A stretch of DNA of 64,000 nucleotides from positions 4,510,303 through 4,574,302 of the forward strand of contig CM082582.2 in assembly GCA_040954595.2 (NCBI GenBank), read 5' to 3'. Source of the stretch: Balanoglossus misakiensis (taxonomy: Eukaryota > Animalia > Hemichordata). This document shows, in pieces, positions 1-64,000 of the stretch (its first letter is position 1; the number at the start of each line of letters is the position of its first letter). The notes under the pieces are model-generated. The model did no database searches, was not told where the DNA came from, and saw only the letters and a list, made by a program, of their open reading frames with translations. The position numbers and the translations under genes were made by a program.

Positions 1-369
1 AAGGCCTGTAAAGAAGACACAGTATCCTTCTCTCTGAAATCACAAATGATTTCCATGTCTAGTGTAAGGCTGTCATTATTAACTGATGCACACTCTGAAA
101 ACAATTGATAAAGACTTGTCAAATCTAAATCCATGAAGGTATTTGGCTGCAGATACTCGAAATATGTAAACCGTCCAAATGTTGCTTTGATAATGATCAG
201 ACTATCACTACAAAATGCAGCAGTAAATTGTTCAACAGACAATCTCTCAGGCAACTGTGATAATATATCATCTGTGGCTTTCATACCACCGTCAGCAGAC
301 AACCTTTCAAATAACTCCACTAACTTTAAGTGGTCGTCTTCGGACAATAAACTGTTCCATTTGAGAATA

Positions 370-1068
370 TTCCCGTCGTTAAATCAGCTCGCAATATTGG
401 TGTAATATTAGACAATACGCACATGTATAAAGATCACATCAAGAAAACTTGCCAATCAATATATTACCACTTTCGCCGTGTCGGACAAATCAGGAAATTT
501 CTTAACAAAGCAACATGTCAAACAGTGATTCATGCTATTTTGGCAGCGAAACTCGACTATGGTAATGCGTTACTGTATGGTCTACCAGAAAGCAGTCTGA
601 ACCTTCTACAACGCACACAAAATACAGCTGCAAGAATCATAACTCGGTCCAGGAAGTCTGCCCATATAACGCCAGTTCTTCAACTTCTTCATTGGTTACC
701 AGTTCGCCACAGGATAGAGTATAAAATTAATCTGCTCACATACAAAGCCTTAAATAATCTCGCTCCGAACTATATCCGCGATCTCATTCGGACATATTCT
801 CCTGGTCGCAGGCTTCGTTCAGCAAATAAGAGCCTTTTATGCACTACAATGTACAAACGTTCTTCATACGGTGGCCGAGCATTCTCACATGCTGCACCGA
901 AACTGTGGAACTCTCTGCCACAAGACATTCGTCAAGCTCCAAGTTTGAGTATCTTTAAGAAAAGACTGAAGACGCATTATTTCGCAAGAGCATATGGTGT
1001 GGGCCAATGAGCACAAGCGCCTTTGAGTATGACACTTGTTATAGATACTGGCGCTATACAAATTTCTC

Positions 1069-1100
<32 letters not shown>
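370..1100 (+). mobile_element. 5'-truncated CR1/L2-group LINE (RT C-terminus, 3' UTR and (GATT)n tail)
   Basis: ORF 423-1010 has LDYGNALLYGLP, LQRTQNTAARII, HITPVLQLLHWLPV and RAFSHAAPKLWNSLP, typical of the CR1/L2 ORF2 end. (GATT)n tail at ~1069-1100. AATA target-site duplication at 366-369 and 1101-1104. Confidence 0.9.
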
Positions 1101-2577
1101 AATACTCTCCCAGTCAATGTGAATAAATGAAGAAGATGGAAACTGGTTGACATCCATCGATACGGTTTCTCCTATCACAGACATTACAGAAAACAACATT
1201 TTTTCCAAGTTCAAATCATCACTCTTGCTTCCAATGTCTTGAAAATTCATGATCAATCTCAACAGTGAAAGCAATTGATCCACATCACGGGTTAGCATAT
1301 TTATATCTATGATGGGATTTGTTTTACATATGGTTGTAAACTGTCTACTAGTAAATAGTTCTTTGGCAAACGATTCCAGACCATCACCACAAAATGTAGC
1401 CTCAACTGATCCAAGAGACTTACTCTGACATAACTGTGAGTGAACAGCTTCCATGAATTCCATACTATCTATAGGTAATCGCTCCAAGACAAGCTTTTTG
1501 GCCTTAATTTGAACCAACTTTTACACTTTACCAATAACACAAGGCTGAACAGTCACAAAGTCTGCATTTGTTGTATGTCCAGAGAAACGTAATGTTACTT
1601 TATCAACATCCGTAATCTTAGTTAGTAGAGCCTGTATGTTAGCTGATTCTGCATTCATTTCTTGAAAATTATAGGTGATATCAATATTCAGGTTAACTTT
1701 CTCCCCCGAAGCCAGCTCTGAGAGCAAACAATGGTGTCTCAGGAAATCAAAATTAAAATCAATCATGGGATAGAGGACTGAAATGTGTCTCCGTTCTGCG
1801 GCGATTATCAATTTATCACTTTTCCCTGATGTTAGACCATCCTCATAAAGTTCAATATTCAGTGACTGTAATGACTTACTGTTTACAAGGTGACTACGTA
1901 CAGCTGTAACAAAGTCTAAGTTGTCACGAAAAGGTGTTAAAATGGTAAGATATTCAGCAAAATTTTTTGACAAACTTTCCATGATTTGGCCAATCCGATG
2001 ACAAACATTCTCTAAGTGAAAGACATCATGACCAGAGATAAATTTTACCCTAACATAGTCAAAGTGTACATCTCTCACAAGTACAGCCTGAACTTTGGAC
2101 TCAACATTATTGTCTCCCAAATCACATGTGATAATGGCCTCTAATTTTAGTGTTTCATTATTCTCTGATGCATATTTTGAAAGAAACTGATAAAAACTTA
2201 AAAATTCAAAATCCAAGTTAGCTGTAGTCAACTGGATTTCAGTCTTTCCCAGGGTTACCAATATCTGTTGCTTGCATTCGCCAAATGTGCACTTGGCAAA
2301 ATACAGTTTAGCTTTTTTGACGGGTTCATTTACACTGAGTGTTCTGCACACAACTTTTAAAACTTTAGTGTCAATAGGTAATCCTGTATGAATTTCAAGC
2401 TTATCAGCAGTAATTTCTGATAGGCCCTGGGTTGCATGTTTAATATCAAGTCTATGAAGCTTGGGTACCCTCAAGACAGCCTTGCGAATCCGTACTGATT
2501 GGAACCATGAAAGAGACTCAACACTGTCAGTAGTGACATCATACAGGACTTTTTTCTTCTTGTTAATTTTCAATACA

Positions 2578-3438
2578 ACGGTGAACTTGTTCTTCTTCTT
2601 TTCTGTTTTGCACCACTTGCAAAACATCGCACCATTGGTATACTCTAACCAGGGAAATATTGACAGCCACTGGGGAAGAAAGTTCTCGTGGCGATTAACT
2701 TTCTTAGCTGCAGGCTTAGCTGGTGTTGTACTATCAGGCTCAACAGACGAAAACGCTCTTTTACCACTCTTACCGACTGGCGTGGAAGTCCGAGGCATAG
2801 ACGTTGCCTCGTCAGTAGACTTCGCACGGGGAGCCACAGTCAGGAATCGATGCATAGCTGTATCGGTGTCAGAGTGTTCTGATCGTTGACGAGTTTCGCC
2901 CCCATATTTATACCCAGTCCAGCTAGGAGTCGGATAAATCAAAGATTTTCAAGCGAAAACGGGTAAAAGGATTACACCAATGAAGATAGACAAGCTGTAA
3001 AAGCATAATCAAAAGCGATAACGCGGTCACGTCGTTTCTGTGCACGGCCGCCATCTTTAGTCAAGCTGCCGACCGTGTAACTGCATATCATTATAATCTA
3101 ATTAATGATACATCGTTCACAAGTAACTTGTTGACAAGGCTATTGGCGGACCTGCCAAAGAAAAACGAAGCCATTTTTTTCTTTTTTGTCGGGAAAACTC
3201 TAACAAGCTTTAGTCAAATGATATTTCACACCTTGTTTTTGTTTACAAGTGTCAATCTTCTGGATTAGCCAGCCGTACAAGCGTTTTTGAATAAACAAAT
3301 TAAAATTACAAGACGATCATCAATTACTGCAGTGTGCGCTCAGCTGGGGTTCCCCGGACGCGGACATCAAAGTGAACCCGCGTCCCAGCAAAAAAGCTTG
3401 CGTCCCGGACGCGGAATTCCGCGTTAACGCGACCCCTA
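2578..3438 (-). mobile_element. 5' fragment of a hAT-like (ZNF862/TTF zinc finger) DNA transposon
   Basis: Begins TAGGGGTC, a hAT-type terminus, with repeated CCCGGACGCGG subterminal motifs. Encodes FLPQWLSIFPWLEY..MFCKWCK, the start of a TTF-type zinc finger. Other end missing; left boundary approximate. Confidence 0.65.
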
Positions 3439-5107
3439 AACATTTTCTGCACATTTCTTGTGTTGCCAGATTCGCTGCAGATATCTTGAATTGGACTGAT
3501 TTATAAGTGATATTCGAACATTTCAGCAGTGATACATTTATGTCAAGTATATTATTATTGGCCATTTTATCAAAGTCTACTGTGAGACTATCAGGTAAGA
3601 AACTAGCATGGAGGTCAGTGATTTGTTGTGGGTCAATACAACTTTCATACAATATTTCTCTAACATCAGTACATGCTTCGTGATGAAAGCCTTTTCCCCT
3701 CCAATTTTCAAAGATTTTACTGACATTATCTTTTAGCTGACCTCCAAGGAAGGCCAAACAAACTGAGTAGTTGGGATTACTAGGGTTGAAAACATTGATA
3801 GTGTCTGCAAATTTTGGCGGATCTGTCAATCGAATATCAGCTATGTACAATGAAGCAAAATACTCTTGAAAGGTTAAATGATAGAATGAATAGGTAGGTG
3901 GAAGTGAAGATGTTTTAGTCAGGAAACCCAATTTTAATATGTGCCTTGGTTTTGAAATGTCTTCTTCACTGAAAACAAATCTATACTGACTATCCATTAA
4001 TGCCTCACATGACACTTTGCCTAACATGAGCAATGCTTGCTTGATTTCAGAGCTGTCTGGCCTGATATCACTATCTTGCTTGTCAGTACAGTACCTTTGA
4101 ATGATGTAATCAACAATTGCTTTATAAAGTTGAGTAATTGTGTGTGGAAGTTGCTTTGTATGTAGCCAAATATGAAATAACATTAAGGTATTCAAGGGAC
4201 TCTGCATAAAATGCAACAATGTCCTGCGGTGGGACGATTTTTCCAGTTCTTGCATAAAATGTGCAGGTGTTGATGATGTCAAATATTCACCCTGTGAAGC
4301 TGTTGCTTTGACATATTTCTTAATAAAAGCTATTGCTTTCTCTTTGTCATCAAATCCCTTTACTAATAGCTGTAAGTCATACATTTGCTTACGGTTCTCG
4401 TCCCTAATTTTCCGAGATGTTACTGTAACTTGACAATCAGGCAGAAATGGTAGATTCCATTTTCTTGACTTGAAATATCCTGGAAATTCTTTAGCTGGGA
4501 CTTCATCAAGCCCATCAAAGACAAAACAGACTTGTGACTGATTGCTTTCAATAAAATTCCATATCTCATCTTTTTCTTTGACACCTTGTAACACTGATGA
4601 AAAAAATGACATCTTTGAGACTTTGTTGACATTCATTTTCTTTGTTCATTTCATACAGATCTTTCAATTCAAATAGAAACAATAGTTTGAAATGTTTTAA
4701 CCCCTCTGTATTTGACTTTGCCCAATCAGACGCTAACTTTTTACAAAAAGTTGATTTACCATACCCTGGATCACCTTCTATTAATATTCGTCTGTCATAA
4801 TTAGAGTCTAGAGAAGATGAAAAGATTTCTTCTCTTGAAAAGTTCGGCGTTGTTCCGTGTTTGGTTTGTAGCTCCAGTTCAATGTAGATCTCATCAAGTT
4901 CAAGTCTGCTGTCAGCTCCATCCAATCCTTGAAATGCCGGAATATGAGATAACCTTTTGTAGTAGGCTTTCAGTTTTTCCTGAGATTTTGCAACAATATC
5001 TACAATATTTCTTCTCATTTGTTTGTTCACGCTAACTGTCCAGGAACATCATCTCAAAAAGTGTAACACTGGAAAACTCGTTTGCATTATTTCGCTCCAA
5101 TGTTGCC

Positions 5108-7076
5108 TTGGATTTAGTTCTGAACAAAGGATTCCCCCAGGATGCCACAGAACCGGATGCCCCTCTTTCTAGTAGCGCCCGGATACTCTATGATATCCTA
5201 TTCTCCTCCATGAAAGAGCAGAAGTCATGTGCATTGGTGGGAAATGGTGGCATTCTCAACAACAGTGATTGTGGGCGTGAGATAGACAGTCATGATTTTG
5301 TGATGAGAGTAAATTTACCTAAATTAATTGGATTTGAAAAGGATGTTGGAAGGAAAACTGACTTAACAGCAATTAACAAACGTGTGAGTTTCGATTTATA
5401 TAACGCCGTCGAACTTGAGACTGGGTCAAGAAAGAAGAAAGGAAACGAAAGGTGGCTAGACTTCTTGGAAAGGCTTGTCAACTTGCACAACTCAACTATT
5501 TGGTTTCCCTATAGTATGGATCCAAATTTGGCCAGGAGTAACGGTGCTGACGCATACGAAGTTGGGGATGAAACCCATGGATTTCAGAGTTGCATACTCT
5601 CCGGTACCTATGTGGCCAGATTCGATGTACTGGTGCGTGCTTTCTTTTTCAGTAGTTTCAATGACAAACGATCTGACAAAGAATCAAAGAAACAAGCAAA
5701 CAAACAAACACAGACAGGCAGACAGACACACAGACACACACACCGACAACCACATGTCGAATTGTAGTTCATGGGATCTGCAAATGACGTAAAAAGACAG
5801 AATTTTGACTCCTAAACGGGAAGTTTAAATTTAATAACTTATGGTGGCAAATTAACGGGAATGGTCGAATCCTTAGTTAACAACGTAAAGTTACACTTTT
5901 TCTTTTTCAGGATATGGAACAAAGCTGGCAGCAGCGAGGGTTTTACACTGTTTACCATTTCAACTCTTGTCTGTTTTGGCCCTTCTCTGAGGACTCAAGA
6001 GGGCGCAAGTTGAGTCACCATTACTACGTGAGCAATACTATGCCTCCTGAATTTGAAATATTTCAAGACTTTAATCGCTCAGACGTCATAAGGGACCGTT
6101 CAGTTTTTACGGCCGGGGGGGGGGGGCGGCAAAATCCAGGGGGGGGGGTCACTTAAATTTTGAAGTCCACAAGGGGGGGGGGGGGTCATCTGGTTTTTTT
6201 AAACATTTAGGGGGGGGTCACATACTTTTGCTTTTGAGTCTACAAAATTGCAGTTTCGCACCCTTTATTTTACAAAATTTTCTAATGTGGGAGGGGGTGA
6301 CCCCCTCCCACGCCCACCCCTTACATTCTCCGCCACATTGCATTTTTTGCTGGTTTGTCTAGTGTACCAGCGCAGAGTGCTTGCCACCCCAACCCCACCG
6401 ATGATAATATTTAACAAAGTGAATACATAAAGGAGAATAATTGTTTAAACCATTTTGCATAACTGATAGTTTCGCGCTGCATCTTCTATATACTAGAAGT
6501 TTTATAAATAATGTCATGACGAAGATGACGCCAAATCTTCTAACTTTGAGTGGAGTGGCAAAAAGTAAAATTGGTCCTCCCAAACATTGAGATAATTTGC
6601 TTTTGAGTTCATTAAAATGCAACTTTGCGCTACATATTTTACAAAATTTTCTTATGGGTGTGGGAGGGGGACACCCCCTCCCACACCCACCCCCACCCCT
6701 TTTCTTGTTTTACCAATTCTAGCAACTATTGTATTGACTTGTCATTTTAATTTGTTCATAGATTTCTTTATTGCAACGATATACTATTATATACTTCAAT
6801 AATACTTTAAGAAATTTATAATTGAGGTGTGAGGAGCCTCATTCCCTTTATTGCATACAGTGTACATAGGATCAGGACGGCGAATGTTTTCGGCGTGGGG
6901 GGGGGTCATCATATTTTTGGGTCTGTCAAAAGGGGGGGTCATCATTTTTTGGTCCTGGGTGAAGGGGGGTCGGCCTGATTTTGAGAACCAATGACACAAA
7001 CTTGCCGCCCCCCCCCCCCTGCCGTAAAAACTGAACGGTCCCTAAGGCTCGTCACGGAGAAATGTTCTAAGCACTA
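5108..7076 (+). pseudogene. alpha-2,8-sialyltransferase-like (GT29) pseudogene
   Basis: Sialylmotif L SCALVGNGGILNNSDCGREIDSHDFVMRVN. Frameshift at ~5530. Second exon from 5911 has a partly deleted motif S, FWPF, motif III HHYY and a degenerate VS motif (NTMPPEF). C-terminus interrupted by a MITE. Confidence 0.8.
6092..7042. mobile_element. PIF/Harbinger-type MITE
   Basis: TIRs GGGACCGTTCAGTTTTTACGGC / GCCGTAAAAACTGAACGGTCCC. TAA duplication at 6089-6091 and 7043-7045. Empty site visible in the adjacent duplicate at ~7150-7170. Confidence 0.9.
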
Positions 7077-7532
7077 AATGATACGAACTATGTCACGGCA
7101 AGCAATACTATGCCTCCTGAATTTGAAATTTTTCAAGACTTTAATCGCTCAGACGTCATAAGGCTCGTCACGGAGAAATGTTCTATGCACTAAATGATAC
7201 GTCACGAACTGTAGCTCTCATTTCGAAGTTCTTCCATCTTTGTGTAGTGGGAATCAATCTTTGCCTTGATAAGGGAAGTATGTGACACAGGATGTTGACT
7301 GTATAGATCGGAAACTTCGCGACATATGTTCACTTTAAATGCAGTTTTGTATTTTCCTGAAACATTTGTCCAAAATTCTAGACTAAATTTCAAGGTCATT
7401 GTCCTCTGTTGACCTTTCAAGATATAGAAATTAGAAAAAAATGTGGCTTCCAGTGTGTGAAAATTTACTTTTTGTTATTTTTGTATTAGCATAAAAGCTC
7501 TGTGTAGGTGTACGCTGATTTTAATACAATGG

Positions 7533-8051
7533 TATTTTGATTCTTATTCAAGAGTTTGTATTCATATTTCAGCACTGAGTGATGAATATCAGCACACCCT
7601 GTATATTATTTTGATTCTTATTCAAGAGTTTGTATTCATATTTCAGCACTGAGTGATGAATATCAGCACACCCTGTACATTATTTTGATTCTTATTCAAG
7701 AGTTTGTATTCATATTTCAGCACTGAGTGATGAATATCAGCACACCCTGTACATTATTTTGATTCTTATTCAAGAGTTTGTATTCATATTTCAGCACTGA
7801 GTGATGAATATCAGCACACCCTGTATATTATTTTGATTCTTATTCAAGAGTTTGTATTCATATTTCAGCACTGAGTGATGAATATCAGCACACCCTGTAC
7901 ATTATTTTGATTCTTATTCAAGAGTTTGTATTCATATTTCAGCACTGAGTGATGAATATCAGCACACCCTGTACATTATTTTGATTCTTATTCAAGAGTT
8001 TGTATTCATATTTCAGCACTGAGTGATGAATATCAGCACACCCTGTACATT
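7533..8051. repeat. 74-bp tandem minisatellite, 7 copies
   Basis: Unit TATTTTGATTCTTATTCAAGAG...CACACCCTGTAYAT starts at 7533, 7607, 7681 and so on up to 7977. Confidence 0.95.
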
Positions 8052-8421
8052 AAAAAAATCTATATCCTAGATGTGGGCAATAAACTTGATTCAAAATGAA
8101 GTTTGTGGAAATTGTCTGTACGTGCAGAACGCAAACTTGTAAACTGTGCAAATGTGTGTGCATTCGTCTTTTTCCATAGTATTAGATTGAGAAAAGCTAG
8201 AAAACTCACCTCTACTATGGTCATTCTATGACATTTTACACAAATCTCAGTCAAATTTAACACATAGCTTTAGTAAAAAACAAGAGATTCATCGATCAAA
8301 TAAAATTATCAACACGCCCTATGATGTATGTCAATTGTGCAGACGCCGCCAGCGACTAAAGTGAGAAGATTTCGACCTGTGCTCGGTTAGGTCAAAGGTC
8401 ATGGGTACACATGGATAAAAA

Positions 8422-10095
8422 ATGGCGGCGTTGGCGAACAGAGGACTTGTTAAACTGAGATGTGGCATTCGTTGCTTCGCGTTAACCGTACCCAGAAGTC
8501 TATACGCTAGTACAACAGTAGCGACTGACACAGATAAAGAGGGCAATGACGGTGCAGCCACATGGGCCGAACGTTTGCAGGAAACGGAAGATCTGCCGAA
8601 ATGGATGACAACGAAAAAACAAATGCGAAAACTGTATGCACGATATGGTAGATCGTCAGGATTTGAACCGGGTATAATTTGGCCAACGAAAGCAGAACTC
8701 GAAGAAATTATTGAAGAAGAAACAGAATACTACCCGACCTTACTACAGATGCAAGATAAAATCGAATCGAAAAGACAGAGGGAGGAAAAAGAACGAATTA
8801 AGAGGTATTAATTAATAAGACATTCATTCATTTATTGGATGCGATATCCGATGAATCATGGAGGTACTAGATACCTCCATGGATGAATGAAGTCCACTAT
8901 GTCGTTTGTACTACCACTCGACTGCAACTTGGACTGTACCATTCTCTGCAGGGGAGGGGAGGGTTGGGTTATTTAAAGTGAAGATTCGGTTTTTAAATAA
9001 GTCATACCCCTGACCCTCCCCACTAGAGAATGGTACAGCCCAAGTCCTGGTCAAGTGGCAGTACAGTTGACCATGGAGGTACTAGAGAGAGTTGACATAG
9101 TCAGTTTTAGATTTTGGTTTCAGTCCCGCCTCCACTCCACCCAGGATGGCATCAAATCAACATAGGGGATATGTCCCCTTTTGTCAATTTTTTTTTTTTT
9201 TTTTGGGGGGGGGGGGGGCGAGGGTGAATGTAAAATCTGACAAGGGGGAATTTAATTAATATCTCCAACATGTCAGTGACATAATTTTAAGGTGCATTGT
9301 TCCCCCTTGACGAATTGCTAGAGGGTGCCAACAATTGAACTTAGAATGAGATGGAATCACACAGAAAGAGGGTATTTGTCCAACAGTAAACTACACATAG
9401 AAGATTACATGTTTTGACAATTACTGGTACGATCCATCATGTTACAGTGTTGGTGTTGTGAATTTTTTTCTGGCATTATCTTACTTTCCAGGAGTTTGAT
9501 TCACTGCAAAAATATAAAAGTGGCAGATATCATTAGATGAGAAAATAGCCAAAGTAATGCCACTACACGTATTTCCAGAGTCATTTAATGATACAGGGAA
9601 AGTGTTTTGTGTGATAACCTCACTGGAGAAATTTCTACATTCTTAAATTTTTCAAATATCAATGTCAAACATCCAATAATTAAGTTTCATGGGGGGGGGG
9701 GGGGGGGTTGTTGCAAAGCGATTAAGCTACCAGTGATTTTTTTTGCTTTTCGAATTAAATGGGTGTAATTTTATAGTCCTTACAGTACATGGTGACTTGA
9801 GCAGACTCCTTACGTTAAGACTTTCTTACTTTGCAGGGAGAAGCACATCGCAGCATGTATGGCCAGGATGCCCAAATTGATAAAACAATTCTATGACGAA
9901 AAGGGGAAGAAAAAAGAACAACAGAGACTTCAAAAACTGAAGCGTGACAACTTACTTCTCGAGGCGAAAGAAAAGTTTGGTTACGCGATCGATCCACGGC
10001 ATCCGAAATTTCAGAAGTACATTGAAGAAGTTGAGAAACAGGAACGGAAACGGCGCAAAGAGCTGAAGAGAAAGGGAATAGTTCTAAAGTCTTGA
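8422..10095 (+). CDS. GADD45GIP1: CR6-interacting factor 1 / mitoribosomal protein mL64; exons 8422-8804 and 9837-10095
   Basis: Mitochondrial presequence-like N-terminus. YARYGRSSGFEPGIIWPT, spliced KR/EKHIAACMARMPK and FGYAIDPRHPKF match the CRIF1 family. Phase-compatible GT-AG intron. Confidence 0.9.
8858..9088. mobile_element. small inverted-repeat (MITE-like) element in intron
   Basis: CATGGAGGTACTAGA at both ends. Internal arms CTTGGACTGTACCATTCTCT / AGAGAATGGTACAGCCCAAG. Confidence 0.5.
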
Positions 10096-12535
10096 TTAAA
10101 AACTTGTTGACTAATAGTTTTGTTGAATTTTTGATTGTCAGACATTCACACAGACCACTGAAAATATCATTTTCAAACTTATCTGCCTCAACACTGAGCA
10201 GTTTGTATCTCAGGTCCTCCATAACTAGAGAGACGATTCAAGCAACATCCATGTCACAGCATTTGTGTGGACCAGCCAAATACCTAGGCTACAATCTATC
10301 AGTATGCTTCACTGAAATCACAGTGTTGTTTTTTTTTAACTACAGGAGCACAGCAGTGCTTTTACTAAAGTTGAGGATCATTAGTAAAGAATCTTTGTAA
10401 CCCTGGTAGTACATATACCATCTTTAACAAAACATCGACTACAGAATCTGTACAGAGGTATTTTTTATAAGAAACGATGCTAAAAGAACAAGTTTACTGT
10501 TTTACAAAAACCAAAGAAAAAGTTAATACACTGTAATCTTTATCATAAGTACGTGTATATGTAATTAATCTTTAAAAGATCAGGTGTAATTTCTCATCAG
10601 TGACAAGCATCAGCATGGCCCGAATGGATTTTGTTATAGCCTGTGGATTGTAATACTTCATTATGGTTTTGTATTGTTTGGAATAAAAATCATTTCAGCC
10701 CAAAATTCAAAGGTTTACATTGTTGCATACTCTTGGAAAAATCTTGAATGTGAAAGCAGTGGCGTTTCAAGCCTGACTAGCTCTAATTTGGGGGGATTTT
10801 TTAAATATTTTTCTCCCATGTATCATTGTCCTACTCTGGATAGCTTATGAAATTTATGATTTATGAAATCTTCAGTCTTTAGCTTCTCAATAAAGCTTGT
10901 TTATGAGTGAGCTATGGCCATTGCTGTTGTTCACAACTGAATTCAAAACCAGATTTGAATTGAATTTTCAACAGTAGTAATTTGATTGGTACTAAAGGGC
11001 TGTGGTGAAAAATCCTTTACGTTTATACAGAGTAGAACAAGAAATCACACTTGATATCCAAGACAAAAATACCGAGAAAATAGCCCAAAGTTGGAGTTAC
11101 TGGACCTTGAAAACCACTCCTGGAAGGTACTGAACAATTGAGTTGGCCTCTCACACTTGACTATGATAAAATGTTGATTGTGAAAATATTAGAACACGTG
11201 CTGCACAATCAGTTGTGAGAAATGCCATTTTAATCACAAAATTACAATGGTAGAAATTCTCCCGGAGAAATCCCGCCATGATGAACGACTTTTGAGCACA
11301 TCAACCCTGAATTGGAGAAGTTAGGGGCCTGGGAGAAACGTTTCTTACTGAGAGTGAAGCATGTAATTTGAGCCATTATGGGTCTATTGCTTGTTGACTG
11401 TATGACCTGTAGAGGGCAGTATAACCACGAGAAGCATTTGTTTGTATTATTAAGGAGGTCACAGGTGACATAGGTCAGGTTATTTACTTTTATGAAACCG
11501 TAACTAAAAGGGCCATCAATTTTTGTATGCATGCATGCATGCTTTGAGAATCGCTATTTGTGGTTGACATAACCTAACAAGATGGGAGATTTTATTTGAG
11601 AAGTTCGGTATCATTCAAGGTAGTTGTGTATTCAGTATGAAATCATTATCACATTATTCTCAGTTAACATATTCTCTATTCAAGACTTCAAAAATTTCAA
11701 ACAAGTCTATGTCAAGGTAGGAATGAAAAACTTATACAATGAAGTTGGTCGTAGAGGGCGCTGTTACCTAAAGTGGATGGTTGGCCCCAAATATTTTATG
11801 CCACTTTTCAAATAAAACCAGAAATTACATGAGCAATACATATGATGTTACCACCTCGCTATTCAGTATAGACGTATGAAAGTCACTATGACAGCCACAT
11901 TGCTGTAATATTCACTTTGACATGTTTTTTTGCAAGTCCACCCCCCCCCCCCCCAATCTCCCTTGTATTAGCTTGGAAAGTTTGATGACTTTAATGAACA
12001 AAGGTGCAGTATGTGTGTTATGACAGTTTTAATGCTTAAGAGTCTTTGCACTGAGTGTCCTGGGACCATGTAAAACAACTTGCAAAGAACACTGACTCAG
12101 ATTCTGAGTATTAGAATTTTTGACGAGAAGGGCAAAAAATTCCCCCAAAAGAAAGTATTTACATTTTTCACCATAATTTCGACGCAACATAATATTGCCA
12201 CCTACTACTGTATTCATCCCAGATAACCTATGATATTTTACTATGGACACAAACCCTAGCTGTAAAGGTTGGAAATGGTTGATTTCATAATATGAGGTAG
12301 GGTCAGGGAAACAGGTCATCCAGAAATGGATGCTAAAAATACCTGTTTCTTTTTGGTCATTTTCTTTACTCAGACCATAGTCCCATTGTGGAGGGACTGT
12401 GCGCAAACACTTCACACAGCATTATTTTTGCTGTGTTGCGGAAGAATTGCCACAGAACACAATGCAAACATTTGTACCAGGAAGATCATGCGCAGAGGCC
12501 ATGGAGTTATGTCATGTGATCTACATTATTATCCA

Positions 12536-24508
<11,973 letters not shown>

Positions 24509-24728
24509 TTTCTGCAAATACATAAAGACCCAACTTCAGGAAACCTACCACAGGTATCATTTTCAGATATAGAGTACGTTGGAAAAATTCGTACTTATTG
24601 ACCAATTAACTGCAAAGTTTCACATTATACATTTAGAGTTATCGTGTTGAATTCGTAAGATAAATTATTTTCACATGTATTATACTTTATTTAAATACTG
24701 CTGTTTCTAATCAAATTTCGGAAAGTAC

Positions 24729-24729
24729 A

Positions 24730-24792
<63 letters not shown>

Positions 24793-24797
24793 ATACA

Positions 24798-24836
<39 letters not shown>
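24729..24836. repeat. (AAAT)n microsatellite
   Basis: Seen directly. Confidence 0.95.
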
Positions 24837-27800
24837 ACTAAAAGAAATTAAACTTTAAAAGAAAAAGAAAAAGCACTAAAAAACTAAGTGAATGAAATTA
24901 CATTTGAAAAATAAAAAAGGAAAACAAAATGAAATGAATTAATAAAACACAGTAAAACAAAAAAGGGGGGAAATACATTAAAATGTAAAAAAGAAAAAGA
25001 AAAAGCGAAAAGAAAATTAAAAGCGAAGTAAAATGAAACGAAATTCACTTCAGCAATTAGCCTATAGCTGCCATACGCATTTCGGATACCATAGACATAA
25101 CACACCGACGTTGGCATTGGCTGGTCTGGGCAACCGTATCAGAAAGAAAGAAAAGGAAAAGCGAAATGAACGTCATTTCAGTAATGCACTACAGCTGCCG
25201 TTAGCCCACAGCTGCCATATAATACAACATTGTGTCGACCGATGACCTCAGAAATCTTTGAAACACTCTGTGGTCTCTGGAACTTTTTTTTTCTAGTTTC
25301 TGTTTTTTCAACCAACTGCTTCACACGATTTCGGCACTGTTTTCAACGAAAACACCGTTTGTAGACAAATATGGCAGCGACCTCACTGATCAGGTGCCCG
25401 GATTTGTTTCACCTCTTTTAAACCCCGGTGCGGGGTATAAAAGACCCCCCAAATCAGAGGCGAATCTTAATGCCGTTTGACTGACAACAGACAACACCAA
25501 CGATCTTAGCTCTATGAAAATCGGCCTAAACAGGTCCAAGCATAAAGAATTACACCACACAACGACAGTAGTTGGCTTTATAAACACACACAACATAAAG
25601 TTATCGACGAAAAAGTACACGAGCTTTTGAAACAACGATAATTTTGGGAGAAATCTGGTTTCAGTGCTTTTCAGAAGCGTCCCTGGGAAACAATAACCAC
25701 GCCATTCAAACAGCTGTCAATCGCGTAGAGGTGTAAAGTGTTCAATTATTTTCTATGTACATGAGATCAATTACACAGTCATTATGCACGACGACCACTC
25801 CCAAATAAACAACTATACAAACACACGCTAATCCGAACCCCGGTACTTTCCGCACTGGGGTTTAAGTCCAGTGACTCCAAAGTACCCGGATGTATGCGTT
25901 CAAGAATAGGGTAGTTGCTATAGAGTTTCATGTTTCATATCGTTTCAAAACATTGTAGATTTTTAGGAAACCGTACAACCAATTGAATCAGCGACTTCAT
26001 ATTAAAAAAGGTATATATATCAGTTGGACCATTCTGACGGTATGCCTGTCAAAAGAATGAGTCTGCTCTGTTTCGTACCTTGGGGGCAATTTGTGTGGAA
26101 TGTTGCAATAAGGAAACGCCAGCCCATTTGACTGGGGCGCAAAGGCCGTCGTCGAATACAGCGTTTAGCAAGAAAGAAAGAAAGCATTACCTGCCTCAGG
26201 TATCAACTGCCACGCCTTATCTGCAGCATTGATGGCCCAAAATTACTGTAATGTAGAAGATATGTTGGACAAACAGGTTCAGGAGACGTCCGCACCCAGT
26301 ACCGAGATGACCTTTTGAACTGAGAGTATGCTGAAGAAATCGCGCGTGCGTATACGATGTACTATTTGAACATTTGATCCGGAAATAAAAACAAATTGGT
26401 CAAAGATCGACGAAAGACTAAGCCACCCCAAGAATATATTTAGATGTACAGAATGATTTTGAAATGTAAGTCTAATATATATTAAACAAAATAAAACAAA
26501 ATAATACAAATCAAGACATGGTCTAATGATAAAATAGAACACAAAATGACTAAAATCGTAAACCCATCTATAAAACCATAAACCTTGTATTCAGGAGTCA
26601 AAACAGACTTAATATGTTGTTTTATTGACCAAAAAAATTAGGCCTAATCCTGCATCTTTTTCAGAAGACTTAAATCGAATGAGGATCAGCCGACATTCCT
26701 TACTCTCCATTGAACCTAATGTCGGAATTTAAGATATAATTCAATATCATAAACGAAAGCACATACCCATTAAGAATGGACCTACTTGTATTAGATCACC
26801 TTTTCAGATCATACTCCGACATATTTCTCAAGCACTAAACTATCTGTAATTTCAAAGTTCCCTCGTAACATCTTTATAACTTCAATACACCAATCAAAAT
26901 TAACCAAATGACACAAGAACCAGGTTGCACATCGCATGCAACTTAAGTGATAAATAGCCAATAAATAATGTCATTCGACAATTTAAGTAACGAATAATAC
27001 TAGTAACTAAATTGTAAAGTCACTTTTACAGGCCGACGAACACTCACACCTCTCATTTATGTTCAATTATTTATTTCACTCAACCACGTGTCTCCCCAGG
27101 CTTTTTCCGTTTCTTTTTGTTCTTAAATAAGCAATTTTTTCTTCTTCTTTTTTTCATGAAATTAAATGTGCATATAGGCCTATGTCTTTTTTAATAAATG
27201 TTTAAGCAACAGGGGATCGGGCAACTTATTTTCATGCATGGATAAGAGGAAGGGTCACTATTATTTTTGTCAAAACGTTTGACGGGTCGCTATTTTTGCC
27301 GCAGCGATGAATTGAAAAACACCCCCCCCCCCTGTAATTTCTGTCCAGTCCCTTACGGGTGTCATTCTACGAGACCGGCCATACAACAGGTTTGTCTGGG
27401 TTTAACCCACAAAACATTGCGAAATGTTGAACTGGGGAATTCCCCTTCTCATGAATATGCATACTTCTAGGAATACCCGATGACGATATTCGATATTTAG
27501 TTGAGTATAGTTGATCAGATGTAGATACTGAGACGTACGTCGAATTATTCGCCATTTTTGCAGGAAGACGTTTGGTCATTTTACTTTACCACACCTGTGC
27601 ATATCTGTGAAGCAGGCACCCGGGCCTTAAATAAGGAACTGGCCTGTTTATAGGTAACATAGATTGGTGTCCCTGTTGTAGATAAGATTGCAAACTGCAT
27701 GACGTACCTGTACGCTTCCACTTTCGTTTCATTTCAAACTATGTATGCCTGCTGTTACAACTCTAGCTGCATTCATTTCAACCGCTGCTGTAGAACTAGA

Positions 27801-28453
27801 AGTCTAGGATATAGGTGTATAATTGCATTGTTGCCATCGTCAAACTAACATGTTATAGCTAGCGTTGACCTAATTTAGCAGTGTGTCCACAAATGCAGTT
27901 CTGCTTATGGCTCGATTTTGGCCTTTAAATTACTGTAACACACATGTTCTGGTGCTGCCTTCTCGTCTATGTTGGAATCACAGTCCTCGTGTGTATTAAC
28001 AACTCCTATAAAGCGACTGTGGTTGGAATATCTAATTAGAGCGAACTCCTTTTTCGACAAAACAGCTGTGTAAACTAATAAGGAAGTCATCGTCATGTGA
28101 TTTCTCTGTTTAAAGTTTATCAGCACTTCACGGCGTGCTATTGATCCACCTTTGCCCCTTGTACCAATGTCCATATAACAACAACCACTGGAATATATGG
28201 CGATCGACTTTTCTGATCATTTTGAAGCAACTTCTGCTACAGTATTTTTGTAAAAAATATCACACGAGTTGTACACAGCGATAATCGCTTTTCCTGAATA
28301 ACCAAACCCAAAGCTATATATATATATATTACATGTGTAAAATCAACCAGAACTTCCAATCGCAATCTAATCAGAGCATGGCCAGTCGCTATAGTGACAG
28401 CATCCATCTGTATTTCTCACATTCCTCTTTGCCCAGTCTCAGATAATTGGCGA

Positions 28454-31400
28454 ATGTACATGATGAACACCATGGAGAAAAACGCAATTTGGATATACAA
28501 CATTGCTGACCCATCAGAAGTAATAGATTATCTGTTAGACGCTCAGTCGACAATGAAGGGCTCTTCATCATATTATATGGACGACAGTGGAAGTGGCGCC
28601 TTCCTCATCTTTACAGAGGAAAGTGGTAAGACAGGGTTCACAATTAACTGTGGGATGGAGGGGGGGTCACAACCACCTCTGGACGGGGAACAGGGAATAA
28701 GGGGAAAAAAACCTGGAAAGTACCACCCTTCGTATTTATACCAATTTTGTAGTCCCCAGCTTCCTGTCATTCTTTTGTCTTATGTTTCATTAAGACCAGG
28801 CATATTCGACATTAATTTTAGTTTAAAGCTACAATAAATGAACATGGAAAATTTCATTGGAAAATTAGGACAACTGAGTGAACATACAAAGCAAACTCAA
28901 GGACTTCTTTGCAAGTGATCTACATTATTTGCATGTAAAGCGATTTCTTTTCAGTCGTGTTTGCATTAACGTGTCAATTTTTTTTCTTTCTTATCAGATG
29001 CCACTCAGTTTCTTGAAAGAGAACACCCTCTTTTCGAGGCAGCCATGTGCAGTCAGGTAATGTAGCATATTTCAACAGCACCTGAGTTTGTTTCAAAATC
29101 AAACGTAGATTTTGTTTACACTCATTTGCTTTACTGCATAAACAATCAACTATGCAAATTCAAACATGGTCTTGCATATCACATTTAAACATACCGTATT
29201 CTCATTATCTGCTATTTTGCCATATGCAGTGGTTGGCAATCAGAGCTTACCTTACATGCTGAAAATTGTGTATTTATGTACATGCATGCATACATAACCG
29301 CTAATTATTCTTCCCAAGACTGTATTTACCCCTTGTCATTTTCTGGTTGTTAACAAATTTCAGGTGTTTTCACATATCCATGCAACGCTAACTCTGAAAT
29401 TTCGAGAGGCAGTCGACAAGTTGACATCCGACCAACGTGAACAACTGGCAGCATTGCAAACACCGGACCAAGCACATGTCTTGAACGGTTCGCTGGAACA
29501 GCTTATGGAATTTGAAGCTACCATGTCCGACATCATGATTCACAAGAGTGCAGAGAGTGGAAGTTTTGGTATTGCAGTAGACAGTGGAGAAGGAAGAACA
29601 TCCGAAACAGGTTAGTTCCATGAGGAAATGTTGGCCGATAGCTCTCTTCATGCGTTTTGAATAATGTGTAAAATCACCAATGGCGTGGTCAATTTAAAAT
29701 CAATGGATGTGACTTGTGTCTGGAACTTATACATTGCACGGGACTTATGCGTTGGGGCAGACAGGTATCACATTCATTGTGCTTTCTAATGTGTACTATG
29801 CTGATAAAATGAGTGTACAGTATTGCAAGTGCGTTTTCATCCTCAGGAGATCTACGTGTATGTAGCAAATCTTTGAACTAAGATTGTAATCAATCTCTTA
29901 GTTATACATTCTTTAGTTGCCTTATTATTTAAAACGTTGATGCCTGTCTGTTCAGGGTCCCTGAAGATCAGTTTGATTCACTATCGTACATGGATGTAAA
30001 TATACCATTCCGCCACATTGTGTGAAGCAAAGACTGTGAGCAACAATTGATCGTCTAAACTTTCGTGTTGAATACAAGCTTCAGTTCCTCAGTAATACTA
30101 ATGTGATATTTATCTGCTGTCTTACCAGAGTCTGGCTATTTACCTGGCAATGGAGTAAACACGGGAAGGATGCACCACACAGACCTAAATGTAAGTACAT
30201 GTATTGATCTTTCAAAATGCAATCATTACGGAATGTGCGAGGCAGAATAAAGTACTGGTATTTAGAATTTTATGGCAGGTGCCACAAGTAGGGCAGGATA
30301 CAATGACTGTTTTTGAAACAACTGACATCTCTTCTTGGTCTGTTTGCTAGAGGCCCACATAACTGATTTGACAGTCTATGTACTATGTTGGTTGTCTGTG
30401 TTGTACTGTTTTCTAGTTATTTTTTTAATGTCTATGTAAATATGACATTTGACGTATGAGTCTTTGGAATATGGATGTGCACTTCTTTTACATAAGGTCG
30501 TTGCTCTATCATGTCATATCAAGACTATGACTTGTATGACAATCATGTGTATCACCTCCTTACAAAAATTATATTTCTATGTCACCTGGTCCATTTTTTC
30601 CTGAACACAGGTTTTTGAGAGTGTCACTGGTAAATTATCCCCTTGGGTATCCTCTGCCATGTCCTTCACTGATGATAAACGTGAGCAGGTCCAAGCAGAG
30701 GCAGATGTTACAATAACTGAAGACAGTGGAAATTATCTCGTTCAGTGTTCATCTTTAAGCCATTTACAAGCTGCCCAGAGAATCCTTTTTGCCTCTGTGA
30801 TGAAACACAAATCCAGCTTGCTGCCCGAGACGTCTGAGACTCCAAAGTGTACAATGTCAGAAGAAGAGGATATTTACCAGTCATCAAAAACAGATGCAGC
30901 AACCGGCATCATTCACGGAAAACCGTCCATCTCAAAGCCCGATACTGCAGAACTTACAGGACACGCCACTGAGGATTCAGTACACGGTGCAGCTGATGAT
31001 GCCGATGAAAATAACAGAACGCTGCAAGGTATCGACAAACAGGAAGGCGGCTCCTTGGATTCTGCATCATTTATGGTTTTGAAAGAAGACGGCATCAGCT
31101 GGGCTCAGACATCCGAAATACCGCGTTCATTGTCGATTGAAGAAGACATCTATGAGTCATCAAAAGCAGACACACCAGCCAAATTGGAGTCTGGTACTGC
31201 GGGTTTTACAGGATTGATTGGTAACCCCTCAGCAAATGTTCCGGCAGATGCTGTAGATGGGAGAATGGACACAAGACAAAGGTTTGATGAGCAAGACCAA
31301 GAAAATGGCTCGTTTGATTCTTTCAGAGTCACAGACGATCCAGAAAGCTCATTTGTCCTTGTAGATTCCAAATCAAAACCTGGTGAATTAGATTCATTTT

Positions 31401-34400
31401 CGAAATATGGTGCAGAGAGAGATTCAAGCGTCCAAAGAGATGAAGATGAGAAAGACTTGCTGTCATCCAGGGATGAAGAAAGCACCAAGCTCAGAATATC
31501 ATCATGTGATGAAAAGGAAACTGAAGAGTTATCTAACGTACCAAATGCAGTTGAAGATTTCGCCTCAAAAGAATCTTTGATTCTGTCCAACACACAACTG
31601 GAAGTGCAAGATCCAAGTGAGCCACTGCTAACTGACCACCAGCCAAACAAAGAAAATTCTTCGGTGGAATCCAGTACCGATAGACATGGATTATCGGAAG
31701 GGCCAGACACAGGTAATCAGTCAAGTGGCATGTCAGACGTAGGACAGGTTACCGCAGAGGCACTGCAACCCCACGTACCTGCCATCGATGAAGACATACA
31801 AATGAAGAGTAGTGTCATAAAAGACACAGAAATGCTTGAGGAGAGTTCCGGGAATGGCATGAATGATAGCCAGCCGACAAGTGAAGAAACACCTTTCGAA
31901 TGTGACAATCAGCAAGGACAGTCAGACAAAACAAACAACGATGAACAGTGTGAAGAAACAGACGCAGACAGTGATGCAACTCCCGGCTTTACTGGCAACC
32001 TACAATCTGATGACCTCCCTGGGGAAGAAGAGAAAATGGAGATATTCGATGACCGAGAGCCCACGACAATTGCCAAGGGTCATCAACAGGGCGAACCAGA
32101 TGAATCAACTGCTGTATCTCCAGTGGTGGACACAGATGTTCAACCAGGGAATGATTTAGAGCAAGAACCGTCAATGTTGGCTAGAGACCCAGCTACACCA
32201 CAGCCTCCCAAAGAAGAAACATCTGGTGACAATAAAGTGGTCGATTATTTCAACGAGGGAGATGATTCTGTGTCTACAGAAGATAACGATCACCAGGGCG
32301 AACCAGACGGAACAACTGCTGAATCTTCAGTGGTCGACACAGATGTTCAACCAGGGAATGATTTAGAGCAAGAACCTTCAATGATGGCTAGAGACCCAGT
32401 TCGACCAGAGCCTCCCTTGGTGCCCGAGAGTACCAAAGAAGAACCATCTGATGACAGTAAAGTGTTAGATTATGTCGATGAGCAAGATGTGCCTAAAGAA
32501 GATAAAGATCAACAGGGCGAACCAGATGGAACAAATGCTGAATCTTCAGTGGTGGACACAAAACTACAACCAGTGAATGACTTGGAGCATGAAGATTCAA
32601 TGATTGCAAGAGACAAGGAATCAATATCAGCTACACCACAGCCTCCCCTGGTGCCTGAGAGTGTCAAAGAAGAACCATCTGGTGACAGTAAAATGTTAGA
32701 TGATTCTGTGCTTAGAGAAGATAACGATCAACAGGGACAACCAGATGAATCAACTGATGTATCTTCAGTGGTGGTCACAGATGTAAAACCCGAGAATGAT
32801 TTAGAGCAAGAAACTCCCACGATTGAAGGAGACAAGGAATCAATATCAGCCACACCAGAGCCTCCCCTGATGCCTGAGAGTGTCAAAGAAGAACCATCTG
32901 GTGACAGTAAAATGTTAGATGATTCTGTGCTTAGAGAAGATAACGATCAACAGGGCGAACCAGATGGAACAACTACTGAATCTTCAGTGGTCGACACGGA
33001 TGAACAACCAGAGAATGATTTGGAGCAAGAAACTCCCACGATTGCAAGAGACAAGGAATCACTATCAGCTACACCACAGCCTCTCCTGGTGCATGAGAGT
33101 ACAAAAGAAGGACCATCTGGTGACAGTAAAATGTTAGATCATGTCGATGAGGGAGATGATTTTGTGCCTAAAGAAGGTAACGATCAACAGGGCGAACCAG
33201 ATGGAACAACTACTGAATCTTCAGTGGTCGACACGGATGAACAACCAGAGAATGATTTGGAGCATGAAGATGCAATGATGGCTAGAGGCCCAGCTGCACC
33301 AGAACCTCCCCTTATGCCTGAGAGTACCAAAGAAGAACCATCTGGTGACAGGAAATTGTTGGATTATGTCAGTGAGCGAGGTGATTATGTGCCTAAAGAA
33401 GATAAAGATACAAGGCCAAACGACATCGACGTGTCAGATCCACCAATAGACAGAAAGGATGAAATTCCACCACACGACGAAGTGGAATCTGCCGTTAAGG
33501 ACACTGCTACTCCAAATGACACTGTCGATCTTGACAAGTGTCTTGAAACTTTAGAGTATTTTCACAAAACTCCAGAAGGGATTGCCGTCACAATCAAACT
33601 GGATGACATAACCCAACAGAATACCGACGTCATTGTGAATGCAGCCAATACAAGTTTACAGCACGGAGGTGGAGTTGCTAAGGCAATTGTCAGTGCCGGG
33701 GGTAAACAAATCCAAACTGAATCACGCCGGATCATCAAAAAGTATGGAGAATTGGATACTGGCACAGTCTGTCATACTTCAGCAGGCAAATTGAACAGCA
33801 AGCATATCATTCATGCCGTTGCACCCATATGGAGGGAAGATAGAAAATTTGCAGAAGATATGCTGCATGTGCTGTTATTAAAGGTTTTCAGCTATGCATC
33901 AAAGTCTTTGAAAGCAAAGTCCTTGGCCATACCAGCTATTGGTGCAGGTATGTATGATTCACCACTGTGTTTTTATAGAAACAGAAGATGCATGCTGTAT
34001 TATCTGTTTTTGTTATCAATATATTATCCACACTATCATTTGATCATTCAAGATAATATGTAATTTAATGATGTGTTACTGTAACAATTAGATCTGTACG
34101 TCCCTACGTTCATTGTTTTGAGCTTTTGATGTTTTTATTTGTTCATATTGCAGGTCTGTATGGAATGCCTATTGAATTGTGTGCAAAAATCTTCCATACA
34201 GCAATACGGGACTTTTCAGCCAAACGCGATGAAAATACAGTCCTCGAGGATATCCGCATCATCCTTTATGATGTAGAGGCTACTGGTGAATTTCTCATCG
34301 AGTTTTGTAATGCTGTGTCAAGTGAGTCGCCCACTGCGTCGGGTTATGTTGCCCTGAGAGATGTCGACCCTGGTATATCGACAGCTGCAGCCCCGCCTGA

Positions 34401-35596
34401 TGCAACTGCAGCTGCTGTGTCCACGCCCCGCCGAGGAGTGGTGCGACTCAGCACCAAAGTAAAATCAGCCTCCCCCGCTGTTGACAGAGCATCCATCGCC
34501 GGCCCCTTGACAGACCGAGGCGATTGTCAGATTTGTACAGAGACAGGTGTCAAATTGATGTCGATGAACTGTTGCCAGAATACAATCTGTGGCGTCTGTT
34601 TCAATCGTCATTTCGAGAACGATGGAAAGTGTCCATTTTGCACGGCGGTGGTTTTAATGATGAAGGGGACGCAGCCTCGTGGCCAAATGGATTTCCAACA
34701 TAACAAGAACTTCCATCTACCTGGTTACGAGAAGGATGGTACTATAGTTATAGGCTATGATTTCCCCAACGGAATTCAGCAGGTAATAGTTTCACAGTCC
34801 AGCATGCAGGTGCCAAATATAATGTACATTTATTGGTCCATGTGACAGAAAAGTTCATTCATCCCGCGTGTTGGTGAATTCCAGACGAATTTTTCGATCT
34901 CAACATACATGTAATTCCTTTTACTGGGGATTTTGAGTTGTGAAAAATTACATGAAATAAATAGTTTGACCGGACCATTTATAGAATTCAGAAACAGGTT
35001 TTGAAGTCTTACGACATAGGTATATTTCAAGCCCTTGCATACATCATCTGATACCAAGCATTAACTTACATTCAAATAATTGTGTTGTCTTTTGCAGAAA
35101 TGTCACCCCAATCCAGGCAAGCGGTACTATGGCACAAGGCGAACAGCTTTCTTACCGGCCAGTGGACAAGGCCTACAAGTGTTGGCTCTTCTGAAGATGG
35201 CTTTTGATCATGGTTTTGTGTTCACAATCGGACGGTCTGTCACGACAGGCGTGGATGATTGCGTCATTTGGAACGACATCCACCATAAGACCAGTGTATC
35301 AGGAGGGCCGGCCAAGTAAGAATTCTGTGGAGATAATTGTGAATGCAATGTTTTGGAAACACACGGAAACAAACTTTCACCTTTGATTTATGCAACGTCT
35401 GTTTGCTGAAATAAAAGACGTGCTATACTGTAGAGAGAAGCCAAACATTGCGTGTAGTGACTACAGTCTTTCGATCGGCTCAGTTGAGATCTAGATGCTA
35501 ATGCATTTATTCTGTTTGTGTTACAGCTACGGATATCCGGATCCGACCTACTTGGACAGAGTCAAGGCGGAACTAGCAGCCAAGGGATTTCAGTAA
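28454..35596 (+). CDS. Deltex-family (DTX3L-like) E3 ligase with a fused macrodomain, ~1600 aa, 8 coding exons (start uncertain)
   Basis: Phase-compatible exons 28454-28625, 28998-29056, 29364-29610, 30129-30190, 30611-33947, 34154-34782, 35098-35315, 35527-35596. Macrodomain [21 protein letters not shown]...PAIGAGLYG. RING CQIC..CC..CGVC..CPFC. Deltex C-terminal domain [48 protein letters not shown]. Confidence 0.88.
32080..33410 (+). repeat. coding imperfect tandem repeat (~210-240 bp units, ~6 copies), acidic
   Basis: Recurring [28 protein letters not shown]...KEEPSGDSK in exon 5. Confidence 0.9.
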
Positions 35597-36204
35597 ATCA
35601 TAATGTGAATATTGATGTAGAGTCGCTTCTGATGTAGAAATTCCGCAGAGTCAACCTACATGTCAAGTTTAATATTGTTCCATCAGCAGACATGTTTACG
35701 TCATTCTGTTGTATTTTAAAGTTTTACGCTCAGATACCAGTATTTTATATCAGACCATAGAATACAGCTAATCGGAGACAAAGTCATGTAGTGTATATAC
35801 AACCAAACTACTACAATCATACTTAACTAATAATAATCGTATGCAGTAATCAGTTGAGGCCAAAAAATTGGTCTAGTCATCACCCCATCACTGTACAAAT
35901 CAGACGTAGGCGTTTCTTCAACTTGTCGTGCTGAAGTATAGGTAGCTTAGATTACGTGACAAGGTCTGTAGAAACAAACGCCTATTCGGGAAAAAAGCCA
36001 CAGCCTTATAAATGATGGCTGGTTCATGTATTTGTGTGCTATATATATATACTCAGTTGACAAGCTTTAAGCAATCAAAACCACCAAGGGTCATGGCAAT
36101 GTGTGTGTGTATCGGTCGTTTGAAATCCTTGTCATAATGGTCTGTAGCTTCAGAATGAAGACAATAAGGCAAAAGTGGCGGTGTTCCAGGATCTTCATTC
36201 TTAA

Positions 36205-36714
36205 AGGCACGTAAGCTGCAACTGGATAAAAAATCAATGTTTTAAATAATCTCATATATGCTTTTAATTATATCTATTAAATGCTATTTCATGATAATAT
36301 ATCAAGCTCAACACTTATTTATGACAAAATGGCCAAAAAGTAAAGAAAAACGAAAATTCCTGAAATTTTTAAAAAAGTGCAATATTGCAATGAAAAATGA
36401 AAATCTGATGTCTCAGTGGTGTACATTTACTTCCATGAGCTCAAGTGGATGAGATCATGTTTTGTTTATGAAGTTTCACAACCGGAAATGCGACATTTTC
36501 ATTGTTTCTTTCATTTTCCCACGGTGGCGGCCATAGTCGCTCAGGCTTGCGGCAAAGCTTTATTATTTATCTGGTTAAAACTTGTATATGCACTCATATT
36601 TAGGGTTTATAATGCTTGTGTATAGTTCACTGCCTTCATCTGCATGGACTAATGGTAGTGCAGCGTGAAACAAAAATTATGAAAATTATCCCGAAAGTTA
36701 CAGCTTACGTGCCT
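36205..36714. mobile_element. TTAA-targeting MITE (Kolobok-like)
   Basis: TIRs AGGCACGTAAGCTGCAACT / AGTTACAGCTTACGTGCCT, flanked by TTAA at 36201-36204 and 36715-36718. Confidence 0.85.
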
Positions 36715-39700
36715 TTAATTGTGTAGGTATTCAGGAAAAAGAACAATTTTGTTCACCGTTAAGAGACAGAGAAAAGTTATCAGCAAATTTGATCACAAAC
36801 TAAGAAAACAAATTGTGATCTATAAAAGTGTTGTTTTTTTGGTAAAAGGGCTTCATGTGACCCAAAATAGATTTGTTTTAGTTCATTATTGAAGCCTTAT
36901 CTTTCCGCCTATATAAACAAAGTGGTTTACTTTACAGGATACATCGCAATGAGAAATTCAGCATCCCAGACCTTGAGACACCTAAATTCCACTCTATTGG
37001 ATAAAGATTCATCCAATAGAGAGGGACCACTTTTCACGACCTTCGGATGACATCACAGAATTAGTGCATACCTGTGAAACGAGGGCAATAAATGTTAATG
37101 TTCAGCCTGTATTGTTCTGGTAGCTTCACGAGGCTCAAGGTTTGTGGATTGTGGAACATCTCGCCAATCCGTTGAACTGTATATGTTACATGCTCATACT
37201 TTGAAGCGGTTACAAGGAAATTACTACTACGTTGGCTGTATTTTTTATTTCCTTGTATCTAATCTCTCTGTGTGGAAAGTGGAACATGTTTCTATAAAGC
37301 ATTATAGCAAAGCAACTAGTAAACTTTTTCGCATATTTCTTACCCTTTGATTTCAATATTGTAAATTGACCATAAACACGCACACTTGTGTATTCGTGGC
37401 GTAATATGAAGTAGTTTGTCGTACCATCTTGACCGTCCTACAATGTACTTTTGTAACATGTTTTCCGTGTTGAAATCCAGACTAGTTAAGAGAGTTTGTT
37501 TCACAAAGACAGGAGTTGGTAAAACTCTGTATGATTTTATTTGGTCCTGCTCTTTTCCAAGTTGAAATGTCTATTGACACTTTTGTCACACCCAAGAAAA
37601 CCGAAAGGGAGTGTAAGCTATAAATGTACGCGTAATCCCCGGGTGCGTAATCCAAGGAAATTACATCTTTTACATATATGCCGTGTTTTCGTCGGTGCAT
37701 CAACGAGATCGGAATGGAACTAGCGTCATGTCCGGAGACAGAATCAGAACTGAACGACTTCATGGTGCATTGTGGGATGAATCAGCAGTTTCAATGCTAG
37801 TCTAAATATACTTCGCCGTTATGATTATGATGCATTAAATCAATACCAGGAGATATCGTTCTGCTAAAGCGCATGGTACAAAGTATCATTATTATGCTGG
37901 TACATTTACGTGCCTTGTGTATGGGGTCGGAAATACATTCAGTCACTAGGGTTTAATTTAATTACTGAATAACTGTTCCGGATCTTGAATTCTTCGTTCT
38001 TGTTGTATAATTTTTCTGAGTATCACACCTGCAGCGACAGATGGGGTATGGAGGTCAGATGCAGGTGAGAAGCATACCATTGACAAAAATAGACGGTGAT
38101 AAAAAAATAAACGGCCAAATATTTTTAGGCGCCAATGAATTCGGCAACTTGAATTCTATGTCATTGGCTTGACTTTTGTGAGTTTGTTAGAAAGCTTACA
38201 TTTATGTTCGACAATTTTTAGATTTTTATTAGTTGCCCTCTGTCAATATGACTTTTGTCCCTTTGCCATACCATTAACATGGACGCAACTGTGGAGATGT
38301 GTGTGTTGTCTCATAAATTGGGGGCGAGTATATATGCAACTATGTGGACAACCGTCGATGTTGGGTAGGTACGGAGACAGTGAAATGTTTTAAAAATAAG
38401 AATCAATCGAAATTGAGGGCACTTCTGTTGAAGACCGGTCACAACGTGTAACTGTGACCTTGACACTGCTACCAGCGACTTGACTCGCTGTGAAGGCGTT
38501 CTTGGTTCAAACCGCGTCCTTTTGTATTTTTTCCAAAGCCAAATGGTCCCTCGCACCTATCCACCTTGCCAAGGGGCCGATATCTGAGTGTTCTTAGTTT
38601 GACTATCAAAACTTACCCCATACACATACATGTTCGGCTACCTATTACATCATTCATGGATCGCCACCTTCCAAAATACCAGGAGATATCGGCCACCCGC
38701 CAGATCGGATAAAAATAGATGATCCCGACCCTTTTGGTGGCAGTACATTTACATACACACGTATATTTAACGTCGGAACGAGCAACATGTGAATTTTGTT
38801 ACATGTGTAGACGAATTCATACTTTTGCAAAATGACTAATTATTCACGATACATAATTTTTTATATACATGTAATTTCTACAACCGTAATATGACCATGA
38901 CAAAAAAATTGTTGGATGATTTGGTGCACCTTACACATACCAGCATACACGCTAAAATTGCCTCGTAAATAGGTGCTGCCCGATTAATCTACTAGATCAG
39001 TTGTGAGGCTTATCCGTCGATAACTTTGTGCTTCCCACTTCAACCCCCTCCGATATGTCTAAGGGTTACCGGGAAGGCGAGTGTCGCACCAATCAAACAT
39101 CCCGTTCTTGGTCGCTTATATTGCGGTTGCACAAATATTCGATCAAACAGTGAAATAGACTACCCTGAGAGAGCCGTCAAACCATCATCAATAGAAAACA
39201 GAAAACAGTTAACCGTAGGACTAAACATATGCATGTTTCGTATAAACCCAATAACCCAGCTCCATTGTCCCTGTTTAGCGGAAGGCGGATCATGTATAGA
39301 TATGTTCTCGACCAGACTTGCGCATGCGCATGCGGTAAATCTACAGAAGAAGTGGGGATTGAACTCTTACCCAAACACCTTTCCTCGATATCAAGTGTTG
39401 AAAAAACTTTTTTTTGTGCCGAATGCTGTAAAAAATTCTATCACACACCCAAACATCACATAAATGAAAATTAATGTCATTTTCTCACATTAAAATTAGC
39501 ATTGGACTGAATAGGTTTGAAATAGTCAACGCTTTCTGAAATAATAATTCCTTGGGGTAAATCATTCATGATGTGAACACATCTTCTTTGCTTCGGTTAT
39601 TTTCAAATCCACGGATTTTTTGTTGTCTTGACTTAATGCATCAAGCTAATCCGACAATCTGCATGAATGATTACATGTACATGTATATTTTTTAGATTAT

Positions 39701-40733
39701 CTTATTATATTTTGGCAACATGACTGTTCCTCTGTTTCTCACTCCACGGTGTGAAGCATGCATAGTGTACTATGGTCGCCTGAATTCGTGTTGCGCGTTC
39801 CAAGAAATTGCTTCCGTGTTAGTGAGGTCGTGAGGGGCGGCTTGGGTGGCAATGACTATGTCAATCTGTGTTTATATTCGGAAACAGCCTGCCGATGTCA
39901 ATCGAGCATCTTCTCCCGCCAAGGTCTTGCTCTCAGAAAAAATAGTTCGTTAGAGAGACTGTGGTCGAGCCAAGGTAGACACTGGTCGAGCCGACAACCC
40001 GTGCGAGCGGACGATGTAAATTGAGCTGGTTGAGGGATTCACCAGAGAGAGCGTTTTACGAATGATTCAGCAAATTGGTGTTCGTCATATTGCTGGTCCG
40101 TGTATATGCATTGGGCACAAATGAATGCATAATTAGTCATTACCTCTTTCGGCGCGACGTTGGCGGTACCAGCTTATTTAAGTCTTCCGGGGAATAAGAG
40201 AGTGGTTTGCTGTAGGAATTCGCTCACTTAGGAATCGCAGTCGGACTCGAACGTACGTGTCTCTGTGGCTGGCCAATTCAAGCGATCGAAGTTTTGCAGG
40301 CAAGGTAATGTCCCAGTATATGTTATATTACCACTTGTTTCGACGGGAAACAAATATCAACGACTATATACATACAAATGTAAACTCCTTGAAATTTGTA
40401 CAAAAATATATCATTTCACTGAGACTTTTAAAACGTGGCAAAAATGACTCTAAAGTTTATACCTGGTATTCTGTAATGTTTTCCACTGCAAAATAAAGTG
40501 CAAAGGTGTAACAACAATACATACTCAGTATACGTTTCCATCTCGTGCCTTCCACATCACAGTTAAACATTCACACGAATATCTACTGTTAAAATGTCAC
40601 TAATAATGTTGCTCAAAGTTAACTTAAATACTCGTCACATATAGTTGCCGCTTGAATTTTCAGGAGGAAAAAGTCGTTTTATTATTTTGTTAACAGTGAC
40701 TTTGTATTCTTTCTTCAGCTTGACGTCGCAACT

Positions 40734-43220
<2,487 letters not shown>

Positions 43221-44014
43221 TACAGGCTCTAACATTTCACCGGGGGATATATGACATATGGAATTATAGCATATTCTTTCTTATTGTTTGAGTGAATATA
43301 CGTTACGTTAGTTGTCTGCTATGAACTCTTCAATCGACTACACAATGAGGGCTATTACTGCAAAATATAAGTTATTTTGACCACAAGGGGCAGGCAAACC
43401 CTTTGGTTATGAATGGAGTAAATGCCAACATAGAGATATAGAATAAAGATATAAATCAAGCACAAAATGTAAATTACATTGAATGTATATCAGTGCTACA
43501 CTGCCACAAATATATCATAGTGATTAGATTGGGGGTCACGATTAAGATATCAGGGAATTATGTCTCTTCAAAATAGAATTCGTTTGCTGATGTGATATGA
43601 AACTTATTGTTGTGATTGTCTCCGAATTTGAGTGTGTGGGCGTTTTCGGACAGCGTTAACATGCTTGTTCTGGGACCCACTATGTATACGAGAAGCTATG
43701 TGAATTTTAAATCTTTCAAATTGGCAAAAATGCGGAATTCATCCTGATACCTCTTTTCGTGTCTGTCGGTACACGGGTAACTATTTTGTCTGCTTCATAC
43801 AACGTGACGTGATATTTATCCGATTCGACAATAAAATGACAGGGACTGAAAATGTAGAATAGTAATAAGGTATCTTGTAAAAAGAAAAACAGCGCTCCCA
43901 TGAAAAGAATTTGAAACTGATGTTTCCCCTCATCAGTGGGTATTAAAACTGAACATTGTTTTTATTTGTTAAGTACATATATTTGTATTCTGTGTTGGGA
44001 GAATTTGTAAACCG

Positions 44015-44506
44015 AGAATTGAAGGGGGTGGGTTTGGGAGGGGGTGTCCCCCTCCCACGTAAGAAAATTTTCTAAAATACAGAGCTCAAAGCTGCATTTT
44101 AAGGAACCCGGCAAAAGCAAATTAACTCAACTACCGGTTTGTTGGGGAGGACAAATTTAACCGTCGCCGAGCAAAGTTATCATGGGGTGGGGGCAAGTCC
44201 CCTGACCTGGGTCACTAGATAAACCAGTCAATGATTGAAAGGTGTTGATGAATTGAGGGGGTGGGTGTGGCAGGAGGTTTCCCCCTCCCACATTAGAAAA
44301 TTTTGTAAAATAAAGGGCGCGAAACTGCATTTTTGTGGACTCAAAATAAATATTTAGTCGTCAAAGTTTTCAAGTCCCCCCCCCCTTTCAGTCCCTAAAT
44401 TATTTCAAACCCCCCCCCCTCACATACCCTCAATTTTTTCAAACCCCCCCCCTTAATTCTCCTGCCCCCCCCCCCCCCCTCCAGAGGTGTTTGTGAATGC
44501 AGTCTT
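44015..44506. mobile_element. partial Harbinger-type MITE related to 6092-7042
   Basis: 44280-44347 is the near reverse complement of 6233-6297. G/C homopolymer tracts. Only one TIR-like end is seen (~44487-44506). Confidence 0.55.
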
Positions 44507-44731
44507 AGAAGGGGTTCATTACATCAATTTGTGACAAAGAAGAGAAGATACACAGTTCACATCGTGCGTTTCATGATGTTTATTACTTTCCGTACTCGGA
44601 CCTTGTAGAACCAGCAACCGGATACGACACCACCGTCGGCTCGTGGGAGTTCTACCAATTATAATATATAAGTATAAGAACAACAGATAAACGCCTTATC
44701 GATATTGAGGCTTTTACATCCGCGGAAGACG

Positions 44732-46624
44732 ATGTCTGCGTGCAAACAGCTAACGGGCAACATACACGATCGACGTCCGGAACTATCCAGTCTGTTGCTG
44801 CAAGTATTGAAAGGTGCTGACAGGGATCATTTGAGTGACATGAATAGCGGTAAACATGTAAAGCTCTATCGCAGACTGGTCTCCATACAACCGAACCATC
44901 ACGAGGTGTCTCACGGTGTATATGTCCTACTCAGTTTAGCATTGAGGCGTGACATGCACCATGAACTAGAATTGATAAGTTACATATGCTCGGAATGGTT
45001 ACGGTTGTATAAGGTAAAGGTATCAGCCAACACCCTTCACAACATGTACCATCGTGTTATTGAAACCGTTGCCAAGAGTAATTTGGCGGATGCGACGTTG
45101 TGTACCAGTGTAAGACCCACAGAATCGTGCGACGGTGAAGCTGTGGCATATTTTATACTTCGGTCATTGTACGCACTTGTGGAAGTACCAGCAGGTATGA
45201 TGCTTGACTCGCTCAAAACTGGTAAGGAGCAACTGTGGCATCGCAAGGCGTGTACGATATGTAGTCAATTGTAGGTCTTTGTGTTGCGCCATCGACGGAA
45301 AGAGCAAACATTATGTGATGCGACTATTGGTGATGTCTACACAACCCGTCGATAGCCTGTCCGGCAATATAAAATCAGTAGACGTCCATCACATTTGATC
45401 ATTCAGCCCATGCAATCGGACATGACAACTCTGTCGGAAAACACCAATAAGGTCGTGCCAGTAGTAAATGTTATTCCAATCGAGGCAAGTGCAAGCAAGA
45501 CAGATTGCTGTCAAATGACGAACGAGGGCTTGAACACAAAAGCAGTGTACGATTTGTTTCCAGATTTTTCAGATGAAGACTCATGCATGGAATTCGCTCG
45601 ATTATCCTGCAGTTTGGACGACGACGTATTCACCGAAACACAAATTGGATCAATGTCAGGCGTTTCAGAGAAGCTTAGTGACAAGACACCAGCGGTGATA
45701 AAAGACAACGCGTGTACCAAGACGCAGCAACGTCCATCATCGATTGATCTGCAGTCACCCTTCTCAACTTGGAATATCAGTCCCATGTCTGGTATCGATT
45801 CCGCACCGGGTAGATTTTACTACATGCGTTTGGGATCCATCTCCGATGCCGAAGAAAGTGATACTGGAGTCATCGACAAGGTATCGGACTGCTCCGAGCC
45901 TATGCACAACACACTGCCACATTTTCCATCATCTCCTATCGACATCCCATTAACACCGGATGCCGTTAAGGATGACTCTGAGTCGATAGCCTTATCAAAC
46001 GGCAACACAAGGATGGGGGCTACAAACAAGTCAATGCTTCTTCCGCGTCATAACGAAGAAGGCGATAATCTTACTGCTTATGACATGATGTCAACGAGGC
46101 GTAAAAAGTCCACGAAGAATAAACCACGTGATTTGGACAAACATGAAACTCCCCCCCAAATGGAAGACCAACTGCCAGCCAAATTATCTACGCCGCGTTC
46201 AAGGTCTAAGAAGACTAAGCCACCTGGTCGGAAAAAGCGTGAAACTTCCCCCCACACGGAAGACCAACTGCCAGCCAAATTATCTACGCCGCGTTCAAGG
46301 TCTAAGAAGACTAAGCCACCTGGTCGGAAAAAGTGTGAAACTTCCCCCCACACGGAAGACCAACTGCCAGCCAAATTATCTACGCCGCGTTCAAGGTCTA
46401 AGAAGGCTAAGCCACCTGGTCGGAAAAAGTGTGAAACTTCCCCCCACACGGAAGACCATCTGTCAGCCAAATTATCTACGCCGCGTTCAAGGTCTAAGAA
46501 GACTAAGCCACTTGGGCGGAAAAAGCGTGAAACTTCCCCCTACATGGACGAACAACTGCCAGCCAAAAAATCTAACAAAGCTTCGAAATCGAACAAGACT
46601 AAGTCGCACAGGGTGAACAAATAG
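44732..46624 (+). pseudogene. ~630-codon orphan gene with a basic repeat C-terminus, interrupted by two in-frame TAG codons
   Basis: ORFs 44705-45274 and 45395-46624 are in the same frame, separated only by TAG at 45272 and 45353. They could instead be two genes. Confidence 0.55.
46145..46567 (+). repeat. 96-bp coding tandem repeat, ~4.4 copies
   Basis: ETSPHTEDQLPAKLSTPRSRSKKTKPPGRKKR; units start at 46145, 46241, 46337, 46433 and 46529. Confidence 0.95.
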
Positions 46625-46824
46625 GACCATTGAATCGAACGAATTAAATGCATAAAATAACCATTGTTCCGTATAACATACTATTAATTGTACCGATATG
46701 TCGTTTCACCGACACTGGTTATAGTCTAACGTTTTTAGTTTGAATGTATGAACGTTCTACTATACGCATGGGTTGTAGTGCTGTTCGTGAACCTGTCAAT
46801 TATTGCGAATAAAGTGTTCTGATA

Positions 46825-47886
46825 TTAAATATACATTGACTCGTAATTCTGTTGCATGTTCAGATCTATCTTTGGTGGTCTTGCTTGTACATCTGTAGAG
46901 AATTCATAATTCAAGCAGAACGATCCAACTTGTTTTGTAAAACAAGGTGTCTCTAACCCTCTCTTCCCTATTCCAACATAGCCCATACTCTTACACTGAC
47001 TGAATATATTATCGTCGCTAGAGTAACTGAGAGCTGGATATGCGTAATTAAACGCAGGGTTGCCTCCATTCGACCTCATTCCTACCACATAATGTAATTT
47101 AGATCCCGAATATGTGATTCCGTCTGTTCCGCCACTCGACCATTTAGCATTTGGTACTGGTGTAATGTCTGTCACGCCAGAATACATACACGTAATTAAA
47201 GGAATATGCCATCCGTGAAAGACTTCTTGACCATTGAATGACTTCATGAAACCAATGGGACTGAAACAATTCGTAAACATTTCAGGTGAATCGATAAGAC
47301 TCAACACAAGTTCGATTGAATCCAGACCATAGTTTTCGTTGGCATACCTAATGTAGTCATCGTAATTAAACACCTCATTAGCTACAGTCTTCCAGTTTGA
47401 CCGTTCCCTTTCATCTGATGCCTTTTTAGTAATAATGTTTTGTAACCATTTCAATGGCATCGCCTTCTTAAATTCACCCCTTGGGCCACGAAATTGGTAC
47501 TTTGGGAAACCAACCGCTGACTGACCATAATTAAGAGTCACTTTCTCTGGGCCAGTATACAATAGCAAGAAATCGCCTCTGTTGAAAAAGTCTCCCAAGT
47601 CGTGGTTAAATGGTCTGTTAGTGCACGTGATATCGTGCGTGTATTCCCTGATTGTCTTATAATCAGGATTTACTTGATCTGCAAATAAGGGAGCTACTAA
47701 TGGACCGTCGGTTTGCGTGAATACATTGTGTAAATCCCATGGGTCGTGATAACTGGGCGTGTCGAACGGGGGATATAGCGTCGGATTTGGGACTGGGTTT
47801 ATTCTCGACCGTGTGACAACATCCCTATGGACACCTTGATAAGTAGGTTTCCTGTTAGGATATGGAAATAAATCAGCCAGTTCCAT
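46825..47886 (-). CDS. hypothetical protein, 353 aa
   Basis: Intronless ORF with ATG start, rich in P/Y/F/G/N; no recognised domain. Confidence 0.75.
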   Translation of the reverse strand: MELADLFPYPNRKPTYQGVHRDVVTRSRINPVPNPTLYPPFDTPSYHDPWDLHNVFTQTDGPLVAPLFADQVNPDYKTIREYTHDITCTNRPFNHDLGDFFNRGDFLLLYTGPEKVTLNYGQSAVGFPKYQFRGPRGEFKKAMPLKWLQNIITKKASDERERSNWKTVANEVFNYDDYIRYANENYGLDSIELVLSLIDSPEMFTNCFSPIGFMKSFNGQEVFHGWHIPLITCMYSGVTDITPVPNAKWSSGGTDGITYSGSKLHYVVGMRSNGGNPAFNYAYPALSYSSDDNIFSQCKSMGYVGIGKRGLETPCFTKQVGSFCLNYEFSTDVQARPPKIDLNMQQNYESMYI

Positions 47887-48030
47887 TTCGTGTAATAATT
47901 GTGCAATGCACCAACTTGTTTAATATGTATCTTTATGTTTGTTGCACTCGGATGTAAAAAAAAGTCCACTCATTACACTTCTTACATACTGCATTCTAAC
48001 GCGCACACTGCGTGTGTTTATGGTCACGTC

Positions 48031-48284
48031 GCATTTAATTCATCATTATATTAATTGTAGTTGACAAAAGGACTTGAATAAAAAACAAATACGCTCATGA
48101 CGTATCCTTACATACCAGACTCTAATGCATATGCTATGTTTGAGCGCGTACATGACGCATTTAATTCATCATTATATTAATTGTAGTTGTCAAAAGGAAT
48201 TTAATAAAAAAAACAAATACGCTCATGACATTTCCTTACATACCAGACTCTAACGCATATGCTATGTTTGAGCGCGTACATGAC
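48031..48284. repeat. ~126-bp tandem duplication
   Basis: GCATTTAATTCATCATTATATTAATTGTAG...GCGCGTACATGAC at 48031 and 48157. Confidence 0.92.
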
Positions 48285-48370
48285 ATATTGAAATCCGTCT
48301 AATTCAACGCACATCGTAACGATATCAGTTCGTATCAAGACGAATAATTGTTCTTTAGTTCCTGTCTCTT

Positions 48371-48763
48371 CTATCTAACCATTTTCATATGGATAGGTTC
48401 CACTCCCGATCGCCCTTCATATCGAGCACATATAGCACTGTCTTGTAAGAGTCTGATCGTATACATCTCGGCTGCCATCTGAAGACTGTCAAAAGCTTGT
48501 CGAGTAAATTTGATCTCTTTTGAATGATTTCTGCGAACGATCTCTCTAACTATAGATTTGAAAACCGGTTCGTCGATGACGAATGGATGTCCTGTATAAA
48601 AATAATAACAGTGAATATTGAACGAGTATCACGGCCGCTAAAGTTATTGTGAATTAAGCGTCAGTTCATGCCGGAGTTATTGAGTGTACATACCGATGGT
48701 CGGTGAACGATTCTCTTTGATTGAACATCTTTGCTTGTACGGTGAAAACGCTTTCCCCCGCAT
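48371..48763 (-). CDS. divergent histone H3-like protein, 96 aa; exons 48763-48694 and 48591-48371
   Basis: MRGKAFSPYKQRCSIKENRSPTIG/HPFVIDEPVFKSIVREIVRRNHSKEIKFTRQAFDSLQMAAEMYTIRLLQDSAICARYEGRSGVEPIHMKMVR aligns with the H3 fold ([57 protein letters not shown]). Phase-1 GTATGT..TACAG intron. Confidence 0.8.
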
Positions 48764-48916
48764 GATGATACGTCTTTTGAGAAGTCTGAACCCGAACTGT
48801 CCTTGATAGACGATACTAAGAACTATATACAAGAGTTATGTCACGTGGTAATAGACATCGATATGAATGTACTAATTTAACTGCTTCACATGACAAGCTA
48901 TGCATTGTGTAGACCG

Positions 48917-49113
48917 ACATCATGACTACTTACTCCGACCTGTGATGCCAAACTGTAGTTCCCATGTTTTATCACCGCATACTGCACGTCCTGGCGTCCT
49001 CACATCAGCATATGTGCGACTTTACACTTTGAAATCATGACATCGTGATTACTTACTCCAACATGTGATGCCATACTATATTTCCCATGTTTTATCACCG
49101 CATACTGCACGTC
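48917..49113. repeat. imperfect direct repeat (~74 bp, period ~123 bp) in the divergent promoter region
   Basis: TACTTACTCC..TGTGATGCCA..TTCCCATGTTTTATCACCGCATACTGCACGTC occurs twice. Confidence 0.85.
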
Positions 49114-49242
49114 GTTCTTAGACTATTTCATGATGCCACCGATGCGACTTCACGCGCTTATATATATGTGTGTACACACACACGACCGCATACCCATCTT
49201 GTTCACATCGCCAATAACCGAGAAGTCCACTCAAGTGTTGAC

Positions 49243-50862
49243 ATGGCCGAACTATTCAGTGTTTCAATAAGGAGGCCGGTCAGTATCATTTTGTAATACC
49301 TTTTCCGTATTTTTACATCTTCGGGTGGCATAACCCCCACCTTTTATTTCTTTACTTAGGTGAGTATGTGGCATTTGAGACACGTAAATAAGGACGCGAA
49401 ATGTAAAGCTATGGGAATAGCCAAGAAATTAGAGACAGCGCCCACTAGCGGCCGAAAAACAATGTCGAAAGGTGAGTATCGCGCGTTCGTCAGATATGCG
49501 TTATATTTAATGGTTTTGCGTTTCTGTGCGGTCGTTGATGACCGAGCCAATGATCCGTGTAAAATCAGCACCCATACTTCGAGATATCGGTGGTTTCTTG
49601 AACCATTGTATTTTATTCCGGTTTCAGGCACGAACATCGTTCTACACAATTCAGTACAGTGTTCACAGCCCTTACCCGAAACCTCTCACGTATTGGACGC
49701 CTTGACTAGAGTACATTGTGTGATTGAAGGCTGTTACAACCCAAGTGCCAGAATAGTCAGCACCGATAATGTACACGGTCTAATGCACGCTGTGCAGATG
49801 GCATACAGAAAAAGCTATCCGTTGGTTTTGAGTCCAGATATTGTGTGGTTGTGTATTTCACAAGGATTTATGCAACACATGTGCTCCGACGACCGTTTGT
49901 ACCGCCTACTAATCAAAACTCACGAGAATACAAGCGTTGAATCTACCATGTCCCACCTCGACGACAAGTCAGAATTTGGGGAATGGAAAACTGCGTTAAT
50001 CGACTTGTCAAACCATGTTCGCGAAACCCTAGGAGAGTGTAATTACGGAATGATGACACCAGACTTTACCACAACCACCCTACAAGATAAAATTGTAGGA
50101 GATTTGACAGTGTCTGCCCAAGTGGACCCGAAGTTTTCGTATTTGCTGCAACCAGGTGAAGTAAAAAATCAGCGTCCTTTGACTTCGAATGGAATTCCCT
50201 CTATTTTTTTAGAAGGCTGCCTAGATGATTGGACGGCGATCCGGCGTAATACTGTCAAATTGGGGTGTTATGATCTGAACTGGTGGACCGATGGTGTGGT
50301 AAAAATTCTTGACAAATTTATAAAGGCGAAAGAAGGAGTGATCGACAGAGAATTCTGGTCAGGCATATATGAGGCAAGTATTGTAAAGGAGATTGCATGA
50401 ATTATTGTATTTACCCCTCTTAGTTGTTTCGAGTATCAATTATTTTGAACCATGTATATGTATTCCGCGGTTACAATCATAACACGTTTGTGTTTTGGGG
50501 GTTTTCTGTGGGGTGGGGGGTGGGGGTGGAATACCATCCCTTATACATCGTCTCTTTCGCTCTCTCATTATCAGATGGTTGAGTACCCATGTGGCCCATG
50601 TATCACCGGGTGGATCGTCGACCTGTTTCCGTATTTCATGTACAAACAGGACCGAGAATCAACAATACTGGCGGACTCTTTTCCATCTGGTCTGTCGATA
50701 AACCCTTTCAACGTGGGACAATCCGCAGAAGTCTCGAAACTGGCGCTTGTAAGCGGGTTCATGGGAGTATCTCAAGACGCTGATACACTAGCTCTCAGAC
50801 CGGAATTGGGATGGGTCGTTCTCAACCACAACAAGAACAACGGCTCACCGACCAAGATATAA
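49243..50862 (+). CDS. DUF4419-family protein; predicted exons 49243-49278, 49360-49471, 49628-50373, 50575-50862
   Basis: HGLMHAVQMAY..PLVLSPDIVWLCISQGF, PDFTTTT, GIPSIFLEGCLDDW, FWSGIY, GPCITGWI, FPSGLS and LVSGFMG follow the DUF4419 pattern. Splice sites are phase-compatible; the last donor is probably GCAAGT. Confidence 0.75.
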
Positions 50863-51144
50863 CAGTTGATATTGTAAAATATGTTTGAAATCATTCGTTA
50901 TACAGAGAATAAAATAGAGTCAATGCGCGTGCGTAGGTTTGACAAGAGAACATTGTTACCTGTATGCATGGAGAGCGTCCAAAAGTATGAGGCTCCCATT
51001 TCTTAGACATGGCGAAATATGGCCACCTTGAAAGTGTTTGTTAAAACGTTATACAATTTTAGAAGGAAATATATCACACTTGACACAATAACTTCTGTCC
51101 GCGTATTTATTTATTTATTTAGTAAAATACAAGTTCTTTTATAT

Positions 51145-52533
51145 TTACTGGGTGAACATATGAGGATGAATATTACGCTTTATGGCAGAATCTCTGTTTT
51201 CTCCGTGTTTATTTTTCTCTTCTTTGGGAGTGGACTGACTGGAATCTATGTCGGTCTCTTGTGAAGTTTCGGTGTGTATAAGGTGTCTCGTATTCCCAAT
51301 CATTTCGATGTCCGGAGGTAACCTCCCCCGGTTATTCGCAATAGCATACGCGGTAGAAGTTGATGAAGGTACATACCCACCATGGAACGCGAGCAGTAAT
51401 CCGTGATATACAGTCAATATGGCCGCTCGGATCACCCACGCTGTATACAATATTTTCCCCCATAAAGGTCCGACACTGTTTATAGGACAGTGCCTTGCAT
51501 CTCTTCCAGCTAAATTTGAAGAAAGTATACTTTGTATACACTTGTCTTCAGAGACAATGTCATGTACACTGTAACATTTCGGGAACGCAGGTATCCCATC
51601 GTTTACACATGGCCCGCTAATGAGAAAAATGCCATGTTTGAGTAAATCCAAGACAGCATATGCTACCGAGCTGAGGGCAAAAATATAAGCCACTACAGAC
51701 AGTACCCGGACAACGCAGGTGTCTTCCTGTTTACGATTGGACTCTCGATATAGCAAGACTTTACTCCCTTCTAAGTAATAACTCAATATACAGTTCACTA
51801 AAAATGCCATCGTTGGGGGCCATGTTATTAGCTCATATTTACCATAGGATGGTAGCAATTCGACAAACAAACAAGCTATCATAATTATCATTCCAAACAA
51901 ATACTTTGTAAAGGGAATATTCCCGTATACAAACGACTGATATTGTCTGTCGTATATGTGAAACTGCGTATCTGTAGTACATCGTTCTTGCCCGCGTGTA
52001 TGTATATGTATTAACAGTGGTAAAACTCCGCTTGGAACATATCTCAACAGACACATAATTATGTAATACATGGCTGCTGCTTCTCGTCCCAATCTCACGT
52101 CCGGACACCGTTCGTAGTCCACGTTGAATTTCAGAGGATTTTGTACAGACAGGAAGCGAGTACATTGAGCCAGTGACATATTTAGACATTGCACGTTCGT
52201 TCTCACATCCCGTTCGGCAGTGGAACAGTTAGCCAAGTGTTCCATTATATTAAACATCAGAGACACGTTTGCACAAACGAAAAGTAGAATACATGCCACC
52301 GAGGCCAATTTCGATAGTATCGTATGCACCATCACATCCCGTTTTTCGTGCGATTCACTAGCAAATTTAGAACACAAGTAATATACTATAGCCGGAAAGA
52401 TGACTTCATAGTCTACCAGTGAATATATGTCCGTTTGAAAGAGAATTTCTACTAACCACGTTAAGAGTAGGCACAATACAATGATAGTGGCCCAAAATTG
52501 GTCTTTCATTATTCCAATATCATACAATAACAT
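51145..52533 (-). CDS. multi-pass membrane protein, 462 aa
   Basis: About 8 hydrophobic segments and two Cys-rich loops; intronless. Confidence 0.75.
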   Translation of the reverse strand: MLLYDIGIMKDQFWATIIVLCLLLTWLVEILFQTDIYSLVDYEVIFPAIVYYLCSKFASESHEKRDVMVHTILSKLASVACILLFVCANVSLMFNIMEHLANCSTAERDVRTNVQCLNMSLAQCTRFLSVQNPLKFNVDYERCPDVRLGREAAAMYYIIMCLLRYVPSGVLPLLIHIHTRGQERCTTDTQFHIYDRQYQSFVYGNIPFTKYLFGMIIMIACLFVELLPSYGKYELITWPPTMAFLVNCILSYYLEGSKVLLYRESNRKQEDTCVVRVLSVVAYIFALSSVAYAVLDLLKHGIFLISGPCVNDGIPAFPKCYSVHDIVSEDKCIQSILSSNLAGRDARHCPINSVGPLWGKILYTAWVIRAAILTVYHGLLLAFHGGYVPSSTSTAYAIANNRGRLPPDIEMIGNTRHLIHTETSQETDIDSSQSTPKEEKNKHGENRDSAIKRNIHPHMFTQ

Positions 52534-52593
52534 TTACGGGATCGAATGCACGCAAATACAAAATATATATATATGTTAAGTTTTTTAGGGTCC

Positions 52594-53445
52594 TTATCGC
52601 CTGCAACTAGGAAACACAGGTATCTCAGTCATTAATTTACCGCGTCCGACACATACAAATGATCGGGTGTTTTTGAAAACAGCGTGACATCCTTTGTCGA
52701 ATTCTTCTGGAAACCTTGGGTCCCAACCAGCCTCCTTCAACATTCTGGTGAACGCAGACTCTGTTAATATTTGACTCAATTTGATAACTTTGGGTGATTC
52801 GGTCGGGTCTATTTTGTCTTTGAAACGTGTAAATAACCCCTTTTTACGCGATGACTCAAGTATCAATTTAGGCATTCCAGTCGACTGATACAATCTGATA
52901 TCACTATTCCTGACACACTTGCGGACACAATCGTCCATTTTACACCAATCTATATATTTGTCTTTGAATTCAACACGCTTAAACTGCACGGGGATACTGG
53001 TTGGAGGTACAGGTAGAGATATTTCACGACCGTCACCCCTCATTACCCAACGGAGCTGTTGCCAGTTGCATAACATGGTTACATAATACTGTTGTAAATC
53101 CACATATTGTTTCCCAAGCAGATCTATTGGTACATCACATTCTCTTATATCAACAAACACAGTTTTGTCATTAGTTGCACACCGAACAGGTATGTTTGCA
53201 TATGCGCACACGTATGGGTTCGGCAACTCCAAATCGTCGACAGATTGTTCATAGGAACCAAATCTCAAACAGTCTGTGCTACAGTCTAAAACCACTGTGA
53301 CCCGAGGTGGTAATTGATCGATATGCAATGAGAAAAAAGTGGATTCTTTGGCTGTGTCCATCTTTGTGACACCATGACCTAAAACATTAATACATTTGCT
53401 CACGTTCATCCATGTATTAACACATTCACACGTCGGTTGGTTCAT
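52594..53445 (-). CDS. hypothetical protein, 283 aa
   Basis: Intronless ATG ORF, 60 bp from its neighbour. Confidence 0.7.
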   Translation of the reverse strand: MNQPTCECVNTWMNVSKCINVLGHGVTKMDTAKESTFFSLHIDQLPPRVTVVLDCSTDCLRFGSYEQSVDDLELPNPYVCAYANIPVRCATNDKTVFVDIRECDVPIDLLGKQYVDLQQYYVTMLCNWQQLRWVMRGDGREISLPVPPTSIPVQFKRVEFKDKYIDWCKMDDCVRKCVRNSDIRLYQSTGMPKLILESSRKKGLFTRFKDKIDPTESPKVIKLSQILTESAFTRMLKEAGWDPRFPEEFDKGCHAVFKNTRSFVCVGRGKLMTEIPVFPSCRR

Positions 53446-53538
53446 CTACATTTATTTTACTCGTGCGAAACATTTGAAATCTAATTACTGACAAAACTGA
53501 GTGTAAAAAGGGTGTTACGTGTCTTGGTATAAGTTATA

Positions 53539-54783
53539 ATGAGTTATCTGAGCTACCGTTGCGGCGGTAACCGCGACAAGAAATACCCCAAAAAAACAGT
53601 TTCGTATAACGATCAGAACCTAACGCCGAACTTCCCTGAACAACAGATCCATTCACTGGTGAACCTTCTACAGAACGTTAATTTAGGACAAGGTGCCCTT
53701 ACGCAAGATGTCCCTAATGAACAGGTACAAAGTTTGCGGCCAAAAGTGTTGTACGCAAAAAAAGCTCATGGAGAGAAGAGTTCGGAAGCATTCTCTGGCC
53801 TTTTTGGGCGCAAAATCCCGCCCGTCGTTTTTGCGAACGAATTAGACTCTCCGGGTTGGGACGTATGTCTGGAGATGGTATGGGAACCTAATTTCCGTAT
53901 TCTCGACGAAAGGAACACTCGTAAATGTATTGACTTGAGTGTAGCTTCCAAACAATATGACGCTGTAGTCAGAGAAGTTGGTACAGCACCTTCTAAAACA
54001 GTTTGGCGATTATTTCGACCGGAAATGATTGGCGCTATTCGGCTTTTGTCACCCCACAGACATTTTCAAACACCAAAGTGGGAACCCACTGAAATACCAG
54101 CATGTCCAGAGTTTGCGTCATGGGAGTCTGGCAGTCGTCGTCTACTGTCAGAAGAAGTCAATTTCTTATTAACACCAGAATGCGAATACAATGCATGTAC
54201 CTTAATGGTGAGTGAGGCATTGAGTGAGCACTTCGGTGATTGTTACGACCTTCGCACAGACGTTATTGATGTAGAATCATGCGCTAGACGCCTGGGCCAA
54301 AAACCAGAGAAGTTGGCGGAGCAGATGATTAATACGTTCTTAAAATGTACCTACTTTCGCCAGAGTGGGTGTTGGCTATCTAAGCAATCGACAACTTATC
54401 GCGATATAGCGATTTGGAAATATAGTGGGCTGCGTCCGTCACACCTGTTTTCACACGACGGACAACACATGGAAAGGCATGTTGTGCGGCATCACCCGAC
54501 CAGATGTGAGTTGTTCATACCAGATGGTAAACACAGTATGTGTTGCAGACCATCCCATCTATGCTATGGTTCGTGCAAAGCAAACTCAAGAGACATGGAA
54601 TTGAGAAAGGCAGTATCTAATTTATTATCATTGATCGACGACAGTTCAACGCATAATCACACGTGGTTAAAAGTACAAACACATATAGATAGTTTAGCTG
54701 AATTATTAAATCCACGCGGCTACGTTAATCGAGAAGTTAATCACCCGTTTGACCAGGACACCATCCCAGTATCCACAGAGTAA
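53539..54783 (+). CDS. protein with a C-terminal His-Me finger (HNH-like) endonuclease domain
   Basis: SGCWL...HVVRHHPTRC...MCCRPSHLCYGSCKANSRD matches the VRH..C...CCNPxHLxxGTxxxNxxD pattern. Confidence 0.7.
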   Translation: MSYLSYRCGGNRDKKYPKKTVSYNDQNLTPNFPEQQIHSLVNLLQNVNLGQGALTQDVPNEQVQSLRPKVLYAKKAHGEKSSEAFSGLFGRKIPPVVFANELDSPGWDVCLEMVWEPNFRILDERNTRKCIDLSVASKQYDAVVREVGTAPSKTVWRLFRPEMIGAIRLLSPHRHFQTPKWEPTEIPACPEFASWESGSRRLLSEEVNFLLTPECEYNACTLMVSEALSEHFGDCYDLRTDVIDVESCARRLGQKPEKLAEQMINTFLKCTYFRQSGCWLSKQSTTYRDIAIWKYSGLRPSHLFSHDGQHMERHVVRHHPTRCELFIPDGKHSMCCRPSHLCYGSCKANSRDMELRKAVSNLLSLIDDSSTHNHTWLKVQTHIDSLAELLNPRGYVNREVNHPFDQDTIPVSTE

Positions 54784-54856
54784 GAATGTTTACGGAGGAA
54801 GCAGGTGTAACCGGATATATTTCCGAACGACACCCATCTGACGACAACTTCTTGAA

Positions 54857-55364
54857 AGGCACATAAGCTGCAACTCTTGGGATAATTATCATAATTTTTG
54901 TTTCAAACTGTACTACCATTAGTCTATGCAGATGAAGGCAGAGAAATAAACACAAGCATTATAAACCCTAAATATGAGTGGATATGCAAGTTCTAAGCAG
55001 ATAAATAATAAAGCTTTGCCGCAAGCGATTATGGCCGCAACCGTGGGGAAATAAAAAAAAAAAAGAAAATGTTGCATTTCCGGTTATGAAACTTTATAAA
55101 CAAAACATGAACTCATCCACTTGAGCTCATGGAATTAGTAAATGTACACCACTGAGACATTGTATTTTCCTTTTTCTTTCCAATATTGCTCTTTTTTTAA
55201 ACATTGCAGGAATTTTGGTTTTTCTTCAATTTGTGGCCATTTTGTCATAAATACGTGTTGAGCTTGATATATTATCATGAAATATCATTTAATAGACACG
55301 ATTAGAAGCATATACGAGATTATTTAAAACTTTAATTTTTTGTCCAGTTGCAGCTCATGTGCCT
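54857..55364. mobile_element. second copy (opposite orientation) of the 36205-36714 MITE
   Basis: Ends AGGCACATAAGCTGCAACT / AGTTGCAGCTCATGTGCCT. Interior is the reverse complement of the 36.2 kb copy (e.g. CATCCACTTGAGCTCATGGAA). Flanks TGAA and TCAA. Confidence 0.85.
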
Positions 55365-55746
55365 TCAAGTCTTTCTTTCCGGCTATCTCTTTCGCGTGAT
55401 TACGGATATGAATACTTCTCACTCTAAGGTATTTGTACGCAACAGGTTACTCTAAAATGACTCAAGTGCACAGGCGGTCATCACGGCCTCCTCCAGATGC
55501 AAATATTTCACGTTACTCACTACGTGCACATTTTCAGGTGGAATAATATGCATGGTCGTGTAGTCGTTATTTTGGTTTTTCCTCTGTTTTGAGTTTGAAA
55601 GGTTTGGTTTATACCCTTGTCGATAGTTGCGTCAGTATCACATTTCATAGAGAATTCCTCGTTCTGTCGCATAACTGCAAATCATAAGTAATCCCGGCGT
55701 CATAAAATTATCTTCCACATATGTACGCAACCTGATCATTTCAAAT

Positions 55747-58700
55747 TTAATACATTGGGGCTTTATAACCCCCAAACTCGCCATTGTCTTCCAACCCGTC
55801 GTGTCCTTCAACAATTTTAGACTTTACAGTAGGTGCCAGCTTGAAAATATTAGTTTGGGGGGTTACCGCGTCAACTTCGTTTGAGATTTCAACAAACCTT
55901 GAATCGCGCAGCTTGTTAACAATTAGGTCAATTTCATTGTCATCGACTGAACGAGGGAAATATCGACGAATGTCGAATAAATAAAACGGTTCCTGTTTGG
56001 ATGTCGATGCAAAATCTAACACAGGTTTCTCTAAGGTCTCGCGTATTTTAATCTTGAAGTCGTTGACGGCCTTCTCGTCTTTTAATAAAACCGTGTCATA
56101 GTCTGTAGAACTCACAAGCACCTGCCTTGACTTGTTTTTAATGTCAAACGATTCTCTGGACATCAATGGCTGCTTACATAGATTAAATTGTATGATGTTT
56201 AACTGACGTCGATTGTATACCGGTGTCTTACAAATAGGACAGGACACTTGTTCAACGTTCTCATCAAAGGCGTTCACTCTCATATATTCTTGCAAGCACG
56301 TTTCGTGGAAAAGATGACATCCATTCCAACAGTCTATCACGTTATTTTGTTCAGAATATTTTATTAATTCTTTGTCTGACATTTCTTCTCCGTGATCCCG
56401 TCTCAATCTCAACTCGCGACAGTTTATCGCCTGCAATTGCCGGTATGGCCCCAGCTTATCCAAACATAGGGCGCAATTCGTGGCCTCCCATTCTCCGCGT
56501 TCGTATTCCGGGGATGTGCAATCCGAAGAAGGTTCCGTGAACGACGTGTCGTAATAAGATTCGTCAAAGAGGACAACGCACTTATAAGGGTCACCACATC
56601 TGTAATAACGCTTTCGGAATAGGTTTATCTGGGCACCGGTTCTGTTTTGATTTAACATATTGAATAAATTTACTACACACGACGTCCACAGTGCAAAAAA
56701 ATTTCCAGGTCTAACCAAACACCCGCTGACACATTGACTTTGTGTGCGATGTTGCAGAAAAGATACGCCTTCCTTACTGAGATGGAACGTATCAGAGAAA
56801 AATTTAACCACTTCCGATTTGACAGAAAGTATGGCATCTTGGGTAGGAGTTTTGGAATGTACCATCAGATATTTTATCAAATAGCAAAGTCCATAAAAAC
56901 AATCGTTGGGGTTAATTTGAATTTCACGCGGATCCAGTAATACAAGTCGGCGGTCATTAGCTGGACGCAATTGTCCAGGACCGTGTTTTTCACGAAGGGT
57001 TGTTGAAGCACCATGAAATGGCACTCTGGAAAACACTCGTCCATAGCCCACACCTGTAGTAGTTCCGATTGGAATTAATTGACAACTGCTCTCGGAGTTT
57101 GTAGGTGGCTTTGTCAAAACACTGTCGTTTTGTTGTAACGGGGCCGATTGAGAATTTCCATCTCGGTCGTGATCACTTCTCCTACTGGCTGTGACAATCG
57201 GTGTACAACTACCCCGCAGTTCAACGGGACAAGTTAGGCGTGGCTTTGTCAAAACACTGTCGTTTTGTTGTAACGGGGCCGATTGAGAATTTCCATCTCG
57301 GTCGTGATCACTTCTCCTACTGGCTGTGACAATCGGTGTACAACTACCCCGCAGTTCAACGGGACAAGTTTGACGTGGCTTTGTCAAAACACTGTCGTTT
57401 TGTTGTAACGGGGCCGATTGAGAATTTCCATCTCGGTCGTGATCACTTCTCCTACTGGCTGTGACAATCGGTGTACAACTACCCCGCAGTTCAACGGGAC
57501 AAGTTAGGCGTGGCTTTGTCAAAACACTGTCGTTTTGTTGTAACGGGGCCGATTGAGAATTTCCATCTCGGTCGTGATCACTTCGCCTACTGGTTGTGAC
57601 AATAGGTGTACAACTACCTCGCAGTTTAACTGGACAAGTTTGACGTGGCTTTGTGCACAGCATAGGATCTAACCCCTTTTCTGCACTCTGCACACCAGTA
57701 CCAAACGAAGTTGCTTGTTTATCGTCATCCTCACTGTCATCTGAAGATGAAGACCATTTTGTCAATTCGGGATGTGTTAAGGTGGAGTTGTCGACACGCT
57801 CTATCCTTTTTTTAATAGCACACAGCTCACTTCCGCGCGCCGTGTCCTGACCGACATTCCTTTGTCTTCTGTTACAAAGCCGATTGGCCAATACGCTAGC
57901 GCGGATGGTTGACTCGGTGCGATCTCCCTCGTGTACTTCCAATTGTAACACTTTATCAGAGTGAAGACTAAAATCTCGTCCCGCACACCTTTGGAGAGAG
58001 TTCTGAAAGTCAACATCCGCCAGGTGTATTGCCTTCCATTGCTGACTGGAAAATACAGATTCCTCGCACTTTCGTCTGAAATCAGCAACAGAATTGTTTT
58101 CGTCTGTTCTTTGTTTCAACACGGACAACCACATTTCATGCAACATGTTGTATTTAGTGTCGTCGATAACTCCCAGTTTACCCGCATGTAGATGCCTACT
58201 GAGCGTGGTTAACGTACGATCCATTGCTTTACAAAGGTCCCCATCACTTGTGTCTCGAATGCATTTTTGCAAGCGTGTAATTTCAGCCCCTAAATTGTTA
58301 AGTTTGGTTGAATTCTGTGTATGTATCTTGACGAATTCTTTACACCTTTCACCTAGGTTCGGCATTCTCATGCATAAATCTCTATTTAACATTCTCGGGT
58401 TTCGATCAAGCCATTTATTTTCGTCAGAGAAATGGTAGAAATCGGCGGTAGAACACGCATCAATACTCTTAACTTCTTCAATCTGTTCCTCTGTATATCC
58501 GTGATCTCGCAATATATGCCTATTTAAGGACCGTTCATTATGAAAGCGGTCGTGGCAATTACGTATTCTACAAGTAAATCGAAACCCTAGTAAGACTTCC
58601 TGGGTTTTCGCGTATGGTCCTAATTCTTCCATAAGAACTCGTATTTTCCGGCGTCTGTCCGGTTGGTCTTCTGCAAGCAAGTCGAAGTGGCTGACTGATT

Positions 58701-59694
58701 CCGACAAACCAAACACTCTGACGTTGGTGAGTGACCAATCAAACGTGGACAGGTACTCTGTTAAACCACGAGTGTGAATAAATCCATATTTCTGTCGCAA
58801 ATGTTCTAAAAGGACATGGAAATAGCACACTCCTCGTGGTTGATTGTCATTATCAGCCAAGAAATAAATGCAATCGGAAACAATAGTTTTGGGGACATTC
58901 GCCACTAATTTATCGCCATGCATTCGGACAAGTGTGACGTTGTTATTACAAGTATCGCAGTTGACAACGCTTCTAAGACGGCCTAGGAAAAATACGCATG
59001 TTTGAAATCCCAGGTTTCGTTCCTTTAGGTTAGTCATTGAGACATAGTCGCCACTGGTCAATGCCCTTTGCAAGAATCGCCATTGGTCGCGCATAAACGC
59101 GGGTTCTCCAATCAAGATAGAATGGGGTCGGTTAAGCATGGCCCTTGACAAGATCATACTGTGATCTCTGTCGCTAAACGTGTAAAACTTATCAAGGCCA
59201 CTGGTGTCTCTCATGTCATTAACCCATTCGGGGTACATTGTGTGTGTCTCTCTCTGTTCGTCGTTTGTCTTCATGCGCTTGTTAGCACTCTTGGTGTCTC
59301 CGTCACTCGCGTTCACGAGTGGACTGAGAGTCGTCGACAATGCTCGAACGAAATCAGCTTGACTCGCGTATATGCCATACAGACTGAAATTTTTTGGTCT
59401 CATTACCATCTCGTTGATTAGTTGATATAAATCAATCCGGAACCCGGGTGTCGGTTGACCAGTAGAAAATTCACGGGCCATGTTAGCAATTTGATTAATA
59501 GTCAAACAATCATGTTGGCTGACAACTTTGTATATCTTTTCAAGAAACGTGTGCAATGACTTTTCTTGCACAGTGGTCGAGTCAGTGTTCAGTTTATCGA
59601 TGGTAGATGAAGGTTTCCGCCCAGAGCCTGAGTCGACGCCAAACACCAATAAAACATCTTTACTGAGTTCTGGATAGAGCGGGGACAGATTCAT
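55747..59694 (-). CDS. 1315-aa protein with a C2H2 finger, tandem repeats and a C-terminal RING-H2-like domain
   Basis: FTCRIRNCHDRFHNERSLNRHILRDH (C2H2). CALC...GCHLFHETC...CPIC (RING-H2 with a long insert). Intronless. Confidence 0.8.
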   Translation of the reverse strand: MNLSPLYPELSKDVLLVFGVDSGSGRKPSSTIDKLNTDSTTVQEKSLHTFLEKIYKVVSQHDCLTINQIANMAREFSTGQPTPGFRIDLYQLINEMVMRPKNFSLYGIYASQADFVRALSTTLSPLVNASDGDTKSANKRMKTNDEQRETHTMYPEWVNDMRDTSGLDKFYTFSDRDHSMILSRAMLNRPHSILIGEPAFMRDQWRFLQRALTSGDYVSMTNLKERNLGFQTCVFFLGRLRSVVNCDTCNNNVTLVRMHGDKLVANVPKTIVSDCIYFLADNDNQPRGVCYFHVLLEHLRQKYGFIHTRGLTEYLSTFDWSLTNVRVFGLSESVSHFDLLAEDQPDRRRKIRVLMEELGPYAKTQEVLLGFRFTCRIRNCHDRFHNERSLNRHILRDHGYTEEQIEEVKSIDACSTADFYHFSDENKWLDRNPRMLNRDLCMRMPNLGERCKEFVKIHTQNSTKLNNLGAEITRLQKCIRDTSDGDLCKAMDRTLTTLSRHLHAGKLGVIDDTKYNMLHEMWLSVLKQRTDENNSVADFRRKCEESVFSSQQWKAIHLADVDFQNSLQRCAGRDFSLHSDKVLQLEVHEGDRTESTIRASVLANRLCNRRQRNVGQDTARGSELCAIKKRIERVDNSTLTHPELTKWSSSSDDSEDDDKQATSFGTGVQSAEKGLDPMLCTKPRQTCPVKLRGSCTPIVTTSRRSDHDRDGNSQSAPLQQNDSVLTKPRLTCPVELRGSCTPIVTASRRSDHDRDGNSQSAPLQQNDSVLTKPRQTCPVELRGSCTPIVTASRRSDHDRDGNSQSAPLQQNDSVLTKPRLTCPVELRGSCTPIVTASRRSDHDRDGNSQSAPLQQNDSVLTKPPTNSESSCQLIPIGTTTGVGYGRVFSRVPFHGASTTLREKHGPGQLRPANDRRLVLLDPREIQINPNDCFYGLCYLIKYLMVHSKTPTQDAILSVKSEVVKFFSDTFHLSKEGVSFLQHRTQSQCVSGCLVRPGNFFALWTSCVVNLFNMLNQNRTGAQINLFRKRYYRCGDPYKCVVLFDESYYDTSFTEPSSDCTSPEYERGEWEATNCALCLDKLGPYRQLQAINCRELRLRRDHGEEMSDKELIKYSEQNNVIDCWNGCHLFHETCLQEYMRVNAFDENVEQVSCPICKTPVYNRRQLNIIQFNLCKQPLMSRESFDIKNKSRQVLVSSTDYDTVLLKDEKAVNDFKIKIRETLEKPVLDFASTSKQEPFYLFDIRRYFPRSVDDNEIDLIVNKLRDSRFVEISNEVDAVTPQTNIFKLAPTVKSKIVEGHDGLEDNGEFGGYKAPMY
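57106..57654 (-). repeat. 135-bp coding tandem repeat, 4 copies
   Basis: TKPRxTCPVELRGSCTPIVTASRRSDHDRDGNSQSAPLQQNDSVL; period 135 (57106, 57241, 57376, 57511, 57646). Confidence 0.95.
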
Positions 59695-60001
59695 TTCATT
59701 ACTTTTCTCGGTTATTCGCCGAAACTGTTTTGGAACGTACGCTAATATCCACTTACAAAAGAGGGCACGGTAGTGTGTAGAGGTAATGTGCTGTAATTGA
59801 ATCTTTGTAAGAACACCTGTCGAGAAAAGTGCCTCATTAAACAGGACTCATCTTCCTTGTTTAATATATATCTTTATGTTTTCATTATCGTATGCATATA
59901 CAAAATACATTTCAATACCCCACGATTGATAAGAGAGACTGTATCCTATTTATTCACGTGTATGTTTTTGAGGAAGAAACGACCATGTCGTATTCAGTGA
60001 A

Positions 60002-60793
60002 TTAGTTTCTTGTACGTGACACCCCTTGAATGCTGTCAGTATCTGCATGGTCTATTAGTAAGTCCGACTCGTAATCGTCTGTAGGATAAGGGTCGTTGTT
60101 TCTAAAATTGATCTCTCTAGTCAGCCTCTTGTGGTGATACAAATGTGTCGCTAAATGTACGAACGAAAACACGGCAATTATAATGAGACCACCCTTTACA
60201 ACGTCTTCACCGAACACTTTACAGAACCCAGTGTCTCTGTAATTGGGCGTCAGAAAACACATGGGTATGCTTTGGGCCGTTACCACAAGAATGCCGATGA
60301 CAAAAAGTGGAAACACATGTATAGCTATTCTCTCTCGCATATGGGGTTCCATGAGAGACTCCAGTATCTTCTCTTCCCCTTTGAAAGTCTTGTAAAGGAG
60401 ATACACTACGTTCAGCATCACGATAGCGCAGTCTATATACGCGGGATACACGCAAAATCTCAATATACCGTATAAATCTGGGATCTTACACGGGTCTCCA
60501 CCCGCTCTTTCACCTTGTACGACTAACATAATGGCTGCGATTGTGAAAAAAACAGCGTACACAAACTTTTGAAGATGAAGTAACAGATGGTCGTGAAATG
60601 CCCTCAGTCCCTTCTGTCTATAAACGTCTGTGACGCCATCATCCAGTCTCTTGAATTCTTGAACAGTTTTTAGGAAAACCTTTCTAGACGAATGCGTTAA
60701 AGTATCCCACCTGTCGCCCATCTGATTCTTAAACGGCCGTTTAGTCACATGTTGTTTACCGACAATCCGGGTATATTTTTTGCCGGGTGTCAT
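60002..60793 (-). CDS. membrane protein with ~4 TM segments, 263 aa
   Basis: Four hydrophobic stretches with Cys-containing loops. Confidence 0.75.
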   Translation of the reverse strand: MTPGKKYTRIVGKQHVTKRPFKNQMGDRWDTLTHSSRKVFLKTVQEFKRLDDGVTDVYRQKGLRAFHDHLLLHLQKFVYAVFFTIAAIMLVVQGERAGGDPCKIPDLYGILRFCVYPAYIDCAIVMLNVVYLLYKTFKGEEKILESLMEPHMRERIAIHVFPLFVIGILVVTAQSIPMCFLTPNYRDTGFCKVFGEDVVKGGLIIIAVFSFVHLATHLYHHKRLTREINFRNNDPYPTDDYESDLLIDHADTDSIQGVSRTRN

Positions 60794-60859
60794 TCTGATT
60801 TACTTAGTTACTTGTCTAATAACGTCGACGTTAATAGAACTAACCAGTGAATAAGTGTG

Positions 60860-61678
60860 ATGTCTCGCGCACACCCTTACACTACTTTAAAAAAAAATCG
60901 CCTCAAGACTTATTTGACAGTAACGCTGGTAGAAAAATGTAAGATAAATATTAAAAGGGCAAGAAAGGGTTACGTGGCTATCGACAAACGGTCTTCTAAA
61001 GAATGTCAGCTCACCGGTGTCTACAAGCAGATCAGAAAATATCATTTACCAGCAGAGTGTTACACAAATATTAAGCTACGACGACAACGGCGATCGCGCA
61101 CATACAGCACCAAATGCCCAAGGGAAGCCATGTACTTAGGAAAAAACATTGACAAATCAGTCAAACTTATGTTAAAAGAGAAACCTATCGCACACACTCC
61201 GGTGACACAAAGCATATTCAATTCATTGCGATATTTGGGATACACTCCGCTGACAGCACAACTTCCTGTCACAAACTTCCAACCGGATCAACAAGATTGT
61301 AAGTGGGGTGCAACTGTTGGTGTATTAGACCTCGTAGCATACAACCAAGAAAAGAAAATATATACAGCGATTGAACTCAAAACAACCTCTAAACACTACA
61401 GTGATATTAAAAAAGAACACGATTGGGCGAACCTTAATCCTTCGACCGGCTACAGGCGGTCTTTTTATTCTCAAGCGGTACTACAATCCCAGTTAGGAGC
61501 TCTCATGCTAATTAATACATTCAACTTAACAAGCGCTGATAGCTTAGTCATTGTTTATTCTTTCGCAGATAAATCCACCGTTATCGAATGTGTAGGACAA
61601 TTTAATAACACCACGTCGGCATCTGAATTGTTTCCATGGGTTGTAGGTTACAGGAAACAATGTGTACACAGAAGGTGA
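60860..61678 (+). CDS. PD-(D/E)XK superfamily nuclease
   Basis: GVLDLVAY...YTAIELKTT...QAVLQSQLG gives the D..ExK core plus a downstream Q helix. Basic N-terminus. Confidence 0.7.
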   Translation: MSRAHPYTTLKKNRLKTYLTVTLVEKCKINIKRARKGYVAIDKRSSKECQLTGVYKQIRKYHLPAECYTNIKLRRQRRSRTYSTKCPREAMYLGKNIDKSVKLMLKEKPIAHTPVTQSIFNSLRYLGYTPLTAQLPVTNFQPDQQDCKWGATVGVLDLVAYNQEKKIYTAIELKTTSKHYSDIKKEHDWANLNPSTGYRRSFYSQAVLQSQLGALMLINTFNLTSADSLVIVYSFADKSTVIECVGQFNNTTSASELFPWVVGYRKQCVHRR

Positions 61679-61717
61679 GATGTGTCACCTCGCGTCGACT
61701 GATAAACATCACGTCAC

Positions 61718-62013
61718 ATATATATATATATATAGATATAGATATATATATATATTAATATTAAGCAGTGTATTTACGCCAACTTATTAGTTGCTAAACA
61801 CTACGTCATGTATATGGGATAATAAATATTAATCATTCCCGGTACGGCGACGTATTAGTCGCTAAACATTACGTCATGTATATGGTATAATGAATATTAA
61901 TCATTCTCGGTACGGCGACGTATTAGTCGCTAAACATTACGTCATGTATATGGGGTAATGAATATTAATCAGTCCCGGTGCGCCGACGTATAAGTCGATA
62001 AACATGACGTCAT
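61718..62013. promoter_or_regulatory. (TA)n tract followed by a 68-bp tandem array (~3.4 copies) with CRE/ATF-like sites
   Basis: Units start at 61785, 61853, 61921 and 61989, carrying CTACGTCA, TTACGTCA, TTACGTCA and TGACGTCA. The repeat is certain; the regulatory role is inferred. Confidence 0.6.
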
Positions 62014-62064
62014 ACTTTGTTCTTTTATATTGGACTCGCACGTCGAGTGCCGTCAATCAGCACC

Positions 62065-62916
62065 ATGACTAGCACACGTGCACAAACGAGGGAAAAACGG
62101 AAAGCCAGCATCCGTAATTGCATGTCAGTGTTTAAGCGCTGTGAATTATACAGTTCTGCCAGTGGGATGATCGTCAAAACATTGTTTAATCGGAACAGCG
62201 CACCAGGCTTGGACACAAAGAACTGGGTGTTATCTATTCCCGAAGCTCCGGTTAGCCCTGATATGGAATTTGCCAGAGATGCCATTCCCCAGTCCTATTA
62301 TCTCAATGACGCTGGACTAGGCTGCATTCTCCATCACTGGTTGAGACGGTTCCCTGTCTGCTTCAGGCATGGCATGGGGAGGCCACGCACCATAGACCTG
62401 TTTCTCAACACTATCCAAAACCGGTTGAGACTGCCGTTCATATGGTGTGTAAAAGCTGATTTCGTACGTGATCAACAACTTTCTGAGACCACGAGTAAAC
62501 ACACCGTGAGATCCGTTCATATCAATAATGCCAGGCTTTACATCAACGCGGTCGTGCAAAACTCATTGGATGAGAAAGTACCCTTGCGCTCTCTCCTGGC
62601 CTTACCGGAAATGAAACTGATCGATCGGAATAGGGACCCGGACGAAAACGCCGCCATTCTGGACGCATTTCAGAATGTGTTCCGAGAGGTCTATGCCAGA
62701 AGCAAGAAGGAACATCCGTACCCTATGGTTGCAGAGGTCTCCGACAAGAAATACAAAGTCACGGTGAGTGAGTACTTTGTACCATTAACACGGAATGAAG
62801 ATCCTAACAACTGTACGGCGATTTCAGAAGAGTACAGAGAACTTCGTTCGTACGATGACTCCAAGGATGTACAGTGCTTGGTGTTTGACACGGGACATGG
62901 CACTAATGGACAGTAA
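62065..62916 (+). CDS. hypothetical protein, ~283 aa
   Basis: ATG in a CACCATG context, basic N-terminus, intronless. Confidence 0.75.
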   Translation: MTSTRAQTREKRKASIRNCMSVFKRCELYSSASGMIVKTLFNRNSAPGLDTKNWVLSIPEAPVSPDMEFARDAIPQSYYLNDAGLGCILHHWLRRFPVCFRHGMGRPRTIDLFLNTIQNRLRLPFIWCVKADFVRDQQLSETTSKHTVRSVHINNARLYINAVVQNSLDEKVPLRSLLALPEMKLIDRNRDPDENAAILDAFQNVFREVYARSKKEHPYPMVAEVSDKKYKVTVSEYFVPLTRNEDPNNCTAISEEYRELRSYDDSKDVQCLVFDTGHGTNGQ

Positions 62917-63347
62917 CATGGCGTACTTACAAGATGTGATTATCCCACATCTGTGTTGGGACAGTTGGAACTTTTGATTAGAACTTAATTCACAACTTGT
63001 AAAGCACATAGGCAATAATTCACTTTAGTTTATTTTATTCCATTTTATCGTTCAATACTGAGCACGTTTGCATGCGCCAGTTTTTGTTGACGTTACTTAT
63101 CCGAGCTATTTACATAATTGTTTTGTTTGGTTTGTTTATATTATTGTCCGTGCGACGTACACTGTTTACCATATTATGTTGGTTACTTTTTATTATTTAC
63201 AAAGGGGCAATAGCAAAAGTGGTGTATATTTGACTGATTTGTTAAATGTAGGTTTATTAGATGCATTTTATTAGATAAATGACATTCCAAATATAATCGC
63301 CTTGTTCTGTTTGTCACTTTTTTTAAAAATAGACATGGGAATGCCTG

Positions 63348-64000
63348 TCATGCATTTTTGTGTTGAACTAGGTGGGTAAAGTCGATCCGATGAGGCTCTC
63401 CACCACCCAAATGCGTCCAAGTGAGGAAGTTAATGATTTTGGGAACATTGAGGGACCGATATTTTATGCGTACACCTGTCTCTTTTATCAACAGTTCAAA
63501 TAACAGAGTATGATCGTCATCGATGTCCACAAAAAGGAAGGAAAACATTTCTAAATAATCCATCATTGTCACGATATTCTGTCCTAACGGGTTCAAGCAA
63601 AACTGGGTCGCTTTCAACGCCCTACACAGCATGCAATGGTGTTGTCCAAATTGTTGATAACTTGTATTACATTTTTGCAATTCACCCGACACCAGTTTTT
63701 TTATAGCGTCTGCATTTAGACATTCGCTCAGGATCAACTGATCGTCACAATCACAACGTTTGCTGATGTAGGTACTGATACAGTTAGTACCGCTTGAGCA
63801 CGGACGGGTCGCAAAGTTGTGAAATTCGCGAGGGGTGAAACAACATTCATTCATCATCGAAAGCGACCAGACGTCCGGCTGGAGCATTTCGTTGGGAATG
63901 CTTTTCATTCTGTCCACAATTGTCGCACATTTCAAGATATCCGACGTGACTTTCCTCTGGATGTACCGTCTAAGCGACACGTCACTATCCTCGCGATGAC
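63348..64000 (-). CDS. Cys-rich hypothetical protein (5' end beyond the window)
   Basis: Frame is open to the window edge. RPCSSGTNC...HCMLCR may be a zinc site. Confidence 0.7.
   Translation of the reverse strand, partial: HREDSDVSLRRYIQRKVTSDILKCATIVDRMKSIPNEMLQPDVWSLSMMNECCFTPREFHNFATRPCSSGTNCISTYISKRCDCDDQLILSECLNADAIKKLVSGELQKCNTSYQQFGQHHCMLCRALKATQFCLNPLGQNIVTMMDYLEMFSFLFVDIDDDHTLLFELLIKETGVRIKYRSLNVPKIINFLTWTHLGGGEPHRIDFTHLVQHKNA

Follow-up and report, generated by a model that had tools for sequence, protein, structure and literature searches.

Herpes-like and other large-virus DNA is already known from animal genomes. As set out in the available portions of the papers cited here and below, Herpesvirales-related regions are found in starfish and ribbon-worm genomes and branch between Orthoherpesviridae and Malacoherpesviridae (bioRxiv 10.1101/2025.04.19.649669), malacoherpes-like elements occur in Branchiostoma and Capitella assemblies, with integration proposed and still unproven (PMC5552708), and peanut-worm and sandworm herpesviruses are known from transcripts (PMC6950620). 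Histone H3 is a core gene of mirusviruses: 54% of their genomes have it, compared with 2% among nucleocytoviruses (PMC10132985). A nuclear life is predicted for mirusviruses rich in introns (PMC12768974), and a survey of mirusvirus hosts excluded Metazoa (PMC10827195). A survey of viral histones deals mainly with Megaviricetes and Caudoviricetes (PMC13681535); further context is given elsewhere (PMC12606086, PMC10145014). The origin of herpesviruses from protist-infecting relatives is an open question, and the herpes-like viruses of invertebrates other than molluscs are mostly represented by a fragment of polymerase or terminase.

Here we describe a virus-like block at the right side of a 64,000-nt stretch of DNA from the hemichordate Balanoglossus misakiensis (the window). 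Our main reading, to which we assign a probability of about 0.6, is that the block belongs to an undescribed large DNA virus of Duplodnaviria, the realm of herpesviruses and mirusviruses, and is likely integrated here as one copy, truncated on its left, of a young family with several members. Taken separately, a viral origin of the block is very probable, integration at this chromosomal place is probable and the herpesvirus/mirusvirus realm is rather likely. The literature search, mostly of non-subscription papers, returned no description of this gene set, although the bioRxiv survey may include it in its supplementary part. The element bears on the origin of herpesviruses and on whether a histone- and intron-bearing duplodnavirus infects animals. 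Young, coding-intact and apparently multi-copy, it would, together with its relatives, provide a whole gene set to place on the herpesvirus tree.

Like the starfish and ribbon-worm regions, the block is probably a large herpes-like region in an invertebrate chromosome. Those regions were placed by DNA polymerase, whereas no polymerase gene lies in this window; an H3 histone, a multi-copy state and MITE-broken ends, all seen or probable here, are not mentioned in the available text of that preprint (bioRxiv 10.1101/2025.04.19.649669). Mirusviricota have H3 as a core gene and triplex proteins; some of their orders have spliceosomal introns and replicate in the nucleus, and both episomal and integrated forms occur in Aurantiochytrium. 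Their described hosts are mainly unicellular eukaryotes, unlike the animal source here (PMC10132985, PMC12768974, PMC12606086, PMC10827195). Malacoherpesviridae are alike in their invertebrate hosts, mostly orphan genes, and RING and PD-(D/E)XK proteins (PMC5552708, PMC6950620). They are unlike the block in that none of its ORFs scored significantly against herpesvirus families or malacoherpesvirus models. Among its 13 genes, which are only part of a genome, BIR, FIC and Exo5 had no match, and the RING, a zf-RING_5 in that family, is a sub-threshold zf-RING_2.

Teratorn of medaka is derived from an alloherpesvirus. As is likely here, a herpes-like genome with intact ORFs lies in an animal chromosome in multiple copies, and the expression of Teratorn is low and latency-like; the piggyBac fusion, terminal inverted repeats and target duplications of Teratorn were not seen here, where the left end is a broken MITE (PMC5601938). 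Endogenous nimaviruses of crustaceans are likewise multi-copy large DNA virus genomes that persist in an invertebrate genome, but they belong to another realm and have site-specific integrases with telomere, rDNA or microsatellite targets, none of which is visible here (PMC10871703).

A compact gene block follows a host cytochrome P450 gene

Left of 44.5 kb, the window carries animal genes (sialyltransferase, NACHT, two-exon CRIF1, a GT4-conflict protein, macro/RING/Deltex and P450) together with microsatellites and MITEs. Such a gene set would by itself suggest an invertebrate, probably a deuterostome. The last host gene before the element encodes a cytochrome P450 (CYP; 40,734–43,220, plus strand; Pfam p450, 1.8e-84; last exon read from the sequence). 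The virus-like element occupies 44,508–64,000 (~19.5 kb) and continues past the right window edge. From 44,732 to the window end, 13 genes are predicted on both strands, with ~76% of the DNA coding and intergenic spacing of 60–602 nt, the internal MITE left aside. This bears out the architecture switch after the CYP gene, to about 12 closely packed genes on both strands, that was reported in a preliminary description of this DNA. A more fitting left edge is 44,508, the first element-unique base, or ~43,870 if a truncated MITE is included. A 51-codon open frame at 44,509–44,661 might have been a gene that the MITE had interrupted, but this idea was dropped, as the frame has an in-frame stop directly before it and no match.

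Several details of the earlier picture changed. The genes are mostly intronless, as had been stated, except that the H3-like and DUF4419 genes are predicted to be spliced, and the coding tandem repeats that had been called perfect are present at 94% and 97% likeness. Poly(A) signals, formerly listed as a mark of the block, follow 8 of the 13 genes; this count matches the ~7 expected from local non-coding DNA and is therefore no evidence. TATA-like boxes lie upstream of 4 of the 12 scorable genes.

GC is 39.3% on the host side and 42.1% on the element side, with CpG o/e values of 0.76 and 1.07, respectively. A two-state Markov fit beat 299 of 300 block permutations, with the best single cut at 37–38 kb and not at 44.5 kb because the P450 exons are also CpG-rich and element-like; the comparison across 44.5 kb that had been proposed thus yields a modest rise, but not a cut at that place. 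A per-bin host-versus-element score changes sign at ~44,500, with host-like values to the left and element-like ones to the right, and drops again over the internal MITE. The separation of block from host DNA holds to the extent that the host-like score ends at ~44.5 kb, but a host MITE lies inside the block.

The left junction and the probable copies of the element

Block and host flank meet at a truncated host MITE (43,871–44,507), which we take to be PIF/Harbinger-like and which is 77–81% alike to a complete, TAA-flanked MITE at 6,091–7,045. One of its termini is intact, ending at 44,504 just before a TTA triplet; the second is missing and was not found elsewhere within the window. Read depth over this MITE is very high, with loose ends at 44,502/44,507. 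A second host MITE (54,855–55,369, minus strand; 515 nt with inverted ends), presumably Kolobok-like and 88% alike to a TTAA-flanked copy at 36,200–36,716, sits at high-copy depth between the candidate His-Me and RING genes, which abut in the metagenome contig L001. The left junction showed no viral terminal repeat, transposase or piggyBac-type TTAA end, the right end lying beyond the window, and no integrase or transposase was seen in the available part of the element. This copy is probably broken inside a MITE and probably does not start at the natural left end of the virus. What had been described as the left end of an integrated virus is a virus-like block starting at ~44.5 kb, but probably as one MITE-broken copy among several.

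Three runs of one sample (X1, X2 and X3) cover the stretch; they may be the source of the assembly and are not independent. In X1, all eight contigs listed over element-unique DNA have depths of 134–153, with 0–3 differing letters per 0.8–4.1 kb, compared to host contigs at 11–22 (5.7–12.8 kb), 70–73 (NACHT region) and 28–55 (just left of the junction). In X2, element depth is 374–668 versus 21–203 for the host. In host contigs, mismatches to the window reach 16 letters in 658 nt. Depth, although a crude measure of copy number when taken from contigs, and the low variation fit several near-identical young copies, which is the likely state. At no fewer than five places, both X1 and X2 read another letter than the window; the window copy is therefore one variant, unlike the predominant form.

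One X1 contig (44,474–46,173) runs unbranched from the MITE into the element at full element depth, across a narrow bridge of 31 MITE letters and the TTA triplet on its left, and another extends 30 letters into the internal MITE. Because full-depth contigs run unbranched into both MITEs, the predominant copies appear to contain the two of them, and the insertions would predate multiplication of the element. An X2 contig of another haplotype matches 43,012–43,869, beyond which its next 81 letters have no alignment, and therefore places a break where the repeat starts. Among the contigs listed, none bridges the whole join from host-unique DNA through the MITE to the element.

The same observations could be produced by free or episomal viral DNA in the sequenced animal that became linked to the CYP flank during assembly by way of a MITE common to both. 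Several-fold depth with almost no variation would fit replicating viral DNA, as would a depth ratio that is unlike between X1 and X2, and the unbridged join lies within a high-copy repeat. A jump between whole copies should, however, leave a complete MITE, whereas the one at the join is missing a terminus. The other haplotype also diverges exactly at the start of the repeat, the window copy departs from the predominant form at the places just given in both runs, and the fixation of two host MITEs in the viral DNA implies a long stay in the nucleus, probably in the germline. We therefore regard free viral DNA as unlikely and retain an integrated copy of a multi-copy virus as the preferred reading.

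Gene content of the element

Of the 13 genes scanned, only those for DUF4419 and the H3-like histone fold are above the Pfam cut-off. PHROGs and NCBIfam searches of the element ORFs gave nothing useful, and Rfam had no match over 43–64 kb. The block begins with an ORF of 180 aa called without a family (44,732–45,274, plus strand), followed by one of 404 aa (45,410–46,624, plus strand) with an acidic N-half, a basic C-half and a 96-bp × 4.5 coding repeat. Beyond a 353-aa ORF for a candidate triplex protein (46,825–47,886, minus strand) and an intergenic 128-bp tandem repeat (47,981–48,284) lies a divergent H3-like histone gene of two predicted exons (48,371–48,763, minus strand), which the ORF list had missed. 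Its exon-2 frame matches Pfam Histone at 1.3e-9, and all 60 PDB rows among the matches listed are H3-type; the intron is of predicted GT-AG type (48,693–48,592), and the N-tail is short and non-canonical. The DUF4419 gene (49,366–50,862, plus strand; 5′ exon structure uncertain) matches Pfam in two pieces (2.3e-32 and 2.5e-6) split by a predicted GC-AG intron near 50,375–50,575. Both predicted introns have good splice sites, and one splits a Pfam domain. None of the listed runs is recorded as RNA. The divergent histone and DUF4419 of the preliminary description are thus confirmed.

Two ORFs on the minus strand follow, of 462 aa with six hydrophobic segments (51,145–52,533) and of 283 aa without a family (52,594–53,445). 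The 414-aa ORF 53539 (53,539–54,783, plus strand) carries the motif CWLS...RHH...CCRPSHLCYGS..AN..DM, invariant in 14 sequences (one has RHD), which fits a His-Me finger (HNH) pattern. It had no Pfam match, PDB sequence searches with the ORF and with its alignment were blank, fold searches were negative with a model that is poor in this part, and the alignment found no match in prokaryote genomes. Past the internal MITE, an ORF of 1,315 aa (55,747–59,694, minus strand) combines a RING-like C-terminal finger (zf-RING_2, sub-threshold at 7.3e-5) with a 135-bp × 4.1 coding repeat, and is followed by an ORF of 263 aa with four hydrophobic segments (60,002–60,793, minus strand). ORF 60860 (272 aa; 60,860–61,678, plus strand) likely encodes a PD-(D/E)XK nuclease that may resemble herpes UL24; its D...IELKT...Q motif is conserved with its single relative, Pfam YhcG_C matched at E 0.034 and the PDB sequence search was blank. 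A 68-bp × 3.4 tandem repeat with CRE-like octamers (61,785–62,013) lies upstream of ORF 62065 (283 aa, no family; 62,065–62,916, plus strand), which had no usable match in the ESM Atlas, and the 3′ part of a last ORF (at least 216 aa; 63,348–64,000, minus strand) leaves the window. The earlier labels of RING ligase, His-Me nuclease and PD-(D/E)XK nuclease are kept as candidates: the finger and the motifs, the latter recognized by eye, are present, but the profile scores are sub-threshold for RING, missing for His-Me and marginal for PD-(D/E)XK.

A candidate triplex protein and the probable realm of the virus

In a fold search with ORF 46825, the herpesvirus capsid chains 7fj1_T, 5zap_S, 8x9z_c and 6q1f_5 appeared at ranks 3, 4, 6 and 31. 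The first three align over 160, 132 and 127 residues, while every other row aligns over 79 at most; the fold model was built from only three sequences. The idea of a triplex protein had been written down before the structure search returned these chains. A PDB sequence search with the candidate triplex alignment was blank, and the relative P0018 gave no usable match in the ESM Atlas. A marginal match of ORF 46825 to an archaeal gene in prokaryote genomes (E 8e-4) was read as asparaginase/GatD-like and rejected as chance.

This herpes-type triplex hint may weakly favor the herpes/mirus options over other large viruses. Among the lineages first suggested (herpes-like, mirus-like or new), the choice is narrowed to that extent, but closer placement did not follow. 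In the 19.5 kb present of an element that runs past the window, no HK97-fold major capsid protein, portal or terminase was recognized, and neither DNA polymerase nor terminase, the genes by which a member of Malacoherpesviridae would cluster with OsHV-1/AbHV, lies within the window. Double-jelly-roll capsid, A32 ATPase, VLTF3 and RNA polymerase had no Pfam match in the 13 genes, most of the element lying outside the window.

No single realm has histones, RING proteins, serpins or PD-(D/E)XK nucleases to itself, and these would also fit an integrated large virus of another realm, either a nuclear-replicating nucleocytovirus or a nimavirus- or nudivirus-like naldavirus. DUF4419 is named in the available part of a study of LbFV, a filamentous virus of wasps. 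Endogenous nimaviruses exist in multiple copies and may contain introns (PMC10871703). The sole structural hint, however, consists of herpesvirus capsid chains, and histones occur in 2% of nucleocytovirus genomes versus 54% of mirusvirus genomes, the H3 trait of Mirusviricota being present here though not exclusive to them (PMC10132985). Another realm is quite unlikely, and the herpesvirus/mirusvirus realm remains our choice.

Relatives and conserved gene order

Three ORFs were searched in a large protein set, restricted to near-length proteins, and had 13 (37–52%; ORF 53539), 2 (57% and 28%) and 1 (41%; ORF 60860) relatives. All of these (13/13, 2/2 and 1/1) come from ENA/JGI/Logan assemblies and none from NCBI or UniRef; a viral contig collection gave no relative in scans that rely on short near-exact peptides. 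On contig L001, relatives of ORFs 51145 (39%), 52594 (30%), 53539 (42%) and 55747 (34%) are kept in order and orientation, with dN of 0.54–0.72 and dS of 2.5 or saturated. L001 additionally carries two intronless serpins, and its left end contains an element that has terminal inverted repeats and is flanked by TTAA, as if the contig likewise came from an animal genome. The relatives P0001 and P0020 have an equal contig count (4) and an equal longest contig (9,317), hinting at wider synteny.

The distant relatives and the synteny on L001 therefore mark the block as a conserved mobile gene set rather than something that arose locally in the host. That it is instead a giant mobile element of non-viral kind, or a cluster of lineage-specific host genes that was duplicated recently, is very improbable: although no virion gene is proven in the block, its multi-copy state and host MITEs also fit segmental duplication and nearby host exons are similar in CpG, the dense, nearly intronless, bidirectional packing is unlike the host flank, gene order is kept at 30–42% identity on an unrelated contig and 0 of 16 relatives come from an annotated source. 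The synteny, the exclusively unannotated relatives, the predicted spliceosomal-type introns and the inserted MITE all agree with the initial proposal of a nucleus-transcribed large DNA virus in an invertebrate genome.

A possible course of infection and integration

Under the main reading, the virus would persist in the nucleus, where host RNA polymerase II would transcribe its genes and host machinery would splice them, as the predicted introns and TATA-like boxes suggest. The H3-like protein may act on chromatin, the RING protein may degrade host proteins and the two putative nucleases may process DNA, while an HK97-type capsid would be held by triplexes. Host MITEs would enter the viral DNA before its multiplication, and a break within one of these MITEs, followed by repair or recombination, would have brought the present copy next to the CYP flank.

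A more far-reaching version, which we hold to be doubtful, would make the element part of a family-level lineage of animal duplodnaviruses between protist mirusviruses and herpesviruses, characterized by the triplex, H3, introns and, in a relative, serpins. Its members would be germline multi-copy proviruses with MITE uptake and MITE-mediated joining, latent with a CRE-driven ORF 62065 transcribed. The CRE-like octamers number 10 against 4.8 expected, a count reached in 6 of 100 shuffles and thus not above chance. Across 42,950–62,900, only 6 of 30 bins are covered in run X3, which is not read as silence; ORF 62065 is the only element-unique stretch that this small run covers.

Candidate transcript and promoter sequences in the virus-like block

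ORF 62065, a plus-strand reading frame encoding 283 amino acids with no assigned family, was matched at window positions 62092–62900 by a single 1,111-nt contig from X3, one of three sequencing runs of the same sample, with 0 differences. X3 is a small run whose type was guessed automatically as DNA. Despite this guess, X3 may be RNA, because its contigs sit on exon 1, exon 2 and the 3′ UTR of the two-exon host gene CRIF1 (8429–10790). Depth in X3 was 12.5 on the ORF 62065 contig versus 3.9–7.6 on CRIF1. If X3 is RNA, ORF 62065 would correspond to a latency-type transcript. The reading frame is preceded by a 68-bp repeat with CRE-like octamers.

On the minus strand, two copies of a 26-nt AT-rich element (47915–47940 and 59856–59881; 96% identical) lie upstream of ORF 46825, encoding a candidate triplex protein, and ORF 55747, encoding a RING-like protein, respectively, and could possibly be a viral promoter common to both genes.

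Repeat variation and related elements

Compared to the window, contigs from run X2 omit 288 nt, equal to three 96-bp units (46175–46464), and 123 nt, equal to one repeat unit (48958–49082). The missing units reflect either copy-to-copy number variation or collapse of short-read contigs.

L001, a metagenome contig carrying relatives of four genes of the block in the same order, has a TIR element bordered by TTAA, with a fold-back element nested in it, next to a tandem pair of serpin genes that lack introns (113–1771 and 2296–4542). Members of the cluster of P0010, one of the relatives of the putative His-Me ORF, are found on ENA contigs of 38–59 kb, long enough to hold capsid or polymerase genes.

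Host genes and MITEs

Two host immune-type genes were annotated: a single-exon GT4-conflict glycosyltransferase (20627–24535; 4.8e-33) and a macro/RING/Deltex gene (30605–34845) with a 3.4-kb exon built from 219-bp repeats.

The MITE inside the block (54845–55380 with flanks) is bordered by TGAA and TCAA, compared to TTAA on both sides of the host copy, indicating either a non-canonical target or later change. A complete, TAA-flanked host MITE at 6,091–7,045 is surrounded by short direct duplications of flanking DNA, of 63 nt and 43 nt (6031–7201).

Follow-up and report, generated by a model that had tools for sequence, protein, structure and literature searches.

A predicted two-exon, tail-less histone H3-like gene within a probable endogenous large DNA virus of Balanoglossus misakiensis

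Results

Gene model

The window analysed here, a stretch of 64,000 nucleotides from the hemichordate Balanoglossus misakiensis (assembly GCA_040954595.2, contig CM082582.2, positions 4,510,303 to 4,574,302), carries in its right-hand part a gene-dense block of mostly orphan open reading frames (44503-64000) that runs past the window's right end. On the minus strand of this block lies an H3-like gene for which two exons are predicted: exon 1 at 48763-48694 (70 nt; 23 codons and one base, opening on an ATG with A at -3), an intron at 48693-48592 (102 nt, phase 1) and exon 2 at 48591-48371 (221 nt), which holds an H3-type fold of alpha1-L1-alpha2-L2 and a short alpha3, followed by a TAG at 48373-48371 after H3 position 128. 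The intron has GT-AG boundaries (GTATGT...TACAG) with a pyrimidine/T-rich acceptor, and its removal leaves 96 codons, encoding 96 aa without an internal stop, of which exon 1 supplies a short, basic N-terminus (six Lys or Arg, one acidic residue). If the intron is retained there are in-frame stops, and the first Met of the exon-2 frame comes only at its residue 51. The splice was called from sequence signals alone; exon 1 (ATG 48763) is the top scorer among the six phase-1 ATG..GT candidates within 1.3 kb (4 of 6, the others 3) and has the best donor of the six, while the strong GTAAGT donors within the upstream repeats are not among these first-exon candidates. The two-exon gene proposed by the sequence-only reading of this DNA therefore holds as a prediction.

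The gene is accompanied by a TATA-like box (48824-48829, minus strand), 66 nt 5' of the ATG, and by an ATTAAA polyadenylation-like signal (48200-48205, minus strand), 165 nt past the stop, with a second at 48165; these are consensus matches only. On its upstream side are two 75-nt direct repeats of family D16 (48916-49113; 123-nt spacing, 91% alike) and on its downstream side two 88-nt direct repeats of family D13 (48080-48295; 128-nt spacing, 92% alike). Short direct repeats with 68-128 nt spacing occur in the block's intergenic gaps at 47981-48295, 48916-49113 and 61754-62013. A motif pattern built from the gene has one match in the window and none in 100 shuffles, the match itself being circular.

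The surrounding block

The block is 80% coding and has a CpG observed/expected ratio of 1.06-1.11, against 0.72-0.81 in the host part of the window; left of about 43.2 kb this host part has Pfam matches to Macro, RING, Deltex-C, P450, sialyltransferase and NACHT-like families. Of 13 block frames scanned, nine have no Pfam family at the cut-off, and the matches that were found in the block are the histone, two DUF4419 pieces, and weak RING and PD-(D/E)XK matches. No capsid, polymerase, terminase or packaging ATPase was recognised in the visible 19.5 kb, and searches of the Atlas, loci scans, PHROGs, NCBIfam, PDB and phage records gave no placement in a virus family. We consider the block to be probably an endogenous large DNA virus.

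The upstream neighbour of the H3-like gene is a divergently oriented DUF4419 gene (49366-50862, plus strand) whose two Pfam pieces cover profile positions 1-195 and 249-303; a GC-AG intron is predicted between them (50374-50574, plus strand; 201 nt, phase 0), and its splicing would join the pieces in frame. In the wasp virus LbFV, ORF1 is a DUF4419 gene whose top hit is an entomopoxvirus (PMC5381508). The downstream neighbour is a 353-aa orphan (46825-47886, minus strand) for which ENA assemblies contain two unnamed relatives (57% and 28%); it has no family and no Atlas match, and its predicted fold is unusable (pLDDT 30.9). We found no other histone in 23 long and 129 short frames, a count that covers alternative frames inside the long ORFs in part; the H4, H2A or H2B partners downstream, whose presence the sequence-only reading had raised, were thus not found in the visible block. 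The remainder of the element past the window may encode an H4 of its own.

Several other features were observed along the window. The 422-codon orphan at 45356-46624 (plus strand), two genes from the histone, ends in a basic 96-nt tandem repeat of about 4-5 units rich in Lys, Arg, Ser and Pro, which is possibly a DNA-condensing or H1-like region. The 1366-codon orphan at 55747-59847 (minus strand) carries a C2H2-like finger and, at its C-terminus, a RING-like motif, together with a 135-nt tandem repeat (56970-57779); its Pfam matches lie below the cut-off. The 275-codon ORF at 60851-61678 (plus strand) has a weak PD-(D/E)XK nuclease match (YhcG_C, E 0.035) and no phage match. Compared with host DNA, the block is about 2-3 times richer in ACGT-core words. 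On the host side, the frame at 23165-24535 (minus strand) matches 'Family 4 glycosyltransferase in conflict systems' (E 4.8e-33), in a neighbourhood rich in immune genes (NACHT-like, Macro, Deltex-like).

Sequencing reads from one sample bear on the number of block copies. In run X1 the eight listed block contigs have depths of 134.5-152.9, with 0-3 differences each, and the eight listed host contigs 15.6-36.2; in run X2 the block is about threefold the host. Contig depth is no true copy number, and X1 and X2 come from the same sample; the depths hint at several near-identical block copies or extra-chromosomal DNA. One X2 contig omits 288 nt of the tandem repeat region of the 45356-46624 ORF. 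A MITE-like high-copy host repeat with terminal inverted ends lies within the block (54855-55369; 88% like a copy at 36200-36716), and another high-copy host repeat (43994-44502) forms the left junction. Contigs extend 29-30 bases into both repeats at full block depth, which suggests that the repeats are common to most copies and hence that the block was probably amplified after gaining them. Among the contigs listed, none bridges the left junction (about 44.5 kb, in the repeat) by 31 bases on each side.

Histone fold

Exon 2 is, by its sequence matches, an H3-type histone fold. It matches the Pfam Histone family PF00125 with 39.5 bits (E 8.1e-10, cut-off 26.4) and gives 145 PDB matches at E up to 0.01 (best E 2.8e-5), of which the best 60 are all H3 or H3-labelled histone chains. 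Its Atlas matches are histone clusters only (top score 0.91). The single-chain AlphaFold model is weak (pLDDT 49.9) and covers alpha1 and most of alpha2 only; used with Foldseek, it places H3 and H4 chains in the top rows at about 30% identity with E > 0.05, and a viral-library search with it gave no match.

For comparison, H3-like sequences were gathered with patterns from the query's own motifs (1 + 37 viral-contig loci and at least 119 metagenome loci), giving a set of 110 distinct cores that is biased towards the query and contains no animal CENP-A. Some fragments with introns and a match that is no histone (L103) remain in the unfiltered counts; 80 distinct rows, from at least 157 pattern loci, passed the filters and made, with the query, the 81 rows of the tree. 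Identity to these 80 rows is 22-35% (median 29%), and in the unresolved 81-row tree, built without animal CENP-A, the query's end branch measures 6.19 changes per column, the median being 0.18. The sole viral-contig match to exon 2, L001, was rejected because it is an agreement of 8 residues, due to chance, with an unrelated phage ORF. With exon 2 as query, word-index searches gave no homologue at near or longer lengths, and a tighter DNA pattern of the gene matched no viral contigs. Two of the sequences gathered deserve mention in their own right: a near-canonical H4-H3 fusion with an acidic linker on a metagenome contig (L051:910-1698, plus strand), and, on a giant-virus MAG contig (L002:2887-3198, minus strand), an H3-like protein of 104 aa whose tail is short and which shows CenH3-like traits (+1 loop, no Q68, W84); the latter may be of viral origin or come from eukaryotic contamination.

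The core residues F67, V71, I74, F84, A88, L92, A95, Y99, L103, D106, C110, R116 and P121 (H3 numbering) are kept and the fold contains a single indel, a pattern that at about 30% identity would point to divergence under selection on the fold rather than to decay. The predicted product has no H3 tail, in agreement with the sequence-only reading, which had remarked on the missing ARTKQTARKS; that reading was also right that loop 1 is one residue longer than in H3, as seen in both the PDB matches and the alignment, and that FKSI replaces FQRL, which puts Lys at H3 position 68. Its description of a complete H3-type fold went too far at both ends. Against a profile of 68 H3-like comparison sequences the score is 50.2 bits for the spliced product and 50.9 for exon 2 by itself; because exon 1 adds nothing to this score, neither H3 tail nor alphaN homology is detectable in it by profile and shuffles. 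Shuffled N-termini scored as well as the real exon 1 in 370 of 500 cases (also in 464 of 2000 shuffles), and an alignment of exon 1 with alphaN was rejected on such shuffles. At the other end, alpha3 stops at H3 position 128, earlier than in all 105 listed comparison sequences that reach position 123.

The stop codon

The sequence-only reading had suspected that the TAG may be premature and had suggested looking in other copies for a sense codon at 48371-48373. Reading past the TAG with X at the stop raises the profile score to 52.1, a gain of 1.9 bits that 69 of 500 shuffles of the following residues equal, and of the six residues that follow the stop, two agree with H3 (window frame against L014). 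The X1 contig over 48160-48988 has depth 152.9 and no differences, so TAG is present in the dominant sequence of the reads and, among the variant rows listed (32 more exist), the suspicion finds no support; the copies being near-identical, a TAG inherited from one founder is compatible with these data.

Tetramer face, DNA contacts and chaperone site

The face through which two H3 molecules meet is extensively changed. Relative to H3 the protein has H113Y, A114E, K122I, D123H and L126M and lacks residue 130, so that of C110, H113, A114, D123, L126 and I130 in the H3-H3' four-helix face only C110 is kept. H113 and D123 are each retained in 96 of the 105 listed comparison H3-likes. According to PMC6795475, H113 bonds C110 and D123 and contacts A114, R116, K122 and L126, and in yeast H113A, A114Y and L126A prevent the H3-H3' interface; L126 and position 130 are also described as sensitive points (10.1101/170811).

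Within alpha1 we find R63D, K/R64E and R69S, an acidic residue 64 occurring in none of the 110 listed comparison cores. Positions 63, 64 and 69 of H3 are ones that we take to be DNA-contact sites. The protein is nonetheless basic overall (pI about 10), and R72, K83 and R116 remain basic. Its 87-90 chaperone site matches neither H3.1/H3.2 nor H3.3 as these are given in PMC9145170, and loading onto DNA by host chaperones is doubtful because the site fits neither animal H3 type.

Predicted pairing with H4

As the sequence-only reading had proposed, the protein was modelled with H4, using in place of the host's H4 a near-canonical one from viral-contig locus L031. Predicted as a complex without alignments in three runs, the pair reached 0.81-0.83 and three controls 0.00 (0.82 against 0.00 in summary); the partner pLDDT was 86 and contacts agreed to at least 93%. 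The mark used to call a pairing was reached by 51 of 78 solved pairs and by 2 of 108 mismatched pairs. The protein is thus predicted to form a handshake dimer with H4. H3-H4 being a solved, textbook pair, the pass may be memory on the part of the predictor; as a modelling result it shows likeness rather than binding.

Resemblance to CenH3

In PMC4359364, CenH3 is recognised by an extended loop 1 together with the lack of Q68, F84 and T118 (numbered 69, 85 and 118 there), a question also treated in PMC7598501. Three of these four traits are present here (the +1 loop 1, K68 and G118), but F84 is kept. The +1 loop is not diagnostic, because among the 81 listed H3-likes that have it 27 carry an ordinary ARTK tail; 37 of the 81 lack Q68. 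Divergent non-centromeric H3s, the clandestinovirus H3 of PMC9145170 among them, commonly show CenH3-like features of the kind found here. The best 60 of the 145 PDB matches to exon 2 include no CENP-A, whereas the first-ranked match of a CenH3-like control query is fission-yeast Cnp1. Profiles of 13 motif-defined CenH3-likes, 31 H3-likes with the +1 loop and 28 with the canonical loop score 48.4, 45.8 and 39.2 bits, a difference of only 2.6 bits between the first two, and mean identity is 27% to the CenH3-like set and 29% to the H3-like sets. We read the CenH3-like traits as general divergence. The features to which the sequence-only reading drew attention are real in so far as loop 1 is longer and Q68 and T118 are gone; their centromeric meaning does not follow, as F84 is kept and the features are common in non-centromeric H3s.

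Discussion

Relation to known viral histones

The closest published parallels, described in PMC9145170, are the six viral singlet H3s (Manila clam xenomavirus, DSLPV1, Sylvanvirus, NCLDV MAGs). These share with our gene the situation of a lone H3-like gene in a virus (here a probable one) with host H4 as the expected partner, and xenomavirus is likewise an animal virus. Yet their fold shares 73-87% identity with that of host H3 and their tail is retained or extended, whereas the protein described here, at 22-35% (median 29%), is tail-less, predicted to be spliced, and changed at its tetramer face and chaperone site. The insect iridovirus H4-H3 doublet (PMC9145170) is in other respects nearer, as a very divergent (about 23%) histone of an invertebrate DNA virus with no modifiable tails, a divergent chaperone site and the loss of DNA-binding arginines; unlike our single H3-like fold with its predicted intron and no partner in view, it is fused. 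The H3-likes of clandestinovirus and medusavirus (PMC9145170) also have a loop 1 that is longer and an N-terminal tail that is shorter, and belong to nuclear viruses with introns in some genes, but they are 43-44% identical to H3, conserve the chaperone site and tail lysines, and occur in a full viral histone set in amoebal hosts.

Mirusviruses offer a further comparison, H3-like genes being, according to PMC10132985 and PMC12768974, a core function of these large, nucleus-replicating, intron-bearing DNA viruses; their known hosts are unicellular, however, and no mirusvirus hallmark gene or sequence link was found in the visible block. Bracovirus CvBV-H4 is, like our gene, a single histone of an animal-integrated virus and is reported to enter host chromatin, but it is a recently host-derived H4 with a near-canonical fold that acts via a long tail, an opposite design (PMC9145170). 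The viral histones reviewed there are either near-canonical singlets (73-89% identity) or very divergent, mostly fused giant-virus sets. Neither class accommodates a tail-less singlet of about 30% identity whose gene has a predicted intron, whose tetramer face is rebuilt and which lies in an animal-integrated multi-copy element. Among the papers listed by our literature searches, none, judged by its listing, describes such a gene, a result on which supplements (e.g. Table S1 of PMC9145170) may bear.

Possible function and alternatives

Our tentative reading, to which we would give slightly less than an even chance, is that the gene encodes a viral H3-derived protein, spliced by the host, that dimerises with host H4 and serves as a tail-less decoy or substitute which blunts silencing. 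The host spliceosome would remove the predicted intron, implying nuclear transcription, and the product would join host H4 in the predicted handshake dimer. Such dimers would be unable to form a normal tetramer with host H3 and would carry no K4, K9, K27 or K36 sites, so that H4 would be tied up or loose, unmarkable particles would form on viral DNA; either the particles or the depletion of H4 could then weaken chromatin silencing of the viral genome. The sequence-only reading had offered a viral histone for genome packaging. Its viral-histone half is the best reading of the fold, the predicted H4 pairing and a block that looks foreign, gene-dense and multi-copy, but changes in the tetramer face and at two DNA-contact positions make ordinary packaging doubtful.

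The same changes could be understood differently, since Y113 and H123 together could make a new self-specific interface, in which case the protein would be a structural histone and not a decoy, forming its own tetramers with host H4 or an unseen viral H4 and packaging or organising the viral genome. That both partners of the H113-D123 bond are changed can be read as co-evolution, and the pI of about 10 with basic R72, K83 and R116 would suit such a role; in PMC9145170, moreover, most divergent viral histones of 22-48% identity belong to sets of several histones, and virions contain the tail-less iridovirus H4-H3 doublet. We nevertheless regard a structural histone as somewhat unlikely, given an alpha3 without position 130, Glu at 114, acidic or neutral residues at 63, 64 and 69, an undetectable alphaN and the lack of another histone in the 23 long and 129 short frames. 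A more specific proposal, which we rate as unlikely, is that DNA viruses of an undescribed animal-integrating lineage make an orthogonal H3 that has no tail, is spliced, pairs with host H4 and tetramerises with itself alone via Tyr113/His123, which would give the virus its own chromatin beyond H3K9/K27 silencing. The early end (before all 105 comparison sequences), the two H3-like residues of six after the stop and the loss of D123 and H113 would also suit a relic in decay, namely a viral histone gene that once worked, now has a premature stop and is passively carried in amplified copies, which, being near-identical, are not independent witnesses. But the match after the stop lacks significance (69 of 500 shuffles), the predicted splice sites are intact, as are the TATA and polyA signals, the ORFs next to the gene are open and long, CpG is undepleted and the product models confidently with H4, and we think decay quite unlikely.

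A viral CenH3 mimic, entering centromeric chromatin or marking the viral genome as centromere-like, was the other suggestion of the sequence-only reading. The +1 loop 1, the absence of Q68 and T118 and the higher score of the CenH3-like profile (48.4 bits against 45.8 and 39.2) speak for it, as does Gln at position 87, which we presume to be like human CENP-A. Yet F84 is kept, 27 of 81 +1-loop sequences have ARTK tails and 37 lack Q68, identity to the CenH3-like set (27%) does not exceed that to the H3-like sets (29%), and PDB ranks H3 first with no CENP-A in the best 60 of 145 matches, while the CenH3-like control finds Cnp1. CENP-C reads the C-terminus of CENP-A, and that C-terminus is absent here. 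Compared with CenH3/CENP-A generally, the protein shares the longer loop 1, the missing Q68 and T118 and an unrelated N-terminus, and differs in keeping F84, ending at position 128, losing H113 and D123, lying in a multi-copy foreign block and ranking with H3 in the PDB search. A centromere mimic is accordingly poorly supported and, in our judgement, improbable.

That the element is not viral at all but a large mobile or duplicated one, with the gene a captured host-derived H3 variant, is suggested by the lack of any recognised hallmark viral gene in the visible 19.5 kb, by predicted introns and eukaryotic promoter signals, and by host repeats inside and at the edge that are apparently common to most copies; it sits badly with 80% coding density, orphan ORFs without an animal family, undepleted CpG and an identity of about 30%, which is far from any recent host H3, and is highly improbable. 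Scarcely credible is the host's own CENP-A gene: a divergent, intron-containing H3-like gene with some CenH3 traits might be expected of it, but not one in a multi-copy, compositionally foreign block, on a terminal branch of 6.19 changes per column (median 0.18), with H113, D123 and the end of alpha3 missing.

If the H3-derived decoy or substitute that we tentatively favour does bind H4, and not host H3, it would be a natural dominant-negative or orthogonal histone, and would offer a direct test of how a nuclear DNA virus avoids chromatin silencing. The gene also marks what is probably an unclassified large virus in an animal genome.
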